Positions 1 to 64,000 of a stretch of 64,000 nt of DNA are shown piece after piece. The stretch comes from Pseudomonadota bacterium (lineage in GTDB: Bacteria; Bdellovibrionota_G; JALEGL01; DATDPG01), in NCBI GenBank assembly GCA_043809315.1, contig JAZDDX010000027.1, forward strand, positions 6,943-70,942. The letters are read 5' to 3'. The notes beneath the pieces were generated by a model. The model saw only the letters and a list, made by a program, of their open reading frames with translations, was not told the DNA's origin and made no database searches. Position numbers and translations under genes: made by a program. Each line of letters begins with the position of its first letter. The first letter of the stretch is position 1.

Positions 1-997
1 TGCCGGCACCCTGCAACCCCTTGCCTGCCTTGAGGTCGCGCTCACCCTGCAACCCGTACCGGGCGTCCTTGTTCATCTTGCTTTCGGCCGATTTTGGGAT
101 CGCGGAGCCGCCGGCGAGTAGCTCGCTGAAGGCGTTTCGTTTTCCGGCCTTCGTGAAGAAGTCGAGGACTCCAGTCTTTCCGAGATCTTTCTGGGTCATC
201 GCGCCGGACCCCGGCACACCACGCCCGCGACGCCCTTCCTTTCCGGGCGCCCGTTCCCCTTCCCCTTCCTTTCCGACTTTTCCACGGCTCACGCCGGCAG
301 GGGCCATGGCGCGCAGTGGGACGTACGGCTTGATCTCCTTCGGCTCGATCAGGATCTTCTGGAATTTCGGCGACAGAGTTTTGAGTGTCATTTCGGCCGT
401 CTGGATCGGAGCGAGAAGCATGACCAGAAGGAACAGGAAGTGGAGGGCGAGAGAGGCGGAGAGCCAGCGGATGAAATACGGGTCGGCGAGGTTTTTCCAG
501 ATCGCCACCGGCGGGACGCGCTCGGGATCGGGGATCTCGTCAAAGTAGATGAGGAGAGTGCCGTGTTCCAGGCAGCCCCGGGATCCCTTGGGAAGTTGGA
601 AGACCTTGAAGGGGCCCGAAGCGGTCGAACCGACGTCCGCGAGCCGCTGGAGCTTGTTCGCGATCTGCAGGACCCCCCCGAAATGCTTGTTGAGGTTCAG
701 GGTGACGGTGCCGTCCAGGTTGTACGCCACCAGCACGTGTCTCTCGGGGAGGTCCCTTGTCGGCACCTGGAAGGTGTTCTTCTGGGTCGGGCCGAAGGTG
801 ATCTGCGTGCCGGCGGAGAAGAAGCGATCGTCGACCACACGGCCGAACGCCTGGATCACGATCCGGAGAACCTTCCGGCGGAGGTCGCGAGACGGTTCGT
901 CCGCCTTCCGTGCGCGGTATCCGACGGAAAGAGTCCGGGGGTCGAAAAAGAGTTCCGAATTTGGATCCTGCGGAAGTTCGAGTCGCGCGTTCGGCAT
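1..997 (-). CDS. Single-pass membrane protein, 5' part only (C-terminus lies beyond the window). About 190-aa cytoplasmic N-domain, one TM helix (IRWLSASLALHFLFLLVMLLAPI), then a Lys/Gly-rich linker. TonB/GltG-like topology.
   Basis: Minus-strand frame with no stop from the ATG at 995-997 (AAGGAG 7 nt upstream) to the window edge. It is absent from the ORF track only because it has no stop. It follows the stop of the 1016..1654 shadow ORF in the same frame and starts 11 nt after the 1009..1293 ORF ends. The + strand ORFs 21..548, 440..1012 and 549..1124 are its antisense shadows. Confidence 0.55.
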   Translation of the reverse strand, partial: MPNARLELPQDPNSELFFDPRTLSVGYRARKADEPSRDLRRKVLRIVIQAFGRVVDDRFFSAGTQITFGPTQKNTFQVPTRDLPERHVLVAYNLDGTVTLNLNKHFGGVLQIANKLQRLADVGSTASGPFKVFQLPKGSRGCLEHGTLLIYFDEIPDPERVPPVAIWKNLADPYFIRWLSASLALHFLFLLVMLLAPIQTAEMTLKTLSPKFQKILIEPKEIKPYVPLRAMAPAGVSRGKVGKEGEGERAPGKEGRRGRGVPGSGAMTQKDLGKTGVLDFFTKAGKRNAFSELLAGGSAIPKSAESKMNKDARYGLQGERDLKAGKGLQGAG

Positions 998-1008
998 CGG
1001 TTTCTCCT

Positions 1009-1293
1009 TTAAAATTCATCCACCGAACGGACGATGTTCGGCAGGAAACTCTCGTCCAGGTCGAGAAGACGGCGGAAGCGGAATTCGGGCGGTTCCACGA
1101 TCGGCTGCACTTCCGGTTTCTTGAGCTTTCCCAGGATGTCGACCTCGTTGAAGTCGTACACCGTTTTTCCGGACCTCACCCGGCGGGGCTCGGTGGGGGA
1201 TCCCAGCTGCGGGTTCGGCTGGTTCTGAGCCAGAACGGTTCCCGCGAGCAGCAAGAAAACGAGAGACGGGACGGTTACGATCCTCCATCTCAT
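1009..1293 (-). CDS. Small secreted protein (94 aa) with an N-terminal signal peptide (VPSLVFLLLAGTVLAQN).
   Basis: The ORF start overlaps the stop of the 1369-aa TPR gene (translational coupling). It has a signal peptide and lies inside the operon. Confidence 0.5.
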   Translation of the reverse strand: MRWRIVTVPSLVFLLLAGTVLAQNQPNPQLGSPTEPRRVRSGKTVYDFNEVDILGKLKKPEVQPIVEPPEFRFRRLLDLDESFLPNIVRSVDEF

Positions 1294-4200
1294 TGGGATC
1301 CTCCCTTCGGCTGTTTCTCCTCCGCCGGAAGCTGGGGCGGGGGAGGGGCGGACGGTGTTGGGGCGGGACGGGGACGCTTCGGCATCGCCTGCAATTGTTT
1401 GATGTACATGAACACCTCGTGGTCGGGACGGATCTTCCCGCGCTCGACCGAGGCGAACTGACGGAAGTACTTGAGCGCGCTCTCGGCATCCTGCAACCGG
1501 TTCTGGTAGAGGAGCCCCATATTGAAGAGGGCGGCCGAATGGGTCGGGTCGGCATCCAGAATGGCCGCGAACGCCTGACGCGACTTCGCCACGTCGTTCG
1601 TCGCCTGATACGCCGTTCCGAGGTTCTCGATCGCCTGGAAATGAAGCGGATCAAAGTTCAAGACCTGTTGGTATCCGGCGATGGCCGCCGGATAGTTCGA
1701 GTACTTGAGGTACAGATTGGCGAGGTTGAGCCGGGGGTCGATCGCGTTCGGCGCCAGCTCGGAAGCTTTCTTGAACTCCGCGATCGCATTCTTCATCAGG
1801 TCCATCCCGATGTAAACGAGACCGAGGTTGTTGTACGTGTCGGCGGTCGCCGAGTTGATCTTCTTCCCTTTCTGAAGGGTCAGTTCCGCGAGATCGTACG
1901 CCTGGGTCTGATAGTAGATCAGGGCCAGATTGTTGATCGCCGAAATGCTCGTCTTGTCGACATTCAGAATTTCCCGGATCAGCGCGAGCGCCGATCCGTA
2001 GTCCTTCTTCCGCCGGTAGGCGATCGCGAGATCGTTCTTGAGCGCCAGGTTCGTTGGCTCCTTTGATAAGAGATCTCGGTAGATCGGGATGGCCCGGACG
2101 GCTTGTCCGGTCTCCGTAAGCGCGCGGGCAAGTTCCAAAAAGCCGACGTTCGTGCGCGATTGGACGAGAGAGGCGCTTTCAAACGAACTCGCCGCCTTAC
2201 CGAGGCGTCCCAACGTCCGGTAGGCGCGGCCGAGGGCCATGTACGCTCCGAAGTCCCTCGGGTCGGACTCGATCGCCAGGAGATTTTGGTCCATCTCACG
2301 GCGGAAGTCGGCCGGTGTGCGGCTCGAGGCTTGCCCCGCCGGGAGGGAGACGAACGGCTCACTGAGATGCATGGTGAGATCGACGTACCCCCGTCGCGGA
2401 GGATAGAGATCCGGTTTGAACTCGGTCAACGCCGCGTACGATTTAAGCGCCCACTCGTTGAAGACCTCCAGCTCGAACGCTTTCTTGATCGCCTTCTCGT
2501 AGGCCTCAACCGCTTTTTCCTCGATCGGGGCCGCCCGATTGGTGAGCTCTTGCTGATACATCTGCACCTCTTCGGGCGTGAGCTTCTTCGGGACCGGCGC
2601 GTTGAAGAGCGCCTGGCTGAACTCTTGGTAAATCACGCCGACGTGATGGAGGGCTGCCACCCCCATCTCCGGATCGCCGAAGTTGATGATGTCGAGGTAG
2701 CGGTCGCGCAGCTTCTTCAAGAGGAGCGCCTTCTGTTCGATCGCCCGAGTCAGGGCCGCCTGCGGCATTCGGAGACGGATCTCCCGGAAATCAGCCAACA
2801 TCGGTTTGGTCAGTTCGAGTGCAGCCTTCGCGGCATAGAGCCCAGCTCCCTTCACCTCGGGATCGGCCGCATACTGACGATGAACGTAGACGGCGCTCTG
2901 ATACGCTCGGGTCTCCCCCGCTTCGTCTTTCGTTTTTCCGAGCGCCTGTCCCAGCCGATAGTACGCTTCGATGACCCGTGCCCTCCGACTCGAATGCCGG
3001 CGCGGAAAATCCTTGAAGGCCGCGATGGCGTCGGTCCAGTGACGCTGTTTTTCATGGATGAGGGCGATCGAGAAGGCGATCTCCGCACTGTCTTTCGAGT
3101 TCGGATACCGTTTCAGGTGGGTCTCGTAACTCGCCAGGGCTCGCGGATACTCCCGAAGGTTCTCCTCGTACGTCCCCGCGTTGAAGAGCGCGTCCGCCGC
3201 GTATTTTCCCTTGGGGTCCTTCTCGGCGAGCAGTTCGTAATACTGGGCCGCATGGGCGTAATCGAGCTTGTCGTCGAAGTAGGTGGCCAGGGCCAGCGCC
3301 AGCTTGGAGACCATCTCGGAGTCCGGGTACTTGCGGAGGAACCGGTTCGACGTGCCCATCGCCTTTTCCGAGGCATCCGCGTTGATGTAATCGATGGCGG
3401 CGTTGAACAGCGCCTTGTCGGCGTACTTCGAATCGGGGTATTTTATCGCCAATTTTTCGAACATCTCGGCGGCCGCGACGTACTCTTTTTTATCCTCCGT
3501 CACCTTCGCCTTCTGGAAGATCGAACCCTGGATCAGCTCGAGCAGCTTCGCCCGGGTCTCGGCCGTCGCGTAGCTCTTGTCCGCGAGGAAGGTCTCTGCC
3601 CATTTTCCGAGGTTCTCCCAGTCCTTCCGGATGTTGTAGATGTCGAGGATCAGATCACGGGCCGTGTGGGAGGCCGGTGACTGCGGGTACTTTTTCACGA
3701 TGCCGAAGAATCCATCGCTCGCCCGCGAGAACTGATTGTAGTTATAAAGGAGCTGAGAACGCTGGAGCGCGATGTCGGGGACGCGAGGATCCTGGGGGAA
3801 CGAGCCGATGTAGGCCTCGTCAACTTCGATCAACCGCTGTGCGTAGACGGAGAGGAACAGCGGCTCGTAGTTGTCCTTTTGTTTGATCCCTTTGGTCTCG
3901 AGGTTCTTGTAATAAACCTTCTCGAGCTCGGTCAACGCGTCCATCTCACCGACGAGAGCTTCTTTGCGCCGTTTCCCGTTCTTGTCCGCCTTGGCGACAC
4001 GGTCGAACTCCGTGACCGCCTGGGCGTACATCTTGTTTTTGAAGAGCAGATCCGCATACAGGTAGCGGTTCTCGTAGGCGTTCTTGTGGTCGCCGAACCG
4101 ATCGAGGTATTTCCAGTAGTAGTTCAGCGCGGCACGTGTGTATCCCGCCGATTTCGCCGGATCGGTCTTCGCCGTCTGCTGCGAAAGCTCGTGATACTTC

Positions 4201-5399
4201 TTCGGGATGAACCGGGCGTAAACCTCCGATCGCTCGTAGGCGTACTCCCGCATCTCCGGATCGTTGGCCTGCCGGTACCAGATCGAGTTCTTGTCGTACA
4301 TGGAGATGAACTCCTCCATTTCCGACATCGCGTGCGTTAAGTCCTGGCTCTTGTCGTAGCAATCGACCAGCTTGGAATGGTATTTCGGCCGCTCCGCGCC
4401 GAACGGTTCGATCGCCATCAGCCGCCGGATGGTGGCGATCGCCTTGTCGTAGCGGGCCTGCTCGAAGTAGATGTTCGACAACTTCTGGAGGACCTTCTTC
4501 GCGTATTCCGGCTCGCCGATCGAAACGAAGTACTGCTGGGCTTCGTCGATCAGGCCGAGATCGGAATAAAAGATGACCAGATCCTTGAGAGCCTCATCCC
4601 GCAGCTCGAGTTCGCCACGGATCCCTTTAGAGCTCCGGACGACCTTCTGCATGACCTGGGTCGCCGGATTGATCTTCCCCTGGTTGTAGAAGCACCAGCT
4701 GAGCTTGTAGAGGGCGAAATTGTAGAGTTTGCTCGGTTCTTTGAGGACGATGTTGAAGGCGGCGATCGCCTCGTCGAAACGGCGGGCCATGAACTCGAGA
4801 TCGCCGATCTCCATATAGGAGTCGAGGCGAAATTTGCTCTTCGGGAACCTTGCGACCAGCTCCTTGAAGTACCCGAGGGCTTGGGAATCCCCGACCTCGG
4901 TGGCGTGGAACCCCGCCAGGAACATCACCTCGTCGAGCCGGTCGTAGGTCGAAGCGGTCTGAATGATCTGTTTGTACAGCGTGAAAGAAGCGGCGCCGGA
5001 GAACTGCGGCTCGACCGGCCTGACTTTCCGTTTTCCCTGGAACCACTCGTCGTACGCCTTGTTGTAAACTTCCATCTGCTGGAAATAGCGGGAACGGTTG
5101 TTCAGCCAGTACAACTCCGCGATCCGGAAGTACATGTCGGCCCGCCGATTGGGCTCGGTGGTCCTTTTCAAGAGCCGGGTCAGGATCGCGATCTCTTCCC
5201 GGATCTTCTGGGAGAGCGCTTGGTCGACCTGGTAGTCGGGAATCGAAAACGCCTCGAAGACCCCCGGTTTGAAGGAGCCGCGGCGGGGCTGCTCCTTCGG
5301 CGCGGCGGGGACTTTGGCCGGAGCCTCCGCTCCGCCGGCGGGGATCGCCAGGCTTAGCGTCAGGAGAAAACTCGTGAGCGCGATCCGCCTCGCGGTCAC
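1290..5399 (-). CDS. Very large secreted multi-TPR repeat protein (1369 aa), GltD/NfsD(AgmU)-like scaffold.
   Basis: The N-terminal signal peptide is MTARRIALTSFLLTLSLAIPAGGAEA. Tetratricopeptide-like repeats recur along the whole length (Y/F/A/L periodicity, many AxxxY/AxxxF motifs). It overlaps both neighbours by 4 nt. Confidence 0.85.
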   Translation of the reverse strand: MTARRIALTSFLLTLSLAIPAGGAEAPAKVPAAPKEQPRRGSFKPGVFEAFSIPDYQVDQALSQKIREEIAILTRLLKRTTEPNRRADMYFRIAELYWLNNRSRYFQQMEVYNKAYDEWFQGKRKVRPVEPQFSGAASFTLYKQIIQTASTYDRLDEVMFLAGFHATEVGDSQALGYFKELVARFPKSKFRLDSYMEIGDLEFMARRFDEAIAAFNIVLKEPSKLYNFALYKLSWCFYNQGKINPATQVMQKVVRSSKGIRGELELRDEALKDLVIFYSDLGLIDEAQQYFVSIGEPEYAKKVLQKLSNIYFEQARYDKAIATIRRLMAIEPFGAERPKYHSKLVDCYDKSQDLTHAMSEMEEFISMYDKNSIWYRQANDPEMREYAYERSEVYARFIPKKYHELSQQTAKTDPAKSAGYTRAALNYYWKYLDRFGDHKNAYENRYLYADLLFKNKMYAQAVTEFDRVAKADKNGKRRKEALVGEMDALTELEKVYYKNLETKGIKQKDNYEPLFLSVYAQRLIEVDEAYIGSFPQDPRVPDIALQRSQLLYNYNQFSRASDGFFGIVKKYPQSPASHTARDLILDIYNIRKDWENLGKWAETFLADKSYATAETRAKLLELIQGSIFQKAKVTEDKKEYVAAAEMFEKLAIKYPDSKYADKALFNAAIDYINADASEKAMGTSNRFLRKYPDSEMVSKLALALATYFDDKLDYAHAAQYYELLAEKDPKGKYAADALFNAGTYEENLREYPRALASYETHLKRYPNSKDSAEIAFSIALIHEKQRHWTDAIAAFKDFPRRHSSRRARVIEAYYRLGQALGKTKDEAGETRAYQSAVYVHRQYAADPEVKGAGLYAAKAALELTKPMLADFREIRLRMPQAALTRAIEQKALLLKKLRDRYLDIINFGDPEMGVAALHHVGVIYQEFSQALFNAPVPKKLTPEEVQMYQQELTNRAAPIEEKAVEAYEKAIKKAFELEVFNEWALKSYAALTEFKPDLYPPRRGYVDLTMHLSEPFVSLPAGQASSRTPADFRREMDQNLLAIESDPRDFGAYMALGRAYRTLGRLGKAASSFESASLVQSRTNVGFLELARALTETGQAVRAIPIYRDLLSKEPTNLALKNDLAIAYRRKKDYGSALALIREILNVDKTSISAINNLALIYYQTQAYDLAELTLQKGKKINSATADTYNNLGLVYIGMDLMKNAIAEFKKASELAPNAIDPRLNLANLYLKYSNYPAAIAGYQQVLNFDPLHFQAIENLGTAYQATNDVAKSRQAFAAILDADPTHSAALFNMGLLYQNRLQDAESALKYFRQFASVERGKIRPDHEVFMYIKQLQAMPKRPRPAPTPSAPPPPQLPAEEKQPKGGSQ

Positions 5400-7024
5400 T
5401 TCGCGGTCTCCCCGATCTCTTTACATCGACTCTTGAGGTTGTAGAGATACGAGCCGACCTCGTCCTTCCAGAACTCTCCCGAGTAGTCCCACCACATCAT
5501 CGTTTCTTTCAGACTGTCGGTGAACTCGGGCTTGATCAGCTCCGCGTCGGTCAGAACCGGTGGCGCCAGACGGAGCGAGCGCGTCTGGAGAATCTTCCGC
5601 TCGGCGCTGACGACCTCGTACCGGAGCAGGTCCTTGATATCGAGGAAGTCCTGGATCATCCGGCGGGTCTTCAAAAGCTTCTGCCCCGCCAGGTAGCTCG
5701 CTTTGAGAACGAGGTCACCGGAACGTTGCTGGAGAAGCTTCGACAGCAGATCGGCACGCGGGCGGTGCAGATCGGCAAGATTTTTTCGCTCCGAGGCCAG
5801 ACGCTCGATGTAGTGGTGAACGCCGAGGAAATCCCGCTCGGCCGCCGCGAGGTTGAAGAGGGAGCGGTACGCGTACGCCTCGCTCCCGTCCGGCTTGCGG
5901 ACCTTGCTGCTCAAGAGCGGGTAATACTCGCGCGGGGACTGTGCCTGGCGGGCGAAACGGTCGATGTCTCGGCCCAGGCCGGTGAACTGATCCTCGACCC
6001 CTTTGAGGGTGCCGACGGCGTCCTGGTATAGACAGAGCTCGAGGTAGATCGCCCCCGATAGAAGGTACGACTTCAAAAAATAGATCTGCTCGAAAAACGG
6101 ACTCTGCACCGAGTGGAGGACCGACAGCGACTCGTTGAACTTGTGCATTTTGAAGAGGGCCCAGCTCGCCTCGTAGAGGGCCGGGGGGTAGAACTCACCG
6201 TCCTCCTTGACCTTCTTGTAGTAGACGATCGAGAGCGGATAGTTCTTCATCTCGTAGAAAATCCGTCCCAGCGCGAGGTTCGCAAGCTGGCGGATTTTCT
6301 GGTTCTCGTAATACTCGACCGGCGACCTCGTGTCGGAGATCAACCGGAAGGCCGCAATCGCGCCGCGGAGGTTGTTCCGCTTCACCGCCATGGCTCCCAT
6401 CACGTACTCGGCCGCCAGAAAGAGACGGTTCCGCCGCGGGATCGAACCCATCCACTTATCGGCCGTGTCGTAATCCAGCTTTTCGTAGAGGTCCTTCGCG
6501 ATGAAATAGCGGAACTCCTCGCGAAGGGAGAGGGGGACCTTTTCCGGCGGGATGGTCGAAGCGAGATAAAGAATCAGCTCGTCGTCCTTGAGCTCCTGTG
6601 CGATCGAGATCGCCCTCCGCAACGACTCAAATGTGTGGGGTTGGACCGGCTCCTTTTCGACGATGTCGACGAAGTACAGAAGCGACCCGTACGCGACCTT
6701 CATCTCGTACAGGACGTACGCCAGATAATACTTGGCGAACGAGTATTCCGGATAATTGGCGAGCCGTTCGTTCGCGAGGATCCGGTCGAACGAGTTGAAC
6801 GCCTCCGACCACTTCCGGTCGGTGATATGTTTCCGCCCGGTATCCAACTCGTTCACGAGACCTAGATACAGTGGGTTTCCGCCGACCACCTGTTTCCGTT
6901 TGTCGAGAGTTCGCTGAATCCGTTCCTCCAGCTTCTGATCGAGGTCCTGGGAAAACGCCGGAGGAGCCGCGAACAACGCAGCCAAAGCGACCGATAGGGT
7001 GACGATCCGGTTGCGCTTAGTCAT
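5396..7024 (-). CDS. Secreted TPR-repeat protein (542 aa), GltC/GltE/NfsC-like.
   Basis: The signal peptide is LSVALAALFAAPPAFSQD. TPR-like repeats are present (YYLAYVLYEMK, ALGRIFYEMKNY, AIYLELCLYQDA). It overlaps the upstream and downstream genes. Confidence 0.8.
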   Translation of the reverse strand: MTKRNRIVTLSVALAALFAAPPAFSQDLDQKLEERIQRTLDKRKQVVGGNPLYLGLVNELDTGRKHITDRKWSEAFNSFDRILANERLANYPEYSFAKYYLAYVLYEMKVAYGSLLYFVDIVEKEPVQPHTFESLRRAISIAQELKDDELILYLASTIPPEKVPLSLREEFRYFIAKDLYEKLDYDTADKWMGSIPRRNRLFLAAEYVMGAMAVKRNNLRGAIAAFRLISDTRSPVEYYENQKIRQLANLALGRIFYEMKNYPLSIVYYKKVKEDGEFYPPALYEASWALFKMHKFNESLSVLHSVQSPFFEQIYFLKSYLLSGAIYLELCLYQDAVGTLKGVEDQFTGLGRDIDRFARQAQSPREYYPLLSSKVRKPDGSEAYAYRSLFNLAAAERDFLGVHHYIERLASERKNLADLHRPRADLLSKLLQQRSGDLVLKASYLAGQKLLKTRRMIQDFLDIKDLLRYEVVSAERKILQTRSLRLAPPVLTDAELIKPEFTDSLKETMMWWDYSGEFWKDEVGSYLYNLKSRCKEIGETAK

Positions 7025-7739
7025 AGGGATGCGGGGGGAGGAAGAAGGAGACCCCGAGCAGCATCATGCGGTTGTTGATGATGTGGTAATAAGGTGGTCC
7101 TTCGCGCACGGTGATGTTCCGGAGATCGAGTCGGATCGCGCACCAGTCGTTTAGGTAGACCTTCGTTCCGACCCCCACGTTGAAGCCGAAGTGTTTCTGT
7201 GTATTCATCTTGAAGAGGCCGCCACCGGCCACCATAAAGATGTCGAAGTGATAGATCTTCTTCGAGAAGAGGCTGAACTTCCCGTAAATCGGGGACCAGA
7301 CCAGGCTAGCGATCGCGATATGTTTCATCGGATCGGGGGCCGGGTTGAGCGTCACGGAGCACTTCCCGTTGGCGTTGGGTGTAGCCCCCGTCGGACAGTC
7401 GACGTTCTTCAGGTCGTTGATGATCGGTTTGTTCTGGTGAATCATGAGAGAGTACGACCCCTCGAATCCGAACGTCTCCCGGAAATGATAGGTGTATTTG
7501 AACCCCACCGACTCATACATCATGAACTGGTTGTCGGCGTTGATGCCGCCGTCGAGGGTGAATTCGTGCCGCCCCGTCTTTCGGAACATGCGGCGCTGAA
7601 CGACGTCGATTCCCTCTTTCCGGTAGTTCCCGATCTCACCCTCTTTCGCCGCGTCGGCTGCGTAAAGTGCCCCCGGGCCAAGGGGGCTCCCGACGAGGAA
7701 GAGAAGGAGACCGATCCAGGGGATTTTTCTCATCTTCAT
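7017..7739 (-). CDS. Outer-membrane beta-barrel domain protein.
   Basis: The signal peptide is MRKIPWIGLLLFLVGSPLGPGALYA, so the likely start is at about 7733-7739 (the ORF track extends to 7787). Alternating amphipathic beta-strands run to a C-terminal aromatic strand. It is the first gene of the TPR operon. Confidence 0.7.
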   Translation of the reverse strand: MKMRKIPWIGLLLFLVGSPLGPGALYAADAAKEGEIGNYRKEGIDVVQRRMFRKTGRHEFTLDGGINADNQFMMYESVGFKYTYHFRETFGFEGSYSLMIHQNKPIINDLKNVDCPTGATPNANGKCSVTLNPAPDPMKHIAIASLVWSPIYGKFSLFSKKIYHFDIFMVAGGGLFKMNTQKHFGFNVGVGTKVYLNDWCAIRLDLRNITVREGPPYYHIINNRMMLLGVSFFLPPHPYD

Positions 7740-7875
7740 CACTCTTTTCTGCTGGGGTTCAAGGGTCTTCGCAGGGCTCGTTCCCAAAAAACCATACCAG
7801 AAGGAATCCCCTAGTACAATCAGACACTTCGCTTGTTTTACTTGAGGCCTCCAACTTGAGTGCTATACCCGGGCG

Positions 7876-8868
7876 GTGTTGCGTACGAAAAAGGGGATCT
7901 CCCGGCATCACCATTCGATGGTGCGACACCTGGAAGCCGCACTCCGAGAGGATGCGGGATGGAAGCACGTTCAGCGTGTGCTCGTGGGGGTTTCGGGCGG
8001 CGTCGATTCTGCTGTGTTGCTCCATCTATTGTGCGCGCACCGAGAAAAAGGGGGGCCGGAGGTGGTCGCCGCGCACGTGCATCACGGTCTTCGGGGCGCC
8101 GAAGCGGATCGGGATGCGGAGATGGCGGAGAGAGTCGCGCGTGCGCACGGCTGCGACTTTCACGTTTCTCGTGTGGCCGGGAAGAAGCTCAAGACGAAGG
8201 CGGAGCATGCACTGCGGGCAGCTCGACTGGAGGCTTTGGAGCGAGTGGCGGTGTCTGTAGGCGCCGGCCGGATCGCGCTGGCCCACCACTTGGACGATCA
8301 GGCGGAGACCGTGCTGTTTCGTCTCCTCGGAGGGGCCGACCTGCGGGGTCTCGGCGGGATCCGCCCGTTCCGTCCGCCTCACTGGATCCGCCCGCTCTTG
8401 AATTTTTCCCGGGAGGAAATTGCGAAAGAGGCGAAGCTCTGTCGCCTGCCGTATGCCGTCGACTCGAGCAACCGGGAAACGCATTATCGTCGGAATTATC
8501 TCCGCCGGGTGGCGATTCCCATGTTGGAGAAAGAGTTCAATCCGCAACTTTCGCGCCATCTGGTCGCGCTGGCAGAGTCGATGCGGGAGACGAACGAGTT
8601 CCTGGATCGCCTTGCAGAGGAACTTCTCGATCGCGCGCGAATCGGCAAGGGGTACCGTTCCGATCTCTTGACGGAAGCCCCGGCGCCGGTGCGCCAGCGG
8701 GCGATTCAGATCGCGTTCAGCGAAAAAGCGGGGGAGGGCTCGGCCCTGCGTCGACCCCAGCTGGTAGCGATCGAGCGGCTCGTTTGTTCGACAGGTCGCC
8801 TTCGGACCTTTGCCCTGCCGCGGAATGTCCTCGCGGTCCGGGCGAAAAACCGGATCGAGTTCCGTTGA
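7876..8868 (+). CDS. tilS: tRNA(Ile)-lysidine synthetase.
   Basis: PP-loop SGGVDS motif (VLVGVSGGVDSAVLLHLL) and overall TilS architecture. It sits upstream of ftsH, as in many bacteria. Confidence 0.85.
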   Translation: MLRTKKGISRHHHSMVRHLEAALREDAGWKHVQRVLVGVSGGVDSAVLLHLLCAHREKGGPEVVAAHVHHGLRGAEADRDAEMAERVARAHGCDFHVSRVAGKKLKTKAEHALRAARLEALERVAVSVGAGRIALAHHLDDQAETVLFRLLGGADLRGLGGIRPFRPPHWIRPLLNFSREEIAKEAKLCRLPYAVDSSNRETHYRRNYLRRVAIPMLEKEFNPQLSRHLVALAESMRETNEFLDRLAEELLDRARIGKGYRSDLLTEAPAPVRQRAIQIAFSEKAGEGSALRRPQLVAIERLVCSTGRLRTFALPRNVLAVRAKNRIEFR

Positions 8869-8918
8869 ACGGGGCGGTGGGAGTGTGTTACCGTAACGCC
8901 CCAACGTAAGAGGTCGGA

Positions 8919-10865
8919 TTGAAAGGAAAAAGCGCGATACTTTGGATTCTTTTGGCCGTCATGGCGGTGGTCGTCTACCACCTGGCAAACCCGTTCGTGC
9001 GAGCAGTGCCGCGCGACCTTCCGTCCAGCGAGTTCCGCGACCAGGTCCGGCGCGGGTTGGTCGAGTCGGTCCGGATCCGCGGCGAGGCGATCGAAGGGGA
9101 CTACCTTACGAAGTTTCCGCCCGAAGCCACCGTCGATAAGGCGGTCTCCGACCTGCCCGGGAAAACGTTTGTCACACGGTGGCTCGGGACCGGGGACGAC
9201 CTGACGAGATTTCTCGAGGAGAACAAGGTTCGAAAGTTCGACGCGATCGCGGAGGAGCGCTCGCCGCTCTGGCAGCAGATCATCCCCGGATTGTCGTTCC
9301 TCTTGCTTGTACTCTTCCTGATCTTCATGTTCCGGCAGATGCAAGCCGGCGGCGGTAAGGCGCTCAGTTTCGGCAAATCCAAGGCCCGGCTTTTGAGTGA
9401 AAGCCCGAAAAAGGTCACGTTCCAGGATGTCGCGGGGATCGACGAGGCGAAAGAGGAGCTCGAGGAGATCATCGACTTCCTCAAGGACCCGAAAAAGTTC
9501 ACGAAGCTCGGCGGGCGGATTCCGAAAGGGGTTCTCCTGGTCGGCGCTCCGGGGACCGGAAAGACGCTCCTTGCGCGAGCGATCGCAGGGGAGGCGGGGG
9601 TTCCCTTCTTCACGATCTCGGGGTCCGATTTCGTCGAGATGTTTGTCGGGGTCGGGGCATCCCGCGTGCGCGATCTTTTCGAACAGGGGAAAAAACACGC
9701 TCCCTGCATCATCTTTATCGACGAAATCGACGCCGTGGGGAGGCACCGGGGAGCGGGCTTGGGCGGCGGGCACGACGAGCGGGAGCAGACATTGAATCAG
9801 TTGCTGGTCGAAATGGACGGATTCGAGTCGAACGAAGGGGTGATCCTGATCGCTGCGACGAACCGGCCGGACGTTCTCGATCCGGCTCTTCTCCGTCCGG
9901 GGCGTTTCGATCGTCACGTCGTGGTACCCAGGCCGGATCTCAAAGGGCGGATCGGGATCCTCGAGGTCCATACCCGGAAGGTTCCATTATCGGACGATGT
10001 GAACGTGGAAGTGTTGGGGCGGGGAACGGCCGGTTTCGCGGGGGCCGATCTCGAGAACATGGTGAACGAAGCGGCGTTGCTGGCTGCCCGGCAGGAAAAG
10101 AAGAGCGTTGCCATGATCGACTTCGAGCGTGCGAAAGACAAGATCATGCTCGGGAAAGAACGAAAGAGCCTTCTGATCTCCGACGAGGAAAAACGGATCA
10201 CCGCCTATCATGAATCGGGGCACACGGTCGTCGCGAAGAAGATCCCGGGGGCCGATCCGGTCCACAAGGTGACGATCATTCCCCGCGGTATGGCGCTGGG
10301 GCTGACCCACCAGATGCCGACCGAGGACAAGTACACGTTGAACCAGACCTCGGCCGAGACCACGATCGCGATCCTGATGGGGGGGCGAGTTGCGGAAGAG
10401 ATCGTGTTCGGGACGCGCACCAACGGCGCCGGAAACGACATCGAGAAGGCGACGGAACTGGCGCGGAAGATGGTCTGCGAGTGGGGGATGAGCGATGCCG
10501 TCGGGCCGCTCGCGTTCGGGCGGAAGGACGAGGAGATCTTCCTGGCGCGGGATTTCACGCGCCATGTGAATTACAGCGAGCAGACGTCGCGACTCATCGA
10601 CGAAGAAATCCGAAACATTGTGATGCGGAATTACAGTCGGACGCGTAAAATTCTGGAGGAGAGCCGGGTTTCCCTCGACCGCGTAGCCGAAGCCTTGCTG
10701 GAATACGAGGTTCTGGAAGCCGAGGATGTCGAAATCCTAATGGCGGGAGGCCCCCTCACGAAACCAAAACCGGCTCCTCGCTTGAGGAAACCGGGAGAAG
10801 CTTCGAAGGCGGGCGAGGAGAATAAACCGGAGCCCGGCTTGGTCCCCGAGCCGGCCGTCGGTTGA
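8919..10865 (+). CDS. ftsH: ATP-dependent zinc metalloprotease FtsH.
   Basis: N-terminal TM segment, AAA+ Walker A (GAPGTGKT) and Walker B (IIFIDEID), SRH, and the HESGH zinc-binding motif. Confidence 0.95.
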
Positions 10866-10878
10866 ACGAGGAGGAGAA

Positions 10879-11694
10879 TTGAAGGGATGGTTCGAGAATC
10901 TGACCGGGTTGCGTGACCTGCTCGACATTCTCGTCGTCGCCGTCCTGATCTACTGGCTCCTCCGTCTCATCCGGGGGACGCGCGCCGTCTACATGCTCTT
11001 CGGTCTGTCGGTAGCCGGGGTGATCTACTGGATCTCCTCTTGGTGGGAGCTCTACACCGTGAACTGGATCTTCTCGAGTTTGTTCTCGAGCCTTCTCTTG
11101 ATCGCGGTGGTCATCTTCCAGAACGACATCCGGCGGGCGCTGACGCAGATCGGGCGATCGCCGATCTTCTCGTTGGTCGCCTCTCCCCAGGAATCGATCG
11201 TCGTCGAGGAGCTGGTCAAAGCGTCCACGTCGCTCGCGAACAAGAAGATCGGGGCGTTGATCGTGATCGAACGAGACGCCAACGTTCTCGATTATGTCGA
11301 CGTCGGCGTGCCTCTCGACGCCGTTGTCTCCAAGGAACTCTTGACCAGTGTTTTTCATCCGGTTTCCCCCCTGCATGACGGGGCGGTCATTCTTCAGAAG
11401 GGGCGGATCACGGCGGCAGGCTGTTTTCTCCCGCTCACGATGAACCCGCGGTTCGGCGTCGAGGTGGGGACGCGGCACCGGGCCGCGATCGGGCTCACGG
11501 AGGAAACCGACGCCGCGGTGATCGTGATTTCGGAAGAAAAGGGGTGGATCTCGCTCGCCTCCGAGGGGCGGATCACGCGCGGGGTGGATGGTGCGGCCCT
11601 CCGGAAGATTCTCCACGGATACCTGCGTCCCCAAGGGTCGATCTACCATCGTTTTTGGAGACGGATCCGCCGGATCCGGGGTGAGGTCGCATGA
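10879..11694 (+). CDS. cdaA: Diadenylate cyclase CdaA (DAC domain, membrane-anchored).
   Basis: Three N-terminal TM helices, a DisA_N domain with DGA and RHR motifs (LHDGAVIL, GTRHRAAIG). Conserved cdaA-cdaR-glmM synteny. Confidence 0.9.
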   Translation: MKGWFENLTGLRDLLDILVVAVLIYWLLRLIRGTRAVYMLFGLSVAGVIYWISSWWELYTVNWIFSSLFSSLLLIAVVIFQNDIRRALTQIGRSPIFSLVASPQESIVVEELVKASTSLANKKIGALIVIERDANVLDYVDVGVPLDAVVSKELLTSVFHPVSPLHDGAVILQKGRITAAGCFLPLTMNPRFGVEVGTRHRAAIGLTEETDAAVIVISEEKGWISLASEGRITRGVDGAALRKILHGYLRPQGSIYHRFWRRIRRIRGEVA

Positions 11695-12611
11695 AGGGGT
11701 GGCTTACCGAACATCCGGTGATGAAGATCGTCTCCCTGATCCTTGCGACTTTACTCTGGGCGTTCGTCCGGGGGGAGAGGCGGATGGAAACGTCGATCGA
11801 GGTGCCGGTCCAGGTGCAGAATCTTCCGGAAAAGTTCATGATCATCGGCGAGATCGATCCCTCGATCAACTTGAGGCTCTCGGGTCCCAAGAGCCGGCTG
11901 GGGCGTCTCGATCCGGCGACCTTTCCGCCGTACGAGCTCGATCTGAAGAACGCGCACCGCGGTTCGAACACGTTCTTCATCCGCGAAGGGGCATTCAAGG
12001 TTCCGTACGGGATCACCGTGATGAGGGTCGTTCCCCCGTCGATCCGCGTGGTGGTGGACGAGGCGGAGGAGAAGTTGGTCCGGATCGAACCCCGCTTTGT
12101 GGACGATCCGGACGAGGGATACGAGGTCGAGAGCTACGAGGTGAAACCGGCCTACACGAAGAAGCGCGGTTCCCGGAAGGATCTGGCGGTCACCCCCTAC
12201 ATCTTCACGGAACCCATCAGTCTGGCCGGGCGGCATGGCAGCTTCTCCGGTGAATATTCGCTGACGTCGGCAACCCCCGGTTCCGACGAGGAGAAAAAGG
12301 TCACGCTCCGGGTCGTTGTGAAGGAAAAGGAGCTTTCGAAGATGTTTCGGGAGGTCCCGGTCCGTGTCACCGGGTTCACGAGCGCCGTCAAGGTCGAGCC
12401 GAGGACCGTTTCGATCCGGGCGCGGGGGCCGGCGGGGAAGGTGACGGCATTCGGGGAGGAGCACCTCGAGATCGAGATCGACGCCCTGAAGTTGGGTCTC
12501 GGGAAGACCCGGCAGAGAGTCGTCCACGTGACCGCCAGGCCGCTCAAACATCCCGGCCTTGAGCTGACGGTCGTTCCTGATACTGTCCGGGTCACGCTGC
12601 TGGCGGAATAG
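11691..12611 (+). CDS. cdaR: CdaA regulatory protein CdaR (YbbR-like domains).
   Basis: ATGA overlap with cdaA, an N-terminal TM helix, YbbR-like repeats, and its position between cdaA and glmM. Confidence 0.8.
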   Translation: MKGWLTEHPVMKIVSLILATLLWAFVRGERRMETSIEVPVQVQNLPEKFMIIGEIDPSINLRLSGPKSRLGRLDPATFPPYELDLKNAHRGSNTFFIREGAFKVPYGITVMRVVPPSIRVVVDEAEEKLVRIEPRFVDDPDEGYEVESYEVKPAYTKKRGSRKDLAVTPYIFTEPISLAGRHGSFSGEYSLTSATPGSDEEKKVTLRVVVKEKELSKMFREVPVRVTGFTSAVKVEPRTVSIRARGPAGKVTAFGEEHLEIEIDALKLGLGKTRQRVVHVTARPLKHPGLELTVVPDTVRVTLLAE

Positions 12612-12620
12612 AGGTCATTC

Positions 12621-13988
12621 ATGGCGGAATCGAGGAAGTTGTTCGGCACGGACGGGATCCGGGGCATGGCGAATTCGGAGCCGATGTCGGTCGATACGAT
12701 TCTTCGGGTCGGTCGGGCGGCCGCGTGCGTCTTCCGGCGGTCGGACGACCGGCGCCACTCGGTCGTGATCGGAAAGGATACGAGGCTCTCCGGATACATG
12801 TTCGAGACGGCGCTCGCCTCCGGACTCTGTTCGATGGGGGTGGACGTCATCCTCGTGGGGCCGGTCCCCACCCCTGGAATTGCTTTTCTAACGACGTCGA
12901 TGCGAACCGATGCCGGCGTCGTGATCTCCGCGTCGCACAATCCTTACAATGACAACGGCATCAAGTTCTTCGGCCCCGACGGGTTCAAGCTGGCCGATGC
13001 GGTCGAGCGATCGATCGAGAAGCTCGTCTTCTCGAACGGGGAACTGGACGAGCGGAGGCCGGAGGCTTCCGAGGTGGGGAAGGCGACGCGCCTCGAAGAC
13101 GCCAAGGGGAGGTACATCACGTACCTGAAGCAGAACTTTCCCCAGGAACACTCCCTGGACGGCCTTAAGATCGTCGTCGACTGCGCGCATGGCGCCACTT
13201 ACAAGATTGCGCCGACGGTATTCGCCGAGTTGGGCGCATCGCTTACCAAGATCGGAATCAAGCCGAACGGAAAGAACATCAACCACCACTGCGGAGCTCT
13301 CCACACCGACAAACTGGCGCAGAAGGTGAAAGAGGTCGGCGCCGATCTCGGGATCGCGTTCGACGGCGATGGCGATCGGGCGATCTTCTGCGATGAGAAC
13401 GGACGTGTGTTCGACGGAGACGACGTTCTGGGGATCCTGGCCCGCCCGATGCTGGCGCACGGCGAGCTGGGAAAGGGTGTGGTCGGCACGGTGATGAGCA
13501 ACTTCGGTCTCGAGCAGTATTTCCGTTCGAACCGGATCCCGTTTTTCCGAGCGCCGGTCGGGGATCGATACGTCGTCGAGATGATGAAAGAGGAAGGGTC
13601 GCTGTTCGGAGGGGAGCCCTCGGGGCATCTGGTGAGCCTGCATCGGAGCACCACCGGAGACGGGATCCTTTCGGCGCTTCTCCTTTTGGGAGAACTTCAA
13701 AGGAGCGATCGCCCTCTCTCGTCGTACGCAAAGCTGATCCCGCGATACCCGCAGGTGATCCGGAATGTCGCGGTCAAGACGAAGCCGTCGTTCGAAAAGC
13801 TCCCGCCGGTCGCGAAGTCGATCCGGGAGGCGGAGAGTCGTTTGAGCGGCACCGGGCGGGTCCTGGTCCGGTACTCCGGGACTGAACCGAAGGCGCGCGT
13901 GATGGTGGAAGGGGAGAACGAAAAGATCGTGAAGCGGCTGGCGGACGAGATCGCGGCCGCCATTCAATCGGAAATCGGGGTGGCGTGA
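12621..13988 (+). CDS. glmM: Phosphoglucosamine mutase.
   Basis: GTDGIRG N-terminus, active-site SASHNP, and four phosphohexomutase domains. Confidence 0.95.
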   Translation: MAESRKLFGTDGIRGMANSEPMSVDTILRVGRAAACVFRRSDDRRHSVVIGKDTRLSGYMFETALASGLCSMGVDVILVGPVPTPGIAFLTTSMRTDAGVVISASHNPYNDNGIKFFGPDGFKLADAVERSIEKLVFSNGELDERRPEASEVGKATRLEDAKGRYITYLKQNFPQEHSLDGLKIVVDCAHGATYKIAPTVFAELGASLTKIGIKPNGKNINHHCGALHTDKLAQKVKEVGADLGIAFDGDGDRAIFCDENGRVFDGDDVLGILARPMLAHGELGKGVVGTVMSNFGLEQYFRSNRIPFFRAPVGDRYVVEMMKEEGSLFGGEPSGHLVSLHRSTTGDGILSALLLLGELQRSDRPLSSYAKLIPRYPQVIRNVAVKTKPSFEKLPPVAKSIREAESRLSGTGRVLVRYSGTEPKARVMVEGENEKIVKRLADEIAAAIQSEIGVA

Positions 13989-14725
13989 TGGTGAAACTCG
14001 GCGTGAACATCGACCATGTGGCGACCCTTCGGCAGCAACGGAAGGGGAGATACCCAGACCCGGTGACGGCCGCTGCCTGGGCGGAGCTCGGCGGGGCGGA
14101 CAACATCACCTGCCACCTGCGAGAAGACCGCCGGCATATCCAGGACCGGGACCTGAAGGTTCTGCGTGACACGATCCAGACCGAACTCAACCTCGAGATG
14201 GCGGCGACGCAAGAGATGCTCCGGACGGCGCTCGAGGTGAAGCCGGAGGTGGTGACCCTTGTCCCCGAGAAGAGGCAGGAATTGACGACGGAAGGGGGGC
14301 TCGATCTCGTCACGCACGGGGAGTCAGTAGGAAAGGCGGTCGGGATGCTCCGTGAGGCGGGGCTCATGGTTTCGCTCTTCGTCGATCCGAACCCCGAAAC
14401 GATCAAGCTGGCCCACCGGACCGGCGCGCAGGCGGTCGAAATTCACACAGGGCGGTACGCCGAGGCGCGCAAGCCGGACGAGAAGAAGCGGGAGCTGGCC
14501 CGGGTTCTCGAGGCGGTGACGTTTGCCACGAAGTTGCGTCTGTCCGTGCATGCCGGGCACGGTCTCGACTATCAGAACGTCGAAGCGGTGGCGCAGATCC
14601 GGCCGATCGAATCGTTTCAGATCGGGTTCGCGATCGTCTCCCGTGCGCTCTTCGTGGGGCTCGAGGAGGCGGTGCGCGAGATGAAGCGCCTGATCGTCGC
14701 CTCCCGGAACTCCCTTGCCGATTAA
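13988..14725 (+). CDS. pdxJ: Pyridoxine 5'-phosphate synthase.
   Basis: KLGVNIDHVATLRQ N-terminus and full-length PdxJ TIM-barrel signature. The start overlaps the glmM stop (TGATG). Confidence 0.9.
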   Translation: MVKLGVNIDHVATLRQQRKGRYPDPVTAAAWAELGGADNITCHLREDRRHIQDRDLKVLRDTIQTELNLEMAATQEMLRTALEVKPEVVTLVPEKRQELTTEGGLDLVTHGESVGKAVGMLREAGLMVSLFVDPNPETIKLAHRTGAQAVEIHTGRYAEARKPDEKKRELARVLEAVTFATKLRLSVHAGHGLDYQNVEAVAQIRPIESFQIGFAIVSRALFVGLEEAVREMKRLIVASRNSLAD

Positions 14726-15176
14726 TGGGGGACACACGACTGTATCCAAATTAAGTGATGAGCAGGTCGTTCGAACCGCCAGGGTGATCTGGGCGGCTCT
14801 CTTCGTGAGCCTCTTTCTGTACGCCACGATCGCGTTTCAGCTGAAACCGGGTTCTCATACGCCGGCCTCGCCGGAGACGCTCAAGAGCATGGAGACGTTC
14901 TTCCCGATCGTTGCAATCCTCGCGATGTTTTTCGGGTTCTTACTTCCTCGATTGCTGCTTCGTGCGGAGGCGAAAAGAACTCCAGGCGGGATTCCTCTCG
15001 CGAGGCGGCTGAATCACTTCATCGTCCGGTTGGCATTCTTCGAATCGATCGCCATCCTGGGCTTTATCCTGGCGGCGCAGGCTTCCGAGGGGAAGAGGAT
15101 GTGGCCATTTCTGATCATCTCGGCATTCGGATTCTTACGATCACTCCCTTCAAGGGAGAAGCTGGAGGGGTTATGA
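14715..15176 (+). CDS. Hypothetical small integral membrane protein (3-4 TM helices).
   Basis: Hydrophobic helices (VIWAALFVSLFLYATIAF, FFPIVAILAMFFGFLLP, LAFFESIAILGFILAA). Overlaps the next gene by ATGA. Confidence 0.5.
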   Translation: MPINGGHTTVSKLSDEQVVRTARVIWAALFVSLFLYATIAFQLKPGSHTPASPETLKSMETFFPIVAILAMFFGFLLPRLLLRAEAKRTPGGIPLARRLNHFIVRLAFFESIAILGFILAAQASEGKRMWPFLIISAFGFLRSLPSREKLEGL

Positions 15177-16714
15177 GAATCGTCACAGCGGAAGAGATGC
15201 GGCGGATTGACAAGTTCGCCATTGAGAAGATCGGGATCCCGGGTTCTGTTCTGATGGAAAGCGCCGGTCGCTCCGTCTTTGCCGGGATCGTTCGGAGAGA
15301 GGGGACCGTCGCCGGGAAGAGGTTCGGGATCCTCTGCGGTACCGGGAACAACGGCGGCGACGGCTTCGTCATCGCCCGTTACCTCACCCTTCATGGCGCC
15401 CAAGTGGACGTTTGGCTTGTGGGGGAGGGGAGACCGAAACAAGGGGACGCCCTCACGAACCTGAAGATCCTGGAAAAAACGGGGATTCACCCTGTCCCGA
15501 TCCGAACCGCTGCCGATGTAAAGAAACATGCCGAACAGCTTCGCGGTTGGAGTGCTTTGGTCGACGCGCTTTTCGGCACAGGCTTAACCCGCGTTCTGCG
15601 AGGGGTTCACGCCGCTACCATCGACGCCGCGAACCATTTCCCGGGATCGGTCTATGCCGTCGACATCCCCTCGGGACTTCACTCCGATACCGGCGAGGTG
15701 ATGGGGAAAGCCGTCAAGGCGACGGTCACCGTTACCTTCGGGTTCAAGAAACGCGGATTTCATCTCGGAGAAGGACCCCTTCTTTGTGGTGAGGTCGTCG
15801 TTGCCGACATTTCTCTCGACGATCGTTGGGCGGAACAGACCGGAGCCACTCCGCTCTTCGAGACCGATCCGGATCAGATCCAACACTGGTTCCCGAAACG
15901 ACGCCCCGACAGCCACAAAGGGAGCTTCGGACATGTCCTGGTTCTGGCCGGCTCCCCCCAGAAGTCAGGGGCATCGGTTCTGACCAGCAAAGCGGCCCTC
16001 CGTTCCGGGGCCGGATTAGTCACCCTTGCCGTTCCGGAGAGCGCCCACTCGATCGTCAAGTCCCAGCTTGTGGAAGTGATGACCGAACCGCTCCCGGACG
16101 ATGGGTCTGGGGGGCTCGGTCCAAAGGCCCTTTCGGATCTTCTCCGAATCTGCGAAGGGAAGGAGGTTCTCGTTGCCGGGCCTGGATTGCTCCCAACGAA
16201 CAGCCTAAAGTCACTTCTCGAAAAACTAATTCAAGCCATTAAAATACCTATTGTTTTAGATGCCGACGGTTTGAACGTTTTTGGGAAAAACATCGGTCGT
16301 CTCTCGCTCGCTTTGAAGCGTATGGTTCTGACCCCCCATCCGGGGGAGATGTCCCGTTTGACCGGAAAAACGATCAAAGAGATCCAGGCGAACCGGATCG
16401 AATCCGCCCGTCGTTTCAGCGATCGAACCGGGGCGGTTCTGGTCCTGAAAGGGGCCCGGTCGGTCGTCGCCTGCCCGGATGGCCGAACCTTCATCAATCC
16501 CACCGGGAACCCCGGGATGGCCACCGCCGGGATGGGGGATGTGTTATCCGGGATCGTCGGGTCGTTTGTCGCCCAGGGGTTGAGTCTCGATCGTGCGGCG
16601 ATCGCCGGCGTTTTTCATCACGGATGGGCCGGGGATCGGGTGGCCCGGAAGAATGGCTCCCGCGGCCTGCTTGCGAGCGACTTGATCGACGAACTGCCGC
16701 ACCTTTCCATCTGA
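15173..16714 (+). CDS. nnr: Bifunctional NAD(P)H-hydrate repair enzyme Nnr (YjeF N-terminal epimerase plus C-terminal ADP-dependent dehydratase).
   Basis: YjeF-N motifs (ILCGTGNNGGDG) followed by a carbohydrate-kinase-like C-domain (GPGL, GMATAGMGDVLSG). Classic neighbour of tsaE. Confidence 0.85.
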   Translation: MRIVTAEEMRRIDKFAIEKIGIPGSVLMESAGRSVFAGIVRREGTVAGKRFGILCGTGNNGGDGFVIARYLTLHGAQVDVWLVGEGRPKQGDALTNLKILEKTGIHPVPIRTAADVKKHAEQLRGWSALVDALFGTGLTRVLRGVHAATIDAANHFPGSVYAVDIPSGLHSDTGEVMGKAVKATVTVTFGFKKRGFHLGEGPLLCGEVVVADISLDDRWAEQTGATPLFETDPDQIQHWFPKRRPDSHKGSFGHVLVLAGSPQKSGASVLTSKAALRSGAGLVTLAVPESAHSIVKSQLVEVMTEPLPDDGSGGLGPKALSDLLRICEGKEVLVAGPGLLPTNSLKSLLEKLIQAIKIPIVLDADGLNVFGKNIGRLSLALKRMVLTPHPGEMSRLTGKTIKEIQANRIESARRFSDRTGAVLVLKGARSVVACPDGRTFINPTGNPGMATAGMGDVLSGIVGSFVAQGLSLDRAAIAGVFHHGWAGDRVARKNGSRGLLASDLIDELPHLSI

Positions 16715-16743
16715 CGCGCTCTCTTCTATAGTCCCTTCGTCTC

Positions 16744-17208
16744 ATGGATTGGACCGCTCAAACTCCGGAAGAGACGGCCGAGATCGGCCGGCGGATCGGT
16801 TCCCACCTGCGGGCGGGGGATGTCGTCGCGCTCGAGGGACCGCTCGGCGCCGGAAAAACCGTTTTGGTCGGCGGGATCGCCCGAGGCTTGCAGATCGATC
16901 CCGGATATTCGGTCACCTCTCCGACGTTCGTCTTCGCACACATCTACGACGGGAAAGTTCCGCTCTATCATATCGACCTGTACCGCGTGGAGAAGGAGTC
17001 GGAACTCGCCGGGATCGGTCTCGGCGAGATGCTCGGCGGCGACGGCGTCGCGGTCGTGGAATGGTTCGAACGGTTTCCGAAGCTCTGGCCCGGCGATCGT
17101 TTGAACGTCCGGATCGGTTTCGGGGAACGGTCCTCGCGCGCGATCTCCGTGGGCGGGGACGGCGTGCGAGGAAATTCGCTCGAACGATCGATCGCGGAGG
17201 ATCGATGA
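16744..17208 (+). CDS. tsaE: tRNA threonylcarbamoyladenosine biosynthesis protein TsaE.
   Basis: P-loop GPLGAGKT and the YjeE family pattern (VTSPTFVFAHIY...LYHIDLYR). Confidence 0.85.
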   Translation: MDWTAQTPEETAEIGRRIGSHLRAGDVVALEGPLGAGKTVLVGGIARGLQIDPGYSVTSPTFVFAHIYDGKVPLYHIDLYRVEKESELAGIGLGEMLGGDGVAVVEWFERFPKLWPGDRLNVRIGFGERSSRAISVGGDGVRGNSLERSIAEDR

Positions 17209-18632
17209 CGGTCGAACTGGTAGGGCTCGCGTACGACCAGAAGCTGACCGATTCGATCTGGTCCGTCGTTCCGGCGCGTGCCGCGTACGACCTGATCCTC
17301 GCGGACGAGTTCCGGCGAAAGGTCGACTTCCGTTCGATGCTCTACCACAAGGGGCAACTCGAGCTTCTGACGGAGCTGGAGCAGTTCCTGAAAAAAGGGG
17401 GGGAGAAACTCTCCCTCGTCGAGCTGATCGCCGCCCGTTTCTCGACCGGAATCGAGGATTATCCGAACCCCGCCGGCGAATTCGGTTTCGATTTTCAGCT
17501 GATCCGGCACTTCTCCTCTCTCGCGATGGCGGACGATTTCCTGGTCGCGGAGACGTTCTTGCGGGAACTTCTCCGGCGCGTCGGGTTCCTGACGAACGGG
17601 ACCGGCTGGTCGCTTCTGGGGCAGTGGGATTTCGAGGCGATCGTGGCGGCGCTCAAGAACGTCCGGATGTCGGATATCTTGGAAGTGGGGAAACGAGTCC
17701 CGAGCTCCGGGGGCAAACTGTCGTTCGAAAACCTTGTCCGGAATTACCTGGAGTTCCTGAATTATTCTCAAAACAACTCGCTGACACCGTTCTTCTACAA
17801 CAGCCAGACCGATCTTAAGCGCTGGGGGAATCTGGCCCAGCGGAAGAACAGCCGAAACGAGCTGATCGTCGATCTTTCTCTCCGACCGCGGAAGAGCCAG
17901 AAGATGAAGAAAGAGCCCGCGGCTCCGAAGACTTTGGAACGCAGCTTCAACGAAAGAGCGAAATTGCGGCGGGAAAGTGACGCGCTTTTGGGCGGGCTCA
18001 AAGATTCCGATCCGTTGATTCGGCAGAAGTCGGCCGAGAGTTTGGGGAAGCTGTCGGATACCTCGACGTTGCCCCACCTGATCGCGGCATTGACCGATCC
18101 GGAGCCGGAGGTCCGCCAGGAGATCGTCCGCGCGATCGGCGCCGTCGCTGACCCGGAGGCGAACGAAGCGCTCTTGAAGGTACTGGAAACCGATGAGGCG
18201 TTCAGTGTCCGTCTGACGGCCGCCTGGGTGCTGCGGCGCCGCCGGGAGAAACGGTCGATCCCGGTCCTCCTCGACGCTCTCGAACAACGGAACCCGCACG
18301 TGTCGGCGGAGCTGGCCTATCATCCGCTTCTCGCGGCCGACCGGGAGACGGTGACCCGTCTGAGGAAGTTGGTGTCGCACGAGGCTCCCGAGGTCCGACG
18401 GGAGGTGGCGTTCATTCTCGGTCGGGTGCCGTCGAAACTCTCCTCGGAACCGCTGGCCAACATGGTGAACGATCCGGATGTGGAGACCGGCGTGATCGCT
18501 CTCTATTCACTCTGGGAAGCTCGCTCGGCGCGAGTGGTCGAGGCATCCAAAAAACTCTCTTCCTCCCCGCACGAGGCGGCGGCGCAAGCCGGCTCGATCG
18601 TCTCGGCCTGGGCGAAGAATCTCTCCGCGTGA
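17205..18632 (+). CDS. Hypothetical protein: N-terminal domain of unknown function (~230 aa) followed by C-terminal HEAT/PBS-lyase-like repeats.
   Basis: ATG at 17205 overlaps the tsaE stop (ATGA). The ORF-track 627-aa frame is extended upstream through the tsaE shadow. HEAT repeats are visible (DPLIRQKSAESLGKL, DPEPEVRQEIVRAIGAV, AFSVRLTAAWVL, APEVRREVAFILGRV). Confidence 0.6.
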   Translation: MTVELVGLAYDQKLTDSIWSVVPARAAYDLILADEFRRKVDFRSMLYHKGQLELLTELEQFLKKGGEKLSLVELIAARFSTGIEDYPNPAGEFGFDFQLIRHFSSLAMADDFLVAETFLRELLRRVGFLTNGTGWSLLGQWDFEAIVAALKNVRMSDILEVGKRVPSSGGKLSFENLVRNYLEFLNYSQNNSLTPFFYNSQTDLKRWGNLAQRKNSRNELIVDLSLRPRKSQKMKKEPAAPKTLERSFNERAKLRRESDALLGGLKDSDPLIRQKSAESLGKLSDTSTLPHLIAALTDPEPEVRQEIVRAIGAVADPEANEALLKVLETDEAFSVRLTAAWVLRRRREKRSIPVLLDALEQRNPHVSAELAYHPLLAADRETVTRLRKLVSHEAPEVRREVAFILGRVPSKLSSEPLANMVNDPDVETGVIALYSLWEARSARVVEASKKLSSSPHEAAAQAGSIVSAWAKNLSA

Positions 18633-18639
18633 ACGACCG

Positions 18640-19866
18640 ATGTCGGGTCTAGTGGTCCAGAAATTCGGCGGAACCTCCGTGGGGAACCTCGAGCGAGTTG
18701 CCGTGGTCGCCGAGCGGATCATTACCCGAAAAAAGGAAGGGAAAGACGTGGTTGCCGTCGTTTCCGCGATGGCGGGGGAGACCGATCGTTTGCTCACGTT
18801 AGCGCGGCAGTTTCAATCGGCCGGATCGTCCCGGGAAGTGGATGCTCTGATCGCGACGGGGGAACAGGTGTCGGCTTCCCTCCTTTCCCTCGCTCTTTCG
18901 GCGAAAGGGGTCACCGCGGTTTCTTTGCAGGGGCATCAGGTCCCGATCTTCACCGATCAGGCATTCGGAGGGGCACAGATCCTCTCGGTCGCGCCGCAAA
19001 AGATTCGCCAGCTTCTCTCCGAGGGGAAGGTGGTGGTGGTGACCGGGTTTCAGGGGGTCACCGAAGAAGGGGAGATCACGACGCTCGGTCGGGGCGGATC
19101 GGACCTGACGGCGGTCGCTCTGGCGGCGGCACTCGATGCGGATCAGTGTGAGATCTACACCGACGTCCCCGGGGTATTCACCGCCGACCCTCAGATTTGT
19201 GGCGACGCCCGGCTGATCCCGCGGATCTCTCACGACGAGATGATGGAGCTGGCAAGCCTCGGCACGAAAGTTTTGCAGGCCCGGTCGGTTCAGATGGCAA
19301 AGCGGTACGAGATCCCGGTCTGGATCGGCTCGAGTTTCACCGACGACGGGGGGACCTGGGTCACCAAGGAGGAGAAAAAGATGGAAGGAACGATTGTCGC
19401 GGGAATCACTTGTGACCGGACCGACGCGCAGATTTCGGTCCGCCATCTCCCCGACTCCCTGGGGGGGATGTCCGGACTGCTTACGGCGTTGGCCGATGCC
19501 AAGATCGTCGTCGACGTGATCGTTGCGGACCGGAGCGTCGACGGAAAGACGAACCTGACGTTCACCGTGCCTCGTCCGTCGTTTGCGATCGCCTCCGCGG
19601 TCGTCAAGAAAGCGACGGAAAAGGTTCCCGACATCCAGATCATCTGCAGGGAAAAGGTGGCGAAGGTGTCGGCCGTGGGGTTGGGGATGCGGACCCATTC
19701 CGGTGTCGCGGCGAAGATCTTCCAATGCCTGGCGGAAGAGAAGATCGAGGTGATGGCGGTTTCGACCTCCGACATCAAGATCAGCTGCGTGATCGACGAA
19801 AAGTACGGGGAGTTGGCGGTGCGGGCGTTGCACGATCGGTTCGGTCTGGGGAACGAACCGCACTAA
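18640..19866 (+). CDS. lysC: Aspartate kinase (with C-terminal ACT domains).
   Basis: KFGGTSV N-terminus, amino-acid kinase fold, and two C-terminal ACT domains. Confidence 0.9.
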   Translation: MSGLVVQKFGGTSVGNLERVAVVAERIITRKKEGKDVVAVVSAMAGETDRLLTLARQFQSAGSSREVDALIATGEQVSASLLSLALSAKGVTAVSLQGHQVPIFTDQAFGGAQILSVAPQKIRQLLSEGKVVVVTGFQGVTEEGEITTLGRGGSDLTAVALAAALDADQCEIYTDVPGVFTADPQICGDARLIPRISHDEMMELASLGTKVLQARSVQMAKRYEIPVWIGSSFTDDGGTWVTKEEKKMEGTIVAGITCDRTDAQISVRHLPDSLGGMSGLLTALADAKIVVDVIVADRSVDGKTNLTFTVPRPSFAIASAVVKKATEKVPDIQIICREKVAKVSAVGLGMRTHSGVAAKIFQCLAEEKIEVMAVSTSDIKISCVIDEKYGELAVRALHDRFGLGNEPH

Positions 19867-19998
19867 CAAAGTCGCCGGTGGTAACCCCAAAAGGCCACGC
19901 ACCGGCGAACAGGAGAAAAAATGGCAGAACCACTTTTTCGATTTCGTTCGTAACATTCACCCGAACGAGCGTCAAGACGCTTTGCGCGACGTAAGTAA

Positions 19999-20364
19999 TT
20001 GAAAACATTGAATTCAAAGCATTTTCTCTTACTTTTGGCTTTTTCGTCGATCTTTGTTGCCTATCATTTTACTAGGTCGGCTCCGGCTCCGGTCAATTCA
20101 AATCAACCCTTTGAAAATACTGAAGTATCTCCCGAACGGCGACTGCTTCGGAACGAGAAGATCGACCTCAACCGGGCGACCGAACGAGAGCTGCTCGCCC
20201 TGCCGGGGGTCGGTCCGAAGTTGGCGGGTGAAATCATCAAGAATCGGACGAAGAAGGGGCCATTTCCAACCGTCGAATCGTTGACCCGAGTCCGCGGGAT
20301 CGGTCCGAAGAAGCTTCAAAAGATCCGCTCCCTGGTCATTGTGGGACAAAAAGGCTCGCGATAG
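19999..20364 (+). CDS. comEA: ComEA-like helix-hairpin-helix DNA-binding protein.
   Basis: N-terminal hydrophobic anchor and C-terminal tandem HhH motifs (LLALPGVGPKLAGEII...RVRGIGPKKLQKI). Confidence 0.65.
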   Translation: MKTLNSKHFLLLLAFSSIFVAYHFTRSAPAPVNSNQPFENTEVSPERRLLRNEKIDLNRATERELLALPGVGPKLAGEIIKNRTKKGPFPTVESLTRVRGIGPKKLQKIRSLVIVGQKGSR

Positions 20365-20376
20365 GATTCCGCCGCT

Positions 20377-21483
20377 TTGAAAGCTGGGGGGACTCAGAGG
20401 GTCGTGGTCGCGATGAGCGGAGGGGTCGACAGCTCCGTCGCCGCCCTGTTACTCAAGAACGCTGGCTTCGATGTGGTCGGGATCTCGATGCGTCTCTGGT
20501 CATACGATCCGGAAGCGACGCACGGCTGTTGCACCCCGGACGACTTATATGACGCCCGGCGGGTCGCGGATCGGTTGGGGATTCCTCACTATGTCTCCGA
20601 TTTCGAAGCGACGTTCGAAGAGAAGGTCGTTCACCCATTCCTCGAAAGCTATCGGCGCGGTGAGACCCCCAACCCGTGCGTACGATGTAACACCGACATT
20701 AAGTTCACCACGCTCTTACAGCGGGCCGAAGAACTTGGGGCCACTCACCTCGCTACAGGCCACTATGCGCGCGTCGAGAAGCGTGAAGGCTCCTTCCATC
20801 TGTTGCGGTCGCTGAATCGGAAGAAAGACCAGTCGTATTTTCTCTTCGGGTTAGGACAGAATGAGCTTTCGAAGACGCTCTTCCCGTTAGGGGAAATGGA
20901 CAAGGAGGATGTTCGGAAGATTGCGCAGGAAGCCAAGCTCCCGGTGGCCGTGAAGCCGGATAGCCAGGAGATCTGTTTTGTTCCGGGGGATTACGCGGAG
21001 TTCGTGGAGAAGCATTCGGCGGCGACGGATCTGAAGTGTGGAAGGATCCTGAATGAAGATGGGGAGAAGCTGGGTCTGCACCGAGGGATTCATCGGTACA
21101 CGGTCGGGCAGCGGAAGAAGCTTCCGGTCGCGAAGCTCGAGGCGGCTTACGTGCTCGAGGTTCGGCCGGATGGGGATATCGTGATCGGGCCGGATGCGGC
21201 GCTGTTCAAGAGGGAGTTTTCTGTACGTGAGTGTCGGTGGATCGTCGAACCTCCCAAGGAAGGGGAGGAGGTTTTCGCGCAGATCCGAAGCCGGTTCGAG
21301 GCGGCGCCGGCCACGATCGTCGCGAGTGGAAAAGGAACCGCGAAGGTGGCTTTCCGCGAACCCCAGCGCGCGATCACGCCGGGCCAAGCTGCCGTTATTT
21401 ATCGCGGCGACGAGGTGATCGGGGGAGGGTGGATTGGCGGTACAACCCCTTCTCGAAGATATACGCCGCCACCGCGGGCGTGA
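20377..21483 (+). CDS. mnmA: tRNA-specific 2-thiouridylase MnmA.
   Basis: PP-loop SGGVDSSV, catalytic Cys context, and C-terminal MnmA domains. Confidence 0.9.
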   Translation: MKAGGTQRVVVAMSGGVDSSVAALLLKNAGFDVVGISMRLWSYDPEATHGCCTPDDLYDARRVADRLGIPHYVSDFEATFEEKVVHPFLESYRRGETPNPCVRCNTDIKFTTLLQRAEELGATHLATGHYARVEKREGSFHLLRSLNRKKDQSYFLFGLGQNELSKTLFPLGEMDKEDVRKIAQEAKLPVAVKPDSQEICFVPGDYAEFVEKHSAATDLKCGRILNEDGEKLGLHRGIHRYTVGQRKKLPVAKLEAAYVLEVRPDGDIVIGPDAALFKREFSVRECRWIVEPPKEGEEVFAQIRSRFEAAPATIVASGKGTAKVAFREPQRAITPGQAAVIYRGDEVIGGGWIGGTTPSRRYTPPPRA

Positions 21484-21976
21484 CGAGTTCGCCGAGCCAC
21501 TTGTTCCCCTTCAGCCGCTTCCGGATCTCGGTGCTCGAGATATCGGGAATTCCGAGTTCCCCGCCTTTTCCGCACCCTCTCGGCACCACCAGAACGCCGA
21601 ACCGGTTCTCGATCTCCTTGAACCGGTACCACTGCTTCGTCTCTTTTTTCAGATCCGACCCGATGATGAGAGAGAAATGATGGTGCGGGTGTTTCTTCCG
21701 CATCGCCAGAAGCGTTTCGAGCGTCTTTCCGTTGCTCTTTCGATTCTTCTCGATCGGGGAAACCTTCAGATATTTTTCAAACCCCTCCACCAGCAGCTCG
21801 CACATCCGGATCCGGTCGTCGTACGGGGCGAGGTCCTTCTCGAACCGGTGCTTGAAAACCGGCGCCAGCCAGATCTCGTCCAGCTCGAACGTCTTGATCG
21901 CGTAGATCGACGCGAGGAGATGACCCAGATGGGGCGGGTTGAAACTACCCCCGAAGAATCCGATCCACTTTTCCAT
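21395..21976 (-). CDS. nadD: Nicotinate-nucleotide adenylyltransferase.
   Basis: GGSFNPPHLGHL (HxGH) motif and ISSTEIR motif. The start is the internal ATG (MEKWIGFFGG) of the 21395..22120 ORF. The 3' end overlaps mnmA convergently. Confidence 0.8.
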   Translation of the reverse strand: MEKWIGFFGGSFNPPHLGHLLASIYAIKTFELDEIWLAPVFKHRFEKDLAPYDDRIRMCELLVEGFEKYLKVSPIEKNRKSNGKTLETLLAMRKKHPHHHFSLIIGSDLKKETKQWYRFKEIENRFGVLVVPRGCGKGGELGIPDISSTEIRKRLKGNKWLGELVTPAVAAYIFEKGLYRQSTLPRSPRRRDK

Positions 21977-22437
21977 CAAAACGCGAGCCCGACGCCGATG
22001 TATGGCTCGAAGAACGACTCCCCGTGGCGGACGGCCGCGTAGGTAACCCCACCGCTGATCTGGACGAACAGCAGCTTCTCGAGGGCCAGCCCCCCTCCAA
22101 TGAGAATCATCGAGTGCCAAGAACTGGCTCCCGCGGCCGATGTGTGAAGCGCACCGACCCCTCCCGAAACGAACGGCGTTACGACCGGAAGGAGCGGAAG
22201 GCTTACGATCCCTTCCCCCTGGACCATATCTCCGTCCGGGGCGGCACCCGTTCCGAGAAGACGGGAGTAGGAGATCTCCGTCGAGAGGAAATCGGTCCAG
22301 CGGTATCCGCCGGTCAGGCCGAGCGCATACGAAGAATCACCATGAAGTGGGATCGCCATCCCTGCGCGCGGCCGAACGTAGAACTCCGCCTGTGCCAGGG
22401 TGGGAACGAGCAACAGCAATAAGAGGATCTTTTTCAT
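21976..22437 (-). CDS. Small outer-membrane beta-barrel protein (OmpW/OmpA-TM-like).
   Basis: Signal peptide MKKILLLLLLVPTLAQA, alternating beta-strand pattern, and a C-terminal aromatic residue (GVGLAF). Confidence 0.6.
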   Translation of the reverse strand: MKKILLLLLLVPTLAQAEFYVRPRAGMAIPLHGDSSYALGLTGGYRWTDFLSTEISYSRLLGTGAAPDGDMVQGEGIVSLPLLPVVTPFVSGGVGALHTSAAGASSWHSMILIGGGLALEKLLFVQISGGVTYAAVRHGESFFEPYIGVGLAF

Positions 22438-22575
22438 AGCGGAACGATTCTACTCAAGGGGAACCTCCGCCGCATCTATTTGATACGACCGCTTGACTCT
22501 CGTCCCATCCCCTCTATAACCGACGCCGTGCCGCAAACCGCGACAGAGAGCCGGTCCCGGCCGAAAACGGTCCGA

Positions 22576-23838
22576 ATGTACACGTTCGGCTGCAAGGTGA
22601 ACCAGTTCGACACCTCCGCGATGGAGACGCTTCTCCGCGGAACCGGGAGATTCGAGATCCGGGAAGATTCCGAATCTCCTGACGTCGTCGTCGTCAACAC
22701 CTGCACCGTGACCGCCGAGGCCGACCGGCAGGCCCGTCAGTTGATTCGGCGAATCCATCGCACGCATCCGGAAGCAAAGATCGTCGTGACAGGGTGCTAC
22801 GCCGAATCGGAACCAGATCTGTTTCGCGATATGGAAGGGGTCGACGCGGTTCTTTCGATAGCCGAGCAACGTCGTTTACCGGTCCTTTTGGGAGAGGAGG
22901 CACCGGCCGATGGAACGCTTCTCGTGGTCGATTCAAGCCGAACGCGGGCGACCTTGAAGATGCAGGATGGGTGCAACGCCTACTGCTCGTTCTGCATCCT
23001 GCCGTACCTGCGCGGGCGGAGCCGTTCCGTTTCCCTAGAAGAACTCCGCTCCGCCGCCAAAGGACTCTCCGAACGAGGATTCCGGGAGATCGTCGTAACC
23101 GGGGTTCATCTCGCCGCCTATGGCCGGGACTTGAAGCCCCAAATTCGACTTTCGGACGCATTGAAGGCGATCTCTGTCGCCGCCCCCGGCCTCGCGATCC
23201 GCGTCAGCTCTCTCGAACCGGCCGGGATCACCCCCGATTTCCTGAACGCGATCGAGTCACTTCCGATCCAACCTCATTTTCACATTCCGCTTCAGAGCGG
23301 GAGCGACGCGGTTCTGCGTCGGATGAACCGGAAACATACCTCGAAGGCGTATGGGGAGCGGGTGCGAAGTATTGCGAAGGTCCGGCCGGAAGCCGCGATC
23401 GGGGCGGACGTGATCGTCGGGTTCCCCGGCGAGAGCCGGGCCGATTTCGAGGAGACCGTCCGCTTCATCCGGGCTCTTCCGATCTCCTACCTTCATGTTT
23501 TTTCGTTCTCAGCGCGGCCGGGGACGAAGGCGGCGGAATTTGAGAATGATGTACCAGGGACCGAGCGCGCGGAGCGAGTGAAGATTCTACGAGGGCTTGG
23601 ATTCGAACGACGGAGGGAGTTCTACGGACGATTTTTTGGGACGGTCCAGAAGGTGCTCATCGAACGGAAACGGGATCGTGACGGGTTGCTCACGGGGTAC
23701 ACCCCGCATTACGTGGCGATTCACCTGCCCGGTGGAGATTCTTTGATGGGAACGGAAGTCCCTGTCAGACTGGGGAAGATCGCAGGGCTCACCTCCGAGA
23801 CCCTGCATTTTGTTGGGGAAATCGCAGATGCCGGCTGA
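22576..23838 (+). CDS. mtaB: tRNA (t6A37) methylthiotransferase MtaB (MiaB-like radical SAM).
   Basis: N-terminal MTTase domain (TFGCKVNQFDT...VVNTCTVT), radical SAM CxxxCxxC (CNAYCSFC), and a C-terminal TRAM domain. Start placed at the MYTFGC ATG. Confidence 0.8.
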   Translation: MYTFGCKVNQFDTSAMETLLRGTGRFEIREDSESPDVVVVNTCTVTAEADRQARQLIRRIHRTHPEAKIVVTGCYAESEPDLFRDMEGVDAVLSIAEQRRLPVLLGEEAPADGTLLVVDSSRTRATLKMQDGCNAYCSFCILPYLRGRSRSVSLEELRSAAKGLSERGFREIVVTGVHLAAYGRDLKPQIRLSDALKAISVAAPGLAIRVSSLEPAGITPDFLNAIESLPIQPHFHIPLQSGSDAVLRRMNRKHTSKAYGERVRSIAKVRPEAAIGADVIVGFPGESRADFEETVRFIRALPISYLHVFSFSARPGTKAAEFENDVPGTERAERVKILRGLGFERRREFYGRFFGTVQKVLIERKRDRDGLLTGYTPHYVAIHLPGGDSLMGTEVPVRLGKIAGLTSETLHFVGEIADAG

Positions 23839-24553
23839 AATCGATGTGTTGGTGGACGAGATCGAGGAGATCCTGGGGCATCCTCTTGCGAATCGGGTTT
23901 ACCTCGAGACCGCGCTCACGCACCGTTCATACGTGAACGAGCTCGGGGCCGAAAGCATGGAGGACAACGAACGTCTCGAGTTTCTCGGGGATTCGGTCCT
24001 CGACCTCGTCGTGAGCGATCTCCTGATGCAGCGGAATCCACAGGAGCCGGAAGGGGGGCTTTCGAAATTCCGATCGGCCGTCGTGAACGAGCGGAGCCTC
24101 GCCACGGCCGCCCGTGCCATGGACCTCGGAGACTATCTGAAGCTGGGTCGGGGGGAGGAGCTGACGGCGGGCCGGGGAAAAGATTCGATCCTGGCGAACG
24201 CCTTCGAGGCGGTCATCGCGGCGCTGTATCTCTCGGGCGGGTTGTCGGATGCCGCGGCGTTCGTCCGCCATCACCTGAACGAGGTGATCGACGGGGTGAA
24301 GAGCGGCGGCGAGCGGCAGGACTACAAGACGACATTGCAGGAATACACGCAGAAGCTCCTCAAAACGATCCCGACCTACGTCCTCACGTACGAGGGGGGG
24401 CCGGACCACGACAAGATCTTCGAGTCGGAGGTCTGGATCGACGACAAGGTCTACGGTCGGGGGCGCGCGAAGAGCAAGAAAGATTCCGAACAGCTGGGCG
24501 CGATGGAAGCGCTCCAGAAGCTTCAAGAGGAGGAGACGGGCGGGGAGTCGTGA
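23828..24553 (+). CDS. rnc: Ribonuclease III.
   Basis: RNase III signature ERLEFLGDSVLDLVVSD and a C-terminal dsRBD. Confidence 0.9.
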   Translation: MPAEIDVLVDEIEEILGHPLANRVYLETALTHRSYVNELGAESMEDNERLEFLGDSVLDLVVSDLLMQRNPQEPEGGLSKFRSAVVNERSLATAARAMDLGDYLKLGRGEELTAGRGKDSILANAFEAVIAALYLSGGLSDAAAFVRHHLNEVIDGVKSGGERQDYKTTLQEYTQKLLKTIPTYVLTYEGGPDHDKIFESEVWIDDKVYGRGRAKSKKDSEQLGAMEALQKLQEEETGGES

Positions 24554-25875
24554 GGCCGGTGGTCAGCATCATCGGTCGTCCCAACGTCGGGAAGTCGACC
24601 CTGTTCAACCGCCTGGTCGGCCGGCGGCGTGCGATCGTCCACGGCACGCCGGGAGTGACCCGCGACCGGATCTTCTCTCTGGCCGACCTGATCGGCGGGG
24701 TTGTCTGGCTGGTCGATACCGGGGGACTCGAACCGGGAAAAGAGGAGGGGATCCCCGGGGTCATCCACCGCCAGGTCGAGGCGGCCGCCAAGGAGGCAAA
24801 CCTTCTTCTCGCCGTCTTCGACGGATGCGACGGTCTCACGTCGGTCGACGAGGAAGTGATTTCGAAGCTCCGGCGAACGGGAAAACCGATCGTCGGCGTC
24901 GTGAACAAGGTCGATCCCGGCTCGAAGAAGGCCTCGATCGACGATTTCCACCGTCTGGGTCTCGAGTCGTTGGTCGAGATCTCCGCGGAGCACGGGTCGG
25001 GGCTCGATTCCCTTCGCGAGACGATTCTGGCCCGGTTGGGACCGTTTTCGGACACCGAGGAGAAGGAAAAAACACCCGGTCAAAGCGAGGTCGCCTTTGT
25101 CGGTCGTCCCAACGTCGGAAAATCCTCTCTGATCAACGCGATTCTCCGGACCCCACGGATGGCCGTATCCGAGATCCCTGGGACCACGCGGGACGTGATC
25201 GACACGCCGGTCGTCGAGAACGGCGTTCCGTATCTCCTTCTCGACACGGCGGGGATCCGCAAGCGGATGAAGGTCGACACCGATGTCGAGTACTACTCGG
25301 TTCTCCGCGCGTTGCGCGCGATCGATCGGGCCGACGTTGTTGTCCTGGTCGTCGACGCTACGGGAGGAATCACCACGCAGGATGCCCGGATTGCCGCGGC
25401 TGCGATTGAGAAGGGGACCGGTCTCTTGGTCGCCGTCAACAAGTGGGATCTGGTGGACGAGGGGCCGAAAAAAAGAAACACGTTCCGGGAAGATCTGTAC
25501 GCGGAGGCCCCGTTTCTCAGCTTTGCCGACGTGAAGTTCGTCTCCGCGAAGACCGGGCTCGGGGTGGATGGAATCCTCTCGGCCACACACCGGATCTTCC
25601 GGAATCTGAACCGGAAGTTCACTCAGGCGGAGCTGACCGAAGCGTTCGATGCGATCGGAGAGGCTCATCCGCCGATGGGAAAGCAGGGGTATCGGCTCCG
25701 GATGCACAAGCTCACGGAGGGGGAAGATCGGGTTCTGACGTTCTTCGTCTGGTGCAACGATCCGCGCCTGGTCGACGAGGCGTACGTGCGATACTGGCGG
25801 AACGCGATCGGGGAGAGATTCGAACTCTGGGGCGTGCCTCTCCGGGTTATCTTCCGGAAGAAGGCGAAGAAGTAG
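24550..25875 (+). CDS. der: Ribosome-associated GTPase Der/EngA (tandem GTPase domains plus KH-like domain).
   Basis: Two G-domains with GRPNVGKS P-loops, and ATGA overlap with rnc. Confidence 0.9.
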   Translation: MRPVVSIIGRPNVGKSTLFNRLVGRRRAIVHGTPGVTRDRIFSLADLIGGVVWLVDTGGLEPGKEEGIPGVIHRQVEAAAKEANLLLAVFDGCDGLTSVDEEVISKLRRTGKPIVGVVNKVDPGSKKASIDDFHRLGLESLVEISAEHGSGLDSLRETILARLGPFSDTEEKEKTPGQSEVAFVGRPNVGKSSLINAILRTPRMAVSEIPGTTRDVIDTPVVENGVPYLLLDTAGIRKRMKVDTDVEYYSVLRALRAIDRADVVVLVVDATGGITTQDARIAAAAIEKGTGLLVAVNKWDLVDEGPKKRNTFREDLYAEAPFLSFADVKFVSAKTGLGVDGILSATHRIFRNLNRKFTQAELTEAFDAIGEAHPPMGKQGYRLRMHKLTEGEDRVLTFFVWCNDPRLVDEAYVRYWRNAIGERFELWGVPLRVIFRKKAKK

Positions 25876-26815
25876 AGACGGCGAAAAACCAGGTTTCCTG
25901 GCCTCCGGCTTCCCGGACGATCCCGACCAGGAGAGGCGCGGCATCGTCCGTTAGACGATAGACCCGGGCCGTTCCCCCTTCATCGGTCGTTCCGGTGCTC
26001 GGTTGATCCCCGTCGCTGACCGGGAGTCCGAATGTCACCCAGTTCTTGGTACCTCCGGCCTTCTTGATCCGCAGTTCACTCCGGCCGAATGAAACAGAGG
26101 CGGGCGCGGGGCTTTGGAACCGGGCGAACTTCGGTTCGAAAAGATACGCCTTCCAGGAGATCTTCGTGTCCATGACTTCCCGCCACGAAGGAGGGGTCAC
26201 GCTCTTCATCCGCTCCTCGATCTTGGTGTCGTAGGTCAAGAGATAGTACCGCTCGCGGATACAACGATCGGCCGTGCAGTACCCGGCCACCTGCGCGCCG
26301 AAAACCGGTCCCAGGCCGAAGCCGAGCTTCGACGTTCCGTCGTTCGATGCGAGCCAGGTATAGGGGCTCGTCGCCGTCGGCTCGGTCTTGTTCCCGGAGG
26401 AGAAGAGGGCGGAGGGGTGCGGCGGGAGTACACTCTTCGTCCCGTCGCTCACGGCCGCGAACCGGTAGGTCCCGTTTTCGAACACGAGATACGCCGTACC
26501 CGGATCGTGTTTCGGAAATACGACCGGGCGCTGGTTGACGGTCCCTTCCTTCAGGAACGGATAACGAGCATATGTGGCATCCTTGGGTCCGATCAGAGAG
26601 CGAACTGCGGGTGTGACGGATTTCCCCTGACGAGTCGCCAGGGGTTGCGACTGCTCGTTGCTCGATTGGGTCACTACCCTAACCGTCTTCCCGGTTTGCG
26701 AATTTCGATCGGCCATCGCCTGGGCGCGTGCTGTCTCGTTGACGAACGGAGTGTGGGCACCGCATCCGGCAAGAACGAGAAGCAAAAGTCCCACAAAACC
26801 GGGATGAACTGGCAT
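25847..26815 (-). CDS. Hypothetical lipoprotein.
   Basis: Signal peptide with lipobox (LLLVLAGCGA). Start taken at the MPVHPG ATG (~26815). Confidence 0.5.
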   Translation of the reverse strand: MPVHPGFVGLLLLVLAGCGAHTPFVNETARAQAMADRNSQTGKTVRVVTQSSNEQSQPLATRQGKSVTPAVRSLIGPKDATYARYPFLKEGTVNQRPVVFPKHDPGTAYLVFENGTYRFAAVSDGTKSVLPPHPSALFSSGNKTEPTATSPYTWLASNDGTSKLGFGLGPVFGAQVAGYCTADRCIRERYYLLTYDTKIEERMKSVTPPSWREVMDTKISWKAYLFEPKFARFQSPAPASVSFGRSELRIKKAGGTKNWVTFGLPVSDGDQPSTGTTDEGGTARVYRLTDDAAPLLVGIVREAGGQETWFFAVSTSSPSSGR

Positions 26816-27251
26816 AAATGAGACATTCACATCCCTATTTGGGAGGCGAGAGTTCACAGCGCCGGCATTATAAATCGAGGGTCTATAATGACGCAAGCGG
26901 TTATTTATGACATCTAATATATTAATATGTTTATATTTATAATCAATATTTGCGAGCTGGAGTTGTGCCGAGCGATCGATCACGTCCTGGAACGTACCGT
27001 GACAGAAATGCCGCTAAAATCAAGGCATGCGGGAAAAATAGAAAGAGGAGGCCTGAAACAGACCTCCTCTTCTATGAGAACTTCCGGTTTTGCTAGGCCA
27101 AATCCCGCGTCCGAATCCGCTCTGCATCCGCAACTACCAACTTCTACTCAACGACAACGGAAGCTCAAAAACCGCAAGCTGTGCGCGCTTATACAACGGA
27201 AAAAAAGCCTGTCAAGTGGCTATTTTTTCTTTAGGCTCCAGAGTAACCCGT

Positions 27252-28742
27252 ATGAAGACCTCTCTGAGCGAAATCCGTGTTGAGTTGGCCGTTTCTGTCG
27301 TGGAGCGCCATGTGGATCAGGTCCTCGTCGTTCCCGTGTTCCGGGACGGGCCGTTCCTCTCCCCTTTGAAGGAGATCGATCGCGAGGCGAACGGCGAGAT
27401 CCGGCATCGCCTCGATCGCGATCGTTTCGAGGTGGAGGCGGAGAAAACCCATTGGATCGAGATCCCGCAGGTGAAATGCGGGCGGATTCTTCTGACCTCT
27501 CTGGGATCGAGGAATGAATTCTCGCGGTCGGCACTTCGAGCGGCCTACGGGGCAGCGGCTCGCGCCGTTCAAGAACGGCAAGCCGAGAACGTGAGCCTGG
27601 CCTGGATCAACGATTCCAAAATTGCACGCGACTTCGATGCCGCCTTGGAGGGGTTCCTCCTGGGGGCCTACCGCTTCGATCGGTACCGCTCCGAAGCCGC
27701 GGCAAAGAGACGGATCCGAAAGGTGACCGTGATCGGTCCCGACCGTCGTGCGTTGGACAAACTCAAGAAAGAGCTTCCGAGAATCCTCGCGGTCGGACAT
27801 GCGTCGTTCCTGGCGCGCGACCTCGTGAACGAGCCGGCGAACGTCGTGAACCCGGCCCTGGTGCAGGAGATGGCGGGGGCCATCGCAAAAGAGCAGAAAC
27901 TCCGGTTAGAGGTCCTCGACGAAAAGAAGCTCAAGGGGTTGGGACTCAACCTCATCCTCGCCGTTGGCATGGGGAGCTACGAACGTCCACGTCTGGTTCA
28001 CTTGGAGTACAAGCCGAAGGGAAAGGCCAGAGAGACGGTCGCGCTGATCGGCAAAGGAGTGACGTTCGACAGCGGAGGCTTGTCACTCAAGCCCCAGAGC
28101 AACATGTACGGGATGAAGTGCGACATGTCGGGGGCCGCGGCGGTGCTGGCGGCCGCGTGGGGTGCGGCACAACTCAAGCTTCCGGTTCACCTGCACGTCC
28201 TGATGCCGCTGGTCGAGAACATGCCGAGCGGGCGCAGCGTTCGGCCCGGCGACATTTTCAAGGCGGGGAACGGAAAAACGGTCGAGATCGAGAACACCGA
28301 CGCGGAAGGGAGACTGATCCTGGCCGACACGCTCGCGTACGCGCAGCGTCTGGGGGTCGATTTCGCGGTCGATGTTGCGACGTTGACCGGTGCGTGCATG
28401 GTGGCGCTCGGCGATGATGTCGCGGGGCTGTTCGGGAACGATCGGAAGCTGATCGACCGGATCGAAGCGGCCGCAAAGCGAGCTGGGGAGAAGGTTTGGG
28501 AGCTTCCTCTCGAGAAGGCGTATCACCGGTTGCTCAAGAGCGACGTCGCCGACTTGAAGAACGTCGGCGGGAAATACGGCGGGGCGATCACGGCGGCGCT
28601 CTTTCTCGAGGAGTTCGTCGGGAAGATGCCGTGGGCGCATCTCGACATCGCCGGTCCCGCGTTCGTGGATCGGGACGGGGCGGTCGGCCCCAAAGGTGGG
28701 ACCGGCTTCGCGGTGAGGACGTTCCTCGAGCTGCTGTCTTAG
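27252..28742 (+). CDS. pepA: Leucyl aminopeptidase (M17 family).
   Basis: M17 signature NTDAEGRLILADTLAYA and metal ligands. Start at the MKTSLSEI ATG (the ORF track extends upstream to 27090). Confidence 0.9.
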   Translation: MKTSLSEIRVELAVSVVERHVDQVLVVPVFRDGPFLSPLKEIDREANGEIRHRLDRDRFEVEAEKTHWIEIPQVKCGRILLTSLGSRNEFSRSALRAAYGAAARAVQERQAENVSLAWINDSKIARDFDAALEGFLLGAYRFDRYRSEAAAKRRIRKVTVIGPDRRALDKLKKELPRILAVGHASFLARDLVNEPANVVNPALVQEMAGAIAKEQKLRLEVLDEKKLKGLGLNLILAVGMGSYERPRLVHLEYKPKGKARETVALIGKGVTFDSGGLSLKPQSNMYGMKCDMSGAAAVLAAAWGAAQLKLPVHLHVLMPLVENMPSGRSVRPGDIFKAGNGKTVEIENTDAEGRLILADTLAYAQRLGVDFAVDVATLTGACMVALGDDVAGLFGNDRKLIDRIEAAAKRAGEKVWELPLEKAYHRLLKSDVADLKNVGGKYGGAITAALFLEEFVGKMPWAHLDIAGPAFVDRDGAVGPKGGTGFAVRTFLELLS

Positions 28743-29494
28743 CGGTAGAAAAAACTCAGGTAGTCGTACAGGTTCGGAAACCATCGGATCATCACCGGCC
28801 CGTACGCGTTTGCGATCGCGTGAAAGACGATCCCGGGGATCAGGGACCCGGTCCGCAGGACGACGATGCCGTTCACGATCCCCAGAACAAGGGGCCCCAA
28901 CGCTAGCCACCCGTGTCCTCCCATGAAGATGAGCGCCGAACCGGCGACCGCAATCCAGGCCGGATAACTTTCGCGCAATCCGCGCAGCAGAATCCCCCGA
29001 AAAAACAGTTCTTCGCAGATCGGAGCAAGGACGATCAGCGTCACGAGATCGGAAGTCGTGAGCGTGCTCCGAAGCGGTCCGCCTCCCCAGAGCGGCTTCG
29101 AAAGAAACGGCCAGATCGAGTCGACCCAGGTCATGAGGAAAACCAGAAGGAGGGTCACGGCGACAGGGCTCAAGCCGATCAGAAGCCCGAGGCCGATCCT
29201 GCGTCCGATTTTTTCTCCGGACAGGCCAATTTTGCGCGATCCGATCCGCTTCCGGCGGAGGATGACGATGGAGGCGAGGAGAAAGAAGACCTGGGGGGAG
29301 AACGGCATGCGGATCCAACCGGAGGAGGGGAAGAAGTACTTGGCGGCCGGCAGGTAGACGAGACCGAAAACGACCAAGGCGGAGACCGGGGCGATCAGGC
29401 CGACGGAGTTCACTCGACCAGATCCCGACTGATGTTCAGATAGAACCACGCGGCGACCAGAAGAAGGATGGAACCCAAGACGATCCGGGTCCAA
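28739..29494 (-). CDS. CPBP (CAAX protease/Abi) family intramembrane metalloprotease.
   Basis: Motifs EELFFRG, FMGGHG and HAIANA, with multiple TM helices. The start is uncertain: the TTG at 29494 overlaps the small upstream ORF, and an alternative ATG lies at ~29308. Confidence 0.65.
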   Translation of the reverse strand: MDPDRLGFHPSSGRRVVLSEHQSGSGRVNSVGLIAPVSALVVFGLVYLPAAKYFFPSSGWIRMPFSPQVFFLLASIVILRRKRIGSRKIGLSGEKIGRRIGLGLLIGLSPVAVTLLLVFLMTWVDSIWPFLSKPLWGGGPLRSTLTTSDLVTLIVLAPICEELFFRGILLRGLRESYPAWIAVAGSALIFMGGHGWLALGPLVLGIVNGIVVLRTGSLIPGIVFHAIANAYGPVMIRWFPNLYDYLSFFYR

Positions 29495-29610
29495 CCCCAG
29501 AAACGGCTCCGGTTCCGTTTCCGTACGTTGGAGATTCCCAGGACCAGGTTGAATAGGCCGATCGAGAGGAGGGCCGTCATGGCGAACATCGTGCCGAGAG
29601 CCTGGTTCAT
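29410..29610 (-). CDS. Hypothetical two-TM small membrane protein (66 aa).
   Basis: Two clear TM helices. The start overlaps the rsmI stop (ATGA-type coupling). Confidence 0.4.
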   Translation of the reverse strand: MNQALGTMFAMTALLSIGLFNLVLGISNVRKRNRSRFWGWTRIVLGSILLLVAAWFYLNISRDLVE

Positions 29611-30308
29611 TCGATCTCGATCTCCTTGATCTTGGAAGGGCCGACGACGACGGTCGCCTCCCCGAGGATCTTGCGTCCGGTCAATCGCGCGGCCACATCC
29701 CGCGCCGTTCCTCGAATCAACTCTTCATGCTGTTTCGTCAGTTCCCGTGCCACGAAAACCATCCGTTCCGGGGCAACCTCCGCCAGCTCGCTCATCGTCC
29801 GCAAGAGGCGGTAGGGGGCCTCGAAGAAAGCGGAAGTATCCTCGCTTGCGGCCATCTGCTCCAATTCCCGGCGGCGAGCCGTTTCCTTCTTGGACAGAAA
29901 TCCGAAAAACCGGAACGGGGAGGCGCGGAATCCGCTGACGGAGAGGGCGGTCGTGATGGCGCTCGGCCCCGGGATCGGAACGACCGTTCCTCCCGAGCGA
30001 TGAACAGCGTCGATCAAGCGGGCGCCGGGGTCGGCGACGGAGGGGGTCCCCGCATCGGTCGCGAGAGCCACATCCTCCCCCCGCTCGAGGGTCTCCAGGA
30101 TGGTCCGGGTGGCCCGTTCCTCCGCCGCCTCGTCGCACCGGAGGAGCGGTTTGGAGAGCCCGAGATGGGTCAGAAGCTTCCGCGTGCGGCGGGTATCCTC
30201 CGCGGCCACAAGGGACGCCGTGCGAAGCGATTCGGCCGCCCGCCCGGAAAGGTCCGAGAGGTTGCCGATCGGGGTGGCGACCACGAAAAGGCGGCCGGAG
30301 GGGTGCAC
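29607..30308 (-). CDS. rsmI: 16S rRNA (cytidine1402-2'-O)-methyltransferase RsmI.
   Basis: RLFVVATPIGNLSDLSGRA...AAEDTRRT matches the RsmI N-terminus. The likely start is a GTG near 30308; the ORF-track extension to 30506 would overlap the divergent lipoprotein gene. Confidence 0.8.
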   Translation of the reverse strand: MHPSGRLFVVATPIGNLSDLSGRAAESLRTASLVAAEDTRRTRKLLTHLGLSKPLLRCDEAAEERATRTILETLERGEDVALATDAGTPSVADPGARLIDAVHRSGGTVVPIPGPSAITTALSVSGFRASPFRFFGFLSKKETARRRELEQMAASEDTSAFFEAPYRLLRTMSELAEVAPERMVFVARELTKQHEELIRGTARDVAARLTGRKILGEATVVVGPSKIKEIEIE

Positions 30309-30366
30309 CCGCCCATTGTTCCGATCTCCTTGAGGAGATGCAAGGCAATCAGTTACACTACAGAGG

Positions 30367-30849
30367 ATGAGATCCTGTTGGCTCCCGGTCCTTCTCACGA
30401 CTTTCCTGGGTGCGGGGTGTACCTCCAGCCCGGGGCAGATCGATGTGACGCTGAACCTCGACGGCACAGTCGTCCAAGCGAACATCCAGGACTTCATCTT
30501 CATCACCTTCGATCCGACCCCCGGATCGACGGCTCCGAAAATTCTCTATCCGTCCGACTGCGTGGGGTGCAACGACGGCGCCGCCGAATGCGATCCTTCG
30601 CTGGCCTGTCTCAAGAAGGACACGACCTGCGGGTTTGCGACGACCCAACGAACGTGGACCCCCCAACTTGATTTTGCCGAATATCCTGCGAAATCGACGA
30701 TCACGTTGGTGGCGTGCGCCCTGGATGCGAACCAAGCTCCCGTGGGGTACGGTTCGACGGCATCGATTCCGAATCAGAACGGTACGAGCGTGACGATCGC
30801 GATGACCGCATCGGCGACCTGCGCGGAGGCCCCGGCGTTATGTCCGTGA
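30367..30849 (+). CDS. Cys-containing secreted lipoprotein, paralogue 1 of 3.
   Basis: Lipobox LGAGC and six Cys. Shares the motifs IQDFIFITF and ILYPSDC with the two downstream paralogues. Confidence 0.55.
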   Translation: MRSCWLPVLLTTFLGAGCTSSPGQIDVTLNLDGTVVQANIQDFIFITFDPTPGSTAPKILYPSDCVGCNDGAAECDPSLACLKKDTTCGFATTQRTWTPQLDFAEYPAKSTITLVACALDANQAPVGYGSTASIPNQNGTSVTIAMTASATCAEAPALCP

Positions 30850-31247
30850 GGCTCACCTTTGTCGCGCTACTGGTGACGGTTCCGTTGCTCGGATGCGGAA
30901 CGAAAGCGGGGCCCGACATCACGTTCTCGATGCCGACCGCTGCTACGGCTTTTGCCGATGCCAACGTCACCGATTTCTATTTCGAGCTGACCAATACGAG
31001 CAGCGCCGATTTGTATTATTTCCCGGACAACTGTCGTGTCACGTCGTTGCAGGCGAATTGCGGCTACACGAGCGCGCAGCGGGGGACGACGGTCACGTTG
31101 GGGGCTCTTCCGTTGAATGCGACCTACCAGGTGGTCGTGAGATTCCGGGATGCGACGGGGAAGATCCTCTACGGCGGGACGTCGGCTTTCGTCAACGACG
31201 GGCACTCCCAGTCGCTGTCGATTTCTGTGGCGGGGGTGACACCATGA
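30840..31247 (+). CDS. Cys-containing secreted lipoprotein, paralogue 2 of 3.
   Basis: ATG at ~30840 (MSVRLTFVALLVTVPLLGCG lipobox) overlaps the previous gene. Motifs VTDFYFELT and LYYFPDNC. Confidence 0.55.
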   Translation: MSVRLTFVALLVTVPLLGCGTKAGPDITFSMPTAATAFADANVTDFYFELTNTSSADLYYFPDNCRVTSLQANCGYTSAQRGTTVTLGALPLNATYQVVVRFRDATGKILYGGTSAFVNDGHSQSLSISVAGVTP

Positions 31248-31789
31248 GGGTGAAAAAAAGTGCATGGCTGATGGGGGTGGCTTTCTTTTCGATCACATGC
31301 AGCAGTTCGCCGACGGCGACGGTCAACATCCGGATCGCGACGAACGGCACGGTGAACCCCCTTCAGCAAATCAAACAGCAGAAGGATGCGGGGCTGTCGC
31401 GCGGGATCTACTTCGAGTTTCGGGAGCTCAAGTGCCCGCCGGTATCGATGGAGGACGTGGTGAGTACGACCGCCGTCGCTCTTTATTATCCGGACTTGAA
31501 CGCACAGGCGAACATTGATGGGACGAGCCCGGTTTCGTCCACGTACGAGATCGACACCTCGGCGCTGAAGCCGAACGCCTACTATCGTGTGGCGATGTTC
31601 GCCCTGAACGTTTTCGACAACAACAAACCGTTTCAAGGCGTTGCAGAATGTCCGTTGAATCTCGCGCTCGGAAACAGGAACCTGATCAACATCTGTTTCG
31701 GCGACACCGGGATCCCCCTGACCTGTCTGGGGACCGTCCCGGCGCTTGCACAGTGCCCCTCGATGACGCCGGCGAGTTGCGCGCCGTAG
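31244..31789 (+). CDS. Cys-containing secreted lipoprotein, paralogue 3 of 3.
   Basis: ATGA overlap at ~31244 and signal peptide MRVKKSAWLMGVAFFSITCSS. Motifs IYFEFRE and ALYYPD. Confidence 0.55.
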   Translation: MRVKKSAWLMGVAFFSITCSSSPTATVNIRIATNGTVNPLQQIKQQKDAGLSRGIYFEFRELKCPPVSMEDVVSTTAVALYYPDLNAQANIDGTSPVSSTYEIDTSALKPNAYYRVAMFALNVFDNNKPFQGVAECPLNLALGNRNLINICFGDTGIPLTCLGTVPALAQCPSMTPASCAP

Positions 31790-33394
31790 CTATTCCTCTT
31801 CGGACTTGAGCGGGGCGATCACGACCGGTGTTCGGCTTTCCCCGGCCGGAGTGAACTCGTGCCCGGTCAGGTTGATCTGGTAGTGCTCCGTATGGAAGTT
31901 CGCCTGTTCGCGGACGACGATGCTCCGCCCCGAGCGGTTCTCGAGATCGAGCAGAAGGTCGTACTCCTCCTGTTTCAAGATCACCGAAACGTTGGGGTGC
32001 GCCACGATTTCGACGTTCCGGTGGGAATCCTTCTTTTCAATCTCGTGCGAAAGCTTTCGGAGGATGTCGTACGCGACCGTTCGTCTCGACCGGTGGAAGC
32101 CGCGTCCCTCGCAGTTCGAGCAGACCTCGCCCAGTTGCCGGGAGAGGTTCTCGCGTGTCCGTTTCCGGGTCATTTCGACGAGTCCCAGCTCCGAGATCTG
32201 GAGGACGTTTGTCCTCGCTTTGTCGTTGGCGAGCGCGTCTTCCAACGCCCGGTAGACCTTCTCGCGGTTCGTTTTCCGGTCCATGTCGATCGTGTCGAGG
32301 ATGATCAGCCCCCCGATGTTCCGGAGGCGGAGTTGCGCCACGATCTCCTTCACCGCTTCGAGGTTGACCTTGAGGATCGTCTCTTCCAGGTTTTTCGATC
32401 CGACGAACCTGCCGCTGTTGACGTCGATCGAGGTGAGCGCCTCGGTCTGGTCGATCACAAGATACCCGCCGGATTTGAGCCAGACCTTCCGGCCGAGGGC
32501 GCGGTCGATCTGCGGCTCGATCTTGTCGAAATCGAAGATCGGCTCGACCCCCTCGTAATGCGTGATCTTCCGTTTCCGTTTCGGCAGGAATTGTCCGACG
32601 AACTGTTTGATCTGCCGGAACGCGTTCCGGTCGTCGACCACCAGCTCATCGACATCATCGGTGAAGAAATCGCGGACCGATCTCATGACGAGGCTTAAAT
32701 CCTCATGGGCGAGGGAGGGGGCCTTCATCCCTTGCCGCCGGCGCAAGACTTTGATCCAGAGGCGTTCCAGGTAGGCGACTTCCTGCTGGATGTTCTTGTC
32801 CGGCTGTCCGGCCGCCGCCGTCCGAACGATGAACCCCCCGTCGGTGGTTTGAGTTGTTTTGACGAGGTCCTTCAGGCGCCGCCGTTCCTCCTCGCTCTCG
32901 ATTTTCCGCGACACTCCGATATGGGCGACCGTCGGCATGTAGACGAGGTGCCGACCGGGTAAGGAGACATGCGACGTGAGCCGCGCCCCCTTGGTGCCGA
33001 TCGGGTCTTTGGCGACCTGGACCAGAACATCCTGTCCCTCCTTCAGGAGATCCTGAATCTGGACACGCTGGGCGGGGCGCTTGCGCCGCTTTTCCTCCTC
33101 GACCTCTTTCTGGTTGAAAGCGTCGCCGTACTCCTCGAAAAAGTCGGTGACGTAGAGGAACGCGGCCCGCTCCAGGCCGATATCGACGAATGCCGCCTGC
33201 ATCCCCGGAAGGACCCGGACGACTTTGCCTTTGTAGATGTTTCCGACGATCCCGCGCTCACGTCGCCGTTCGATGTACAGCTCCGCCAGCTTGTCGTTTT
33301 CCATGACCGCGACGCGCACTTCCTGCGGCGTCGCGTTCAGCACTAAGCGAGAAGTAATTCCCACAGCCCGCCTCCATTCGTATGTGAGGCGCAA
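31790..33394 (-). CDS. rng: Ribonuclease G (RNase E/G family).
   Basis: S1 domain plus RNase E/G catalytic domain (ATPQEVRVAVMENDKLAELYIER, GLIILDTIDM). Confidence 0.85.
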   Translation of the reverse strand: MRLTYEWRRAVGITSRLVLNATPQEVRVAVMENDKLAELYIERRRERGIVGNIYKGKVVRVLPGMQAAFVDIGLERAAFLYVTDFFEEYGDAFNQKEVEEEKRRKRPAQRVQIQDLLKEGQDVLVQVAKDPIGTKGARLTSHVSLPGRHLVYMPTVAHIGVSRKIESEEERRRLKDLVKTTQTTDGGFIVRTAAAGQPDKNIQQEVAYLERLWIKVLRRRQGMKAPSLAHEDLSLVMRSVRDFFTDDVDELVVDDRNAFRQIKQFVGQFLPKRKRKITHYEGVEPIFDFDKIEPQIDRALGRKVWLKSGGYLVIDQTEALTSIDVNSGRFVGSKNLEETILKVNLEAVKEIVAQLRLRNIGGLIILDTIDMDRKTNREKVYRALEDALANDKARTNVLQISELGLVEMTRKRTRENLSRQLGEVCSNCEGRGFHRSRRTVAYDILRKLSHEIEKKDSHRNVEIVAHPNVSVILKQEEYDLLLDLENRSGRSIVVREQANFHTEHYQINLTGHEFTPAGESRTPVVIAPLKSEEE

Positions 33395-33403
33395 GGGTCA
33401 ACG

Positions 33404-33682
33404 TCAATGTCGAATTTCAAACTCGCCGTTCTTCGTATCGATCGGCGGTTTCCAATCCACTTCTACGTTGTCCACCCGTGCGCCGGGCGGCCCGTGCTGA
33501 CACCAGTGAAGAAGGTCGCGTAGCAAGCCTTCCTCTCCCTGAGCGTCGAGTTCCACAGATCCATCGGGGAGGTTTTGTACAAACCCTTGAATTTCAAGCG
33601 CCCTGGCGTGCTCACGAGCCGTAGCCCGAAAAAAAACCCCTTGCACTCTCCCCGTCACAACCGCGTGGAACCGCTTCACCAT
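33404..33682 (-). CDS. acyP: Acylphosphatase.
   Basis: VxGxVQGVxFR signature (VVTGRVQGVFFRA). Start at the MVKRFHA ATG. Confidence 0.75.
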   Translation of the reverse strand: MVKRFHAVVTGRVQGVFFRATAREHARALEIQGFVQNLPDGSVELDAQGEEGLLRDLLHWCQHGPPGARVDNVEVDWKPPIDTKNGEFEIRH

Positions 33683-33873
33683 GGGCGCAACCAAACCTGG
33701 AAAACGGGATCGAAAAGGACCCGTCTTCACAAACCTTTAACGGGCGGATTAAACACACAGTTCCCTGAAATGCCAACGAAAAACGACGAAACGGTCGAGA
33801 GATCGAAGGTTAGCATCTTGATTTTATTGCATTTTCTGGCTAGCGGGGGTAAAAGATCAGGCTCTCTATTAAA

Positions 33874-34407
33874 GTGATGAGGAAGGGAATCGCAATCGTT
33901 GTTCTTCTGCTTGGGTTGGGAACGGCCCGGGCCGAAGCTCTTCTGTATCAGGATCACGACCGGACCGGATCGCTCGCAGGGAACGGTGCGATCGGGTTCA
34001 CGCTCGGTCCGGACACGTTTCTCGTCGCCTCCGGCGTCGACTATTATTTTACCCGGCACTTCACGCTCGGTCCGTTGCTTCAGATGGGTGTCTCGGACGA
34101 CGTCTTCCTCGTTTCCCCTACCGTCGAAGCAAAGGGGGTCTTCGATCTCCCGGTGAACGGGTTCGGAAGGCGGGTAAAACCGTTCGTTCAGGGAGGGGCG
34201 GGTTTCACCTACGCGAACGTCGATCGTGCGGGGAAGAGCGATAACGCGATCGACTTCATGTTCAACTTGGGGTTCGGCGTCGACATCTATCTAACGACCC
34301 GTTTCGCTATGGGGAACAACATGTTGTTCAACGTCACCCCGACCCGTGTTTTCAGAGATCGCCTGATCTTCGCCTGGCAGTTCGTTTCGCTGAAGTATCA
34401 TTTTTAA
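33874..34407 (+). CDS. Small outer-membrane beta-barrel protein.
   Basis: Signal peptide MMRKGIAIVVLLLGLGTARA, beta-strand periodicity, and C-terminal ...VSLKYHF. Confidence 0.6.
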   Translation: MMRKGIAIVVLLLGLGTARAEALLYQDHDRTGSLAGNGAIGFTLGPDTFLVASGVDYYFTRHFTLGPLLQMGVSDDVFLVSPTVEAKGVFDLPVNGFGRRVKPFVQGGAGFTYANVDRAGKSDNAIDFMFNLGFGVDIYLTTRFAMGNNMLFNVTPTRVFRDRLIFAWQFVSLKYHF

Positions 34408-35022
34408 ATGACGACGTTTTATCTGATCCGGCACGGTCAAACCGATTGGAATGCGATCCGGAAGGTCATGGGTCGGACCGATGTCCCTCTGAATTCGGTC
34501 GGGGTTGCGCAGGCGAAAGATTTGAGCGGCGCGATGAGTCGGTATCCGATCGACGCCATCGTGACGAGCCCGCAACTTCGGGCGAGGCAGACCGCCGATG
34601 TCATCGGAGCCGGGAGGACGGTGCCGGTTCGGATCGAGTCGGCGCTTGCGGAGGTGGAGTTCGGACCCTGGGTGGGGATGGGGCTCACCGAGCTGAACCT
34701 CGATCCCGAATTTCATCTCTGGCTGGATGACCCGAACCCGAAAGGAAGCCACACGTTCGAACGGTCGGCCGACGTCCGGAAGCGAACGAGTGAGGTTCTC
34801 GAGCGTCTCGCGAGTGAAAATCCGTCCGGCACCTTCGCCTTGGTTTCGCATGCCGATCCGATCCGGGCGATGGTAAACTACGCCCTGGGTGGACCGGTCG
34901 AGGAGTTTCGAAGAATCCGGATCGTGAACGCTTCGCTGACCGTCGTGCTCAAGGAAGCGAACAAGTGGAGACTGACGTTGTTGAACTACAGGCCGGAGCC
35001 GGATCTCCGGGCCGAGATATAG
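34408..35022 (+). CDS. Histidine phosphatase family protein (phosphoglycerate mutase-like).
   Basis: RHG motif at the N-terminus (FYLIRHGQTDWN) and a conserved His in SHADPIR. Confidence 0.8.
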   Translation: MTTFYLIRHGQTDWNAIRKVMGRTDVPLNSVGVAQAKDLSGAMSRYPIDAIVTSPQLRARQTADVIGAGRTVPVRIESALAEVEFGPWVGMGLTELNLDPEFHLWLDDPNPKGSHTFERSADVRKRTSEVLERLASENPSGTFALVSHADPIRAMVNYALGGPVEEFRRIRIVNASLTVVLKEANKWRLTLLNYRPEPDLRAEI

Positions 35023-35035
35023 ATCAGGAGGAGTG

Positions 35036-35146
35036 ATGGGAAAGAAAGACAATCGGCGGAGCCGTAAAGTCAAACAAAGACGTAGACAGAAGAAGCTGAA
35101 GGCACGCATTCATCGCAAAAAAGAGATCGCCCGCAAGCGCAAGTGA
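35036..35146 (+). CDS. Unannotated 36-aa highly basic small protein (MGKKDNRRSRKVKQRRRQKKLKARIHRKKEIARKRK). The N-terminus resembles ribosomal protein bTHX.
   Basis: Strong SD AGGAGG 6-7 nt upstream and a start 13 nt after the previous stop. The TGA overlaps the GTG start of the downstream hydrolase gene (GTGA). Below the ORF-track size cutoff. Confidence 0.4.
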   Translation: MGKKDNRRSRKVKQRRRQKKLKARIHRKKEIARKRK

Positions 35147-35757
35147 TCCTTCCGTCCGCCGGCGCGGAGCTGGAGGCGGAGGTTTCCGCACCGAAGAAGA
35201 ATTCCGCACCGTTTCTGGTGTTGGCGCACCCTCACCCACAAATGGGGGGGGACATGCACAACAAGGTGATCGATACGCTCTTTACGCGCGCGATCGAAAA
35301 AGGGTGGGGGGCGCTCCGTTTTAATTTCCGCGGTGTCGGAGCGAGTTCGGGAACCTTCGACAACGGTGCCGGAGAAACCGACGACGTTCTGTCCGCGCTC
35401 TTATTCGCCTCGAAGTTCGCGGAACGACCGTACCGAACGCTCACGCTCGCAGGGTATTCGTTCGGTTCCTGGATGGCGGCGAAGGCCGCCGCGACGCTAC
35501 CTGAACTCGGGAAACTGGTTCTGATCGCGCCACCCCTCCGGGGGATGGATTTCTCGCCCCTGCAAACGGTTCGGCACCCCAAGTACGTTTTTGCTGCGGG
35601 AAAAGACGAATTTGTTTCGGTCGCCGAGCTCGAGGCTTGGTTCGCGCAATTGACCCCTCCCAAGTCGTTGCATCTGCTGGAAGAGGCGGATCACCAGTTC
35701 ATCGGGTGCACGTCGCGGTTGATTCGGGACGTTCTTCGGGTCGTCGACGCGAGCTAA
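35143..35757 (+). CDS. Alpha/beta hydrolase fold protein.
   Basis: HPHPQMGG oxyanion-like region, GYSFGSW nucleophile elbow (GxSxG), and a C-terminal His. Confidence 0.65.
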   Translation: MILPSAGAELEAEVSAPKKNSAPFLVLAHPHPQMGGDMHNKVIDTLFTRAIEKGWGALRFNFRGVGASSGTFDNGAGETDDVLSALLFASKFAERPYRTLTLAGYSFGSWMAAKAAATLPELGKLVLIAPPLRGMDFSPLQTVRHPKYVFAAGKDEFVSVAELEAWFAQLTPPKSLHLLEEADHQFIGCTSRLIRDVLRVVDAS

Positions 35758-35777
35758 AGAAAAACCCACGAGGCGGG

Positions 35778-35817
35778 GGCGGAGGGAGTCCGTGTGGTGT
35801 TCCCCTCTCGAGTTTTT
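35778..35817 (+). terminator. Possible intrinsic terminator: GC-rich imperfect hairpin followed by a TTTTT tract.
   Basis: GGAGGGAG...TCCCCTCTC followed by GAGTTTTTC, about 25 nt after the hydrolase stop. The stem is imperfect. Confidence 0.3.
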
Positions 35818-36987
35818 CAGGCGGGGGATTAAGGTCAGCCTCGTCGCCGCGGCCTCCTCCCGGCTCTCCTGCGGTTGGCGTGGATTTCAGCGTATTGTCC
35901 GCCCGCGCCGCCTATCGCCTTATTCCCTTCGGCGATCCCTCTTCGTCCTTTAAGATCGGACCTTGAGGTCTTCGGAGGGCGGGGCGCTTCGGTTCAACCC
36001 GAAACGATCCGCTCAGATCCTTCGTCTCCGCTTCAGAGCCTGTCTCCCTTACCTGGAGCCCACCGTTGCCGGCGGGATCCTCGTTTGAGGTTCATGGCCC
36101 CTTCGACATTTTCCGAATTCCCGCGGGTCCTTGACCCGTAATCCATCCGGCGGGCCCGGGGGGGGTAGATCCACCTCGGGAACCAGCGGGAATCCTTAAG
36201 AGGTATCTTTCAACCTCCGATGTCCTGGGGTGCCTTCCCCTTCGAAGCTTTCCGCCCGCGCGTCGATCCGGGTTCCCTTACGGGCTCCCGCTCCTCCCGT
36301 ACCGTTTGTCTCCGACGAACCGTCGAGTGGTTCGTCGGCTTGAAGTCCGGTTTCGGAGGGTTCATCCCGCCGCCGAGCCGGCGCGGTTGAAGGGGAATTA
36401 TTCCTTTCAACCCACCCGAGCTCCCTTGGGGTTTCGGGTCTCTCGGGTTCTCTCTCCGTCATCGCCGATCGGGTTTCACCCCGATCTGCCTCTCCTGCCG
36501 TTGCACCTCGCCCCCTCTTCGCAGAGGTTCGATCGAGAGTGCCGGCTTCAAAGGTTTGAGCCGCTGACGGTTTGGCGTTTCACTCAACCGAGTGCGCCGA
36601 CCCGTTGGACCTTTTTCACCAATCTCTTGGTGCCACATCGGACGGCCCCCGTCCGTGGGTTCGCGCTATGTAGCGAGCGTTTCTTCCAGGGTCAACGAAA
36701 GAGATGAAAAAAATTGAACGAACGAGATTCGTGCACGAATCTTCTTCGTGCATCATCGACAAGTGTGCTTCGTAATCGACGCGAAGCCCGGAGCGATACG
36801 ATTGGATACGGCTTTCCGAGCGATGATGGATTGAGAACACATGCCCGTTGGACGATCCTCGAATGTCGAGCGCGCGATTGTTAAGCCGGGGTCTTGCGAA
36901 AGATCGCTTGTCAGAGCCCCGAGTGGAGTGGAGTTGCGAGCGAAAATCAATTTGAACTGCGGAGTCTCCGTGGGAATTCGGAAGTCG

Positions 36988-37016
36988 TTGCTGTTGCTAG
37001 GTCGTTGCGATATATA
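36988..37016 (+). promoter_or_regulatory. Candidate sigma70-type promoter for tRNA-Val (TTGCTG, 17 nt spacer, TATATA).
   Basis: -35 TTGCTG at ~36988, 17-nt spacer, -10 TATATA at ~37011, about 10 nt upstream of the mature tRNA 5' end. Confidence 0.4.
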
Positions 37017-37026
37017 CGCGCGCCAT

Positions 37027-37101
37027 GGGCGATTAACTCAGCGGGAGAGTGCCATCCTCACACGGTGGAAGTCACTGGTTCGAATCCAGTATCGCCCACC
37101 A
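37027..37101 (+). tRNA. tRNA-Val (anticodon CAC), 75 nt including the encoded CCA.
   Basis: Manual fold. Acceptor GGGCGAT/ATCGCCC, U8, D-stem ACTC/GAGT, anticodon stem CCATC/GGTGG, loop CTCACAC (U33, CAC, A37), T-stem ACTGG/CCAGT, T-loop TTCGAAT, discriminator A, CCA. Confidence 0.85.
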
Positions 37102-37104
37102 ACT

Positions 37105-37518
37105 TCACTCCCCCATCACCTTGACGATCACCCGTTTTTTCCGCTGCCCGTCAAATTCCGCGTAATAGACCTGCTGCCAGGGGCCGAGGTCGAGTCTCCC
37201 CTTCGTGATCGGGACGATCACTTCGTGGCCGATCAAGAGGCTCTTCAAATGACTGTCGCCGTTCGATTCGCCGGTCCGGTGGTGGCGGTACCCCTCCCTG
37301 AAAGGGGCGAGTTTCTCCGCCCATTCGTCGATATCGGCGATCAGGCCGTCTTCGGCGTCGTTCACGTAAACCCCGGCGGTGATGTGCATCGCCGAGACGA
37401 GAACCATCCCCTCCTGGACCTTGGACTTCCGGACTGCCTCCTCCACGTCGTCCGTGATCCGGACGTACTCGCGGTGTTTTTCGGTGTTGAACGTCAGGTA
37501 CTCCGTATGAGATTTCAT
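37105..37518 (-). CDS. yjbQ: YjbQ family protein (secondary thiamine-phosphate synthase, UPF0047).
   Basis: Full-length similarity to YjbQ (ITDDVEEAV...[20 protein letters not shown]...GHEVIVPI). The stop lies 3 nt after the tRNA. Confidence 0.8.
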
Positions 37519-37556
37519 GGTCCCCCCTTTTAAGATAGGTTGGCTCCGGCGACAAC

Positions 37557-39389
37557 ATGCTTGAGGCGGTGCGAGCGCAGATCGATCGCGCCCCTTTATC
37601 CCCCGGAGTCTATATCTTCCGGGGGGAGGGGAAGAAAATCCTTTATGTCGGGAAGGCGATCCGCCTCCGGGATCGTCTGAAGGCGTACGTCCCTCCCGTC
37701 AAGGACGAACGCCCGTCGGTTCTCCTCCTGGTCCCCCAGATCCGGGAGGTGGAGTGGCTGATCACCGACACCGAGAAAGAGGCGATCCTTCTTGAAAACT
37801 CCCTGATCAAGACCCATCGACCCCGGTACAACATCTCGCTCCGCGACGATAAGTCGTACGTGAGCCTGCGTCTCACGAAACATGCCCATCCTCGTCTCTT
37901 CGTGACCCGGAACATCGTTCGGGACGGAAGCGAGTACTTCGGCCCGTACTCTTCCGCTGCCGGGGTTCGTCAGACGCTCAAACTGATTCAACAGCTCTTC
38001 CGCGTCCGGGATTGCACCGATTCTTTCTATTCTCAGCGCAGCCGCCCCTGTATGCGATACGAAATCAAGCGTTGCACCGCCCCGTGCGTCGCGCTCGTCA
38101 CCCCCGAGGCATATGCGGAGCAGGTGCGCCAGGCGTGCCTCTTCCTGATCGGTCAGAAAGACGAACTGGTCGCCCGTCTCCGGAAGGAAATGGAGGAAGC
38201 GTCGGAGGGGACGAGGTTCGAGGAGGCGGCGCTGCTGCGGGACCGCCTCGCCGACGTGGAGGGAACGCTGGAACCGCAGGAGGTGGAATCGCGCAGTGAC
38301 GAACGGGATGCCGACGCGATCGGTCTCTCGGGGGATGCCGACGCGACGCTGATCAAAGTCCTGAAAATCCGGAAGGGGAGGTTGATCGCGGCGGATGAGT
38401 TCTTGACGGAAGAGCCGGTCGGCTCCTCGTCCGAGATCGTCCGAGCTTTCTTTCAGGAGTACTACCTGGCCGATTATCCGGGGCACGAGATCCCCCCGCA
38501 GCTCCTTCTTCCGATCGACGTGGACGATCAATCCTCCTTTGAGACGCTCTTCGCGGAACGAGCGGGGCACAAGGTGACGCTCTTCGTTCCGAAACGCGGC
38601 GCCGCCCAACGACTCCTCGTCCTCGCGGAGAGGAATGCGGCGTCGGCGTTCGGCGAGCGGAAGCGGAAGACGGAAAAAAACCAGCGGGCGATGAGTGAAC
38701 TTCAATTCAAGCTCAAGCTGCCGCGTCTCCCGAAGCGGATCGAAGGGTATGATATTTCGAACCTCCAAGGAGCAGAGGCCGTCGGATCGATGATCGTCTT
38801 CGTCGACGGCGAACCGGACAAAACGAAATACCGGCAGTTCAACATCCGCTCGGTCAAAGTGCCGGACGACTTCGCCATGCTCCGGGAGATGTTCGAACGC
38901 CGATTCCGAAAGATGAGCGCCGAGAACCGCCCCGACCTGATCCTGGTCGACGGTGGAAGGGGGCAGCTCCGCCAGGCGACGGAGGCGCTCCGGGAGGCGG
39001 GGATGACCGATCTTCCGATCGCATCGATCGCCAAAGAGCGAGAGGCCCAGCCGGACCGGATCTTTCTTCCGGGACAGAAGAACCCGATCCTCTTTCCCCG
39101 CTCATCCCCGGTCCTGCATCTTCTCCAGGGCGTTCGGGATGAGGCGCACCGGTTCGGAATCACCCGTCACCGCCGTGCTCGAAGCAGAGCGACGATCGGA
39201 TCGGTCTTGAACCGGATCCCGGGGATCGGGCCGAAGCGACAGCGCGCGCTCCTGCGGGCGTTCGGGAGCGTCGACGAAATCTCTCGAGCGCCGCTTGAGG
39301 AACTCACGAAGATCTCCGGGATCACGGCTGCGGCGGCTCAATCGATCGCGAAGTTTTTTGCCAAGACGGAGGCTCCGGGGGAGGAATGA
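37557..39389 (+). CDS. uvrC: Excinuclease ABC subunit C.
   Basis: N-terminal GIY-YIG ([19 protein letters not shown]), UvrBC domain, RNase H-like endonuclease domain, and C-terminal HhH. Confidence 0.95.
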
Positions 39390-41818
39390 TCTTCGCGCGG
39401 ATCCCGCTCCTCCCGTACTTCGCAAGCTTTGTTCTTGGAATCGTCTGCGCGGAATGGGCAGGTCCCTCGGAGGTTGTCTGGCTTGGCCCGCTGGTAGCGC
39501 TCGTAAGTGCTTGGCTCTGTTGGTTATGCCGCCTTAGGCCCGTGGTGATTTTCCTCCTGTCGTGTTCGGCGTTCGCCGTTGCATTCGAACACAACGTAAA
39601 TGCATCACACGCCCAAGCTCGGCCAGGCGAAGCCTGGCAGGGGATCCCCGACGCTTCCCAAATCTATGAAGGACTCGTTTCGAGCTATCCCCAAACGACC
39701 GAAAGGGGATTTTCCTTCCGGGTCGATCTCCAATCCTGGCAGAGCGAAACCGGCTCGCGCCCGCTCGATCTTTCCGCACAGGTTTCCTTATACGGAACGG
39801 AAGTGCCGAAGCGGGGGGAGAGGATCCGCTTCCGGGCGAATCTTAGAACTCCACGGAACTTCGGGAACGACCGGGAGTTCGATTTCGAGCGGTACGCCCG
39901 AACGCGCGGGGTCGACCTGACCGGTACGATCGGGGATGAATCCCGGTGGGTCCGGGTCGCGCCCGCGAAGGGGTGGTTTCGGAACGCGCTCAATGCCTTC
40001 CGGGAACAGGGGATCGCTCGCGCGGAGAGTTGGTTGCCGCTGGAACAGAGCGCCCTCTTCAAGAGCCTGGTTCTCGGAGACCGAATCAATCTCGATCCAT
40101 CACTTGTTTCCTCATTTCGTGCCGCCGGCGTGATCCATCTGCTTGTGGTCTCCGGCTTTCACGTGGCGGTGATGGCCGCTCTCTTCGCCTGGCTCGCCTC
40201 GTTTCTGGCTGGCCGCTCGGTCGTTCTCCTGCGAACGCTCGGGAGGTGGAGAATCAAAGCCCTAGGGGCGGCTGTTGGTGCCATCTTCTTCTGTTTGTTG
40301 ACCGATCTGCCGATTCCCACCGCGCGCGCGCTCGTAGCGATTCTCCTGGTTCTCTTGGCCGTAGGGTGGGAGCGTCCGCACGACGGCCTTGCCATTTGGA
40401 CGATTGGGGCGTGGCTGATTCTTGGGATCGAACCGCTCTTTCTGTTCGATATCTCGGCGCAACTCTCTTTTGCGGCCGTTCTGGGGATCCTCTTGGCACT
40501 GGAAGCGTTTCCCGTCGTCGATCGGAAGAGCGGCCTCGGACGGGTTTGGACCTGGGGAAAGGGGATCTTCATCGTGACTTGTGGAGCCACGGTGGTGACG
40601 TTGCCGGTGATCGCCTTCCATTTCGGTCGCGTGACGCTCTGGTCCCTCCTGGGGAACTACATCCTTGCGCCGACCTTGGGAACGATTGCGACACCGCTCG
40701 GTTTCGTCGCCGCCTCGCTCGGAGGTCCGTTCCGGATCGCGGGGGATTATCTCTTCCTGTGCTTCAGCCGCCTTCTCGATCTTCTCCTTCCGGTCGTCGG
40801 ATGGTTCCACGGGCTCTCCGGGTCGAACCTCTCGGTTTCTAAACCTTCAGGGCTCTCCCTCCTCGGATATTACGGCTGCTTTGGAGTACTTTACGCACAT
40901 CTGGTTCTTCAGATCCGCCGGATTCGCGTCCTGATGTGCGTTTCTCTTCTCGCGCTTCTTGCTCCTTATGGTGGATCGGCGTTTTTCCGGGATGAGCCCG
41001 CTTCGGAGATCCACATTCTCCACGTCGGGGAGGGGGACGCTACGCTGGTGAGATCTTCGTCGGGCCCTACGATCCTTCTCGACGCCGGACCGGGTGGTTT
41101 TCATCTCTTCGACGCCGGAGAACGGATCGTGATCCCCTGGATGCGGGTCCACGGGGTCGACCGGATCGATCTTCTGGCGATCACGCATGGCGATGCCGAT
41201 CATGTCGGCGGGGCGTTCTCGATCCTGGACGAACTTCCGGTCGGGGAGATCTGGATGCCGCACGATCCGGACTCGCCGATGCTCTGGGTGCTTGCTCGCA
41301 AGGCGCGCCTTCGCGGGATTCCGGTGAAAGAGGTCGACGCGAGAATTTCACCGCTTCGGCGGGAGGGAATGGAGTTGTCGGTGCTCTATCCACCGAAAGA
41401 CATTTCGGCCTCGGGCTGGAGTTCAAACGAACGCTCGGTCGTCTACCGCCTCGAACTTTCCGGGTACCGGATGATCACGGCAGGAGATTTGGACGCGGCG
41501 GGTGAATCCCTCTTATTGAAACGACACCCGGATCTGCGCGCGGAGTTGTTGAAAGTGTCGCATCACGGAAGCCGGACCTCATCGACCCCGCGGTTTCTCG
41601 ATTCTGTCCGGCCGTTCGATGCGGTGATCACCGCCGGCTGGAAGAACCGTTTCGGTCATCCGTCGGCGCAAACGCTCACGAGACTGTCGGAACGCGGAAT
41701 TCGGATTTGGAGGGGGGATTTCTGCGGTGAATTCGCGGTCGAAGTTCGGCCGGACTCTTTTACCATCGACCGGCGATCAGCTTGGCGCGGATCGGATCGA
41801 CCCTCTTGCCGTCTTTAA
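39386..41818 (+). CDS. comEC: DNA internalisation-related competence protein ComEC/Rec2 (competence domain plus metallo-beta-lactamase domain).
   Basis: Polytopic N-terminal membrane domain and a C-terminal MBL domain with HGDADHVGG and HHGS. ATGA overlap with uvrC. Confidence 0.85.
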   Translation: MIFARIPLLPYFASFVLGIVCAEWAGPSEVVWLGPLVALVSAWLCWLCRLRPVVIFLLSCSAFAVAFEHNVNASHAQARPGEAWQGIPDASQIYEGLVSSYPQTTERGFSFRVDLQSWQSETGSRPLDLSAQVSLYGTEVPKRGERIRFRANLRTPRNFGNDREFDFERYARTRGVDLTGTIGDESRWVRVAPAKGWFRNALNAFREQGIARAESWLPLEQSALFKSLVLGDRINLDPSLVSSFRAAGVIHLLVVSGFHVAVMAALFAWLASFLAGRSVVLLRTLGRWRIKALGAAVGAIFFCLLTDLPIPTARALVAILLVLLAVGWERPHDGLAIWTIGAWLILGIEPLFLFDISAQLSFAAVLGILLALEAFPVVDRKSGLGRVWTWGKGIFIVTCGATVVTLPVIAFHFGRVTLWSLLGNYILAPTLGTIATPLGFVAASLGGPFRIAGDYLFLCFSRLLDLLLPVVGWFHGLSGSNLSVSKPSGLSLLGYYGCFGVLYAHLVLQIRRIRVLMCVSLLALLAPYGGSAFFRDEPASEIHILHVGEGDATLVRSSSGPTILLDAGPGGFHLFDAGERIVIPWMRVHGVDRIDLLAITHGDADHVGGAFSILDELPVGEIWMPHDPDSPMLWVLARKARLRGIPVKEVDARISPLRREGMELSVLYPPKDISASGWSSNERSVVYRLELSGYRMITAGDLDAAGESLLLKRHPDLRAELLKVSHHGSRTSSTPRFLDSVRPFDAVITAGWKNRFGHPSAQTLTRLSERGIRIWRGDFCGEFAVEVRPDSFTIDRRSAWRGSDRPSCRL

Positions 41819-42830
41819 TAAGCTCGAAGTGAATGTGGGTTCCGGTGGAATGTCCGGTCGATCCGGCTAGGCCGAGAAGATCCCCCTGTTTCACCCTCTT
41901 GCCGACCTTGACGAGAACCTTCTCGAGGTGCGCGTAACGGCTCTGGTAGCCGTCCGGGTGCTCGACGATGACGATGTTCCCGTACGATCCCCAGTCCCCG
42001 GCCCGGATCACTTTGCCGTCGAGAGCCGCTTTCACCTCGGAGCGGTACTCGGCGCGGAAATCGATTCCGCGGTGGTATTCGATCCCTTCTGCGAACGGAT
42101 CGATCCTTGGACCGTATTGAGAGGTCAATCGGTTCCGGGAGGGGAGACGCAGCGCCTGTTCTTTGCTCTGGGGTTCCGATTTCACCCAAACCGGGGGGGG
42201 ATCTTCGATCGACTCCTCGAGGATGTCGGGACCGGGACCTCCTTGCGGATCGGCGGGAAGCTCGGCCGGATGGTTGGCGGCGCGCTTCTCAAACGCTGGC
42301 GCGGCTTTCAGGATCGCCCGGTTCAGGAGCTTGCCCCCCGCATTGGATCGCATCGCATAAACGGTCAGGACGATTGTCGCGGCGGTGCCGGTGACGATCA
42401 TGAGACCGAAGATGAATTTCAGAAGCGGGAGAAGGCCTCGCCGCCGTGGGCGGACCGAGACATGCGCTGGCTTGGGGCGGTTCCGGGCGTGATCGGCGAA
42501 ACGGAACGGCTTGACCTTGGTCAGGACGTGGGCGTTGACGGCGGCGCGGCGGGATTTCCCGTGGGAAGCGTTCGTCCGCTGTGTGTGGCCGGTTTTCGAA
42601 CGCGGAGGCTGCTTTTCGGTCGTCTCCTGGGACTGGACGGTGAGCGGTACGCCGATCGCCTCCGACTTCCCGTTGGGGGTGACCTGGAGGATCGTCTTGC
42701 AGGTCGGGCAAGGAGTCCGGACGCGATAGGCGATCCGGAAGACGTTCTTACAACCGTCGTAGTCGATCTGTCCCAGGCTCTTGACCGGAACATCGAACGG
42801 CGACTGACAATGTTGGCAGATGACTTTCAT
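41760..42830 (-). CDS. M23 family metallopeptidase with an N-terminal zinc-ribbon (CxxC...CxxC), a TM segment and a C-terminal LytM domain.
   Basis: N-terminus MKVICQHCQSPF...TPCPTCKT. The C-terminus has the HxxxD and HxH motifs of peptidase M23 (YHRGIDF, GSTGHSTGTHIHFE). Confidence 0.8.
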   Translation of the reverse strand: MKVICQHCQSPFDVPVKSLGQIDYDGCKNVFRIAYRVRTPCPTCKTILQVTPNGKSEAIGVPLTVQSQETTEKQPPRSKTGHTQRTNASHGKSRRAAVNAHVLTKVKPFRFADHARNRPKPAHVSVRPRRRGLLPLLKFIFGLMIVTGTAATIVLTVYAMRSNAGGKLLNRAILKAAPAFEKRAANHPAELPADPQGGPGPDILEESIEDPPPVWVKSEPQSKEQALRLPSRNRLTSQYGPRIDPFAEGIEYHRGIDFRAEYRSEVKAALDGKVIRAGDWGSYGNIVIVEHPDGYQSRYAHLEKVLVKVGKRVKQGDLLGLAGSTGHSTGTHIHFELIKDGKRVDPIRAKLIAGRW

Positions 42831-43050
42831 CCCTTACCCAGTCAATTCAAGCTCTTACAGCGCAAAGGACGTGCCAGGTTCAGCGGCGATAACTTGTTGA
42901 TATTTAAAGACTTCGATCGGACCTCAGGGTGCCGAAAATCGGCCCTTGCGGCACAGGTGTCCGGGAGTTGAGCAGACTTGATTTAGCCTCGCGGGAGGGG
43001 TGATATACTCTTTCGACGTGACAGCAATCACCCTAACTTGGAGGTGGGCC

Positions 43051-43299
43051 ATGAATGACAAAGCCGTTTCACGCGATCAGTTGGTCGCCGAACTGCTCGA
43101 TGCGAACACCGAGTTCCGAGCTCTTTTCAAGGAGCATCAGGAACTCGAAGCTCAGATCGAGGAGTTCGGCCGCCGTCGGTTTCTGACGACCGATGAATCA
43201 ATGGAGCGGAAACGGCTGCAGAAGGTGAAACTCCAGGGGAAGGACCGGATGGAGGAGATCCTCCGGTGCCGCGGGACGCAGACAGCCAGCGCGGCCTGA
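43051..43299 (+). CDS. YdcH/DUF465 family small protein.
   Basis: Coiled-coil small protein with DUF465-like pattern (FRALFKEHQELEAQIEEF...). SD GGAGGTG upstream, and a TTGATT...TGaTATACT promoter-like sequence upstream. Confidence 0.6.
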   Translation: MNDKAVSRDQLVAELLDANTEFRALFKEHQELEAQIEEFGRRRFLTTDESMERKRLQKVKLQGKDRMEEILRCRGTQTASAA

Positions 43300-43956
43300 A
43301 TGAATCAGCCTCGTGTCCGCCGTTGGGGCGGCTTGTGCGTGGACGGTTTCCCGTTCATCTTACCTGCCCTTGCGCTCGTGATGATCTTCTCCGGACTTGG
43401 ATTCCTCGGCCCTGCAGTGCTGTTTTTCGTGCTCTTCGTATTCATTGCTTGGTTCTTTCGTGACCCCGAACGATCGGTCCCCTCGGAGACCGGGGCGATC
43501 GTCTCTCCCGCCGACGGAAAGGTGATCGGAGTCTCGACGGTCCCGTACCCGCGGATGCTTGTCGGGCAAGCGACGCGCGTCTCGATCTTCATGTCGGTCT
43601 TCAACGTCCACGTGAACCGGATCCCGTTCGGCGGGATCGTGCGGGACGTGGCGCACAACCCGGGGAAGTTTTTCGCGGCCTATGCCGACAAAGCGTCCGA
43701 ACAGAACGAACAGGCCACGACGCTGATCGACACCGATCGCGGGATCCCGATTCTCGTAGTACAGATCGCCGGGTTGATCGCGCGGCGGATCGCCTGCCGC
43801 GTCTCCCCCGGCGAGCGTGTAACGACTGGGGAGCGATACGGATTGATCCGATTCGGATCGCGTTGCGATCTTTATCTCCCGCCGTCGGCTGACGTTCGTG
43901 TGAAGTCAGGCGATTGCGTCGCGGGGGGAAAAACCGTTCTGGGGGTGTTCCGATGA
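43300..43956 (+). CDS. psd: Phosphatidylserine decarboxylase proenzyme (short archaeal-type).
   Basis: N-terminal TM helix and a short-type PSD domain with the self-cleavage motif FGSR. Confidence 0.85.
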   Translation: MNQPRVRRWGGLCVDGFPFILPALALVMIFSGLGFLGPAVLFFVLFVFIAWFFRDPERSVPSETGAIVSPADGKVIGVSTVPYPRMLVGQATRVSIFMSVFNVHVNRIPFGGIVRDVAHNPGKFFAAYADKASEQNEQATTLIDTDRGIPILVVQIAGLIARRIACRVSPGERVTTGERYGLIRFGSRCDLYLPPSADVRVKSGDCVAGGKTVLGVFR

Positions 43957-44834
43957 AGGACCTGCGCAAGGGAGTCTACATTCTGCCGAACCTGATCACG
44001 TCGACGAGCCTGTTCCTCGGATTCTACGCGATCATCCATGCGATTCAGACGTCGATTTCGGGGGCCCTGAATTATCAGCCGTGCGCTCTGGCGATCATCG
44101 CGTCGGCGGCTTTCGACATGATGGACGGGCGTGTGGCGCGGAAGACGAACACCGCTACAAAGTTCGGCGTCGAATACGATTCGCTGGCCGATCTTGTTTC
44201 GTTCGGCGTAGCGCCGGCCGTGGTGATGTTCCTGTGGACCCTGAACGACCTGGGACGCGCGGGGTGGCTGGCGGCATTCCTGTACATGGCCTGCGGTGCA
44301 CTCCGCCTCGCTCGGTTCAACGTTCAGGTGACCAGCGTCGAGAAGAATTTTTTCCAGGGGCTCCCGATCCCGATGGCGGCGATGATGCTTTCCGGCGCCC
44401 TTCTCATCTGGGAGGGGAAGCCGGTCGGGGAAGTCTCGCTTTTCTTCCCCTTCGACGTGCAGCTCTACCTTCTGGTCTTCACGTACACATTGGGCGCCCT
44501 GATGGTCAGCTCGATCCCGTACCGGAGCTTCAAGTCCCTCAGCCTCACATCCCGGCGTCCGTTTTATTTTCTCGTGTTCGGGGTGATCGGCTTGATGATC
44601 TGGGCGTTCCGGCCGTGGTGGTTCCTCTTCATGCTCGGTTGCCTCTATCTTCTTTCGGGCCCCGTGGAGCGGTACATCCTGCCAAAGCCGATCGGTGCCA
44701 TCCAGCGCGTTCGGAAACGGCGCCGAGTCAACAAGGCCCTCGATCGGATCGACGAGATGTCGACCCTCCCTCCCTCCGCTCCCGATTCCTCGGGTGAAAC
44801 CGACGAAAATGTCCACCCGATTCGCCGCCCTTAA
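43953..44834 (+). CDS. pssA: CDP-diacylglycerol--serine O-phosphatidyltransferase (CDP-alcohol phosphatidyltransferase family).
   Basis: ATGA overlap with psd, the CDP-OH_P_transf motif (DGRVAR...G...DSLAD), and multiple TM helices. Confidence 0.85.
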   Translation: MKDLRKGVYILPNLITSTSLFLGFYAIIHAIQTSISGALNYQPCALAIIASAAFDMMDGRVARKTNTATKFGVEYDSLADLVSFGVAPAVVMFLWTLNDLGRAGWLAAFLYMACGALRLARFNVQVTSVEKNFFQGLPIPMAAMMLSGALLIWEGKPVGEVSLFFPFDVQLYLLVFTYTLGALMVSSIPYRSFKSLSLTSRRPFYFLVFGVIGLMIWAFRPWWFLFMLGCLYLLSGPVERYILPKPIGAIQRVRKRRRVNKALDRIDEMSTLPPSAPDSSGETDENVHPIRRP

Positions 44835-45717
44835 ATTCGTTGTTCTGACCATCGCTGCGTCGATCAGCATCGGTTCTCGATGCATGGCGGACCGTTCCGG
44901 CGCGGTTACCCAGGTCGGTTCCAAAGCTCTGGCGTTGACCGACGAGATGGTCTCGTTCGGGCCTCGCCCCGCCGGCTCGGCGGGGCTTGCGAAGGTCCGG
45001 GAGTGGCTGGCGAAGCAAGCGGCGACACTCGGATACCCCCTCGAGATCGATACCTTCACCGGCGATACTCCGCTGGGTCCGATCGAGATGAAGAACCTTT
45101 CGTACACGATCCGCGGGAGTTCGTCGGGACGGAAAGTCCTTCTCGCCGCGCATTACGACAGCAAGAGATTCATCGGTTTCGATTTCGTCGGTGCGAACGA
45201 CGCTGCGTCGTCGGTTGCCCTTCTTCTCTCGCTCTCTCCGGAGATCGCGAAGAAGCGGCTTCCGTATGACGTGCACGTGGTTTTTCTCGACGGGGAGGAG
45301 GCTCTCGTTCAGTGGACGGCACGGGACAGTCTTTACGGGAGCCGTCATCTTGTGACCCGCCTTTCCTACAAGTCCCCCATTCGTGCGGCGATCGTCGTGG
45401 ATATGATCGGGGACCGGGAGCTGTCTCTGGTGCGGGACGAAGACGTCGATCCACGGTTGATGAAGATTCTGGAGCAAGTACTCGCCGAACGGGGATGGTC
45501 CGACTTGTTGGGAAGGAAAGGGGAGATCATCGAAGACGATCACACGCCGCTGATTCGCGCCGGGATTCCGACGCTCCATCTGATGGATTTCACCTACGGC
45601 GGTCCGGTGAGTCCCGGCCCCTATTGGCATACCCGCGAAGATACGCTCGACAAGATCTCTGCTTCGTCTCTGTCGGCGATCGGGGAGATCGTTCTCGATC
45701 TGCTTCAAAAACTGTAA
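44809..45717 (+). CDS. M28 family zinc peptidase (aminopeptidase-like), secreted.
   Basis: Signal peptide, and M28 metal-binding blocks (HYDS, NDAASSVALLL, DGEE, VVDMIG, HTRED). Confidence 0.7.
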   Translation: MSTRFAALKFVVLTIAASISIGSRCMADRSGAVTQVGSKALALTDEMVSFGPRPAGSAGLAKVREWLAKQAATLGYPLEIDTFTGDTPLGPIEMKNLSYTIRGSSSGRKVLLAAHYDSKRFIGFDFVGANDAASSVALLLSLSPEIAKKRLPYDVHVVFLDGEEALVQWTARDSLYGSRHLVTRLSYKSPIRAAIVVDMIGDRELSLVRDEDVDPRLMKILEQVLAERGWSDLLGRKGEIIEDDHTPLIRAGIPTLHLMDFTYGGPVSPGPYWHTREDTLDKISASSLSAIGEIVLDLLQKL

Positions 45718-45762
45718 GCCGGTTCGTTTGACAGGGAGGGGAGGGGCGTCTACGGTTTTCCG

Positions 45763-46797
45763 ATGAATCCAGGAAAGAAAGAGGGGTATGTCTTCGTTGT
45801 CGTGGGCGCGACCGGAGCGGTCGGGCGCGAAATTCTTTCGATCCTCGCCGAGCGGAAGTTCCCGGTTCGTGAGCTTCGGGCGATCGGTTCGGAACGGTCG
45901 GTTGGGCATGCCATCGAGTTTCAGGGGAAGACGACCGCGGTTCGGGCGCTCGATTCCCAGTCGTTTGTCGGCGCCGACATCGCGTTCTTTACCGCCGGCT
46001 CGAACGTCAGCAAAGAGTACGTTCCTGTGGCGGCCCGGTCCGGGGCTGTCGTCGTCGACAACACCAGCGCATTCCGGATGGATCCCGACGTCCCGCTTGC
46101 CGTGCCCGAAGTGAATCCGGAAGTGCTTCGGGGGATCCCCTCGCGCCGGATTATTTCGGTCCCGAACTGTACGACCGTTCAACTGGTTGTCGCGTTGGCT
46201 CCGCTTCACAAGGCAGCCAAAATCCGGCGGATCGTCGTGTCGACCTATCAGGCGACCTCGGGAGCGGGGCGCCGCGCGATGGAGGAGCTTTCTCGCCAGG
46301 TACAGGATCTTTTTCACCTCCGAGAGGTCGATCCGGACGTTTTTCCCCACCGGATCGCGTTCAACTTGATCCCCGAGATCGGCGGTTTCCATCCGGATGG
46401 CATGTCGATCGAAGAGAAGAAGATCTGCCTGGAAACGCAGAAGATTCTGAGCGATCCGTCGATCGGCGTTTCCGCAACCTCGGTCCGCGTTCCGACGTTT
46501 CACGGGCATGCGGAGTCGATCAACATCGAGACGGAGAAGCCGCTCTCGGCCGAAGAGGCGAGAAAGATCCTTGCCGATGCTCCCGGAGTCACGGTGGTCG
46601 ACGACCCGGGGGAACACGAATATCCGTTGATCAGCGATTCGCACGGAGAGGACGCCGTCCTCGTGGGAAGGATCCGGAACGATCCGTCGCGGGCGAACTG
46701 TCTCAATCTGTGGGTGGTGGCCGACAACCTTCGAAAAGGTGCGGCGTTGAACGGGATTCAGATCCTCGAGAGTTTGATCGCAAACGGCGCGTTGTAA
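45763..46797 (+). CDS. asd: Aspartate-semialdehyde dehydrogenase.
   Basis: N-terminal Rossmann VVGATGAVG, catalytic Cys context (SVPNCTT), and a C-terminal dimerisation domain. Confidence 0.9.
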   Translation: MNPGKKEGYVFVVVGATGAVGREILSILAERKFPVRELRAIGSERSVGHAIEFQGKTTAVRALDSQSFVGADIAFFTAGSNVSKEYVPVAARSGAVVVDNTSAFRMDPDVPLAVPEVNPEVLRGIPSRRIISVPNCTTVQLVVALAPLHKAAKIRRIVVSTYQATSGAGRRAMEELSRQVQDLFHLREVDPDVFPHRIAFNLIPEIGGFHPDGMSIEEKKICLETQKILSDPSIGVSATSVRVPTFHGHAESINIETEKPLSAEEARKILADAPGVTVVDDPGEHEYPLISDSHGEDAVLVGRIRNDPSRANCLNLWVVADNLRKGAALNGIQILESLIANGAL

Positions 46798-46801
46798 CGG
46801 G

Positions 46802-47293
46802 TTACTGAGTCGTCGCGTTGAAATCCCCCCAGGCCGACCCCCCCTCGGCCAAGGTGACATTGAACGTGCCGGAGGCCGACTTCAGTTGGTTGGCGGCATC
46901 GAGAACGATCGATGCGAGCGTCATCGCGCCGGTTGCACCGGTCATGGAAACGGTTTGGGGGGAGAGCCCCATCCTCACCGTGATCGAGGCGGTGAAGGAG
47001 TTTTTTCCGCTCGCGTCGATGTTGTAAGCCTTCGCGGTCGAGCCGCCGAGAGTCAGGGTCATCACATCCCCATCAGGACTCAAGAAGGCGAGGACCAAAG
47101 CCCCGTTCGCGTACGAGGGGCGGAACTCCGTGAAGTAGACCGTCGCGGTTGTTGACTGGTTTCCTTCATTGTCGTTGATCGGCGTGACGTTCGCCGTGAT
47201 CGATGCGATGAGAAGGGGTTGAGTGCAGGGGGCGAGGAAGGGGAGCGTCGCCCACAAAAGAACCGTTCCGACCTTGCGGGGGATCACACCCAT
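46802..47293 (-). CDS. Hypothetical secreted/lipoprotein (Ser/Thr-rich beta-type).
   Basis: Signal peptide with LAPC lipobox. Start at the MGVIPRK ATG. Confidence 0.5.
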   Translation of the reverse strand: MGVIPRKVGTVLLWATLPFLAPCTQPLLIASITANVTPINDNEGNQSTTATVYFTEFRPSYANGALVLAFLSPDGDVMTLTLGGSTAKAYNIDASGKNSFTASITVRMGLSPQTVSMTGATGAMTLASIVLDAANQLKSASGTFNVTLAEGGSAWGDFNATTQ

Positions 47294-47309
47294 AGTATAC
47301 CAGAAGCCG

Positions 47310-48083
47310 ATGACAAAACGACGGGGCCCCCCTCCCGGGACGACACGCACGATCCGTCTCGACGTCCAGTACGAGGGGACCGCCTACGCCGGCTTCCAGT
47401 GCCAGGCAAACGGGGAATCGGTCCAGGCGCTCCTCCAGCGGGCTCTCGTGCGGGTGGCCTCCGAGAAGGTGACCCTCTTCGCGTCGAGCCGAACCGACGC
47501 AGGGGTTCATGCGCGTCAGCAGGTGGTTTCGTTTTCGTTGGGCGGATCGCGGACGCCGGTTCGGGCGTTCGTGGAAGGGACGAACGCCCTCCTCCCGGAG
47601 GATATCCGAGTGGTGGAGGCGGCCGAGGTCGATCTTTGGTTCCACGCGAACCAGGACGCGATCGAAAAAACCTACCGGTATTTTTTCTATTCGGGACGGG
47701 TCCCTTCCGTTTTCCTTCGGCGCTTCGCCTTGCACCTTCGGAAGGAACCGGATTGGCAGGCAGCCGAAGAGGCCGCCAAGCTTCTGGTCGGGAAACACGA
47801 CTTCGCGGCGTTCCGGACGCGCGGAACTCTCACCAAGAGTTCGGTTCGAACCGTTCTCTCCACCCGTTTTAAAGAAGATTCGTACGGACTCCGGTTCTTC
47901 GAAATCCGGGCGGATGGATTCCTGAAACACATGGTTCGGAACATCGTCGGGACGCTTCTCGAGATCGGGCACGGAAAGCGGGAAGTCGGTTCGATCTCCG
48001 CGATTCTCCGTTCGAAAGACCGCCGCTTCGCCGGGGCGACCGCTCCGCCACATGGACTCTTTCTCTGGCGTGTGGTGTACTAG
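47310..48083 (+). CDS. truA: tRNA pseudouridine(38-40) synthase.
   Basis: TruA catalytic Asp motif (SSRTDAGVHA) and overall fold. Start at the MTKRRG ATG. Confidence 0.85.
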   Translation: MTKRRGPPPGTTRTIRLDVQYEGTAYAGFQCQANGESVQALLQRALVRVASEKVTLFASSRTDAGVHARQQVVSFSLGGSRTPVRAFVEGTNALLPEDIRVVEAAEVDLWFHANQDAIEKTYRYFFYSGRVPSVFLRRFALHLRKEPDWQAAEEAAKLLVGKHDFAAFRTRGTLTKSSVRTVLSTRFKEDSYGLRFFEIRADGFLKHMVRNIVGTLLEIGHGKREVGSISAILRSKDRRFAGATAPPHGLFLWRVVY

Positions 48084-48088
48084 CGCCC

Positions 48089-48199
48089 ATGGCGATCAAG
48101 ATCAAACGCGGGAAGACTCGGAATCGGAAAAAGACCAGTCGCCTGAAGGCGCAGTTGAAGCGGAAACAGACGAAACGCCGGGCGCGTTGGTACAAGTAG
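48089..48199 (+). CDS. Unannotated 36-aa highly basic small protein (MAIKIKRGKTRNRKKTSRLKAQLKRKQTKRRARWYK).
   Basis: The ATG lies 5 nt after the truA stop. Composition and length are similar to the 35036..35146 small ORF. There is no strong SD. Confidence 0.3.
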   Translation: MAIKIKRGKTRNRKKTSRLKAQLKRKQTKRRARWYK

Positions 48200-48223
48200 C
48201 CCGGTTCCCTCCGCGTTCGGCGG

Positions 48224-49156
48224 TCAGTGAATCAGTTTTTTCCGCCGGAGCGCGATGAAGTACTTCCAGCCGTAGATAAACCAGAATCGTTTCTCGCGGG
48301 GGGTTAGTTCGATCCGGATCCCTTGCGTCCGTTCGATCTTCTGGATCAGGTAGTCGAGCCAGTTTTCGACGGTGAACATCCCCTTCGGCCAGCGGAGCTG
48401 CGCACGGAGGCGGCTTTTTGAGAGAAAGATGCGAGTGGTGAATCTCCCGATGGTCTCACGCAGGAAAGCAGGCTTCTTGAAGAAGGCACCGTCCCGTTCC
48501 TCGGCCCAGCTGTGGAGGATCAAGCGATACGCCGTGCGATAGAACTCCTCGTCCGACCGAAAGAGGCGTTCGATCTTGTCGGCCGCTTCGACCCGAACGT
48601 CTCCGTAATAACTCAGTCGAAGCGCTTCCAGGATGAACGTATCGAGGGTGAAGTTCTCGGGAAGGAGGTGGCGGGTTTGGGCTGCCACCGTTCTCATCGC
48701 CGCAGCTTGCGCCGCGACGATTTCCTCGAGGCCTCCTGGGTCACGCGTCCAGGCCGCGCCCATCCGTTTCGAGAAGCGTCCGAGTTGGTACACATCGCGA
48801 GCCCTGGGGGAGGTGTCGTGTGCAAGGTCGCCGAAGCTCAAGACGTTGTATTTGGCCGTCCGGCCGTCGACGGTGAAATGATAGATGCTGGGGGGGAGGA
48901 TCCAGTTCACCACTGTGTGCAGAAGAGATCGGTGGAAATCGCGGTACCGCCGGACGAGAACGAAAAAGTCAGGGGTGGAGGTGGAGGAGCGAGTCACTGA
49001 GCTCAAGCAGGAGCCGTACACCAAGATCGCATCGGCTCGTTCACCCACCAAGCTGCGCAGGGAACTCAGGAACGGCTCGACGACTGCCGGCTCGAAGGAG
49101 GTGAGCTGGTTCCGGATGAGCGACTCCAGCGGACTTGTCGGTTCAAGCTCCGGCAA
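48224..49156 (-). CDS. Tam41/Mmp37-like nucleotidyltransferase (putative phosphatidate cytidylyltransferase-like).
   Basis: Motifs aligning to yeast Tam41: ILVYGSCLS...TPDFFVLV (Tam41 VFGYGSGVF...PQIDIILGV) and EALRLSYYGDVRV (Tam41 ALSYAGDIRY). Confidence 0.55.
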   Translation of the reverse strand: MPELEPTSPLESLIRNQLTSFEPAVVEPFLSSLRSLVGERADAILVYGSCLSSVTRSSTSTPDFFVLVRRYRDFHRSLLHTVVNWILPPSIYHFTVDGRTAKYNVLSFGDLAHDTSPRARDVYQLGRFSKRMGAAWTRDPGGLEEIVAAQAAAMRTVAAQTRHLLPENFTLDTFILEALRLSYYGDVRVEAADKIERLFRSDEEFYRTAYRLILHSWAEERDGAFFKKPAFLRETIGRFTTRIFLSKSRLRAQLRWPKGMFTVENWLDYLIQKIERTQGIRIELTPREKRFWFIYGWKYFIALRRKKLIH

Positions 49157-50183
49157 CGCCGTTCCGTGTGGTATTCTTCACCTTGTACATCGCTTCGTCC
49201 GCGAGACGGATCAACTCGTCTTTGGTCTGTGCATCCTCCGGGAACGTGGCAACGCCGAAGCTGGCGGTGAAATGAACATTTAAGCCCTTGTCGGTCAGGA
49301 ACATGTTCCCCTCGACCGCTTTCCGGAGGCGTTCGGCAACCATGATCGCCGCCGGTTTTTCAGTTTCAGGCAGGAGAATAACGAACTCATCCCCTCCGTA
49401 TCTCGCGCCGTAATCGACGCTGCGGATATGCTTCTTTAAGACCTGGGCGGTTTCTCGGAGAAGTTGCGATCCGTGGATGTGTCCCCAGGTGTTGTTCATC
49501 TCTTTGAAGTGATCGAGATCGAGGAAGATCATCGAGAAATGTTTCTTGTATCGGGCCGCACGTGCAACCTCGGTCTCCAGGAGCGTGTGGAGGTGGCGGA
49601 CATTAAACAAGCTCGTCAAATCGTCGGTGATCGTGAGCTCCTGGACCCGCTGGAAGTTCCGGACGTTTTCAATCGCGATCGCAGAGTAGTCGGCGATCAC
49701 CGCCAGCGTCGTCAAATCCTCCTCCCCGAACGGGACCGTCCCATTCCCTTTGCGGCGGATTTCGATCACCCCCAGCGTCTTCCCTTTGCTCCGGATCGGA
49801 ACACAAATCAGGGAAAGCTCCGGATCGGTTGGAAGAATGTCCTGAGGCGGCGTGTTCTTTTTCTCCTTGGAAAGGTCCGGGAGGAGAACCGGTTTGGCGG
49901 CCTGAGCCGCCCAGCCGGGAATCCCTTGCCCGAGCTGGACCACTTTGGAGCGGTCGACTGCGGGGTCGTTGATCAGGATCTCATACTTGAGCGTCATCTC
50001 CCGTTCGTCCAACATCAAGAGGGACCAGGAGGTGGGGCTCAAGAGTTCGGAGATCTTCTGAAGGATGACGCGAAGGACCTCTTTGATGTCGAGAGTCGAG
50101 GTGAGGGTCTTGCCGATTTCGCTTAAGATCCGCAGCGCATCGACGGTCCTCTTCAACTCCTCGAGAAGTTTGTGTCCTTCCAT
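49143..50183 (-). CDS. GAF domain-containing diguanylate cyclase (GGDEF).
   Basis: N-terminal GAF followed by a GGDEF domain with intact RYGGDEF and the RxxD I-site region. Start at the MEGHKLLEEL ATG. Confidence 0.85.
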   Translation of the reverse strand: MEGHKLLEELKRTVDALRILSEIGKTLTSTLDIKEVLRVILQKISELLSPTSWSLLMLDEREMTLKYEILINDPAVDRSKVVQLGQGIPGWAAQAAKPVLLPDLSKEKKNTPPQDILPTDPELSLICVPIRSKGKTLGVIEIRRKGNGTVPFGEEDLTTLAVIADYSAIAIENVRNFQRVQELTITDDLTSLFNVRHLHTLLETEVARAARYKKHFSMIFLDLDHFKEMNNTWGHIHGSQLLRETAQVLKKHIRSVDYGARYGGDEFVILLPETEKPAAIMVAERLRKAVEGNMFLTDKGLNVHFTASFGVATFPEDAQTKDELIRLADEAMYKVKNTTRNGVAGA

Positions 50184-50227
50184 CCGGTTCGTCCTTCGGT
50201 TATGGATGACTCTAACGTGGAGGCGAA

Positions 50228-50815
50228 ATGAAGCAAGTCGGACGTATCGTCCTGGCGTCGGCCTCTCCAAGGAGGAAGGAGTTTTTCGATCTCCTGGGGA
50301 TCCGGGTGGAGGTGATGCCGGCCAACGTTCCGGAGGGGGAATCGGGCGGAAACCCGCAACGGTTGCCGCTTCGGAACACGGTGGAAAAGCTCAAAGCGGT
50401 CCGTACGAAGCTGGGGCCGGGGTTCGCCGGATGGCTGATCGGTGCCGACACGGTGGTTGCGCTCGGTCGGAGAGTCTTGGGAAAACCGAAGAACCGGCAG
50501 GAAGCGAAACGGATGCTGACCGAGCTGTCGGGGAATCGCCACAAGGTCTTTACCGGGTATCGGGTTCAGAAGGCGAGCGGTCAGTACCGGGAAGGGGTGG
50601 TCGAGACGATGGTCGAGATGGTGCCGATGACCGAGGCTCAGATCGACTGGTACGTCGAAAGCGGCGAGCCGGACGACAAGGCGGGGGCGTACGCGATCCA
50701 GGGGAAGGGGGGGGCGTTCGTCCGGACAATCGTCGGGTCGTATTCGAACGTCGTGGGTCTTCCGCTGGTAGAAGTCTTGACAGCACTGCGTGAGCTGAAG
50801 GCGATCGAGGACTAG
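50228..50815 (+). CDS. maf: Maf-like nucleoside triphosphate pyrophosphatase.
   Basis: ILASASPRR N-terminal signature and Maf fold. Confidence 0.85.
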   Translation: MKQVGRIVLASASPRRKEFFDLLGIRVEVMPANVPEGESGGNPQRLPLRNTVEKLKAVRTKLGPGFAGWLIGADTVVALGRRVLGKPKNRQEAKRMLTELSGNRHKVFTGYRVQKASGQYREGVVETMVEMVPMTEAQIDWYVESGEPDDKAGAYAIQGKGGAFVRTIVGSYSNVVGLPLVEVLTALRELKAIED

Positions 50816-51508
50816 ATGATCCGGGAACGGTGGGAAGAGCTGCTCGCGAGCGTGGAGCGTAGCTGCGCCCGCGCGGGACGTTCCCCCGATTCCGTTCGGA
50901 TTGTTGCGGTTTCAAAAAACCATCCGCCAGATGCGGTCATCGAGGCGTATCAAGCGGGGGTTCGCATCTTCGGCGAGAACTACGTCCAGGAGGCGCTCCC
51001 GAAAATCGAAGCAACCCGGGGGATGACTCCAGAGGCGAGTTGGCACTTCATCGGCGCGCTTCAGTCGAACAAGGCAAAGCAGGTCGTCGGGCGGTTCTCG
51101 CTTCTTCACTCTCTCGACCGCTGGTCGCTCGCGGCGGCGTTAGAGAAAGAAAAGAGGAAAACAGGACTGGTGACCCCAGGGTTGCTCGAGGTGAACCTGG
51201 CGGGCGAGGAGTCCAAATCAGGCGTTGCCGTGCAGCAAGTTCGACCCCTGTTGGAGCGGATCTCGGGCGAAACGTCGATTGAGGTGCGAGGGTTGATGAC
51301 GTTTCCTCCGTTGTCGGACGATCCGGAGGAGGCCCGTCGGTACTTCGCCAGTGCCCGGGAGCTGGGGAACGAGATCGCATCCTGGAAGTTGCCCCGGATC
51401 GAGATGAATGAGTTTTCGATGGGGGTGACGAGTGATTTCGAGGTTGCGATCGAAGAGGGGGCCACCCTGATCCGGATCGGGACCGCTATTTTTGGAACTC
51501 GCTCTTGA
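50816..51508 (+). CDS. yggS: YggS family PLP-binding homeostasis protein.
   Basis: PLP Lys context (IVAVSKNHP) and alanine-racemase N-domain-like fold. Confidence 0.85.
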   Translation: MIRERWEELLASVERSCARAGRSPDSVRIVAVSKNHPPDAVIEAYQAGVRIFGENYVQEALPKIEATRGMTPEASWHFIGALQSNKAKQVVGRFSLLHSLDRWSLAAALEKEKRKTGLVTPGLLEVNLAGEESKSGVAVQQVRPLLERISGETSIEVRGLMTFPPLSDDPEEARRYFASARELGNEIASWKLPRIEMNEFSMGVTSDFEVAIEEGATLIRIGTAIFGTRS

Positions 51509-51511
51509 CTC

Positions 51512-51544
51512 TTGATATTGTGTATACTTAAGTATACAATAATA
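51512..51544. promoter_or_regulatory. AT-rich near-consensus sigma70 promoter (TTGATA, 17 nt spacer, TACAAT) carrying a perfect 18-nt palindrome TGTATACTTAAGTATACA (51521-51538). Putative operator.
   Basis: Positions were checked against the flanking ORF ends. The -10 ends 6 nt before the GTG at 51547, so the wHTH gene would be leaderless or start at its internal ATG. Confidence 0.5.
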
Positions 51545-51546
51545 TT

Positions 51547-51924
51547 GTGATCGGACGCTTGGCGGAAGAGATCCTGTCCCATTCCACGATGGCGGTATTG
51601 CGCGCCCTATCGGAGCGTGCCTGCGGGGTCCGGGAGGTTGCCGATCTGTGCGGTCTCTCTCCGCGCGGTAGTTCTCTGGTTCTCCATCGCTTGGTGGTGG
51701 CGGGGCTAGCGGAACGAACTGGCCAGGCCTATTCCGCCGCTTTGTCTGCGGACGACGCCGAGATCCTTCGAATCCTGGTTGGGGCGGCCGAAAAGACCGA
51801 ACTCAGACGCCGTGCCGGGGATCTCTCCGCGGGCGCCAAACGATCGGTCCAATGGATCGACGGGACGCTCGGGAAACTTCAACAGGTGAGGAAGAGATAC
51901 CGTGGGGCCGATCGAACTTCTTGA
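51547..51924 (+). CDS. Small winged-HTH transcriptional regulator, putative antitoxin (AbiEi-like) of the downstream nucleotidyltransferase.
   Basis: wHTH segment (VREVADLCGLSPRGSSLVLHRLVVAGLAERTG). Overlaps the downstream gene by 23 nt. An alternative ATG start lies at ~51589. Confidence 0.5.
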   Translation: MIGRLAEEILSHSTMAVLRALSERACGVREVADLCGLSPRGSSLVLHRLVVAGLAERTGQAYSAALSADDAEILRILVGAAEKTELRRRAGDLSAGAKRSVQWIDGTLGKLQQVRKRYRGADRTS

Positions 51925-52534
51925 GTCGGCTGTCCGGGCTCTGCGCAAAGTTGATTGCCGTTTTGCGGTTGCGGGGGGGATTGCCGCGAACCTGTTCCGC
52001 TCCGAGCCGCGTCTCACGCAAGACGTAGACCTGTTGCTTCTTGCCGATCCAATCGAAAAGACGGAAGAGATCGCCACGCGGTTTCTGCAAAAGCTTGGGT
52101 TCGAAGTGGGGCGAGCCAAGGTGGCTGATCTGGTGCAAGCGCAGATGATGGGGAAGAAAACGACACCGGTCGTATTGTTGGTCGGCCGGGAGAAAGGAAC
52201 AAAAGGGGAAGGGGGAGTCGATATCCTTCTTCCCAAGATGGCGTGGGTACAGGGGGCGATCGAACGTGCCCAGCACCATCGGGTCGATTTCGGCTTCGGG
52301 AAACTCCCGACCATTACGATTGAAGACTTCATCGTGTCGAAACTCTTTGCTCTCCGGGATAACCCGAGCCGGTTCAAGGATCTGGACGATCTGCAGTCGC
52401 TTTTTGGCTCGAACCCCTCGCTGGATCTCGTTTATCTGGCAGGGGCGTTCGGACGGTACCATCTCACGCTGCCGAGGGAGCTCAGGCGACTTGCTCCGAA
52501 AGGGATACGGGCGGCAGCTCGAAGGCCGGGTTGA
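51902..52534 (+). CDS. AbiEii/DUF1814-like nucleotidyltransferase (putative type IV TA toxin-like NTase).
   Basis: Pol-beta NTase motif FAVAGGIAANLF...R.TQDVDLLL, which matches the DUF1814 G[GS] and R.[ST].D.D pattern. GTG start overlapping the wHTH gene. Confidence 0.55.
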   Translation: MGPIELLESAVRALRKVDCRFAVAGGIAANLFRSEPRLTQDVDLLLLADPIEKTEEIATRFLQKLGFEVGRAKVADLVQAQMMGKKTTPVVLLVGREKGTKGEGGVDILLPKMAWVQGAIERAQHHRVDFGFGKLPTITIEDFIVSKLFALRDNPSRFKDLDDLQSLFGSNPSLDLVYLAGAFGRYHLTLPRELRRLAPKGIRAAARRPG

Positions 52535-52567
52535 CAGCGAGGCGCCGCCCCCTTACCATAACGCGAC

Positions 52568-53356
52568 ATGTCAACACATCGGTGGGTCATTCTTTTGTCT
52601 GCACTTCCGTTCCTCGCGGGAGGATGCGCTCGATCTTCCAAGCCGGCAGAAAACTCTCGTCCGCTCTATGCCCGGAGCGTCGAGACGGTCACATTCGACG
52701 TAGCCTACATGAGAGGAGCCGAACCGACGGTCGACGAATGGCCTCGCGGATCCGCCTTTTTCGGTCTCTTTCGGACAAATCTAGCGGCTCTTTTGAAGGA
52801 CTCCGGGAAGGAGGTTGTCGTTCCTTCCTCCTTGAGTGAAGCGGAAGAGATTCCGGCAGGATCCGGCCTGTACACCAAGGAAGAGGTCACTGACTTGGCG
52901 AAGAAGTACCGGAAAGGTTCAACCTCCTCTAATCACGAAGCGCGGATCTTCATTCTTTTTGTCGATGGGTTTCTCTCGGGCGGGGGTAAAAAGATGAACG
53001 ATATCGTCGGCCTCAACGTCGACCCCGACGGAGTCGTGGCTGTCTTTAAGGGTGCGATCGACCAGAGAACGAAAAATCGACCCGATCTTCGGAGCTCGCT
53101 GGAACAGGTCGTGATGATTCATGAGGCGGGGCACGCCATTGGTTTGGTGGCAAACGGGATTCCTACCGTCTCCGCGCACCTCGATGCCGACCATCCGGGT
53201 CATTGCACGAACCCAAAGTGCATCATGCATTTCAAGATGGAGGGTGGGGCGGCGCTGATGGACCTTCTCGACAATGCTGTGATGGGTTCGCGGACCATCC
53301 TCTTCGGGCAAGAGTGTCTTGACGACGTCCGTGCCCGACTATCGACCCCCGCCTGA
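52568..53356 (+). CDS. Lipoprotein zinc metallopeptidase with an archaemetzincin (M54)-like motif.
   Basis: Lipobox LAGGCA. HEAGHAIGL...GHCTNPKCIMH resembles the archaemetzincin HExxHxxGxxHCxNxxCxM signature. Confidence 0.55.
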   Translation: MSTHRWVILLSALPFLAGGCARSSKPAENSRPLYARSVETVTFDVAYMRGAEPTVDEWPRGSAFFGLFRTNLAALLKDSGKEVVVPSSLSEAEEIPAGSGLYTKEEVTDLAKKYRKGSTSSNHEARIFILFVDGFLSGGGKKMNDIVGLNVDPDGVVAVFKGAIDQRTKNRPDLRSSLEQVVMIHEAGHAIGLVANGIPTVSAHLDADHPGHCTNPKCIMHFKMEGGAALMDLLDNAVMGSRTILFGQECLDDVRARLSTPA

Positions 53357-53394
53357 GCGCCTGATATACTCCCCTGCGGCACGGGAGGCCGACC

Positions 53395-53892
53395 ATGAAA
53401 CTGACCCCGCTCGATCTTCAACATCATACGTTCCGGAAGTCCCTCCAGGGGCTCGATCCGAAACAGGTGGCAGCGTTTCTGGAGCTGGTCCGGAATGACT
53501 GGGAAGAGATGTTGCGGGAGAACCATAAACTTAAAGTACAGGTTGATGACTTGAATAAGAAGGTGTTGGAATACAAAGAAAAAGAACACACGCTTCAAGA
53601 GACGTTGATGATGGCTCAGAAGCTGGTCGAGGGGATGAAAAAGACCAGCCAGAAAGAGGCCGACGTTCTGATCGGCCAAGCCGAGCTCCAGGCCGACAAG
53701 ATCCTCCACCAGGCGCACGAGCGGCTGACGCAGATCATCGATGAGATCAACGACCTCAAGAAACAGCGGGCGGAGTTCGAGGGGAAATTGAAGGGGATTC
53801 TCGAATCGCACCTTCGCCTGATCGACCTCCAGAAGGAAGCGCGAGAAAAGGTCCATCTCGAGGACGTCGGGCTTTTGCCCAAAGCGATGTAA
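53395..53892 (+). CDS. divIVA: DivIVA domain cell-division protein.
   Basis: DivIVA N-terminal motif (LTPLDLQHHTFRKSLQGLDPKQVAAFLE) and coiled coil. Confidence 0.8.
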   Translation: MKLTPLDLQHHTFRKSLQGLDPKQVAAFLELVRNDWEEMLRENHKLKVQVDDLNKKVLEYKEKEHTLQETLMMAQKLVEGMKKTSQKEADVLIGQAELQADKILHQAHERLTQIIDEINDLKKQRAEFEGKLKGILESHLRLIDLQKEAREKVHLEDVGLLPKAM

Positions 53893-53911
53893 AAGCATAG
53901 ACTGCCGCGCC

Positions 53912-54766
53912 GTGGTGCTCCTGGACGGCAAGGCGTTCGCAAAAAAAATCCGAAGCGATCTTACGACCCGGATCCGGACGTTTTCGGCCCGGACCGGGGT
54001 CATTCCTGGGTTGGCGACGCTCTTGGTCGGCGACAATGCCGCATCCAAGGTCTACGTCGGAAGCAAAGTCAAAACGTGCGGCGAGGTGGGGATCCATTCC
54101 CGGAAGATCGAGTTGTCCGCCGACTTGGCGGAAGGGTCGCTTATCAAAGAGATCGAAGCTCTCAACCGCGATCCCGCGATCCACGGGATCCTCGTCCAGC
54201 TCCCCCTGCCGAAGCAGATCCGCCCGGAGCGGATCCTGGATGCCGTCGATCCTTCGAAAGATGTCGATGGCTTTCATGTCATCAACGCCGGGCGGCTTGC
54301 GACCGGGCAGCCGGGGTTTGTTCCCTGCACCCCCCTGGGAATCGTCCGCCTTCTGGAGGAATACAAAGTGCCGATCGAGGGGAAGAGGGCGGTGGTCGTG
54401 GGAAGGAGCAACATCGTCGGGAAGCCGGTGGCGCAGCTCCTGTTGAATCGCCACGCGACCGTGACAATCTGTCACTCGCGTACGATAGATCTCCCGGCGG
54501 TCTGTCGCGAAGCCGACATCCTGATCGCGGCGATCGGGAAGGCCGAGGTCGTCCGCGGTGATTGGATCCAGCCGGGGGCGGCGGTGGTCGACGTCGGGAT
54601 CAACCGAAACCCGGACGGGACGTTGACGGGGGATGTAAAGTTTTCGGAGGCATCGGAGCGGGCAGGATGGCTGACCCCGGTTCCGGGGGGGGTGGGACCC
54701 TTGACGATAGCGATGCTTCTCTCAAACACGCTGGAAGCGGCGGAGAAATGGATGGAGCGGAAATGA
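53912..54766 (+). CDS. folD: Bifunctional methylenetetrahydrofolate dehydrogenase/cyclohydrolase.
   Basis: N-terminus LLDGKAFAKKIR..., THF_DHG_CYH domains, and GRSNIVGKP. Confidence 0.9.
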   Translation: MVLLDGKAFAKKIRSDLTTRIRTFSARTGVIPGLATLLVGDNAASKVYVGSKVKTCGEVGIHSRKIELSADLAEGSLIKEIEALNRDPAIHGILVQLPLPKQIRPERILDAVDPSKDVDGFHVINAGRLATGQPGFVPCTPLGIVRLLEEYKVPIEGKRAVVVGRSNIVGKPVAQLLLNRHATVTICHSRTIDLPAVCREADILIAAIGKAEVVRGDWIQPGAAVVDVGINRNPDGTLTGDVKFSEASERAGWLTPVPGGVGPLTIAMLLSNTLEAAEKWMERK

Positions 54767-55860
54767 CGGAGCTGAAGCGGACGCCGTTGTACGAACGGCA
54801 CAAGAGTCTGGGGGGGAAGATCGTCCCGTTCGCAGGATGGGAGATGCCGCTCGAGTACAGCGGGATCTTGAAAGAGCACGAAGCGGTCCGGACTGCGGTC
54901 GGGATCTTCGATGTGAGCCACATGGGGGAGATCGAGATCCGGGGGAAGCAGGCACTGGAGTTCTGCCAGAAAGTCTCCACCAACGACGCCTCCGCCTTGA
55001 AGCCGGGAAAAGTCCAGTACTCGGCGATCCTGAATGCCGAGGGGGGGATCGTCGATGACTGCACGCTCTATCGGATCGGGGAGGAACATTTCCTTTTTGT
55101 CGTGAATGCCTCGCGGAAGGAGAACGTGCTTCGCTGGTTCGAGGGACACCCGATGGAGGGGGCGAAGGTCGAGGACCGGAGCGACGATTACGGGTTGCTC
55201 GCCCTTCAGGGGAAAAAGTCCGAAGATCTCTTGAGCCGTCTCGTCCATCGCGATCTTTCGACGGTCGGATACTACGAGTTCACGTGGACCGAACTCTCCG
55301 GTGCCGCAGTGATGATCTCTCGGACCGGATACACGGGCGAGGACGGGTTCGAGATCTATCTCCCGTGGGAGAAAACCGTCGAGATTTGGGATCTCCTGAT
55401 GAAGGAAGGGAGTTCGGTCGGGATCACGCCGATCGGTCTGGGCGCGCGCGATACGCTTCGTCTGGAGATGGGGTACTCGCTCTACGGAAACGAGTTGAAC
55501 GAACACACGACTCCTCTCGAGGCGGGGTTGGCCTGGATCGTCAAGATGGACAAAGGAACATTTTTCGGCCGGAACCGTCTGGTTGAGCAGAAAGAGAAGG
55601 GGCTCACGCGGAGGATCCGCGGCATCAAGATGATCGACCGCGGGATCCCGCGTCCGCACTACGAGATCTATTCCGCCGGCAGGAAGATCGGGGAGGTTAC
55701 GAGCGGGACCTTTTCCCCGACCCTCAAGCAGGGGGTGGGGTTGGCGATGCTTCCGGCGGAGTTGAAGGAAGGGAACGAACTCTCGGTTCGGATCCGCGAG
55801 AAGGATAACCGGGCGGCGATCACGAAACCTCCGTTTGTCGCAGGGTCGGTGAAAAAATAA
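54763..55860 (+). CDS. gcvT: Glycine cleavage system aminomethyltransferase T.
   Basis: Start at MTELKRTPLYERH (ATGA overlap with folD). GCV_T domain. Confidence 0.9.
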   Translation: MTELKRTPLYERHKSLGGKIVPFAGWEMPLEYSGILKEHEAVRTAVGIFDVSHMGEIEIRGKQALEFCQKVSTNDASALKPGKVQYSAILNAEGGIVDDCTLYRIGEEHFLFVVNASRKENVLRWFEGHPMEGAKVEDRSDDYGLLALQGKKSEDLLSRLVHRDLSTVGYYEFTWTELSGAAVMISRTGYTGEDGFEIYLPWEKTVEIWDLLMKEGSSVGITPIGLGARDTLRLEMGYSLYGNELNEHTTPLEAGLAWIVKMDKGTFFGRNRLVEQKEKGLTRRIRGIKMIDRGIPRPHYEIYSAGRKIGEVTSGTFSPTLKQGVGLAMLPAELKEGNELSVRIREKDNRAAITKPPFVAGSVKK

Positions 55861-55895
55861 ATCCCTTGCGGGGGTAAAAGTTCTGTGATGAGAAA

Positions 55896-56297
55896 TTGAC
55901 CATGGAAATCCCGGATGATCTTCGTTACACGCGCGAACACGAGTGGGCGCGCATTGATCTGAAACAGAAAACCGCGACCATCGGCCTCACGGACTATGCC
56001 CAGGAGCATTTGGGGGACGTGGTGCACGTCGATCTCCCCGAGGAGGGGGCGGAGCTTGCGCGCGAGGAGCCGTTCGGGAGCGTCGAGTCGGTGAAGGCGG
56101 TTTCCGATGTGTTTGCCCCGATCTCCGGAAAGGTGATCGAGATCAATGATGACCTTCTCGATTCCCCGGAAATGATGAACGAAGATCCGTACGGTGAGGC
56201 GTGGCTGGTGAAGGTCAAGTTCACCGACACCAAGGGGATCGATAAACTGATGGACGCTGCGGCATACAAAAAATACTGCGAATCGCAGGAAGAATAA
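55896..56297 (+). CDS. gcvH: Glycine cleavage system H protein.
   Basis: Lipoyl-lysine motif region (ESVKAVSD) and YTKEHEW N-terminus. Confidence 0.9.
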   Translation: MTMEIPDDLRYTREHEWARIDLKQKTATIGLTDYAQEHLGDVVHVDLPEEGAELAREEPFGSVESVKAVSDVFAPISGKVIEINDDLLDSPEMMNEDPYGEAWLVKVKFTDTKGIDKLMDAAAYKKYCESQEE

Positions 56298-57634
56298 TGC
56301 GTTACATTCCCCTGACCGGCGCCGACCGGGAGGCGATGCTCAGGGAGATCGGCGTCCAATCGATCGACGACCTCTTCCGTTCGATTCCGGCGTCGTCCCG
56401 GAAGAAGAGCGCCCCGGAACTGCCGGCGGCGAAGACCGAATCGGAACTTCTCGGATATTTTCACGCTCTGGCCCAGAAGAACCTCCCCAACGGGGAGAAA
56501 TGGCTCTCGTTTCTCGGGGGAGGGGCGTACGACCATTTCGTGCCGACGATCGTCGACGCGCTCTCCAGCCGCGGGGAGTTCCTGACGGCATACACGCCGT
56601 ACCAGCCGGAGGTGAGTCAGGGAACCTTGCAGGCGATCTTCGAATTTCAATCCCTGGTCGCGAATCTCTTCGGTCTCGATTGCGCGAATGCCTCGATGTA
56701 CGACGGGGCGTCGGCTGCAGCCGAGGCGGTTTTGATGGCGATGCGGATCAAGGATGGGAACCGCATTTTTCTTTCGAAGGGACTCCATCCGGAATACCAG
56801 CAGGTGATTCGGGCCTATCTCCGGGAAACGGAAGTAGAGATTGTCGAGCTCGAACTCGATGCTTCCGGTCGGACGGTTCTTCCGACGCTTCCGACCGGCA
56901 CCCTGGCGGGGGTGATATCGCAACCGAACTTCTTCGGCGTCATCGAGAACCTGTCTCCGCTGGCTGACTCCGTTCATGCGGGCGGCGGTTTGTTGATCAC
57001 CGCGACTCCGGAGGGGATGGCGTTCGGCGCAATCCGGGATCCCGGTTCGGAGGGGGCCGACATCGTCGCCGGGGAGGGGCAGTCGTTCGGAAACTACCTG
57101 AATTACGGCGGGCCGTACGTCGGACTGCTCGCGACGAAACGGGAATATGTGCGGCAGATTCCGGGGCGGCTGGTCGGAAGGACCGTCGACCGCGAGGGAA
57201 AAGAGGGGTACGTGTTGACGCTCGCGACCCGCGAACAACACATCCGCCGCGAGAAGGCGACCTCCAACATCTGCACGAATCACTCGCTCTGCGCCCTGCG
57301 AGCCTGCATCTATCTCGCGACGGTCGGGGAGCGCGGACTGCGGGAGATCGCGCTCCGAAATATGTGGGCGGCACACAAGCTGCGGACGAGTCTGCTGGAA
57401 CTGAAAGGGGTCGAGGCGGTCTACAAGGGGCCGGTCTTCAACGAGTTCACGGTTCGGCTCCCGATTTCAACCGAGGCGTTTCTCTCGAAGATGGAAGCAG
57501 AAAAAGTCCTCGGGGGGATTCCGATCTCGAAATGGGATCAGGCCCGGACCCACGATCTCCTGATTGCCGTCACCGAGACGAAGAGCCCGGACGATCTGGA
57601 TCGCTACGTTGCCGCGGCTAGGAAGGCGCTATGA
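56297..57634 (+). CDS. gcvPA: Glycine dehydrogenase (decarboxylating) subunit 1.
   Basis: GDC-P N-terminal half. Start overlaps the gcvH stop. Confidence 0.9.
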   Translation: MRYIPLTGADREAMLREIGVQSIDDLFRSIPASSRKKSAPELPAAKTESELLGYFHALAQKNLPNGEKWLSFLGGGAYDHFVPTIVDALSSRGEFLTAYTPYQPEVSQGTLQAIFEFQSLVANLFGLDCANASMYDGASAAAEAVLMAMRIKDGNRIFLSKGLHPEYQQVIRAYLRETEVEIVELELDASGRTVLPTLPTGTLAGVISQPNFFGVIENLSPLADSVHAGGGLLITATPEGMAFGAIRDPGSEGADIVAGEGQSFGNYLNYGGPYVGLLATKREYVRQIPGRLVGRTVDREGKEGYVLTLATREQHIRREKATSNICTNHSLCALRACIYLATVGERGLREIALRNMWAAHKLRTSLLELKGVEAVYKGPVFNEFTVRLPISTEAFLSKMEAEKVLGGIPISKWDQARTHDLLIAVTETKSPDDLDRYVAAARKAL

Positions 57635-59148
57635 AGGAACCGAACGAGATCCAGCGGGCGTTCCATCACGTCTCGAATCTCTTCGAGAAGAGCCACACGA
57701 AAGGGGACGGGGAGCGGAACGGGTATGTTCCTCCGATCCCGGCTGAGGAACTTTCAAAGGTCGTTCCGTCGAACTTGCTGCGGACGAAGGTTCCCAACTT
57801 TCCTCAACTCTCCGAAGTGGAGGTGGTCCGCCATTTCACGCGTCTTTCCCAGCTCAACTTTGGGATCGACAGCGGGACGTATCCCCTCGGTTCGTGCACG
57901 ATGAAATACAACCCGAGGGTCAACGAACGGGTCGCGTCGGAGGAAGGGTTCACTTCGCTCCATCCGTACACGCCGGAGAAGTATGCCCAGGGGGCGCTGG
58001 CGCTGATGTACGAACTCCAGCAGGCGTTGATCACGATCACCGGACTCAAGGGATGCAGTCTCCAGCCGGCGGCCGGTGCGCATGGCGAACTGGTCGGCGT
58101 CCAGATGATCCGGGCGTATCACCGGAAAAAGGGGCAGAAGCAGCGGACGACGATCCTCGTCCCCGATTCCGCGCACGGCACCAACCCGGCGAGTGCCGCA
58201 CTCTGCGGTCTCAAGGTGAAGCAACTCGCCTCAGGACCAAATGGGATGCTCGAAGTCGCCGATGTCGAGAAGGCGATGGACGACACGGTGGCCGGGATCA
58301 TGGTCACCGTTCCGAACACTCTGGGGATCTTCGAAGAGAAGATCATCGAGATCGCGAGCTTGGTTCACGAGCGGGGTGGGTTGGTTTACTGCGATGGCGC
58401 GAACCTGAACGCCCTCGTCGGCAAGGTCGATTTCCGCGCGATCGGGGTCGACGTCATGCACATTAACCTCCACAAGACCTTTTCCACGCCGCACGGTGGA
58501 GGGGGTCCGGGGGCGGGGCCGGTGGTGGTTTCCGAGAAACTCCTCGATTTCCTGCCGATTCCGCTGGTCCGGAAGCGGGGAGAAGATACCTATTTTCTCG
58601 ACGATACGGTTTCACACACAATCGGGCGGTTCCGGTCGTTCTACGGGAATTTCGGGGTCCTGGTTCGGGCGCTTTGTTACATCTATGCGTTCGGGCCGGA
58701 GGGGATCTCGGAGATTGCGAACGGGTCGGTGCTGAACGCGAACTACCTCAAGACGAAGCTGAAAGCTTCGTATCACCTTCCGTACTCGACGCCGACGCTC
58801 CACGAGGCGGTGTTCACCGACAAATGGCAGCAGGCGAACCACGTTTCCACGCTCGACGTCGCCAAGCGGATGATGGATTTCGGGATCCATCCGCCGACGG
58901 TCTATTTCCCTCTCGTGGTGCGCGGAGCGCTCATGATCGAGCCTACGGAGACGGAGTCGAAGGAAGATTTAGACCGATTCGTAGCGATCCTCACCCTGAT
59001 CGCGGAGGAAGCGAAAACGAATCCGGAGAAGCTAACCGGTGCACCCCATAACCTGGGAATCCGCAGGCTCGACGAGACGAGGGCTGCGCGGGAACCGATC
59101 CTCACCTGGAACCCGCCGGGCGCGAAACCGGTTCGAAAGTCTCCGTAG
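57631..59148 (+). CDS. gcvPB: Glycine dehydrogenase (decarboxylating) subunit 2 (PLP-binding).
   Basis: ATGA overlap with gcvPA. GDC-P C-terminal half with the PLP Lys region (NLHKTFSTPHGGGGPG). Confidence 0.9.
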   Translation: MKEPNEIQRAFHHVSNLFEKSHTKGDGERNGYVPPIPAEELSKVVPSNLLRTKVPNFPQLSEVEVVRHFTRLSQLNFGIDSGTYPLGSCTMKYNPRVNERVASEEGFTSLHPYTPEKYAQGALALMYELQQALITITGLKGCSLQPAAGAHGELVGVQMIRAYHRKKGQKQRTTILVPDSAHGTNPASAALCGLKVKQLASGPNGMLEVADVEKAMDDTVAGIMVTVPNTLGIFEEKIIEIASLVHERGGLVYCDGANLNALVGKVDFRAIGVDVMHINLHKTFSTPHGGGGPGAGPVVVSEKLLDFLPIPLVRKRGEDTYFLDDTVSHTIGRFRSFYGNFGVLVRALCYIYAFGPEGISEIANGSVLNANYLKTKLKASYHLPYSTPTLHEAVFTDKWQQANHVSTLDVAKRMMDFGIHPPTVYFPLVVRGALMIEPTETESKEDLDRFVAILTLIAEEAKTNPEKLTGAPHNLGIRRLDETRAAREPILTWNPPGAKPVRKSP

Positions 59149-59214
59149 ATCCATGGAATGAGTAGTTTTGTGCGCGCGTAAGTTAAAGCTAGATATCTAA
59201 TTGACGCGCGTGAA

Positions 59215-60447
59215 TTGGATATCTATATTTGGTTTGTGATGACCGAGTTTCCTCGACTGCTCTCCCGGTGGGCCTTCTCTGAGATGCAGAGCAAGAGCCT
59301 TGTGCCGATGGTCTGGATAACGGGCGCACGGCAAGTGGGCAAGACTTGGATGGTTTCAAAACTTCCGGGGAACTATTTCAACTGGGATACGGTCGAGACC
59401 CGCAAAGCATTCGCCAAGGACCCGTACTTCTTTCGCAGCGAACGGCGGCTGGTCATCTTCGATGAGATCCATAAACGACGGGACTGGAAGAAGATTCTGA
59501 AGGGATACTACGATTCAGCCGATCGGCGGGAAAATTTCCTCGTCACGGGCTCCGGGAAAATGGATCAGTATCTAAGGGGAGGTGACAGCCTTCAGGGGAG
59601 GTACGATCTGTACCATCTGTGGCCGATCACGTGGGATGAGTTCAAGAGATTTAGGGGAAAACTAGCGTCGCCGCGAAACTGGGCGGAATGGGAGCCCGGC
59701 GACCCGACCGGGTCGGATCGGGACCTGATTCGTCTGGGCGGCTTTCCGAAGCCCCTGCTTCAAGGAAGTGAGCAGCGGCTGCGAAGATGGCAGGATCAGT
59801 ACCTGGACCGCTTGGTTCGAGAAGATACGCGCGATTTCAGTGCCGTTCAGCGCCTCGATCAGTTGGACCTGCTGGCGAGAATCCTGCCGGACCGGGTCGG
59901 ATCTCCGATTTCGGTCAAGAGCCTCTCAGAGGACATCGAGTCAAGTACGATCGGCGTGAAATCGTGGCTCCGCCTTTTCGAAGTGCTCTATCTGGGGTTC
60001 CGGGTTCATCCCTACCATCGGAAAATCCATCGGGCCGTGAAAAAAGAACCCAAGTGGTACTTCTATCAATGGACCTTCGTCGAAAATCCCGCGGCACGTT
60101 TTGAAAACTATCTAGCCGTCCAGCTTGCGGCGGCATGTTCCGCCTGGTCCGAGCAGGGGTTCGGCCGCTGGGAACTTTTCTATCTCCGAGATCAGGATCG
60201 GAGGGAGGTCGATTTCCTTCTCTGCAGGGATCTTAAACCCCAGGTACTGGTGGAAGCGAAGACATCCGAACAGTCTTGGCCCTCCGCCTTGCACTTCTAT
60301 TGCAAGAAACTCCAAGTCCCGGGATTTCTGGTCTATCCGGGCGGCACGGACAAGAAGACGGATGTGGTTCGGCGAGTCGCGCCGACAGGTTGGACGGTTC
60401 CCTCGTCTCGGTTTCTCTCGGGTTTGCTGCTGGAGAAGACTCAATAA
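59215..60447 (+). CDS. AAA-domain ATPase with C-terminal DUF4143-like domain (standalone ATP-binding protein).
   Basis: P-loop GARQVGKT and Walker B VIFDEIH. The C-terminal region is typical of the DUF4143 family. Confidence 0.65.
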   Translation: MDIYIWFVMTEFPRLLSRWAFSEMQSKSLVPMVWITGARQVGKTWMVSKLPGNYFNWDTVETRKAFAKDPYFFRSERRLVIFDEIHKRRDWKKILKGYYDSADRRENFLVTGSGKMDQYLRGGDSLQGRYDLYHLWPITWDEFKRFRGKLASPRNWAEWEPGDPTGSDRDLIRLGGFPKPLLQGSEQRLRRWQDQYLDRLVREDTRDFSAVQRLDQLDLLARILPDRVGSPISVKSLSEDIESSTIGVKSWLRLFEVLYLGFRVHPYHRKIHRAVKKEPKWYFYQWTFVENPAARFENYLAVQLAAACSAWSEQGFGRWELFYLRDQDRREVDFLLCRDLKPQVLVEAKTSEQSWPSALHFYCKKLQVPGFLVYPGGTDKKTDVVRRVAPTGWTVPSSRFLSGLLLEKTQ

Positions 60448-61370
60448 ACCGGCCGAAGCGTTACGATAAACCCCCAGTTCGGGACGTGGATCAACCCGTC
60501 CTCTTCCACCAGCTGCGGCGGGGGGTTCAAGAACGGGGCCGCGCGCCGGACGGCGTCGATCGCCTCCTGATCCAGCTTGCGGTTCCCGGACGAATTCAGA
60601 AGGAACAGATCGTTCAGATATCCGTTCTTCTTGATCGTGAACTGGAGGGTCGTCACGTATTGATCCCTCGCGAGACGCTCAGAGGAAATGGTCGAGGTCG
60701 GATCCCAGATCGCCTCCATCTGCCGTTTCATTCGGATGAAGAAGGTGGCGTAGGCATATTCCCGCGTGTTCAGAACGGTGGAATCGCCGATCGCGATCTG
60801 CGGCAGATAATTCGACGGAGCGAGCATGGCGAGCTTGGAGTTCGACGGTCCCATGGCGGGCATTTCTTTCCCCAGAATGGAAGACGGGACGTCCCAGCGG
60901 AACTTTCCGTTTCCCGGTTTCATTGACTCCCGGGCAGTGGATCCGGCTCTCCCGATCGGGGAGGTCGGGTTCGGTCCCGTCAAACGGGCCTGGGTTTCCC
61001 GCTCGGCTGTGCGGTTTTTGTCGCTCCAAAACTGAGCATTGTCTGGCGCCTTTTTTTCGTTCGCTTTCGAGTCGAGGAGGTCGACCAGTTCCCCTTTCGG
61101 GCTCAAGAGGTTCCGATCCGATTTCGTTTCCGGGAAACGGACCCGGAGGACTTTTTCGCGGGAGGCGGCGACCGCCGTATCCTTGGACCAGGTCCCGAAT
61201 GTCGGGATCAGCCCTACGAAAAAGAAATGGAGGAAGAGGGAGGCGGCGATCGGCCACCAGAGGGAGAGTCGTTCTTCCCGGACGGTCGTATTCAAGCGTG
61301 AGAATCGTATCACAACCGGGCCGGTCCGGGTTGACCCGACAGAGCGAATCTGGTTGGATGCGCCGCTCAT
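60441..61370 (-). CDS. tonB: TonB family energy transducer (N-terminal TM anchor, Pro/Lys-rich linker, TonB_C domain).
   Basis: TM helix LWWPIAASLFLHFFFVGLIPTF and a C-terminal TonB_C-like fold (YPPQLVEEDGLIHV-type region). The start may be an internal GTG, since the ATG is only 13 nt from the divergent folE start. Confidence 0.6.
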   Translation of the reverse strand: MSGASNQIRSVGSTRTGPVVIRFSRLNTTVREERLSLWWPIAASLFLHFFFVGLIPTFGTWSKDTAVAASREKVLRVRFPETKSDRNLLSPKGELVDLLDSKANEKKAPDNAQFWSDKNRTAERETQARLTGPNPTSPIGRAGSTARESMKPGNGKFRWDVPSSILGKEMPAMGPSNSKLAMLAPSNYLPQIAIGDSTVLNTREYAYATFFIRMKRQMEAIWDPTSTISSERLARDQYVTTLQFTIKKNGYLNDLFLLNSSGNRKLDQEAIDAVRRAAPFLNPPPQLVEEDGLIHVPNWGFIVTLRPVY

Positions 61371-61383
61371 TTAGGGAGGCAAC

Positions 61384-61932
61384 GTGGAAGAGCAGATTCG
61401 GGAAATCCTCAAACAAATCGGCGAAAACCCGGAACGGGAAGGGCTTTTGAAAACGCCGGAACGGGTGGCAAAGGCGTACCGGTTCCTGACGAAGGGGTAT
61501 TCGGAGGATCCGAAGAAGGTGGTCAACGGGGCCGTCTTCACGGAGGAGCAGCGGGACATGGTCATGGTCCGGAACATCGACTTCTTCTCCCTCTGCGAGC
61601 ACCACATGCTTCCGTTTTTCGGGAAGTGTCACGTCGCCTACATCCCGAACCGGAAGATCATCGGTCTCTCCAAAATGGCCCGCCTCGTCGACATCTACGC
61701 CCGCCGCCTCCAGGTTCAGGAACGCCTCACGTGGGAGATCGCCAACACGATTCAGGACGCGCTCACCCCTCTCGGGGTGGCGGTCGTGATGGAGGCGCAG
61801 CACCTCTGCATGATGATGCGGGGGGTGGAACGGCAGAACTCCGTGGCGGTCACCAGCGCGATGCTGGGGGCCTTCCAGGAGCGGTACGCGACCCGCGCGG
61901 AGTTCATGTCCCTGATCAAGCCGACGTCGTAA
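61384..61932 (+). CDS. folE: GTP cyclohydrolase I.
   Basis: Motifs [31 protein letters not shown] and RLQVQERLT. Confidence 0.9.
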
Positions 61933-61956
61933 CGTGACATTCGTGGGCATTGGCGT

Positions 61957-62289
61957 TTGAGCGATCGGCCCGATAGAATGAGTTCCGTGTTGAAGGGGGG
62001 AGGGGACGAAACCACCCGCCTCTATGGCGAGGTGGGGCGCCTTGTCGAGATCACGGTTGAGGGGAAGGGGTATCGGGTCCCCGAACGCCTGGAACTCCTC
62101 CGCTGCTTTCAGTACCTCGATTTTCAGATCGCCTACGAACAGTTTTGCTGGAACGCCACCTGCAAAAACTGCGCCGCGAACCTCCGCTCCGACCCGAAGA
62201 AAAAGAAGAAACGAGAGCTCTGCTGCCAGACGCCGGCGCTGGAGGGGATGGCGGTCGAGAAACTGCCGGTCGGGGTCCGCGTCCGCTAA
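61957..62289 (+). CDS. Hypothetical small Cys-rich protein (possible 2Fe-2S ferredoxin-like).
   Basis: Cys spacing C-x11-C-x4-C-x2-C (LRCFQ...FCWNATCKNC) after a beta-grasp-like ITVEGKGYRV segment. The start is uncertain. Confidence 0.35.
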   Translation: MSDRPDRMSSVLKGGGDETTRLYGEVGRLVEITVEGKGYRVPERLELLRCFQYLDFQIAYEQFCWNATCKNCAANLRSDPKKKKKRELCCQTPALEGMAVEKLPVGVRVR

Positions 62290-62336
62290 CTGCGGCAAGC
62301 CTTGACCTCGCCGATTCGGCGTGTTTTGAACCGCTC

Positions 62337-62723
62337 ATGAGCGACCGTTACCTTGTCCGCACGGAGGCGTTCTTCGAAGCTGCCCACAACCTTCGTTCGT
62401 ATCACGGGAAACCGGAACCGTTGCACGGACACAGTTGGAAGGTGGAGGTCGAGGTCGAGGCGGACGGCTTGGACTCGGAGGGGATGGCCGTCGACTTCGT
62501 GCAGGTGACTTCCGCTCTGACAGGAGTCGTGAAGAAACTGGACTATACGTACTTGAACGAAGTCCCGCCGTTCACCGATCTCGCCCCGACGGCGGAGAAC
62601 ATCGCGGCCTGGATCTGCCGGGAGCTGGCCGGCCCGGTCGGTCGGCAGGGTGGAAAGGTTCACGAGGTGAGGGTCTTCGAAGGAAGACACGCGTCAGCCG
62701 CTTATCGACCGGCGGCAGTCTAA
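62337..62723 (+). CDS. PTPS/QueD-family protein lacking the catalytic cysteine (Pro substitution: HGKPEPLHGHSW).
   Basis: 6-pyruvoyl-tetrahydropterin synthase fold motifs (EAAHNL, LHGHSW, E-x-H region). Start at the MSDRYLV ATG. Confidence 0.7.
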   Translation: MSDRYLVRTEAFFEAAHNLRSYHGKPEPLHGHSWKVEVEVEADGLDSEGMAVDFVQVTSALTGVVKKLDYTYLNEVPPFTDLAPTAENIAAWICRELAGPVGRQGGKVHEVRVFEGRHASAAYRPAAV

Positions 62724-63130
62724 GATTTCCAGTATCGGGCGTACTGCGTCGGGGTTTCCCAGACTTTCACCTCGGTCACGGGGAGCCCTAAAGACTCGGC
62801 CTTTTCGAACAAAATTCGGGAGATGTTTTCCGCCGTGGGGTTTCCCTCGATCCGGAAGACCGGCTCACCCAGTTTTTCGAGAGGGGACGCGAGAGGGTCG
62901 TCCCTGCGTAGGAGCATTTTGTGGTCGATCGTTGTCTCGATCCAGGCCTTGAGCTTCGACTTGATCTCGTTGAAATCGACCACCATCCCCCGACCGTCGA
63001 GCGACGGGGACTCGAACGTCAACTCCGCCACGGCATTGTGGCCGTGGAGGTGGGCGCACTTCCCATCGTAGTCGAGAAGACGATGTCCGTAACAGAAACA
63101 GATCTGTTGGGTGACTCCGAACCGATTCAT
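62720..63130 (-). CDS. queD: 6-carboxy-5,6,7,8-tetrahydropterin synthase (QueD/PTPS) with intact Cys-x3-HGH.
   Basis: GKCAHLHGHN motif plus conserved Glu/His. Convergent with the PTPS paralogue, with a 4-nt overlap. Confidence 0.75.
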   Translation of the reverse strand: MNRFGVTQQICFCYGHRLLDYDGKCAHLHGHNAVAELTFESPSLDGRGMVVDFNEIKSKLKAWIETTIDHKMLLRRDDPLASPLEKLGEPVFRIEGNPTAENISRILFEKAESLGLPVTEVKVWETPTQYARYWKS

Positions 63131-63217
63131 CGATACCCCGTTCGGGTGGCACCATACGGCGCCGGTGGAACAGGGTCAACTTGCGGAGTCGACGTAAAAC
63201 CGGCACAACTTCTCACC

Positions 63218-64000
63218 GTGAAACTGAGTTCAGCCGAGATTTCCGGTCTCCTGGAAGAGATAGCGGTTCTTCTGGAACTTAAAGGGGAGAATCCGTTCAA
63301 GATCCGGGCGTATCGAAATGCCGCGCGGAAGCTTGAGGAGGTCGGGAGCGACCTAGCGGAGCGGGTGGAGCGGGGTTCGCTGGAGGAGCTCGAAGGGATC
63401 GGAAAGGCTTTGGCGGAGAAGATCACGGCGCTTGCGCGTACCGGCCGCTTGGAGGAGTACGAACGACTTCGCTCCGAGACCCCGGAGGGTCTGCTGGATC
63501 TCTTGAAGGTCGCCGGCCTCGGTCCGAAGAAAGTCAGGGCGCTCCACGAAAAGCTGGGGATCTATTCGCTCGATGGTCTGGAAAAGGCCTGTCGGGGGAA
63601 TCGGATCGCGATGCTGGAAGGGTTCGGGCTCAAGACGCAGGAGAAGATCCTGGCAGGGATCGCGAATGTGCGAAAGAACCAGGATCTGTTTCTCTTCGCC
63701 GAAGCGATCGACCTTGCGGAAGAAGTCAAAAACACCATCTCCGGTTGGAGAGAGGTCCTGCAGGTTTCCCTGGCGGGGAGTCTCCGGCGGCGGAACGAGA
63801 CGGTCCGGGATGTCGACATCGTCTGCTCCTCCCGGCGGCCCAAAGCGGTGATGGAGAAGTTCACGAAGCTTCCCGGAGTGGTCCGTGTCACGGAGCATGG
63901 CGAGACGAAGTCGAGAGTCGTATTCGAGAGGGGGCTGGCGTTCGATCTTCGGGTCGTGACGGAAGAACAGTTCCCGTTCGCGCTCCAGCATTTCACCGGG
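63218..64000 (+). CDS. polX: Family X DNA polymerase (PolX/YshC-like), 5' part only (continues beyond the window).
   Basis: Translation from the GTG at ~63218 is stop-free to the window end. N-terminus KLSSAEISGLLEEIAVLLELKGENPFKIRAYRNAARKL plus HhH motifs (GIGKALAEKI, GLGPKK) typical of Pol beta-like PolX. Not in the ORF track because there is no stop. Confidence 0.7.
   Translation, partial: MKLSSAEISGLLEEIAVLLELKGENPFKIRAYRNAARKLEEVGSDLAERVERGSLEELEGIGKALAEKITALARTGRLEEYERLRSETPEGLLDLLKVAGLGPKKVRALHEKLGIYSLDGLEKACRGNRIAMLEGFGLKTQEKILAGIANVRKNQDLFLFAEAIDLAEEVKNTISGWREVLQVSLAGSLRRRNETVRDVDIVCSSRRPKAVMEKFTKLPGVVRVTEHGETKSRVVFERGLAFDLRVVTEEQFPFALQHFTG

Follow-up and report, generated by a model that had tools for sequence, protein, structure and literature searches.

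The window, that is, the whole 64-kb stretch of DNA that was analyzed, carries a Tam41-family gene on its minus strand (48224..49156). The gene starts with TTG, ends with a stop codon at 48224-48226 and codes for a protein of 310 aa; the initial annotation had placed an ORF at exactly these coordinates. Codon-position GC of the ORF is typical of coding sequence (GC3 0.76 vs. GC2 0.45, in a window of about 60% GC). The protein is identical to MFH1263402.1 (locus tag V1495_08200), an NCBI protein from a metagenome-assembled genome (MAG) of a Pseudomonadota bacterium, where it is labeled 'hypothetical protein'.

PF09139 (Tam41_Mmp37) is the sole Pfam family matching the protein (E=1.9e-7). Judged on the sequence profile the score is marginal, 31.2 bits with a gathering cut-off of 24 bits, and the match is partial, with residues 95-219 aligned to profile positions 90-212 of 322. 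A search with this profile had been proposed when the gene was first called Tam41-like, and no other nucleotidyltransferase (NTase) family proved a better match, either in Pfam or by fold. The NCBIfam search of the protein matched no model. Most homologs have a precomputed PF09139 match and one JGI homolog is named accordingly. The window gene is a genuine yet divergent bacterial relative of mitochondrial Tam41.

Upstream, also on the minus strand, lies a gene for a GAF-GGDEF diguanylate cyclase (49143..50270), identified with Pfam and NCBIfam, in which the GGDEF motif and the RxxD I-site are intact. The end of the cyclase gene, with its stop codon, overlaps the TTG start of the Tam41-like gene by 14 nt (49143-49156), which makes a shared operon with translational coupling probable. 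The cyclase is the only tight partner in the window itself, with no lipid enzyme in that position. The same pair is found in seven genomes (L001/L006, L002, L005, L007, L008, and L017) at 40-56% identity. The GGDEF partner is missing in an Oligoflexia relative (L003) and in all other branches read, and its place is taken by lipid enzymes in branches outside the window clade. A terminator-like hairpin detected by a consensus scan lies 36 nt downstream of the stop codon (48174..48188, minus strand). Such sites show no excess, with 2 found vs. 2.8 expected from shuffled sequence, and the hairpin is weak evidence for a possible operon end.

In this clade the pair sits in a conserved block, with gcvTHP, folD, divIVA, yggS, and maf on the side of the cyclase gene and truA, asd, an M28 peptidase gene, pssA, and psd on the side of the Tam41-like gene. 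The psd (43300-43956, plus strand; PF02666 and the NCBIfam psd equivalog) and pssA (43914-44834, plus strand; PF01066 and the NCBIfam pssA equivalog) genes, which the initial annotation had also noted nearby, are both real. They lie 3.4 kb from the Tam41-like gene, on the opposite strand and in a separate operon. The two ORFs as listed share 43 nt, which probably places the true start of pssA further downstream. Their presence shows that the organism needs CDP-diacylglycerol (CDP-DAG), used in its PE pathway. The two genes are syntenic in L001 and L002 and absent within 10 kb in L003. Because they are on the opposite strand, separated by four intervening genes, and absent in L003, their proximity is weak evidence of functional coupling and we rejected it as a functional linkage. 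Two small ORFs were also seen in this region. At 43000-43956 (plus strand), a 99-aa DUF465 ORF ends exactly at the start of psd (43299/43300), and small ORFs upstream of psd occupy its position in L001 and L002. At 46802-47350 (minus strand), a 182-aa ORF without a Pfam match lies between asd and truA, overlapping the longest truA ORF; L001 and L002 have ORFs of comparable size near truA.

Catalytic site, fold, and C-terminus

Based on the secondary structure of an AF2 model, alignment to the Tam41 structures, and invariant columns, the NTase domain comprises residues ~1-137 (48746..49156, minus strand, as are all features of the protein). It is followed in the AF2 model by a helical, winged-helix-like domain that includes a beta-hairpin (residues ~138-285; 48302..48745). 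With this two-domain arrangement, the solved Tam41 structures match better than any other family. The protein is only 17-19% identical to them. A single-sequence phmmer search of the PDB sequences found no Tam41, and a family profile was needed; by family profile or by structure comparison the match to Tam41 is far beyond chance. The next-best structural neighbors are the ANT(4')/ANT(9)/Lnu-type antibiotic nucleotidyltransferases and HalB, in which a helical domain likewise follows a Pol-beta-like NTase core. An antibiotic NTase of the ANT/Lnu type was rejected on the fold scores and the missing carboxylates.

The two Tam41 motifs reported in the initial annotation are present, as YGS...TPDFFV and LSYYGDVRVE. 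YGS (residues 47-49; 49010-49018) and the single carboxylate D63 within TPDFFV (48968-48970) are invariant across an alignment of the window protein with 37 relatives. Residue 65, the position of the second carboxylate, is F, Y, or V and acidic in none of the 37. The protein thus has a one-carboxylate NTase site in which the second and third canonical acidic residues are missing. Tam41 likewise keeps one of the three canonical carboxylates, which is unusual for Pol-beta-type NTases (PMC2794190; PMC11646218). The NTase domain also contains K102-Y103 (48848-48853), D121 (48794-48796), and GRFSK (48767-48781).

In human TAMM41 the CTP-binding residues are K109, R133, and K136, while Y110 and P137 correspond to Y157 and P184 of the Schizosaccharomyces pombe enzyme (PMC8935507). 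We mapped residues by profile alignment to Tam41, in which the chain index + 6 reproduces S. pombe Y157 and P184. K102 and R127 of the window protein are the counterparts of human K109 and R133, respectively, and each is conserved in 37 of 37 relatives. The counterpart of K136 is K130, which is K in 32 and Q in five of the 37. For the winged-helix pocket residues T199 and N208 of the human enzyme, the Tam41 alignment gave no confident counterpart. The LSYYGDVRVE motif lies in the helical domain (residues 181-190; 48587-48616) and can be aligned with both Tam41 structures, where the S. pombe enzyme has LSYLGDIRM...E and the Firmicutes enzyme LSYSGDTRM...E. Across the family it reads LSYxG[DE]xRxE, the motif residues being S182, Y183, D/E186, R188, and E190.

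Similarity to Tam41 at the sequence level ends at about residue 212, with no homology across the C-terminal helix region, and so the conserved C-terminal third is without a characterized counterpart. One reason is that the S. pombe protein was crystallized without its C-terminal 74 residues. Two conserved basic motifs of the helical domain are specific to the family, SRLRAQLRWPK (48383-48415) and KIERT (48326-48340). Residues S248, R255, K258, K273, and R276 of this domain are invariant, and the strongly conserved C-terminal set in the family is S248, R251, R255-W-P-K258, K273, R276, and W297. The protein ends in a cationic, aromatic helix PREKRFWFIYGWKYFIALRRKKLIH (48227..48301), which contains the invariant W297 and is predicted to be a peripheral membrane anchor; the final helix itself is FWFIYGWKYFIALRRKKLIH. 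Residues 231-310 include 19 K/R vs. 6 D/E, for a net charge of +13, and 14 aromatic residues. No TM segment was found in the protein, the maximum 19-residue Kyte-Doolittle mean being 0.98. Tam41 is a peripheral membrane protein with a positively charged amphipathic C-terminal helix as its anchor (PMC7018664), and by analogy a similar anchoring role for the C-terminal helix of the window protein is plausible.

Bacterial Tam41 homologs have already been noted 'in firmicutes and proteobacteria' (PMC11646218). According to the same paper, which cites Kimura et al. 2022, J Biochem, one of them produces CDP-DAG, namely FbTam41 (PDB 7ECD), the enzyme of a Firmicutes bacterium (PMC11646218). FbTam41 differs from the window protein in phylum and gene contexts and is ~17% identical to it. 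The NTase insert is shorter in the window protein, and the ~100 highly basic C-terminal residues of the latter (SRxRAxLRWPK, KIERT, W297) have no sequence match in 7ECD. Mitochondrial Tam41/TAMM41 (S. pombe, PDB 6IG2/6IG4) is eukaryotic, has a presequence, and is dedicated to cardiolipin synthesis; the S. pombe protein is also larger (393 aa vs. 310 aa). As bacterial Tam41 homologs are published and Pfam already places the protein in PF09139, our finding is a divergent addition to a known enzyme family and does not represent a system of a new kind. Searches of full texts turned up no publication on what this bacterial branch does physiologically, on its gene clusters, or on its fusions.

Relatives, gene fusions, and neighborhoods

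A word-indexed search returned 55 relatives of the window protein. An exhaustive profile search matched 2089 cluster representatives at E<=1e-3, 1040 at E<=1e-10, and 481 at E<=1e-30; as these represent clusters at 50% identity, the family size is at least 481 at E<=1e-30. Most of the best 150 of the 2089 representatives match over the full length, including the C-terminal region. A pattern-limited genome scan, for which we used a closer alignment of 18 sequences as that of 37 was too diverse, gave 15 loci, all in MAGs. These are labeled Bdellovibrionota/Bdellovibrionales, Polyangia/Haliangium/Myxococcota, Gemmatimonadaceae, and unclassified 'Proteobacteria'. An ortholog 52% identical to the window protein is encoded in a closed 2.9-Mb Bdellovibrionota chromosome (OY764265.1). 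Within Tam41 the gene is part of a large and divergent branch from bacteria, whose members the NCBI pipeline still labels 'hypothetical'.

Among the long family members, five independent cluster representatives have a PlsC-type acyltransferase (PF01553) at the N-terminus, and both PlsC fusions whose sequences were read contain the HX4D and FPEGHRS motifs. Two others are fused to a DAGK_cat lipid kinase and one to a CDP-alcohol phosphatidyltransferase (CDP-OH_P_transf) in which the DVLDGRIAR...G...D...D motif is complete. The contigs that encode the fusion proteins are short, and the proteins are singletons or near-singletons, the CDP-OH_P_transf fusion being a singleton on a 1.8-kb contig. With five independent representatives the PlsC signal is robust, and we read the lone CDP-OH_P_transf fusion together with four neighbor cases. 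The PlsC fusions, like the CDP-OH_P_transf fusion, fall in a sub-branch with no more than 29-32% identity to the window protein, which for the PlsC fusions is the 'GRL[FS]Q' sub-branch. Within the 'GRFSK' sub-branch, to which the window protein itself belongs, are a DAGK_cat fusion (P0130, 36% identity) and a member adjoining a CDP-OH_P_transf gene (P0044, 38% identity).

Similar partners are found as separate genes. In L009, L010, and L011 the Tam41-like gene is immediately preceded, in the same orientation, by DAGK_cat genes, of which L009 and L011 each have two in tandem; in L004 a DAGK_cat gene is one gene away. CDP-OH_P_transf genes follow 10 nt downstream at the P0044 locus and 1 nt downstream at the P0054 locus, the latter with an adjoining weak DAGK_cat match. 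Since enzymes that make phosphatidate (PA), namely LPA acyltransferase and DAG kinase, and enzymes that use CDP-DAG recur in these fusions and neighborhoods, the reaction PA + CTP to CDP-DAG is bracketed by them.

Members of the family are also found on plasmids. In a tblastn search, they were detected in Pseudomonas sp. JS425, Pseudomonas sp. BYT-5, and Diaphorobacter sp. JS3051. The proteins from JS425 (hhalign probability 99.9%, E=1e-32) and JS3051 (99.8%, E=5e-29) are full-length members, both named 'hypothetical protein' by PGAP. On the IncP replicon pPNP1 of JS425 (65823-80662), the Tam41-like gene follows 15 nt after one for an 'acylglycerol kinase family protein' (the protein pair WP_038409909.1 / WP_038409910.1), in an island also encoding a CDP-alcohol phosphatidyltransferase, LptF/G, and a fatty acyl-AMP ligase. 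On pDCB2 of JS3051, likewise an IncP replicon (55009-69713), the Tam41-like gene and the end of a CDP-alcohol phosphatidyltransferase gene share 4 nt, and genes for a diacylglycerol kinase, a lysophospholipid acyltransferase, and a desaturase lie in the vicinity. Between them, the two islands encode LptF/LptG-like permeases, one or two CDP-alcohol phosphatidyltransferases, a DAG/acylglycerol kinase, a lysophospholipid acyltransferase, a fatty acid desaturase, a fatty acyl-AMP ligase, a phosphocholine cytidylyltransferase, and a metallophosphoesterase. They look like a mobile module for the synthesis or export of an accessory membrane lipid.

Other arrangements were also seen. In divergent branches, the P0054 locus (JGI sample 3300056388) reads PKS - KAS III - P450 - PPTase - Tam41-like - CDP-alcohol phosphatidyltransferase - DAGK_cat (the weak match), and the P0044 locus (JGI sample 3300047160) reads radical SAM - Tam41-like - CDP-alcohol phosphatidyltransferase - class III aminotransferase - GFO/IDH/MocA oxidoreductase. 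Both are apparently specialized-lipid clusters. In the P0046/P0048 branch (L004, 7716-10004; L020, 5384-8004), a gene for a SAM-dependent methyltransferase shares 4 nt with the start of the Tam41-like gene, a gene for Lgt (prolipoprotein diacylglyceryl transferase) is divergently upstream, and an acyl-CoA/AMP ligase is encoded nearby; L020 alone of the two also encodes a patatin phospholipase. Further Tam41-like fusions are P0129 (1152 aa), P0141 (756 aa), P0155 (653 aa), and P0162 (594 aa), whose partners are a cytochrome P450 in two, an EEP (endonuclease/exonuclease/phosphatase) domain in one, and a MobA/IspD-like NTase in one. The P450, EEP, and MobA/IspD-like fusions are at odds with a simple PA to CDP-DAG account.

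Proposed function and the place of CdsA

Bacterial CDP-DAG synthesis is normally credited to CdsA alone. Tam41 is usually treated as mitochondrial, with one bacterial homolog studied biochemically. The window protein is likely a Tam41-type CDP-DAG synthase, converting CTP and phosphatidate to CDP-DAG. Homology, fold, conservation of the CTP-site residues, lack of a TM segment, and the family-wide linkage to enzymes that make PA or use CDP-DAG support this, and with it the suggestion in the initial annotation of an alternative CDP-DAG synthase or lipid nucleotidyltransferase. A putative CTP:phosphatidate cytidylyltransferase activity is suggested by the PlsC, DAGK_cat, and CDP-OH_P_transf fusions and neighbors, while nucleotide and lipid specificity would lie beyond what sequence can tell. 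Our inferences concern which substrates the protein uses, its docking at the membrane, and what it does in the cell. In the proposed mechanism the soluble enzyme would dock at the cytoplasmic face of the inner membrane via its cationic, aromatic C-terminus. It would move CMP from CTP onto phosphatidate, forming CDP-DAG and pyrophosphate, in a one-carboxylate Tam41 site where D63 would act with Mg2+ and K102, R127, and K130 would hold CTP. CDP-DAG would then pass to CDP-alcohol phosphatidyltransferases such as the nearby PssA.

The enzyme might instead be a Tam41-fold NTase that activates another lipid phosphate (ceramide-1-phosphate, lysophosphatidate, or an ether-lipid or polyketide-derived glycerolipid phosphate) and feeds a specialized CDP-alcohol phosphatidyltransferase, not bulk phospholipids. 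DAGK_cat (PF00781), which recurs as a partner, is a broad family of lipid kinases whose enzymes also phosphorylate ceramide or sphingosine, and among the lineages encoding the family, Bdellovibrionota and Myxococcota are known to make sphingolipids and ether lipids. Some members are in PKS-KASIII-P450-PPTase clusters or beside aminotransferase/oxidoreductase genes, others are fused to P450 or EEP phosphatase domains, and the plasmid islands with LptF/G, desaturase, and fatty acyl-AMP ligase suggest a special lipid. Given the breadth of DAGK_cat, the PKS/P450 clusters, and the P450 fusions, the lipid substrate may differ in some branches. For the window protein, however, another substrate is unlikely: the five independent PlsC-type fusions indicate phosphatidate itself, the window clade is without specialized neighbors and has only housekeeping genes and psd-pssA, and the mapped Tam41 CTP-binding residues are kept. 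That the protein is no lipid enzyme but an inactive or regulatory NTase-fold protein, for instance a nucleotide- or c-di-GMP-responsive partner of the GAF-GGDEF cyclase, we find barely credible. Translational coupling to the cyclase gene and retention of the pair in seven genomes would fit such a role, and Mmp37 was once predicted to be inactive for having only one of three NTase carboxylates (PMC2794190). Tam41 is nevertheless active with exactly such a site, the mapped nucleotide-binding residues show little or no variation, and the cyclase is replaced by lipid enzymes in the Oligoflexia relative and all other branches.

If the window protein is a CDP-DAG synthase, as we favor, it may act in place of CdsA or beside it. 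CdsA/CDS (PF01148, PS01315) catalyzes the same proposed reaction, CTP + phosphatidate to CDP-DAG + PPi, for the same downstream users, PssA and PgsA, but is a polytopic integral membrane protein of unrelated fold, whereas the window protein is most likely soluble. The window protein has no PF01148 match, PS01315 signature, or TM segment. Consistent with the initial annotation, no canonical cdsA was found in the window, either in six frames with the PROSITE signature (S-x-[LIVMF]-K-R-x4-K-D-x-[GSA]-x2-[LIF]-[PGS]-x-H-G-G-[LIVMF]-x-D-R-[LIVMFT]-D) or with Pfam on most of the predicted genes of >=150 aa (~45). The signature in the form KDx5PGHGGx2DRxD is absent from the protein and the whole window. 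The Pfam searches revealed housekeeping genes and no cdsA, uppS, dxr, or rseP; uppS-cdsA-dxr-rseP is the usual cdsA neighborhood. The signature is also missing from the six frames of L001-L019, which is uninformative at genome scale, and the gene tables show no cdsA within 10 kb of the homolog in the 20 metagenomic/MAG loci (L001-L020). These loci are 4-21 kb each and the window is 64 kb of a genome that is probably ~3 Mb, the related L006 chromosome being 2.9 Mb. As the sequence covered is such a tiny fraction of each genome, the missing signature is expected by chance.

A Tam41-like protein as the only CDP-DAG synthase of the organism, with CdsA replaced, would fit with this lack of cdsA and with the position of the gene in a conserved housekeeping block near psd-pssA, which require CDP-DAG. 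We consider it very improbable, given how little of each genome was covered and that CdsA is, to our knowledge, near-universal in bacteria. The family is also carried on plasmids of Pseudomonas and Diaphorobacter, genera with a chromosomal cdsA, so it can be accessory, and we accordingly rate a second, peripheral synthase much likelier than a sole one. In E. coli, CdsA has an essential second function in MPIase glycolipid synthesis that Tam41p cannot supply (PMC6362211). When CdsA is depleted, yeast Tam41p counters the build-up of phosphatidate, and it also rescues the pH-sensitive cdsA8 allele; because CdsA is needed for MPIase too, it does not restore growth of a cdsA knockout (PMC6362211). 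The window protein is unlikely to substitute for a missing cdsA. Its most likely role is that of a second, peripheral CDP-DAG synthase beside CdsA, co-expressed in this clade with the GAF-GGDEF cyclase.

The present outcome is a refined annotation and no new kind of system, with an in silico functional case that is stronger than usual. The repeated fusion or adjacency to PlsC, DAG-kinase-family enzymes, and CDP-alcohol phosphatidyltransferases allows a specific annotation to be proposed for the family, and hints at a peripheral DAG to PA to CDP-DAG module in Bdellovibrionota, Myxococcota, Gemmatimonadota, and IncP plasmids. Should some lineages prove to lack cdsA, this would matter for how the mitochondrial enzyme arose and for the assumption that CdsA is universal. 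We give little credence to the bolder idea that a Tam41-type enzyme is the main or only CDP-DAG synthase in this Bdellovibrionota-like lineage, with its output tied to c-di-GMP via the GAF-GGDEF coupling. Were it true, a bacterial phospholipid pathway would be built on a 'mitochondrial' enzyme. In a softer version, the family would define a widespread bacterial route from a soluble lipid kinase via the Tam41-like enzyme to a CDP-alcohol phosphatidyltransferase, by which diacylglycerol would be recycled or special lipids built.

Other genes in the window

An operon at 10879-13988 (plus strand) encodes CdaA (DAC domain with CdaA_N), YbbR/CdaR, and a GlmM-like phosphoglucosamine mutase, the classic c-di-AMP synthase cluster. 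It is preceded by tilS-like and ftsH genes. At 1290-7787 (minus strand), a TPR-rich protein of 1369 aa, one stretch of which is weakly YfiO/BamD-like, is encoded, and upstream of its gene on the same strand are two overlapping ORFs of 542 and 256 aa without a Pfam match. Just after gcvT-H-P (54562-59148), the housekeeping run is broken by a gene for an AAA_14/DUF4143 ATPase (59215-60447, plus strand).

Follow-up and report, generated by a model that had tools for sequence, protein, structure and literature searches.

The three genes between yggS and divIVA in the 64-kb window (the whole stretch of DNA that was analysed, 64,000 nucleotides) are best explained as two independent units, a toxin-antitoxin (TA) operon of the MenAT/AbiE kind (51512-52534) and an unrelated lipoprotein peptidase (52568-53356). 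We give this reading a probability of about 0.75. It is built on direct observations of the gene anatomy, homology, residue conservation, the conserved pairing of the first two genes with their operator sequence, and the peptidase without linkage to that pair. An earlier sequence-only reading of this DNA had placed three genes in the yggS-divIVA gap, and all three were confirmed, on the + strand, each feature that it described lying where it had been placed. The features of the locus are as follows.

50228-50815: maf
50816-51508: yggS (Ala_racemase_N)
51512-51540, + strand: sigma-70-like promoter-like site, TTGATA-17 nt-TACAAT, 10/12 consensus matches, coinciding with the AT-rich island
51522-51537: putative operator, within the promoter spacer and reaching into the -10 element; perfect palindrome GTATAC-TTAA-GTATAC (GTATACTTAAGTATAC)
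51547-51924, + strand: antitoxin candidate (wHTH ORF), 125 aa, GTG start
51902-52534, + strand: toxin candidate (AbiEii/DUF1814 nucleotidyltransferase, NTase), 210 aa, GTG start
52531-52559, + strand: second promoter-like site, TTGACA-17-TACCAT, 10/12 matches, a consensus match only
52568-53356, + strand: lipoprotein with an archaemetzincin-like zinc motif (HEAGH...GHCTNPKCIMH), 262 aa (MSTHRWVILLSALPFLAGGC)
53395-53892: divIVA (PF05103, E=3e-38)
53912-54766: folD

The sequence-only reading took yggS and divIVA for usual close neighbours that an insert had separated here. We surveyed 80 yggS loci from species-representative genomes, and divIVA was found within about 2.4 kb downstream in 11 of them, so that the close neighbourhood stands for these loci and not for the remainder. 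Five of the 11 had yggS directly adjacent to divIVA (Bacteroidota or Ignavibacteria-type MAGs), and six carried proC in between, usually with yggT as well; both proC and yggT are absent from the 64-kb window. As for the insert, the three genes are indeed present, but the insertion is not specific to this genome, because in a metagenome (JGI 3300075153) an NTase 79% identical to ours also directly follows yggS. No relative with an empty site was found, the best yggS match among the species representatives being only 51% identical. Searches for flanking direct or inverted repeats that might mark an insertion gave only short, chance-level matches, and no tRNA, integrase or RNA family was detected in the region. 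GC3 was 0.64-0.66 in the wHTH, NTase and peptidase genes versus 0.72-0.79 in ten flanking genes, which is consistent with an accessory status of all three. Within the two-unit reading, and with the same confidence as the whole of it, the yggS-divIVA interval would be a variable slot in which the peptidase merely happens to lie beside the TA pair.

The AT-rich island at 51512-51544, said to break the GC-rich context, is real (6 G/C in 33 nt) and contains the first promoter-like site. The palindrome GTATACTTAAGTATAC in its spacer occurs once in the 64-kb window, against a chance expectation of 0. An equivalent promoter architecture was seen upstream of the homologous small gene at six loci (L001, L002, L165, L166 and L168, all by alignment, and L169). 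GTATAC-N4-GTATAC is kept in L001, L002 and L165, and the wHTH proteins of these three loci have the recognition helix SPRG[AS]S[LM][VI]L in common. The repeat varies with the helix: loci with another recognition helix carry another repeat. We infer that the wHTH protein may bind this palindrome, in which case its ArsR-like winged helix would occupy the operon's own promoter and the 125-aa protein would act as autorepressor as well as antitoxin of the NTase. The GTG start of the antitoxin candidate lies only 6 nt past the -10 hexamer, and its mRNA is therefore probably leaderless. For the NTase, the sequence GAGGAAG was found 8 nt upstream of the GTG, within the 3' end of the antitoxin gene; used as a Shine-Dalgarno sequence, it would couple translation of the toxin to that of the antitoxin.

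The proposal that the wHTH and NTase genes form a TA-type pair was supported by the overlap of the genes (23 nt), an above-threshold match to PF08843, the Asp triad and the promoter palindrome. In all eight loci for which DNA was available, the window included, a small gene (113-137 aa) lies upstream of the NTase and runs over its start, and six of these upstream products could be aligned as homologues. The genomic context was different each time. Outside the window the flanking genes were xanthine dehydrogenase; Hsp70/DnaJ-PrkA; an HD hydrolase; ADH/SDR-DeoR; a sugar isomerase; and Zip/helicase. Because the flanks differ at every locus, the pair appears to move as a unit. We also searched viral contigs, plasmids and phages for the NTase subfamily and found none, and thus the evidence for mobility comes only from the varying contexts. 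As judged from these comparisons of sequence, the wHTH and NTase genes are a conserved, mobile two-gene module.

The NTase matched PF08843 (AbiEii) with 35.1 bits (gathering score 22.5; E=1.7e-8) over residues 16-185, aligning to profile positions 10-184 of 238, and the NCBI entry identical to it is named AbiEii/AbiGii toxin family protein. In total 110 homologues were found. Among 42 of them G25, R33, R37, T39, D41, D43, D107, E141, D142 and D163 were invariant and G26, K147 and D160 nearly so. The motif quoted in the sequence-only reading, AGG...RLTQDVDLL, is present, with G25/G26, T39, D41 and D43 invariant or nearly so in the family. The catalytic Asp residues, on which that reading had made its case depend, were tested as well, and the pol-beta triad D41, D43 and D107 is intact. 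An alternative assignment to HEPN-MNT was considered and rejected, because a HEPN partner is missing and PF08843 is the family that the NTase matches.

Among solved structures, the best profile match of the NTase was MenT1 (8an4, E=1.3e-7). Direct BLASTP against MenT1 aligned the GG...RxTxDVD core with 36% identity over 45 residues. Residues of the NTase aligned with MenT1 D41, K137, D149 and D152, and T39, two positions ahead of the first catalytic Asp, corresponded to the Thr of the MenT1 RFTRDVD motif. Phospho-acceptors of DUF1814 toxins are T39 in MenT1 and S78 in MenT3. Mutagenesis of MenT1 showed that T39, D41, K137, D152 and R37 matter (PMC11375011). The NTase may accordingly be pictured as a MenT1-like toxin; its toxicity and tRNA modification, like the neutralisation and DNA binding of the wHTH protein, are suggested by distantly related homologues.

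In the predicted structure of the wHTH product, residues ~12-64 form an ArsR/MarR-like winged helix and residues 68-121 a single long helix at the C-terminal end. Pfam gave weak matches to HVO_A0261_N, MarR and IclR HTH models and no AbiEi match. We considered whether the antitoxin is an AbiEi (COG5340) and rejected this, since those antitoxins, and also MenA3, are two-domain proteins of ~200-300 aa and ours is a short ArsR-like wHTH with one long helix. The 125-aa candidate is outside all known AbiEi or MenA families. In the mechanism that we propose, this helix would be the part that touches the toxin, and the antitoxin could neutralise it through sequestration and/or by inducing it to auto-phosphorylate at the conserved Thr39, the effect that MenA1 has on MenT1.

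One could instead regard the wHTH and NTase as a regulator-enzyme pair outside the TA class, in which, for example, the NTase modifies RNA, protein or a small molecule under wHTH control. The pair is stable in the chromosome, following yggS also in the relative with the 79%-identical NTase, and the searches of phages, plasmids and viral contigs that found none of it, together with the weakness of the PADLOC AbiEii matches, would fit such a role. Some DUF1814 proteins are non-toxic, MenT2 of M. tuberculosis having no detectable toxicity (PMC10435456), and hence membership in the family does not guarantee a toxin. Nevertheless, TA pairs are typically recognised by just these features, an overlapping small upstream gene, a promoter palindrome and a patchy distribution over unrelated contexts, and all residues needed for MenT1 activity are conserved together with the regulatory Thr. 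We therefore consider a regulator-enzyme pair quite unlikely and keep the TA interpretation.

It is also conceivable that the main role of the pair is AbiE-like abortive infection against phages, and not stress response or addiction. This would be a role layered on the same mechanism as in our preferred reading, not a different mechanism. The family has AbiEii as its founding member, AbiE is among the defence systems called very abundant (PMC11375011), and the PADLOC AbiEii profiles do match the NTase, weakly, with E values of 6e-6 to 5e-5. Against this, the antitoxin is not AbiEi, the 210-aa toxin is closer to MenT1 than to proteins of AbiEii length, and the neighbourhood is without other defence genes, integrases or phage genes. 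A mainly anti-phage function seems unlikely to us, although less so than a function outside the TA class.

The sequence-only reading further proposed that the metallopeptidase belongs with the NTase, so that the three genes would be one accessory defence or stress module with the peptidase as cargo or effector of the wHTH-NTase pair. This part did not hold, as no linkage was seen at any other locus. When loci of the peptidase family were scanned with a 10-sequence alignment as query, none of 80 had NTase, wHTH, yggS, divIVA, maf or folD genes nearby, and the neighbours were heterogeneous. Conversely, at the other seven NTase loci for which DNA was available, no called neighbour had a zinc-peptidase Pfam match. 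The closest homologue of the peptidase (P0112, 55% identical) adjoins a serpin and an ATP-synthase gene, and although it comes from the same metagenome as the 79%-identical NTase, the two are on separate contigs. Direct coupling would also be topologically awkward because the peptidase is exported as a lipoprotein and the NTase and wHTH proteins are cytoplasmic. In addition, the second promoter-like site lies within the 3' end of the NTase gene and is followed after 8 nt by the peptidase ATG, suggesting that the peptidase probably has its own promoter. What speaks for a single module is that the genes follow directly on one another on one strand, with a gap of 34 nt and no terminator-like site between NTase and peptidase, and that they have their lower GC3 in common; with no terminator and this shared composition, co-transcription and co-acquisition of all three genes in this lineage are possible. 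The absent co-occurrence already largely refutes the three-gene module, which we hold to be highly improbable, and the verdict is a MenAT/AbiE-kind pair with a short non-AbiEi antitoxin next to an unlinked peptidase.

The lipoprotein carries the archaemetzincin-like HEAGH...GHCTNPKCIMH motif just as described. Its full motif is H185-E-xx-H189-xx-G192-x19-H212-C213-x4-C218-x-M220-x29-C250-xx-D253, and the HExxH...HCx4CxM...CxxD residues were invariant in an alignment of 62 family members. In the lipobox MSTHRWVILLSALPFLAGG-C20, Cys20 comes after a hydrophobic segment and is kept in at least 90% of the 62 members, and the protein is predicted to be a lipid-anchored extracytoplasmic lipoprotein. 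A word-indexed search returned two matches and made the peptidase look almost unique; this was rejected as a sensitivity artefact, for an exhaustive HMMER search recovered 977 family representatives (about 980 clusters at 50% identity). The family has no Pfam model, and the protein gave no Peptidase_M54 match in Pfam at E<=0.1. Against NF033823 (archaemetzincin) it scored 23.9 bits, far below the cut-off of 145, and 24 of the 62 members matched this model, only weakly (best E=9e-7). A sequence-profile search of the PDB with the family returned only insignificant HExxH matches. By structure prediction, however, a confident model was obtained whose top fold matches were archaemetzincins, followed by fragilysin and ADAMs, so that the modelled metzincin fold is closest to solved archaemetzincins. 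We infer a peptidase activity from these features, and the protein may be an extracytoplasmic, lipid-anchored zinc endopeptidase of metzincin/archaemetzincin fold.

We tentatively considered a stronger, joint reading, which we find possible but doubtful. In it the pair would be a distinct MenAT subclass characterised by a wHTH with a lone helix, a leaderless promoter that the wHTH represses through the GTATAC-N4-GTATAC operator, and Thr39 auto-phosphorylation, the C-terminal helix docking on the toxin like the lone helix of MenA1, and the peptidase would represent a new extracytoplasmic, archaemetzincin-derived family in which the third zinc ligand follows an insertion bearing His and Asp and another structure stands in for the Cys4 finger. 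If the subclass were real, it would offer a minimal antitoxin that unites the DNA binding of AbiEi with the neutralisation mode of MenA1. If the pair behaves as we predict, a compact antitoxin architecture would be added to the MenT/AbiEii toxins, and it would provide a simple test of whether antitoxin-induced Thr auto-phosphorylation is general across this family. The wHTH-NTase module is also a clean example of an operator embedded in the promoter of a conserved, probably leaderless transcript. The peptidase family is large, has no family model and no studied member, and appears to have branched off, in bacteria and as exported proteins, from the archaemetzincins, which are themselves poorly understood. 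Current understanding is otherwise unchanged, and the main gain is that a routine TA pair was told apart from an unrelated neighbour.

Known archaemetzincins (MEROPS M54) include AmzA of Methanopyrus kandleri (2X7M), the Archaeoglobus fulgidus enzyme (3ZVS), human AMZ1/2 and CarG of Myxococcus xanthus. They are cytoplasmic, whereas the protein described here is a secreted lipoprotein and about 100 residues longer. The archaemetzincin signature is HEXXHXXGXXHCX4CXMX17CXXC and includes a Cys4 zinc finger (PMC3427221). Our peptidase has HEXXHXXG-X19-HCX4CXM-X29-CXXD in its place. At G+3, where the third ligand is canonically placed, this family has Ala or Asn, and a 17-residue insertion, which bears an invariant H204 and a nearly invariant D206, precedes the HC dipeptide. 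Three Cys and an Asp are conserved where the signature has Cys4, the last CxxC being CxxD after a spacer of 29 residues instead of 17, and a Cys4 zinc finger is therefore impossible. Adamalysin/fragilysin-type metzincins (ADAMs; BFT; B. fragilis metalloproteinase II) are 13-18% identical to the peptidase, which lacks a pro-domain and a disintegrin domain and differs from them in the third-ligand region.

For the pair, the closest known system is MenAT1 of M. tuberculosis (Rv0078B/Rv0078A; PDB 8AN4, 8AN5). Its toxin MenT1 is a tRNA nucleotidyltransferase and has no toxic effect in E. coli. The toxins are of similar size (196 aa in MenAT1, 210 aa here), they share the GG...R-x-T-x-D-V-D core in the same numbering (R37, T39, D41, D43) with equivalents of K137 and D152, and in both systems the antitoxin gene is upstream of the toxin gene. 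Unlike MenAT1, our pair has a conserved promoter palindrome; identity to MenT1 is low, and the activity here is putative. MenA1, at 7.4 kDa, has no DNA-binding domain (PMC11375011), whereas our candidate combines an ArsR-like wHTH with a long helix in 125 aa. AbiE of Streptococcus agalactiae, and MenAT3 and MenAT4, in which the antitoxin is of COG5340 or COG4861 type, share the PF08843 toxin family with our pair, although AbiEii-type proteins are longer than the NTase. In AbiEi, MenA3 and MenA4, each of at least about 22 kDa, the C-terminal part is an antitoxicity domain, whereas our candidate has only one helix after the wHTH. The N-terminal wHTH is nevertheless common to AbiEi and our protein, and so are inverted repeats in the own promoter, which serve AbiEi autoregulation (PMC10435456) and here form a perfect palindrome with a putative operator function.

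From 50.2 to 57.6 kb the + strand carries, in order, maf, yggS, ORFs of 125, 210 and 262 aa, divIVA, folD and gcvT-gcvH-gcvP. The features in the yggS-divIVA gap are as follows.

51512-51544, AT-rich island: promoter-like TTGATA-17-TACAAT, with the perfect palindrome GTATAC-TTAA-GTATAC in its spacer (unique in the window, 0 expected by chance)
51547-51924, +: wHTH gene (antitoxin candidate), GTG start, 125 aa; weak HTH matches (HVO_A0261_N 8e-5, MarR_2, HTH_IclR)
51902-52534, +: NTase gene (toxin candidate), 210 aa; PF08843 AbiEii, 35.1 bits against a gathering score of 22.5
52531-52559: promoter-like TTGACA-17-TACCAT ahead of the peptidase gene
52568-53356, +: peptidase gene, 262 aa; no Pfam family, weak NCBIfam archaemetzincin match (23.9 bits against a cut-off of 145)

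The sequence-only reading had described the gene overlap, the AT-rich island and the AbiEii match; all three were found where it placed them, and its description and domain calls were accurate. The wHTH and NTase genes overlap by 23 nt, and GAGGAAG is positioned 8 nt ahead of the NTase GTG. Two antisense ORFs opposite the NTase, 51803-52462 (−, 219 aa) and 51706-52377 (−, 223 aa), are an artefact commonly seen with a high-GC coding strand; homology backs the + strand gene only. Beyond the gap, divIVA is followed directly by folD, gcvT, gcvH and gcvP (53912-57634); the listed gcvT ORF begins at a TTG (54562) and overlaps folD by ~200 nt; the real start probably lies near 54748. The only Rfam element detected in the window was one tRNA-Val at 37027; no glycine riboswitch was seen. 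On the − strand, a 310-aa ORF (48224-49156) matches Tam41/Mmp37-like phosphatidate cytidylyltransferase (PF09139, E=2e-7), and there is a 14-nt overlap between it and the end of a GAF-GGDEF diguanylate cyclase gene (49143-50270). Members of the Tam41 family are mainly mitochondrial, which makes a bacterial homologue linked to a c-di-GMP synthase unusual.

In a set of 80 yggS loci taken from species representatives, divIVA lay close downstream in 11, being directly adjacent in five and separated by proC, usually with yggT too, in six. The genes of the window gap were found in none of these 11, and proC and yggT are absent from the whole 64-kb window, so this lineage no longer has the classical yggS-proC-yggT-divIVA block intact. 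The “delta”-type MAGs with yggS near divIVA (L018, L046, L056, L082) carry proC and yggT in the interval (compare window 50816-53892). The GC3 values of the wHTH, NTase and peptidase genes are 0.66, 0.65 and 0.64, against 0.72-0.79 in ten flanking genes; with a window mean of 0.74 (sd 0.065) the shift is mild in all three, ~1.2-1.5 sd lower. Neither flanking repeats nor a tRNA, an integrase or an RNA element was found at the gap region, and the best YggS match among species representatives was only 51% identical. The differing contents of yggS-divIVA intervals and the GC3 shift indicate that the gap behaves as a variable slot, holding accessory genes here.

A search of a 5.8-billion-protein collection gave 110 NTase homologues (39-100% identity), the majority belonging to uncultured Verrucomicrobiota or Kiritimatiellia-type MAGs or to MAGs labelled “Pseudomonadota”. 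At all seven other loci with DNA (L001, L002-4, L165, L166/7, L168, L169 and L170/1; NTases 40-67% identical to that of the window), the NTase start is overlapped by the gene immediately upstream, which encodes 113-137 aa. The upstream products of six loci can be aligned with one another as homologues and are 14-47% identical to the window wHTH. The flanking genes differ at every locus of the pair: xanthine dehydrogenase; Hsp70/DnaJ and PrkA; HD hydrolase; ADH/SDR and DeoR with pyruvate-dehydrogenase genes; dTDP-sugar isomerase; Zip transporter and helicase. Judged from these comparisons, wHTH and NTase are a conserved, self-contained two-gene module, and a two-gene unit with such a patchy spread is what toxin-antitoxin modules usually show. 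The NTase relative P0002 (79% identical) is encoded just downstream of a yggS-type gene, and an uncalled gap of 395 nt there would accommodate the small gene; the yggS-adjacent position therefore predates this genome.

The region upstream of the small gene has a shared layout in the window, L001, L002, L165, L166, L168 and L169: a TTGAxA-like −35, a 17-18-nt spacer and a TACAxT-like −10, with the ATG or GTG start just 6-7 nt on in these 7 of 8 loci (−10/start: window 51535-51549; L001 4728-4752; L002 5619-5633; L165 1860-1878; L166 3618-3633; L168 297-311; L169 2427-2439). L170 has another palindrome and an unclear −10 element. Since this spacing leaves no space for a Shine-Dalgarno sequence, the antitoxin mRNA would be leaderless, and the recurrence suggests that leaderless translation is conserved across a family of 14-47% protein identity. 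The repeat is GTATAC-N4-GTATAC in four loci whose wHTH proteins have the recognition helix SPRG[AS]S[LM][VI]L, and it is different in L166 and L168, where the recognition helices are also different. Such co-variation is the pattern expected of an operator and its repressor, and we infer that the wHTH binds the conserved palindrome as a putative operator. The peptidase −10 (TACCAT) lies 8 nt upstream of the ATG without a Shine-Dalgarno sequence (52531-52570), and this transcript may also be leaderless or near-leaderless.

The sequence-only reading had proposed one three-gene accessory module, possibly with functional coupling of the peptidase to the NTase. Among 80 metagenomic peptidase-family loci, each with flanks of up to 5 kb, none had relatives of the NTase, wHTH, YggS, DivIVA, Maf or FolD; their neighbours formed small lineage-specific groups with no universal partner. 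Conversely, no neighbour at the seven other NTase loci had a zinc-peptidase Pfam match. The peptidase is predicted to be exported, and the wHTH and NTase to be cytoplasmic. The lack of co-occurrence, the different compartments and the peptidase's own promoter-like site leave a three-gene functional module unsupported. We favour, with a probability of about three in four, a routine toxin-antitoxin operon of the MenAT/AbiE kind, comprising a MenT1-like toxin plus a compact antitoxin, beside an independent archaemetzincin-like lipoprotein. P0112, the closest peptidase homologue (55%), is flanked by a serpin gene and the contig end and has an ATP-synthase epsilon gene upstream; the metagenome it was found in (JGI 3300075153) also yielded the yggS-linked P0002, though the host organisms may differ. 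The serpin gene (406 aa) is directly upstream of P0112, and this single case of a protease beside a protease inhibitor might point to regulated partners.

The peptidase is a real and interesting protein, an unrelated neighbour of the pair, and belongs to a large, unnamed, archaemetzincin-like family covered by no Pfam or NCBIfam model. A word-indexed search returned only itself and one homologue; an exhaustive search returned 977 cluster representatives at E<=1e-3, 52 of them reaching E<=1e-30, and almost all are full-length, with 250-300 aa and ~30-40% identity. The NCBI annotation V1495_08230 starts at Met48, giving 215 aa and losing the signal peptide (52568-52708); the family alignment, in which the lipobox Cys20 is near-invariant, supports the longer 262-aa ORF. 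H185, E186, H189, G192, H204, D206, H212, C213, N215, C218, M220, C250 and D253 are invariant or near-invariant, giving the motif HExxHxxG-x19-HCx4CxM-x29-CxxD. Compared with the archaemetzincin signature HEXXHXXGXXHCX4CXMX17CXXC (PMC3427221), the “HC-x4-C-x-M” Met-turn block is retained, but a 17-residue insertion with H204 and D206 stands in front of it, Ala or Asn occupies the canonical third-ligand position, and the final CxxC is replaced by CxxD, making a Cys4 finger impossible.

The best solved relative by NTase-family profile was M. tuberculosis MenT1 (8an4/8an5; E=1.3e-7, residues 3-177), and direct BLASTP aligned the GG...EPRxTxDVD core. In a 42-homologue alignment, A22, G25, R33, R37, T39, D41, D43, D107, E141, D142 and D163 are invariant and G26, K147, K159, D160 and D162 near-invariant; loss of the catalytic Asp residues (D41, D43 and D107), which the sequence-only reading had named as grounds for refutation, is thus not seen. 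MenT1 T39, D41, K137 and D152, which were mutagenesis targets, and R37, whose importance was reported in structural homologues (PMC11375011), each have a conserved counterpart, and the window NTase looks catalytically competent and MenT1-like. MenT toxins extend tRNA 3′ ends with nucleotides and so block aminoacylation, and MenA1 neutralises MenT1 by sequestration and induced T39 auto-phosphorylation (PMC10435456, PMC11375011); by analogy, the window pair would use the same chemistry. The antitoxin candidate is a short, non-AbiEi winged helix, a compact type not represented among the characterised MenA and AbiEi proteins. AbiEi, MenA3 and MenA4 are much larger and possess a C-terminal antitoxicity domain, and MenA1 lacks the DNA-binding domain that this protein carries (PMC11375011).

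Follow-up and report, generated by a model that had tools for sequence, protein, structure and literature searches.

Predicted PTPS-III and QueD paralogues downstream of folE: a probable branch point between folate and queuosine synthesis in a Bdellovibrionota-like bacterium

Why should a gene for GTP cyclohydrolase I (folE) be followed by a small Cys-rich ORF and by two convergent genes of the PTPS family, the first of which encodes a protein without the catalytic Cys of QueD? A preliminary description of this locus had proposed that the four genes form a non-canonical pterin branch, for example a bypass of FolB by a PTPS-III. Within the window (the whole 64-kb stretch of a metagenome-assembled genome that was analyzed) the four genes were confirmed (Table 1). 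Quite probably the locus is a pterin branch point composed of known enzyme classes, with one PTPS directed to folate and the other to queuosine, the Fer2_4-type protein encoded by the small ORF being most likely independent of both.

More than one COG0720 paralogue is found in about 15% of bacterial genomes, and the subfamilies are told apart by their active-site signatures, which are Cx3HGH for PTPS-I and Cx5HGH for PTPS-II (PMC5041015) and ExxHGH, the defining signature, for PTPS-III (PMC5041015; PMC9894224). Enzymes with the motif CExxHGH have been described as PTPS-I/III hybrids (PMC5041015).

Table 1. Genes of the pterin locus and of its folate context (positions in the window)
Feature	Position	Strand	Length	Matches and remarks
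folE	61384-61932	+	182 aa	Pfam PF01227 GTP_cyclohydroI, NCBIfam TIGR00063
Small Fer2_4-type ORF	61957/61978/61987-62289	+		Pfam Fer2_4, sub-threshold
PTPS-III-type gene (predicted)	62337-62723	+	128 aa	Pfam PTPS PF01242, COG0720
PTPS-I/QueD-type gene (predicted)	62720-63130	-	136 aa	Pfam PTPS, COG0720
folD, then gcvT, gcvH, gcvPA, gcvPB	53912-59148 (folD 53912-54766)	+		Context genes

The folE product matches Pfam GTP_cyclohydroI with E = 4e-79 and TIGR00063 with 262.5 bits (cutoff 181.6), and its translation contains the zinc-site motifs CEHH and GKCH; as judged from these features, it is a zinc-dependent GTP cyclohydrolase I of type IA. About 2.2 kb upstream of folE lie the tetrahydrofolate-dependent one-carbon genes folD-gcv (Pfam THF_DHG_CYH, GCV_T, GCV_H and GDC-P), of which gcvPB was called from its own translation and from GDC-P matches on syntenic orthologues in the relative loci L001 and L005. 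The order gcv-TonB-folE is also found in L005. The PTPS-III-type gene is the second gene downstream of folE on the same strand, and this neighborhood recurs in the relative loci L003/4, L005, L008/9 and L070. The stop codons of the two PTPS genes overlap (62720-62723), and their products are 31.6% identical to each other. A minus-strand ORF of 539 aa (60679-62298) was rejected as a gene, its GC content by codon position (0.78/0.45/0.57) being an antisense pattern.

The rest of the two pathways is not encoded nearby. Pfam scans of the approximately 60 ORFs of the window revealed no FolB, HPPK, Pterin_bind or QueC domain. Neither folK nor folP was found in the 64 kb by these scans and by tblastn with approximate E. 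coli queries, of which that for FolK picked up genes in gammaproteobacterial loci and hence works; tblastn with an approximate E. coli FolB query gave no match in the window either. These negative tblastn results for the window are weak evidence. Also missing from the window are queC, queE and queF (for queC no tblastn match with the QueC of a clade relative), in agreement with the preliminary description as far as queC and queE are concerned. The sole radical-SAM protein of the window is read as having the MiaB/RimO arrangement, and not as QueE, because a UPF0004 domain adjoins its radical-SAM domain. An Rfam scan of positions 60000-64000 yielded no THF or preQ1 riboswitch, and a scan for promoters and terminators gave weak matches only, with terminator-like sites no commoner than in shuffled sequence.

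The minus-strand PTPS (Pfam PTPS, E = 4.9e-31) contains the stretch KCAHLHGHN, of which CAHLHGHN had already been noticed, and within it C25-A-H-L-H29-G-H31, the Cx3HGH signature of PTPS-I/QueD; it also has His16 and, within IDHKML, an Asp-His pair. Its best NCBIfam match is QueD (TIGR03367) with 75.1 bits, below the cutoff of 89.25, and its best relatives in the PDB are 3jyg, 2oba and QueD2 7v0f. Orthologues with 63-68% identity are encoded in L003, L005, L007 and L008 near queC, which lies approximately 1-2.5 kb from the PTPS gene in L003/4, L005/6, L007 and L008/9; queE was not seen there. We predict that the minus-strand protein is a 6-carboxy-tetrahydropterin synthase of the PTPS-I/QueD type.

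Could the protein be not, or not only, a QueD but a PTPS that works together with a pteridine reductase in forming a tetrahydropterin cofactor (biopterin- or monapterin-like)? In L003/4, L005/6, L007 and L008/9 the orthologue is located directly downstream of a gene for a short-chain dehydrogenase/reductase (SDR), the top NCBIfam match of which is "pteridine reductase" with 230-236 bits, and in L007 folE, the SDR gene and the gene for the Cys-containing PTPS form one co-directional run. The score below the QueD cutoff also speaks for such a function, as does the promiscuity of PTPS-I enzymes that Phillips et al. reportedly described in 2012. However, the motif of the minus-strand protein is Cx3HGH rather than the Cx5HGH of PTPS-II, queC is a near neighbor in the same relatives that bear the SDR, and no such SDR is encoded in the window; moreover, the SDR might just as well serve the folate branch, as a FolM-type reductase of folates or pterins. 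We consider a cofactor-forming PTPS to be unlikely and retain the prediction of QueD.

For the small ORF three starts come into question, TTG 61957 (110 aa), ATG 61978 (103 aa) and GTG 61987 (100 aa). The 110-aa protein of the preliminary description corresponds to the first of these, but the protein has six Cys rather than the four then counted. The GC content by codon position (0.62/0.43/0.80) is typical of coding sequence and matches that of real genes of the window, and nine orthologues have 36 invariant positions in common, including all six Cys. Across the wider family (298 representatives at 50% identity, at least 2126 clusters at 90%) C64, C69, C72 and C90 (110-aa numbering) are invariant or nearly so; in the numbering of the 103-aa form C57, C62 and C83 do not vary at all, and at least 90% of the family have C65. 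With Pfam Fer2_4 (PF13510) the protein scores 20.9-21.2 bits, slightly less than the gathering threshold of 22.8; of 57 family members, 52 match this domain (best E-value 2.2e-9). No NCBIfam equivalog matches the protein. An AF2 model calculated with a 56-sequence alignment has a pLDDT of 81.9 (just 36.8 with a 5-sequence alignment), and its top Foldseek matches are N-terminal 2Fe-2S domains of NuoG/NDUFS1 (E approximately 7e-4 to 1e-3, TM approximately 0.5). By these sequence and model data the ORF is a real, conserved gene for a probable stand-alone Fer2_4-type protein of predicted [2Fe-2S] fold belonging to a large uncharacterized family, with C64, C69, C72 and C90 as predicted cluster ligands.

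From the position of the gene the preliminary description had implied a role of this protein in pterin synthesis, and one can think of a [2Fe-2S]-type protein that is a dedicated partner of FolE and PTPS-III, be it as redox sensor, as metal or electron donor or as regulator of flux. The order folE-Fer2_4-PTPS-III, on one strand and with short gaps, is found in the window, in L003/4, L005/6 and L008/9/L070 and also on short contigs with P0001/P0007 and P0003/P0016, the pair folE-Fer2_4 is kept in L071, and within the clade none of the six Cys varies. Yet in four related lineages (L001/2, L069, L072 and L073/74) the orthologue is flanked by a TonB-like gene on one side and by PolX or endonuclease III on the other, and folE and PTPS genes are missing from its neighborhood; conversely, neither gene calling nor searching revealed a Fer2_4 gene in L007, where folE, the SDR gene and both PTPS genes are present; and acidobacterial members of the family adjoin glutaredoxin and kinase genes instead. 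Nor do we know of any redox step in the FolE or PTPS-III reactions. The link between the small ORF and the pterin genes is weak because four lineages keep the ORF without them and because its acidobacterial neighbor is a glutaredoxin gene. We therefore regard a dedicated partner as very unlikely, although in that case folE-Fer2_4-PTPS-III would be a new pterin module of three genes. Less probable still is that the Fer2_4 protein has a function in pterin synthesis, coupling redox or iron-sulfur status to the flux through the two zinc enzymes or serving a further redox step, and that together with a PTPS-III having Asp-Tyr it constitutes a new variant of the FolB bypass. Most likely the Fer2_4 protein is independent of the pterin genes, though syntenic within the Bdellovibrionota-like clade; the evidence presented here argues against a pterin-specific role, and the family as such offers a modest lead.

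There remains the plus-strand PTPS, in which Pfam PTPS is matched over residues 8-125 (E = 4.4e-34) and the active-site stretch reads KPEPLHGHSW. Alignment to the solved structures of QueD from E. coli and P. aeruginosa puts Pro26 opposite the catalytic Cys, which upholds the register in which Pro had been reported in place of the Cys. The residue after Pro26 is Glu27, and E27-P-L-H30-G-H32 is the ExxHGH signature of PTPS-III; the other key residues are His17 (third zinc ligand), Asp69-Tyr70 and Glu115. Neither paralogue of the window has a Cys six positions ahead of HGH, as the PTPS-II signature would require. With QueD TIGR03367 the plus-strand protein scores 86.1 bits, which is likewise under the cutoff.

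In the PTPS of P. falciparum (PfPTPS) the Glu in this register, Glu-38 in the motif FRETLHGH, is essential by experiment: the exchange of this residue for Cys, Gln or Leu abolishes the formation of 6-hydroxymethyl-dihydropterin (PMC2229834). The validation of PTPS-III as an enzyme of the folate pathway, in one eukaryote and eight prokaryotes, dates back to 2008-2009 (PMC3223725). The suggestion of a PTPS-III bypassing FolB is supported by the ExxHGH motif and its agreement in register with PfPTPS; "non-canonical branch" was overstated for a class of enzymes known that long.

Among the closest homologues (best 120 of 861) Glu27, His17, His30 and His32 are found in 120 of 120 and the pterin-binding Glu115 in 119, and Tyr replaces the His of the QueD Asp-His pair, as it does in the plus-strand protein, in 66. 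The invariance of Glu27 and of the zinc-binding His and the near-invariance of Glu115 argue for an active enzyme under selection. We predict that the plus-strand protein is of the PTPS-III type and forms 6-hydroxymethyl-7,8-dihydropterin for folate synthesis. That it is instead a catalytically inactive or structural copy, the scenario which the preliminary description had set against its own proposal and which could invoke the missing nucleophilic Cys and the Tyr of the Asp-Tyr pair, is hardly credible, because the zinc ligands, Glu27 and the pterin-binding Glu are conserved as given above in homologues from many phyla and because a Glu at the catalytic position is competent in validated PTPS-III enzymes (PMC2229834; PMC3223725).

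Homologues with 50-52% identity and an identical motif occur in Thermoanaerobaculia/Acidobacteriota. Acidobacteria are said to be among the phyla for which the 2009 study on PTPS-III found no folB. Phyla without folB are listed, with citation of that study, in PMC4674097. On Acidobacteria-like and Omnitrophica contigs the homologues of the plus-strand PTPS are solitary genes without folate neighbors, so that the genomic context there adds no support for a role in folate synthesis. In a scan of contigs, Spirochaetes and Leptospirales yielded CExxHGH motifs and Gammaproteobacteria the plain Cx3HGH; the recovered set consisted mostly of gammaproteobacterial Cx3HGH QueD, with the genome of the window and its close relatives lying outside it. 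A literature search for Bdellovibrio in combination with dihydroneopterin aldolase found nothing.

PTPS-III enzymes convert dihydroneopterin triphosphate to 6-hydroxymethyl-dihydropterin, and FolB is thereby bypassed. In the pathway that we propose, FolE would form 7,8-dihydroneopterin triphosphate (H2NTP) from GTP, and H2NTP would be the common substrate of both PTPS paralogues. The plus-strand PTPS-III would hold zinc on His17, His30 and His32 and use Glu27 as base instead of the Cys of QueD; it would cut the side chain of H2NTP to give 6-hydroxymethyl-7,8-dihydropterin, which would proceed to FolK and FolP without the dihydroneopterin aldolase FolB, the gene for which would be absent from the genome. 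The minus-strand PTPS-I/QueD, with the Cys of its Cx3HGH motif, would convert the same H2NTP to 6-carboxy-tetrahydropterin for the synthesis of preQ0 and queuosine, and the small [2Fe-2S] protein of predicted ferredoxin fold would work apart from the pterin genes.

At NCBI the plus-strand protein bears the name "6-carboxytetrahydropterin synthase", which is that of QueD. Mis-annotation within COG0720 is a known problem (PMC5041015), and the main value of our analysis lies in annotation, the QueD name standing against the signature of the folate enzyme PTPS-III. If the PTPS-III assignment is true, uncultured Bdellovibrionota-like bacteria would make folate de novo without FolB, and at this locus H2NTP would be shared out between the folate and the queuosine pathway.

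How do the three proteins compare with known systems? The small protein has in common with the Fer2_4 domain of complex I (NuoG/NDUFS1, cluster N1b) the arrangement C-x4-C-x2-C...C and the predicted ferredoxin-like fold; it differs in being a stand-alone protein of approximately 100 aa, not part of a large oxidoreductase, and in having conserved motifs of its own (VPExxxLLRCFQYL and FCWN). The minus-strand PTPS resembles E. coli QueD (PDB 4NTM/3QN0) in Cx3HGH, the third His, the Asp-His pair and the C-terminal Glu, and QueD in general in being its top NCBIfam match and in the proximity of queC to its orthologues. Unlike E. coli QueD it has an insertion of approximately 15 residues (RRDDPLASPLEKLGEP), it scores below the QueD cutoff, its closest solved relative is the uncharacterized 3JYG, and its orthologues in relatives share an operon with a pteridine-reductase-like SDR. 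The plus-strand PTPS is only distantly similar to PfPTPS (PDB 1Y13; phmmer E = 3.6e-4) and differs from PTPS-III in the Pro before the Glu and in Asp-Tyr for the Asp-His pair. With PTPS-III, of which PfPTPS and the bacterial enzymes described in 2009 are examples, it shares the ExxHGH signature with the Glu in the same register (KPEPLHGH versus FRETLHGH), the three zinc-binding His, the C-terminal pterin-binding Glu, the length of approximately 125 aa and a gene position near folE and folate-dependent genes.

ORF listing and direct reading of positions 60400-64000 established the genes of the pterin locus (see table), all four of which had been placed correctly in the preliminary description, and both motifs quoted there were seen again, KPEPLHGHSW in the plus-strand PTPS and KCAHLHGHN in the minus-strand PTPS. 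The two proteins are 31.6% identical. Their genes overlap by 4 bases at the stop codons (62720-62723), which leaves no space for an intervening terminator, so that transcripts of both strands must overlap.

Genes of the pterin locus and of the tetrahydrofolate-dependent set upstream of it (window coordinates)
Gene	Position	Strand	Basis and remarks
folD	53912-54766		Pfam
gcvT, gcvH, gcvPA	after folD, in this order		Pfam
gcvPB	57631-59148		translation and GDC-P matches of syntenic orthologues
folE	61384-61932	+	Pfam GTP_cyclohydroI, E=4e-79; NCBIfam folE equivalog, 262.5 bits (cutoff 181.6)
small Cys-rich ORF	61957-62289	+	alternative starts ATG 61978 and GTG 61987
PTPS-family gene, 128 aa	62337-62723	+	Pfam PTPS, E=4.4e-34
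PTPS-family gene, 136 aa, convergent with the plus-strand PTPS gene	62720-63130	-	Pfam PTPS, E=4.9e-31

An HMMER alignment with solved QueD structures (2OBA, 4NTM, 3QN0) puts Pro26 of the plus-strand protein opposite the catalytic Cys of QueD, and the motif register read earlier was therefore correct. Pro26 is directly followed by Glu27, giving E-P-L-H-G-H, an ExxHGH motif. In COG0720 the signatures are CxxxHGH for PTPS-I/QueD, CxxxxxHGH for PTPS-II, ExxHGH for PTPS-III and CExxHGH for PTPS-I/III hybrids (PMC5041015); the catalytic motifs define the classes, and PTPS-III forms hydroxymethyl-dihydropterin for folate (PMC9894224). In the founding study, the Plasmodium falciparum PTPS was found to have the active-site motif FRETLH(GH) and to require Glu-38 for the formation of 6-hydroxymethyl-dihydropterin, which was lost in E38C, E38Q and E38L (PMC2229834). 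Glu27 lies in exactly the Glu-38 register. When species-representative genomes were scanned, ExxHGH proteins were found in Thermoanaerobaculia, CExxHGH motifs in Spirochaetes and Leptospirales, and plain Cx3HGH in Gammaproteobacteria. These motif classes agree by phylum with the published distribution.

In a MAFFT alignment of the 120 best of 861 homologues, His17, His30 and His32 (predicted zinc ligands) and Glu27 (predicted catalytic Glu; 75 times in PEPL, 29 times in SEPL, the others in further variants) are invariant, and Glu115 (predicted pterin-binding Glu) is present in 119. Judged by this near-complete conservation the protein belongs to a large conserved family of active-type enzymes, and its reading as a degenerate copy is very improbable. 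The Asp-His pair of QueD corresponds to Asp69-Tyr70; position 70 is Tyr in 66 and His in 52 of the 120 closest ExxHGH homologues, a split for which we found no published explanation in the literature. A protein 100% identical to the plus-strand PTPS, encoded on an 86.7-kb contig of an NCBI MAG, is annotated as '6-carboxytetrahydropterin synthase', a QueD-type name that is likely a mis-annotation.

To the observed gene identities, motifs, conservation and synteny, family knowledge (PMC2229834, PMC5041015, PMC3223725, PMC4674097) adds the products that we infer for these enzymes. FolE would make 7,8-dihydroneopterin triphosphate (H2NTP), whose side chain PTPS-III would cleave, with Glu27 as base and zinc on His17/30/32, to yield 6-hydroxymethyl-7,8-dihydropterin for FolK/FolP, a route that would bypass FolB. 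The Cx3HGH paralogue would make 6-carboxy-tetrahydropterin (CPH4) for preQ0/queuosine.

Just upstream of the folE locus lies a tetrahydrofolate-dependent set, folD with a complete gcv set, followed by a DUF4143 ATPase gene, a TonB-like gene (minus strand) and folE; the order gcv-TonB-folE is kept in the related locus L005. About 60 ORFs of the window were scanned with Pfam, and none showed a FolB, HPPK, Pterin_bind or QueC domain; tblastn of the window with QueC and the short-chain dehydrogenase/reductase (SDR) of clade relatives gave no match. The only radical-SAM protein among the scanned ORFs also carries UPF0004 and is read as a MiaB/RimO arrangement rather than QueE. As stated earlier, the window has neither queC nor queE. 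Positions 60000-64000 gave no riboswitch match. The DUF4143/AAA_14 gene (59215-60447) has a homologue elsewhere in L008/L009, between the PTPS-III and Cys-containing PTPS genes, which suggests that the neighbourhood contains a mobile or variable element. Housekeeping genes surround an AbiEii-type nucleotidyltransferase toxin domain (51902-52534; Pfam E=1.7e-8), and the ORFs flanking it have no Pfam match.

The closest relatives are Bdellovibrionota-type MAGs, in which the common order is gcvTHP, TonB-like (minus), folE, Fer2_4 (the small Cys-rich gene), PTPS-III (plus), then PTPS(Cx3HGH) (minus) with SDR (minus) ahead of it in the direction of transcription, queC (plus), PolX and a HhH-GPD glycosylase. 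SDR and queC are missing from this locus in the window lineage, either lost or never there. The Cx3HGH PTPS gene is the second of a conserved operon behind SDR (L003:3971-5103, L005:9886-11036, L007:8426-10187, L008:3316-4454), and the best NCBIfam match of SDR is 'pteridine reductase' (230-236 bits, under the cutoff of 288). This pairing raises the possibility of a tetrahydropterin role for the Cys paralogue, instead of or alongside queuosine, which we consider unlikely. L007 deviates: folE, SDR and PTPS(Cys) are co-directional, a run resembling the three-enzyme set of tetrahydrobiopterin synthesis, PTPS-III adjoins queC, and the Fer2_4 gene is absent. The common order and this variant indicate a pterin-centred neighbourhood mixing folate-type and queuosine-type genes. 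In L003 (1132-1501) and likewise L004 a DUF2442 gene lies between folE and the Fer2_4 gene, and behind it a 27-aa fragment with 70% identity to FolE, seemingly the scar of an insertion or duplication.

The small ORF, credited earlier with four Cys, has six. Its codon-position GC (0.62/0.43/0.80) is in line with other window genes and nine orthologues have 36 invariant positions in common, all six Cys included; both features mark it as a real gene. Searching 1.84 billion representatives with a profile yielded 298 relatives (84 at E≤1e-10), every one small (about 70-210 aa) among the matches listed (150 of 298), and a second search brought up at least 2126 clusters (90% identity), mostly pre-annotated Fer2_4; Pfam Fer2_4 is matched by 52 of 57 family members. 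V-P, LLR.FQ, C-W-N, C-x2-C and a distal Cys are (nearly) invariant, and the conserved Cys give the predicted ligand pattern C-x4-C-x2-C...C of a 2Fe-2S site. In Foldseek, an AF2 model (56-sequence alignment, pLDDT 81.9) finds its best PDB matches, with E about 7e-4 to 1e-3 and TM about 0.5, in complex I NuoG/NDUFS1 (N-terminal 2Fe-2S domain) and in related electron-bifurcating enzymes.

A real functional link of this protein to the pterin system is very improbable. The order folE-Fer2_4-PTPS-III does recur (window, L003/4, L005/6, L008/9/L070, two short contigs) and L071 retains folE-Fer2_4, but in four related lineages the orthologue (49-58% identical) has the TonB-like gene as one immediate neighbour and PolX or endonuclease III as the other, with neither folE nor PTPS flanking it (L001:1559-4498 with L002, L069:2166-3402, L072:3-1777, L073:40-2071 with L074:3-978). 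folE and PTPS-III lie on opposite flanks, and under either history, two losses or two gains, the small gene is the stable element. Acidobacterial members of this stand-alone Fer2_4 family adjoin a divergently transcribed gene for a 73-aa glutaredoxin and a gene for a TPR-containing Ser/Thr kinase (L010:4709-5288, L012:4671-5291, L013:3001-5300). We conclude that this is a small protein of general redox or iron-sulfur type, its adjacency to pterin genes being syntenic, not functional. The most stable neighbours of the gene in the clade are the DNA-repair genes PolX and endonuclease III, the latter encoding a 4Fe-4S protein; a rhodanese gene is nearby in two of the three acidobacterial loci.

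What the locus adds is a small, uncharacterised Fer2_4 protein, probably unrelated to the pterin genes, and a likely error of database annotation. Replacement of FolB by PTPS-III has been validated in one eukaryote and eight prokaryotes (PMC3223725), multiple COG0720 genes occur in about 15% of bacterial genomes, and physical clustering sufficed to tie the three PTPS families to their pathways (PMC5041015), a pattern that folE beside PTPS-III fits. The plus-strand PTPS thus represents a known enzyme class, now in an uncultured lineage.
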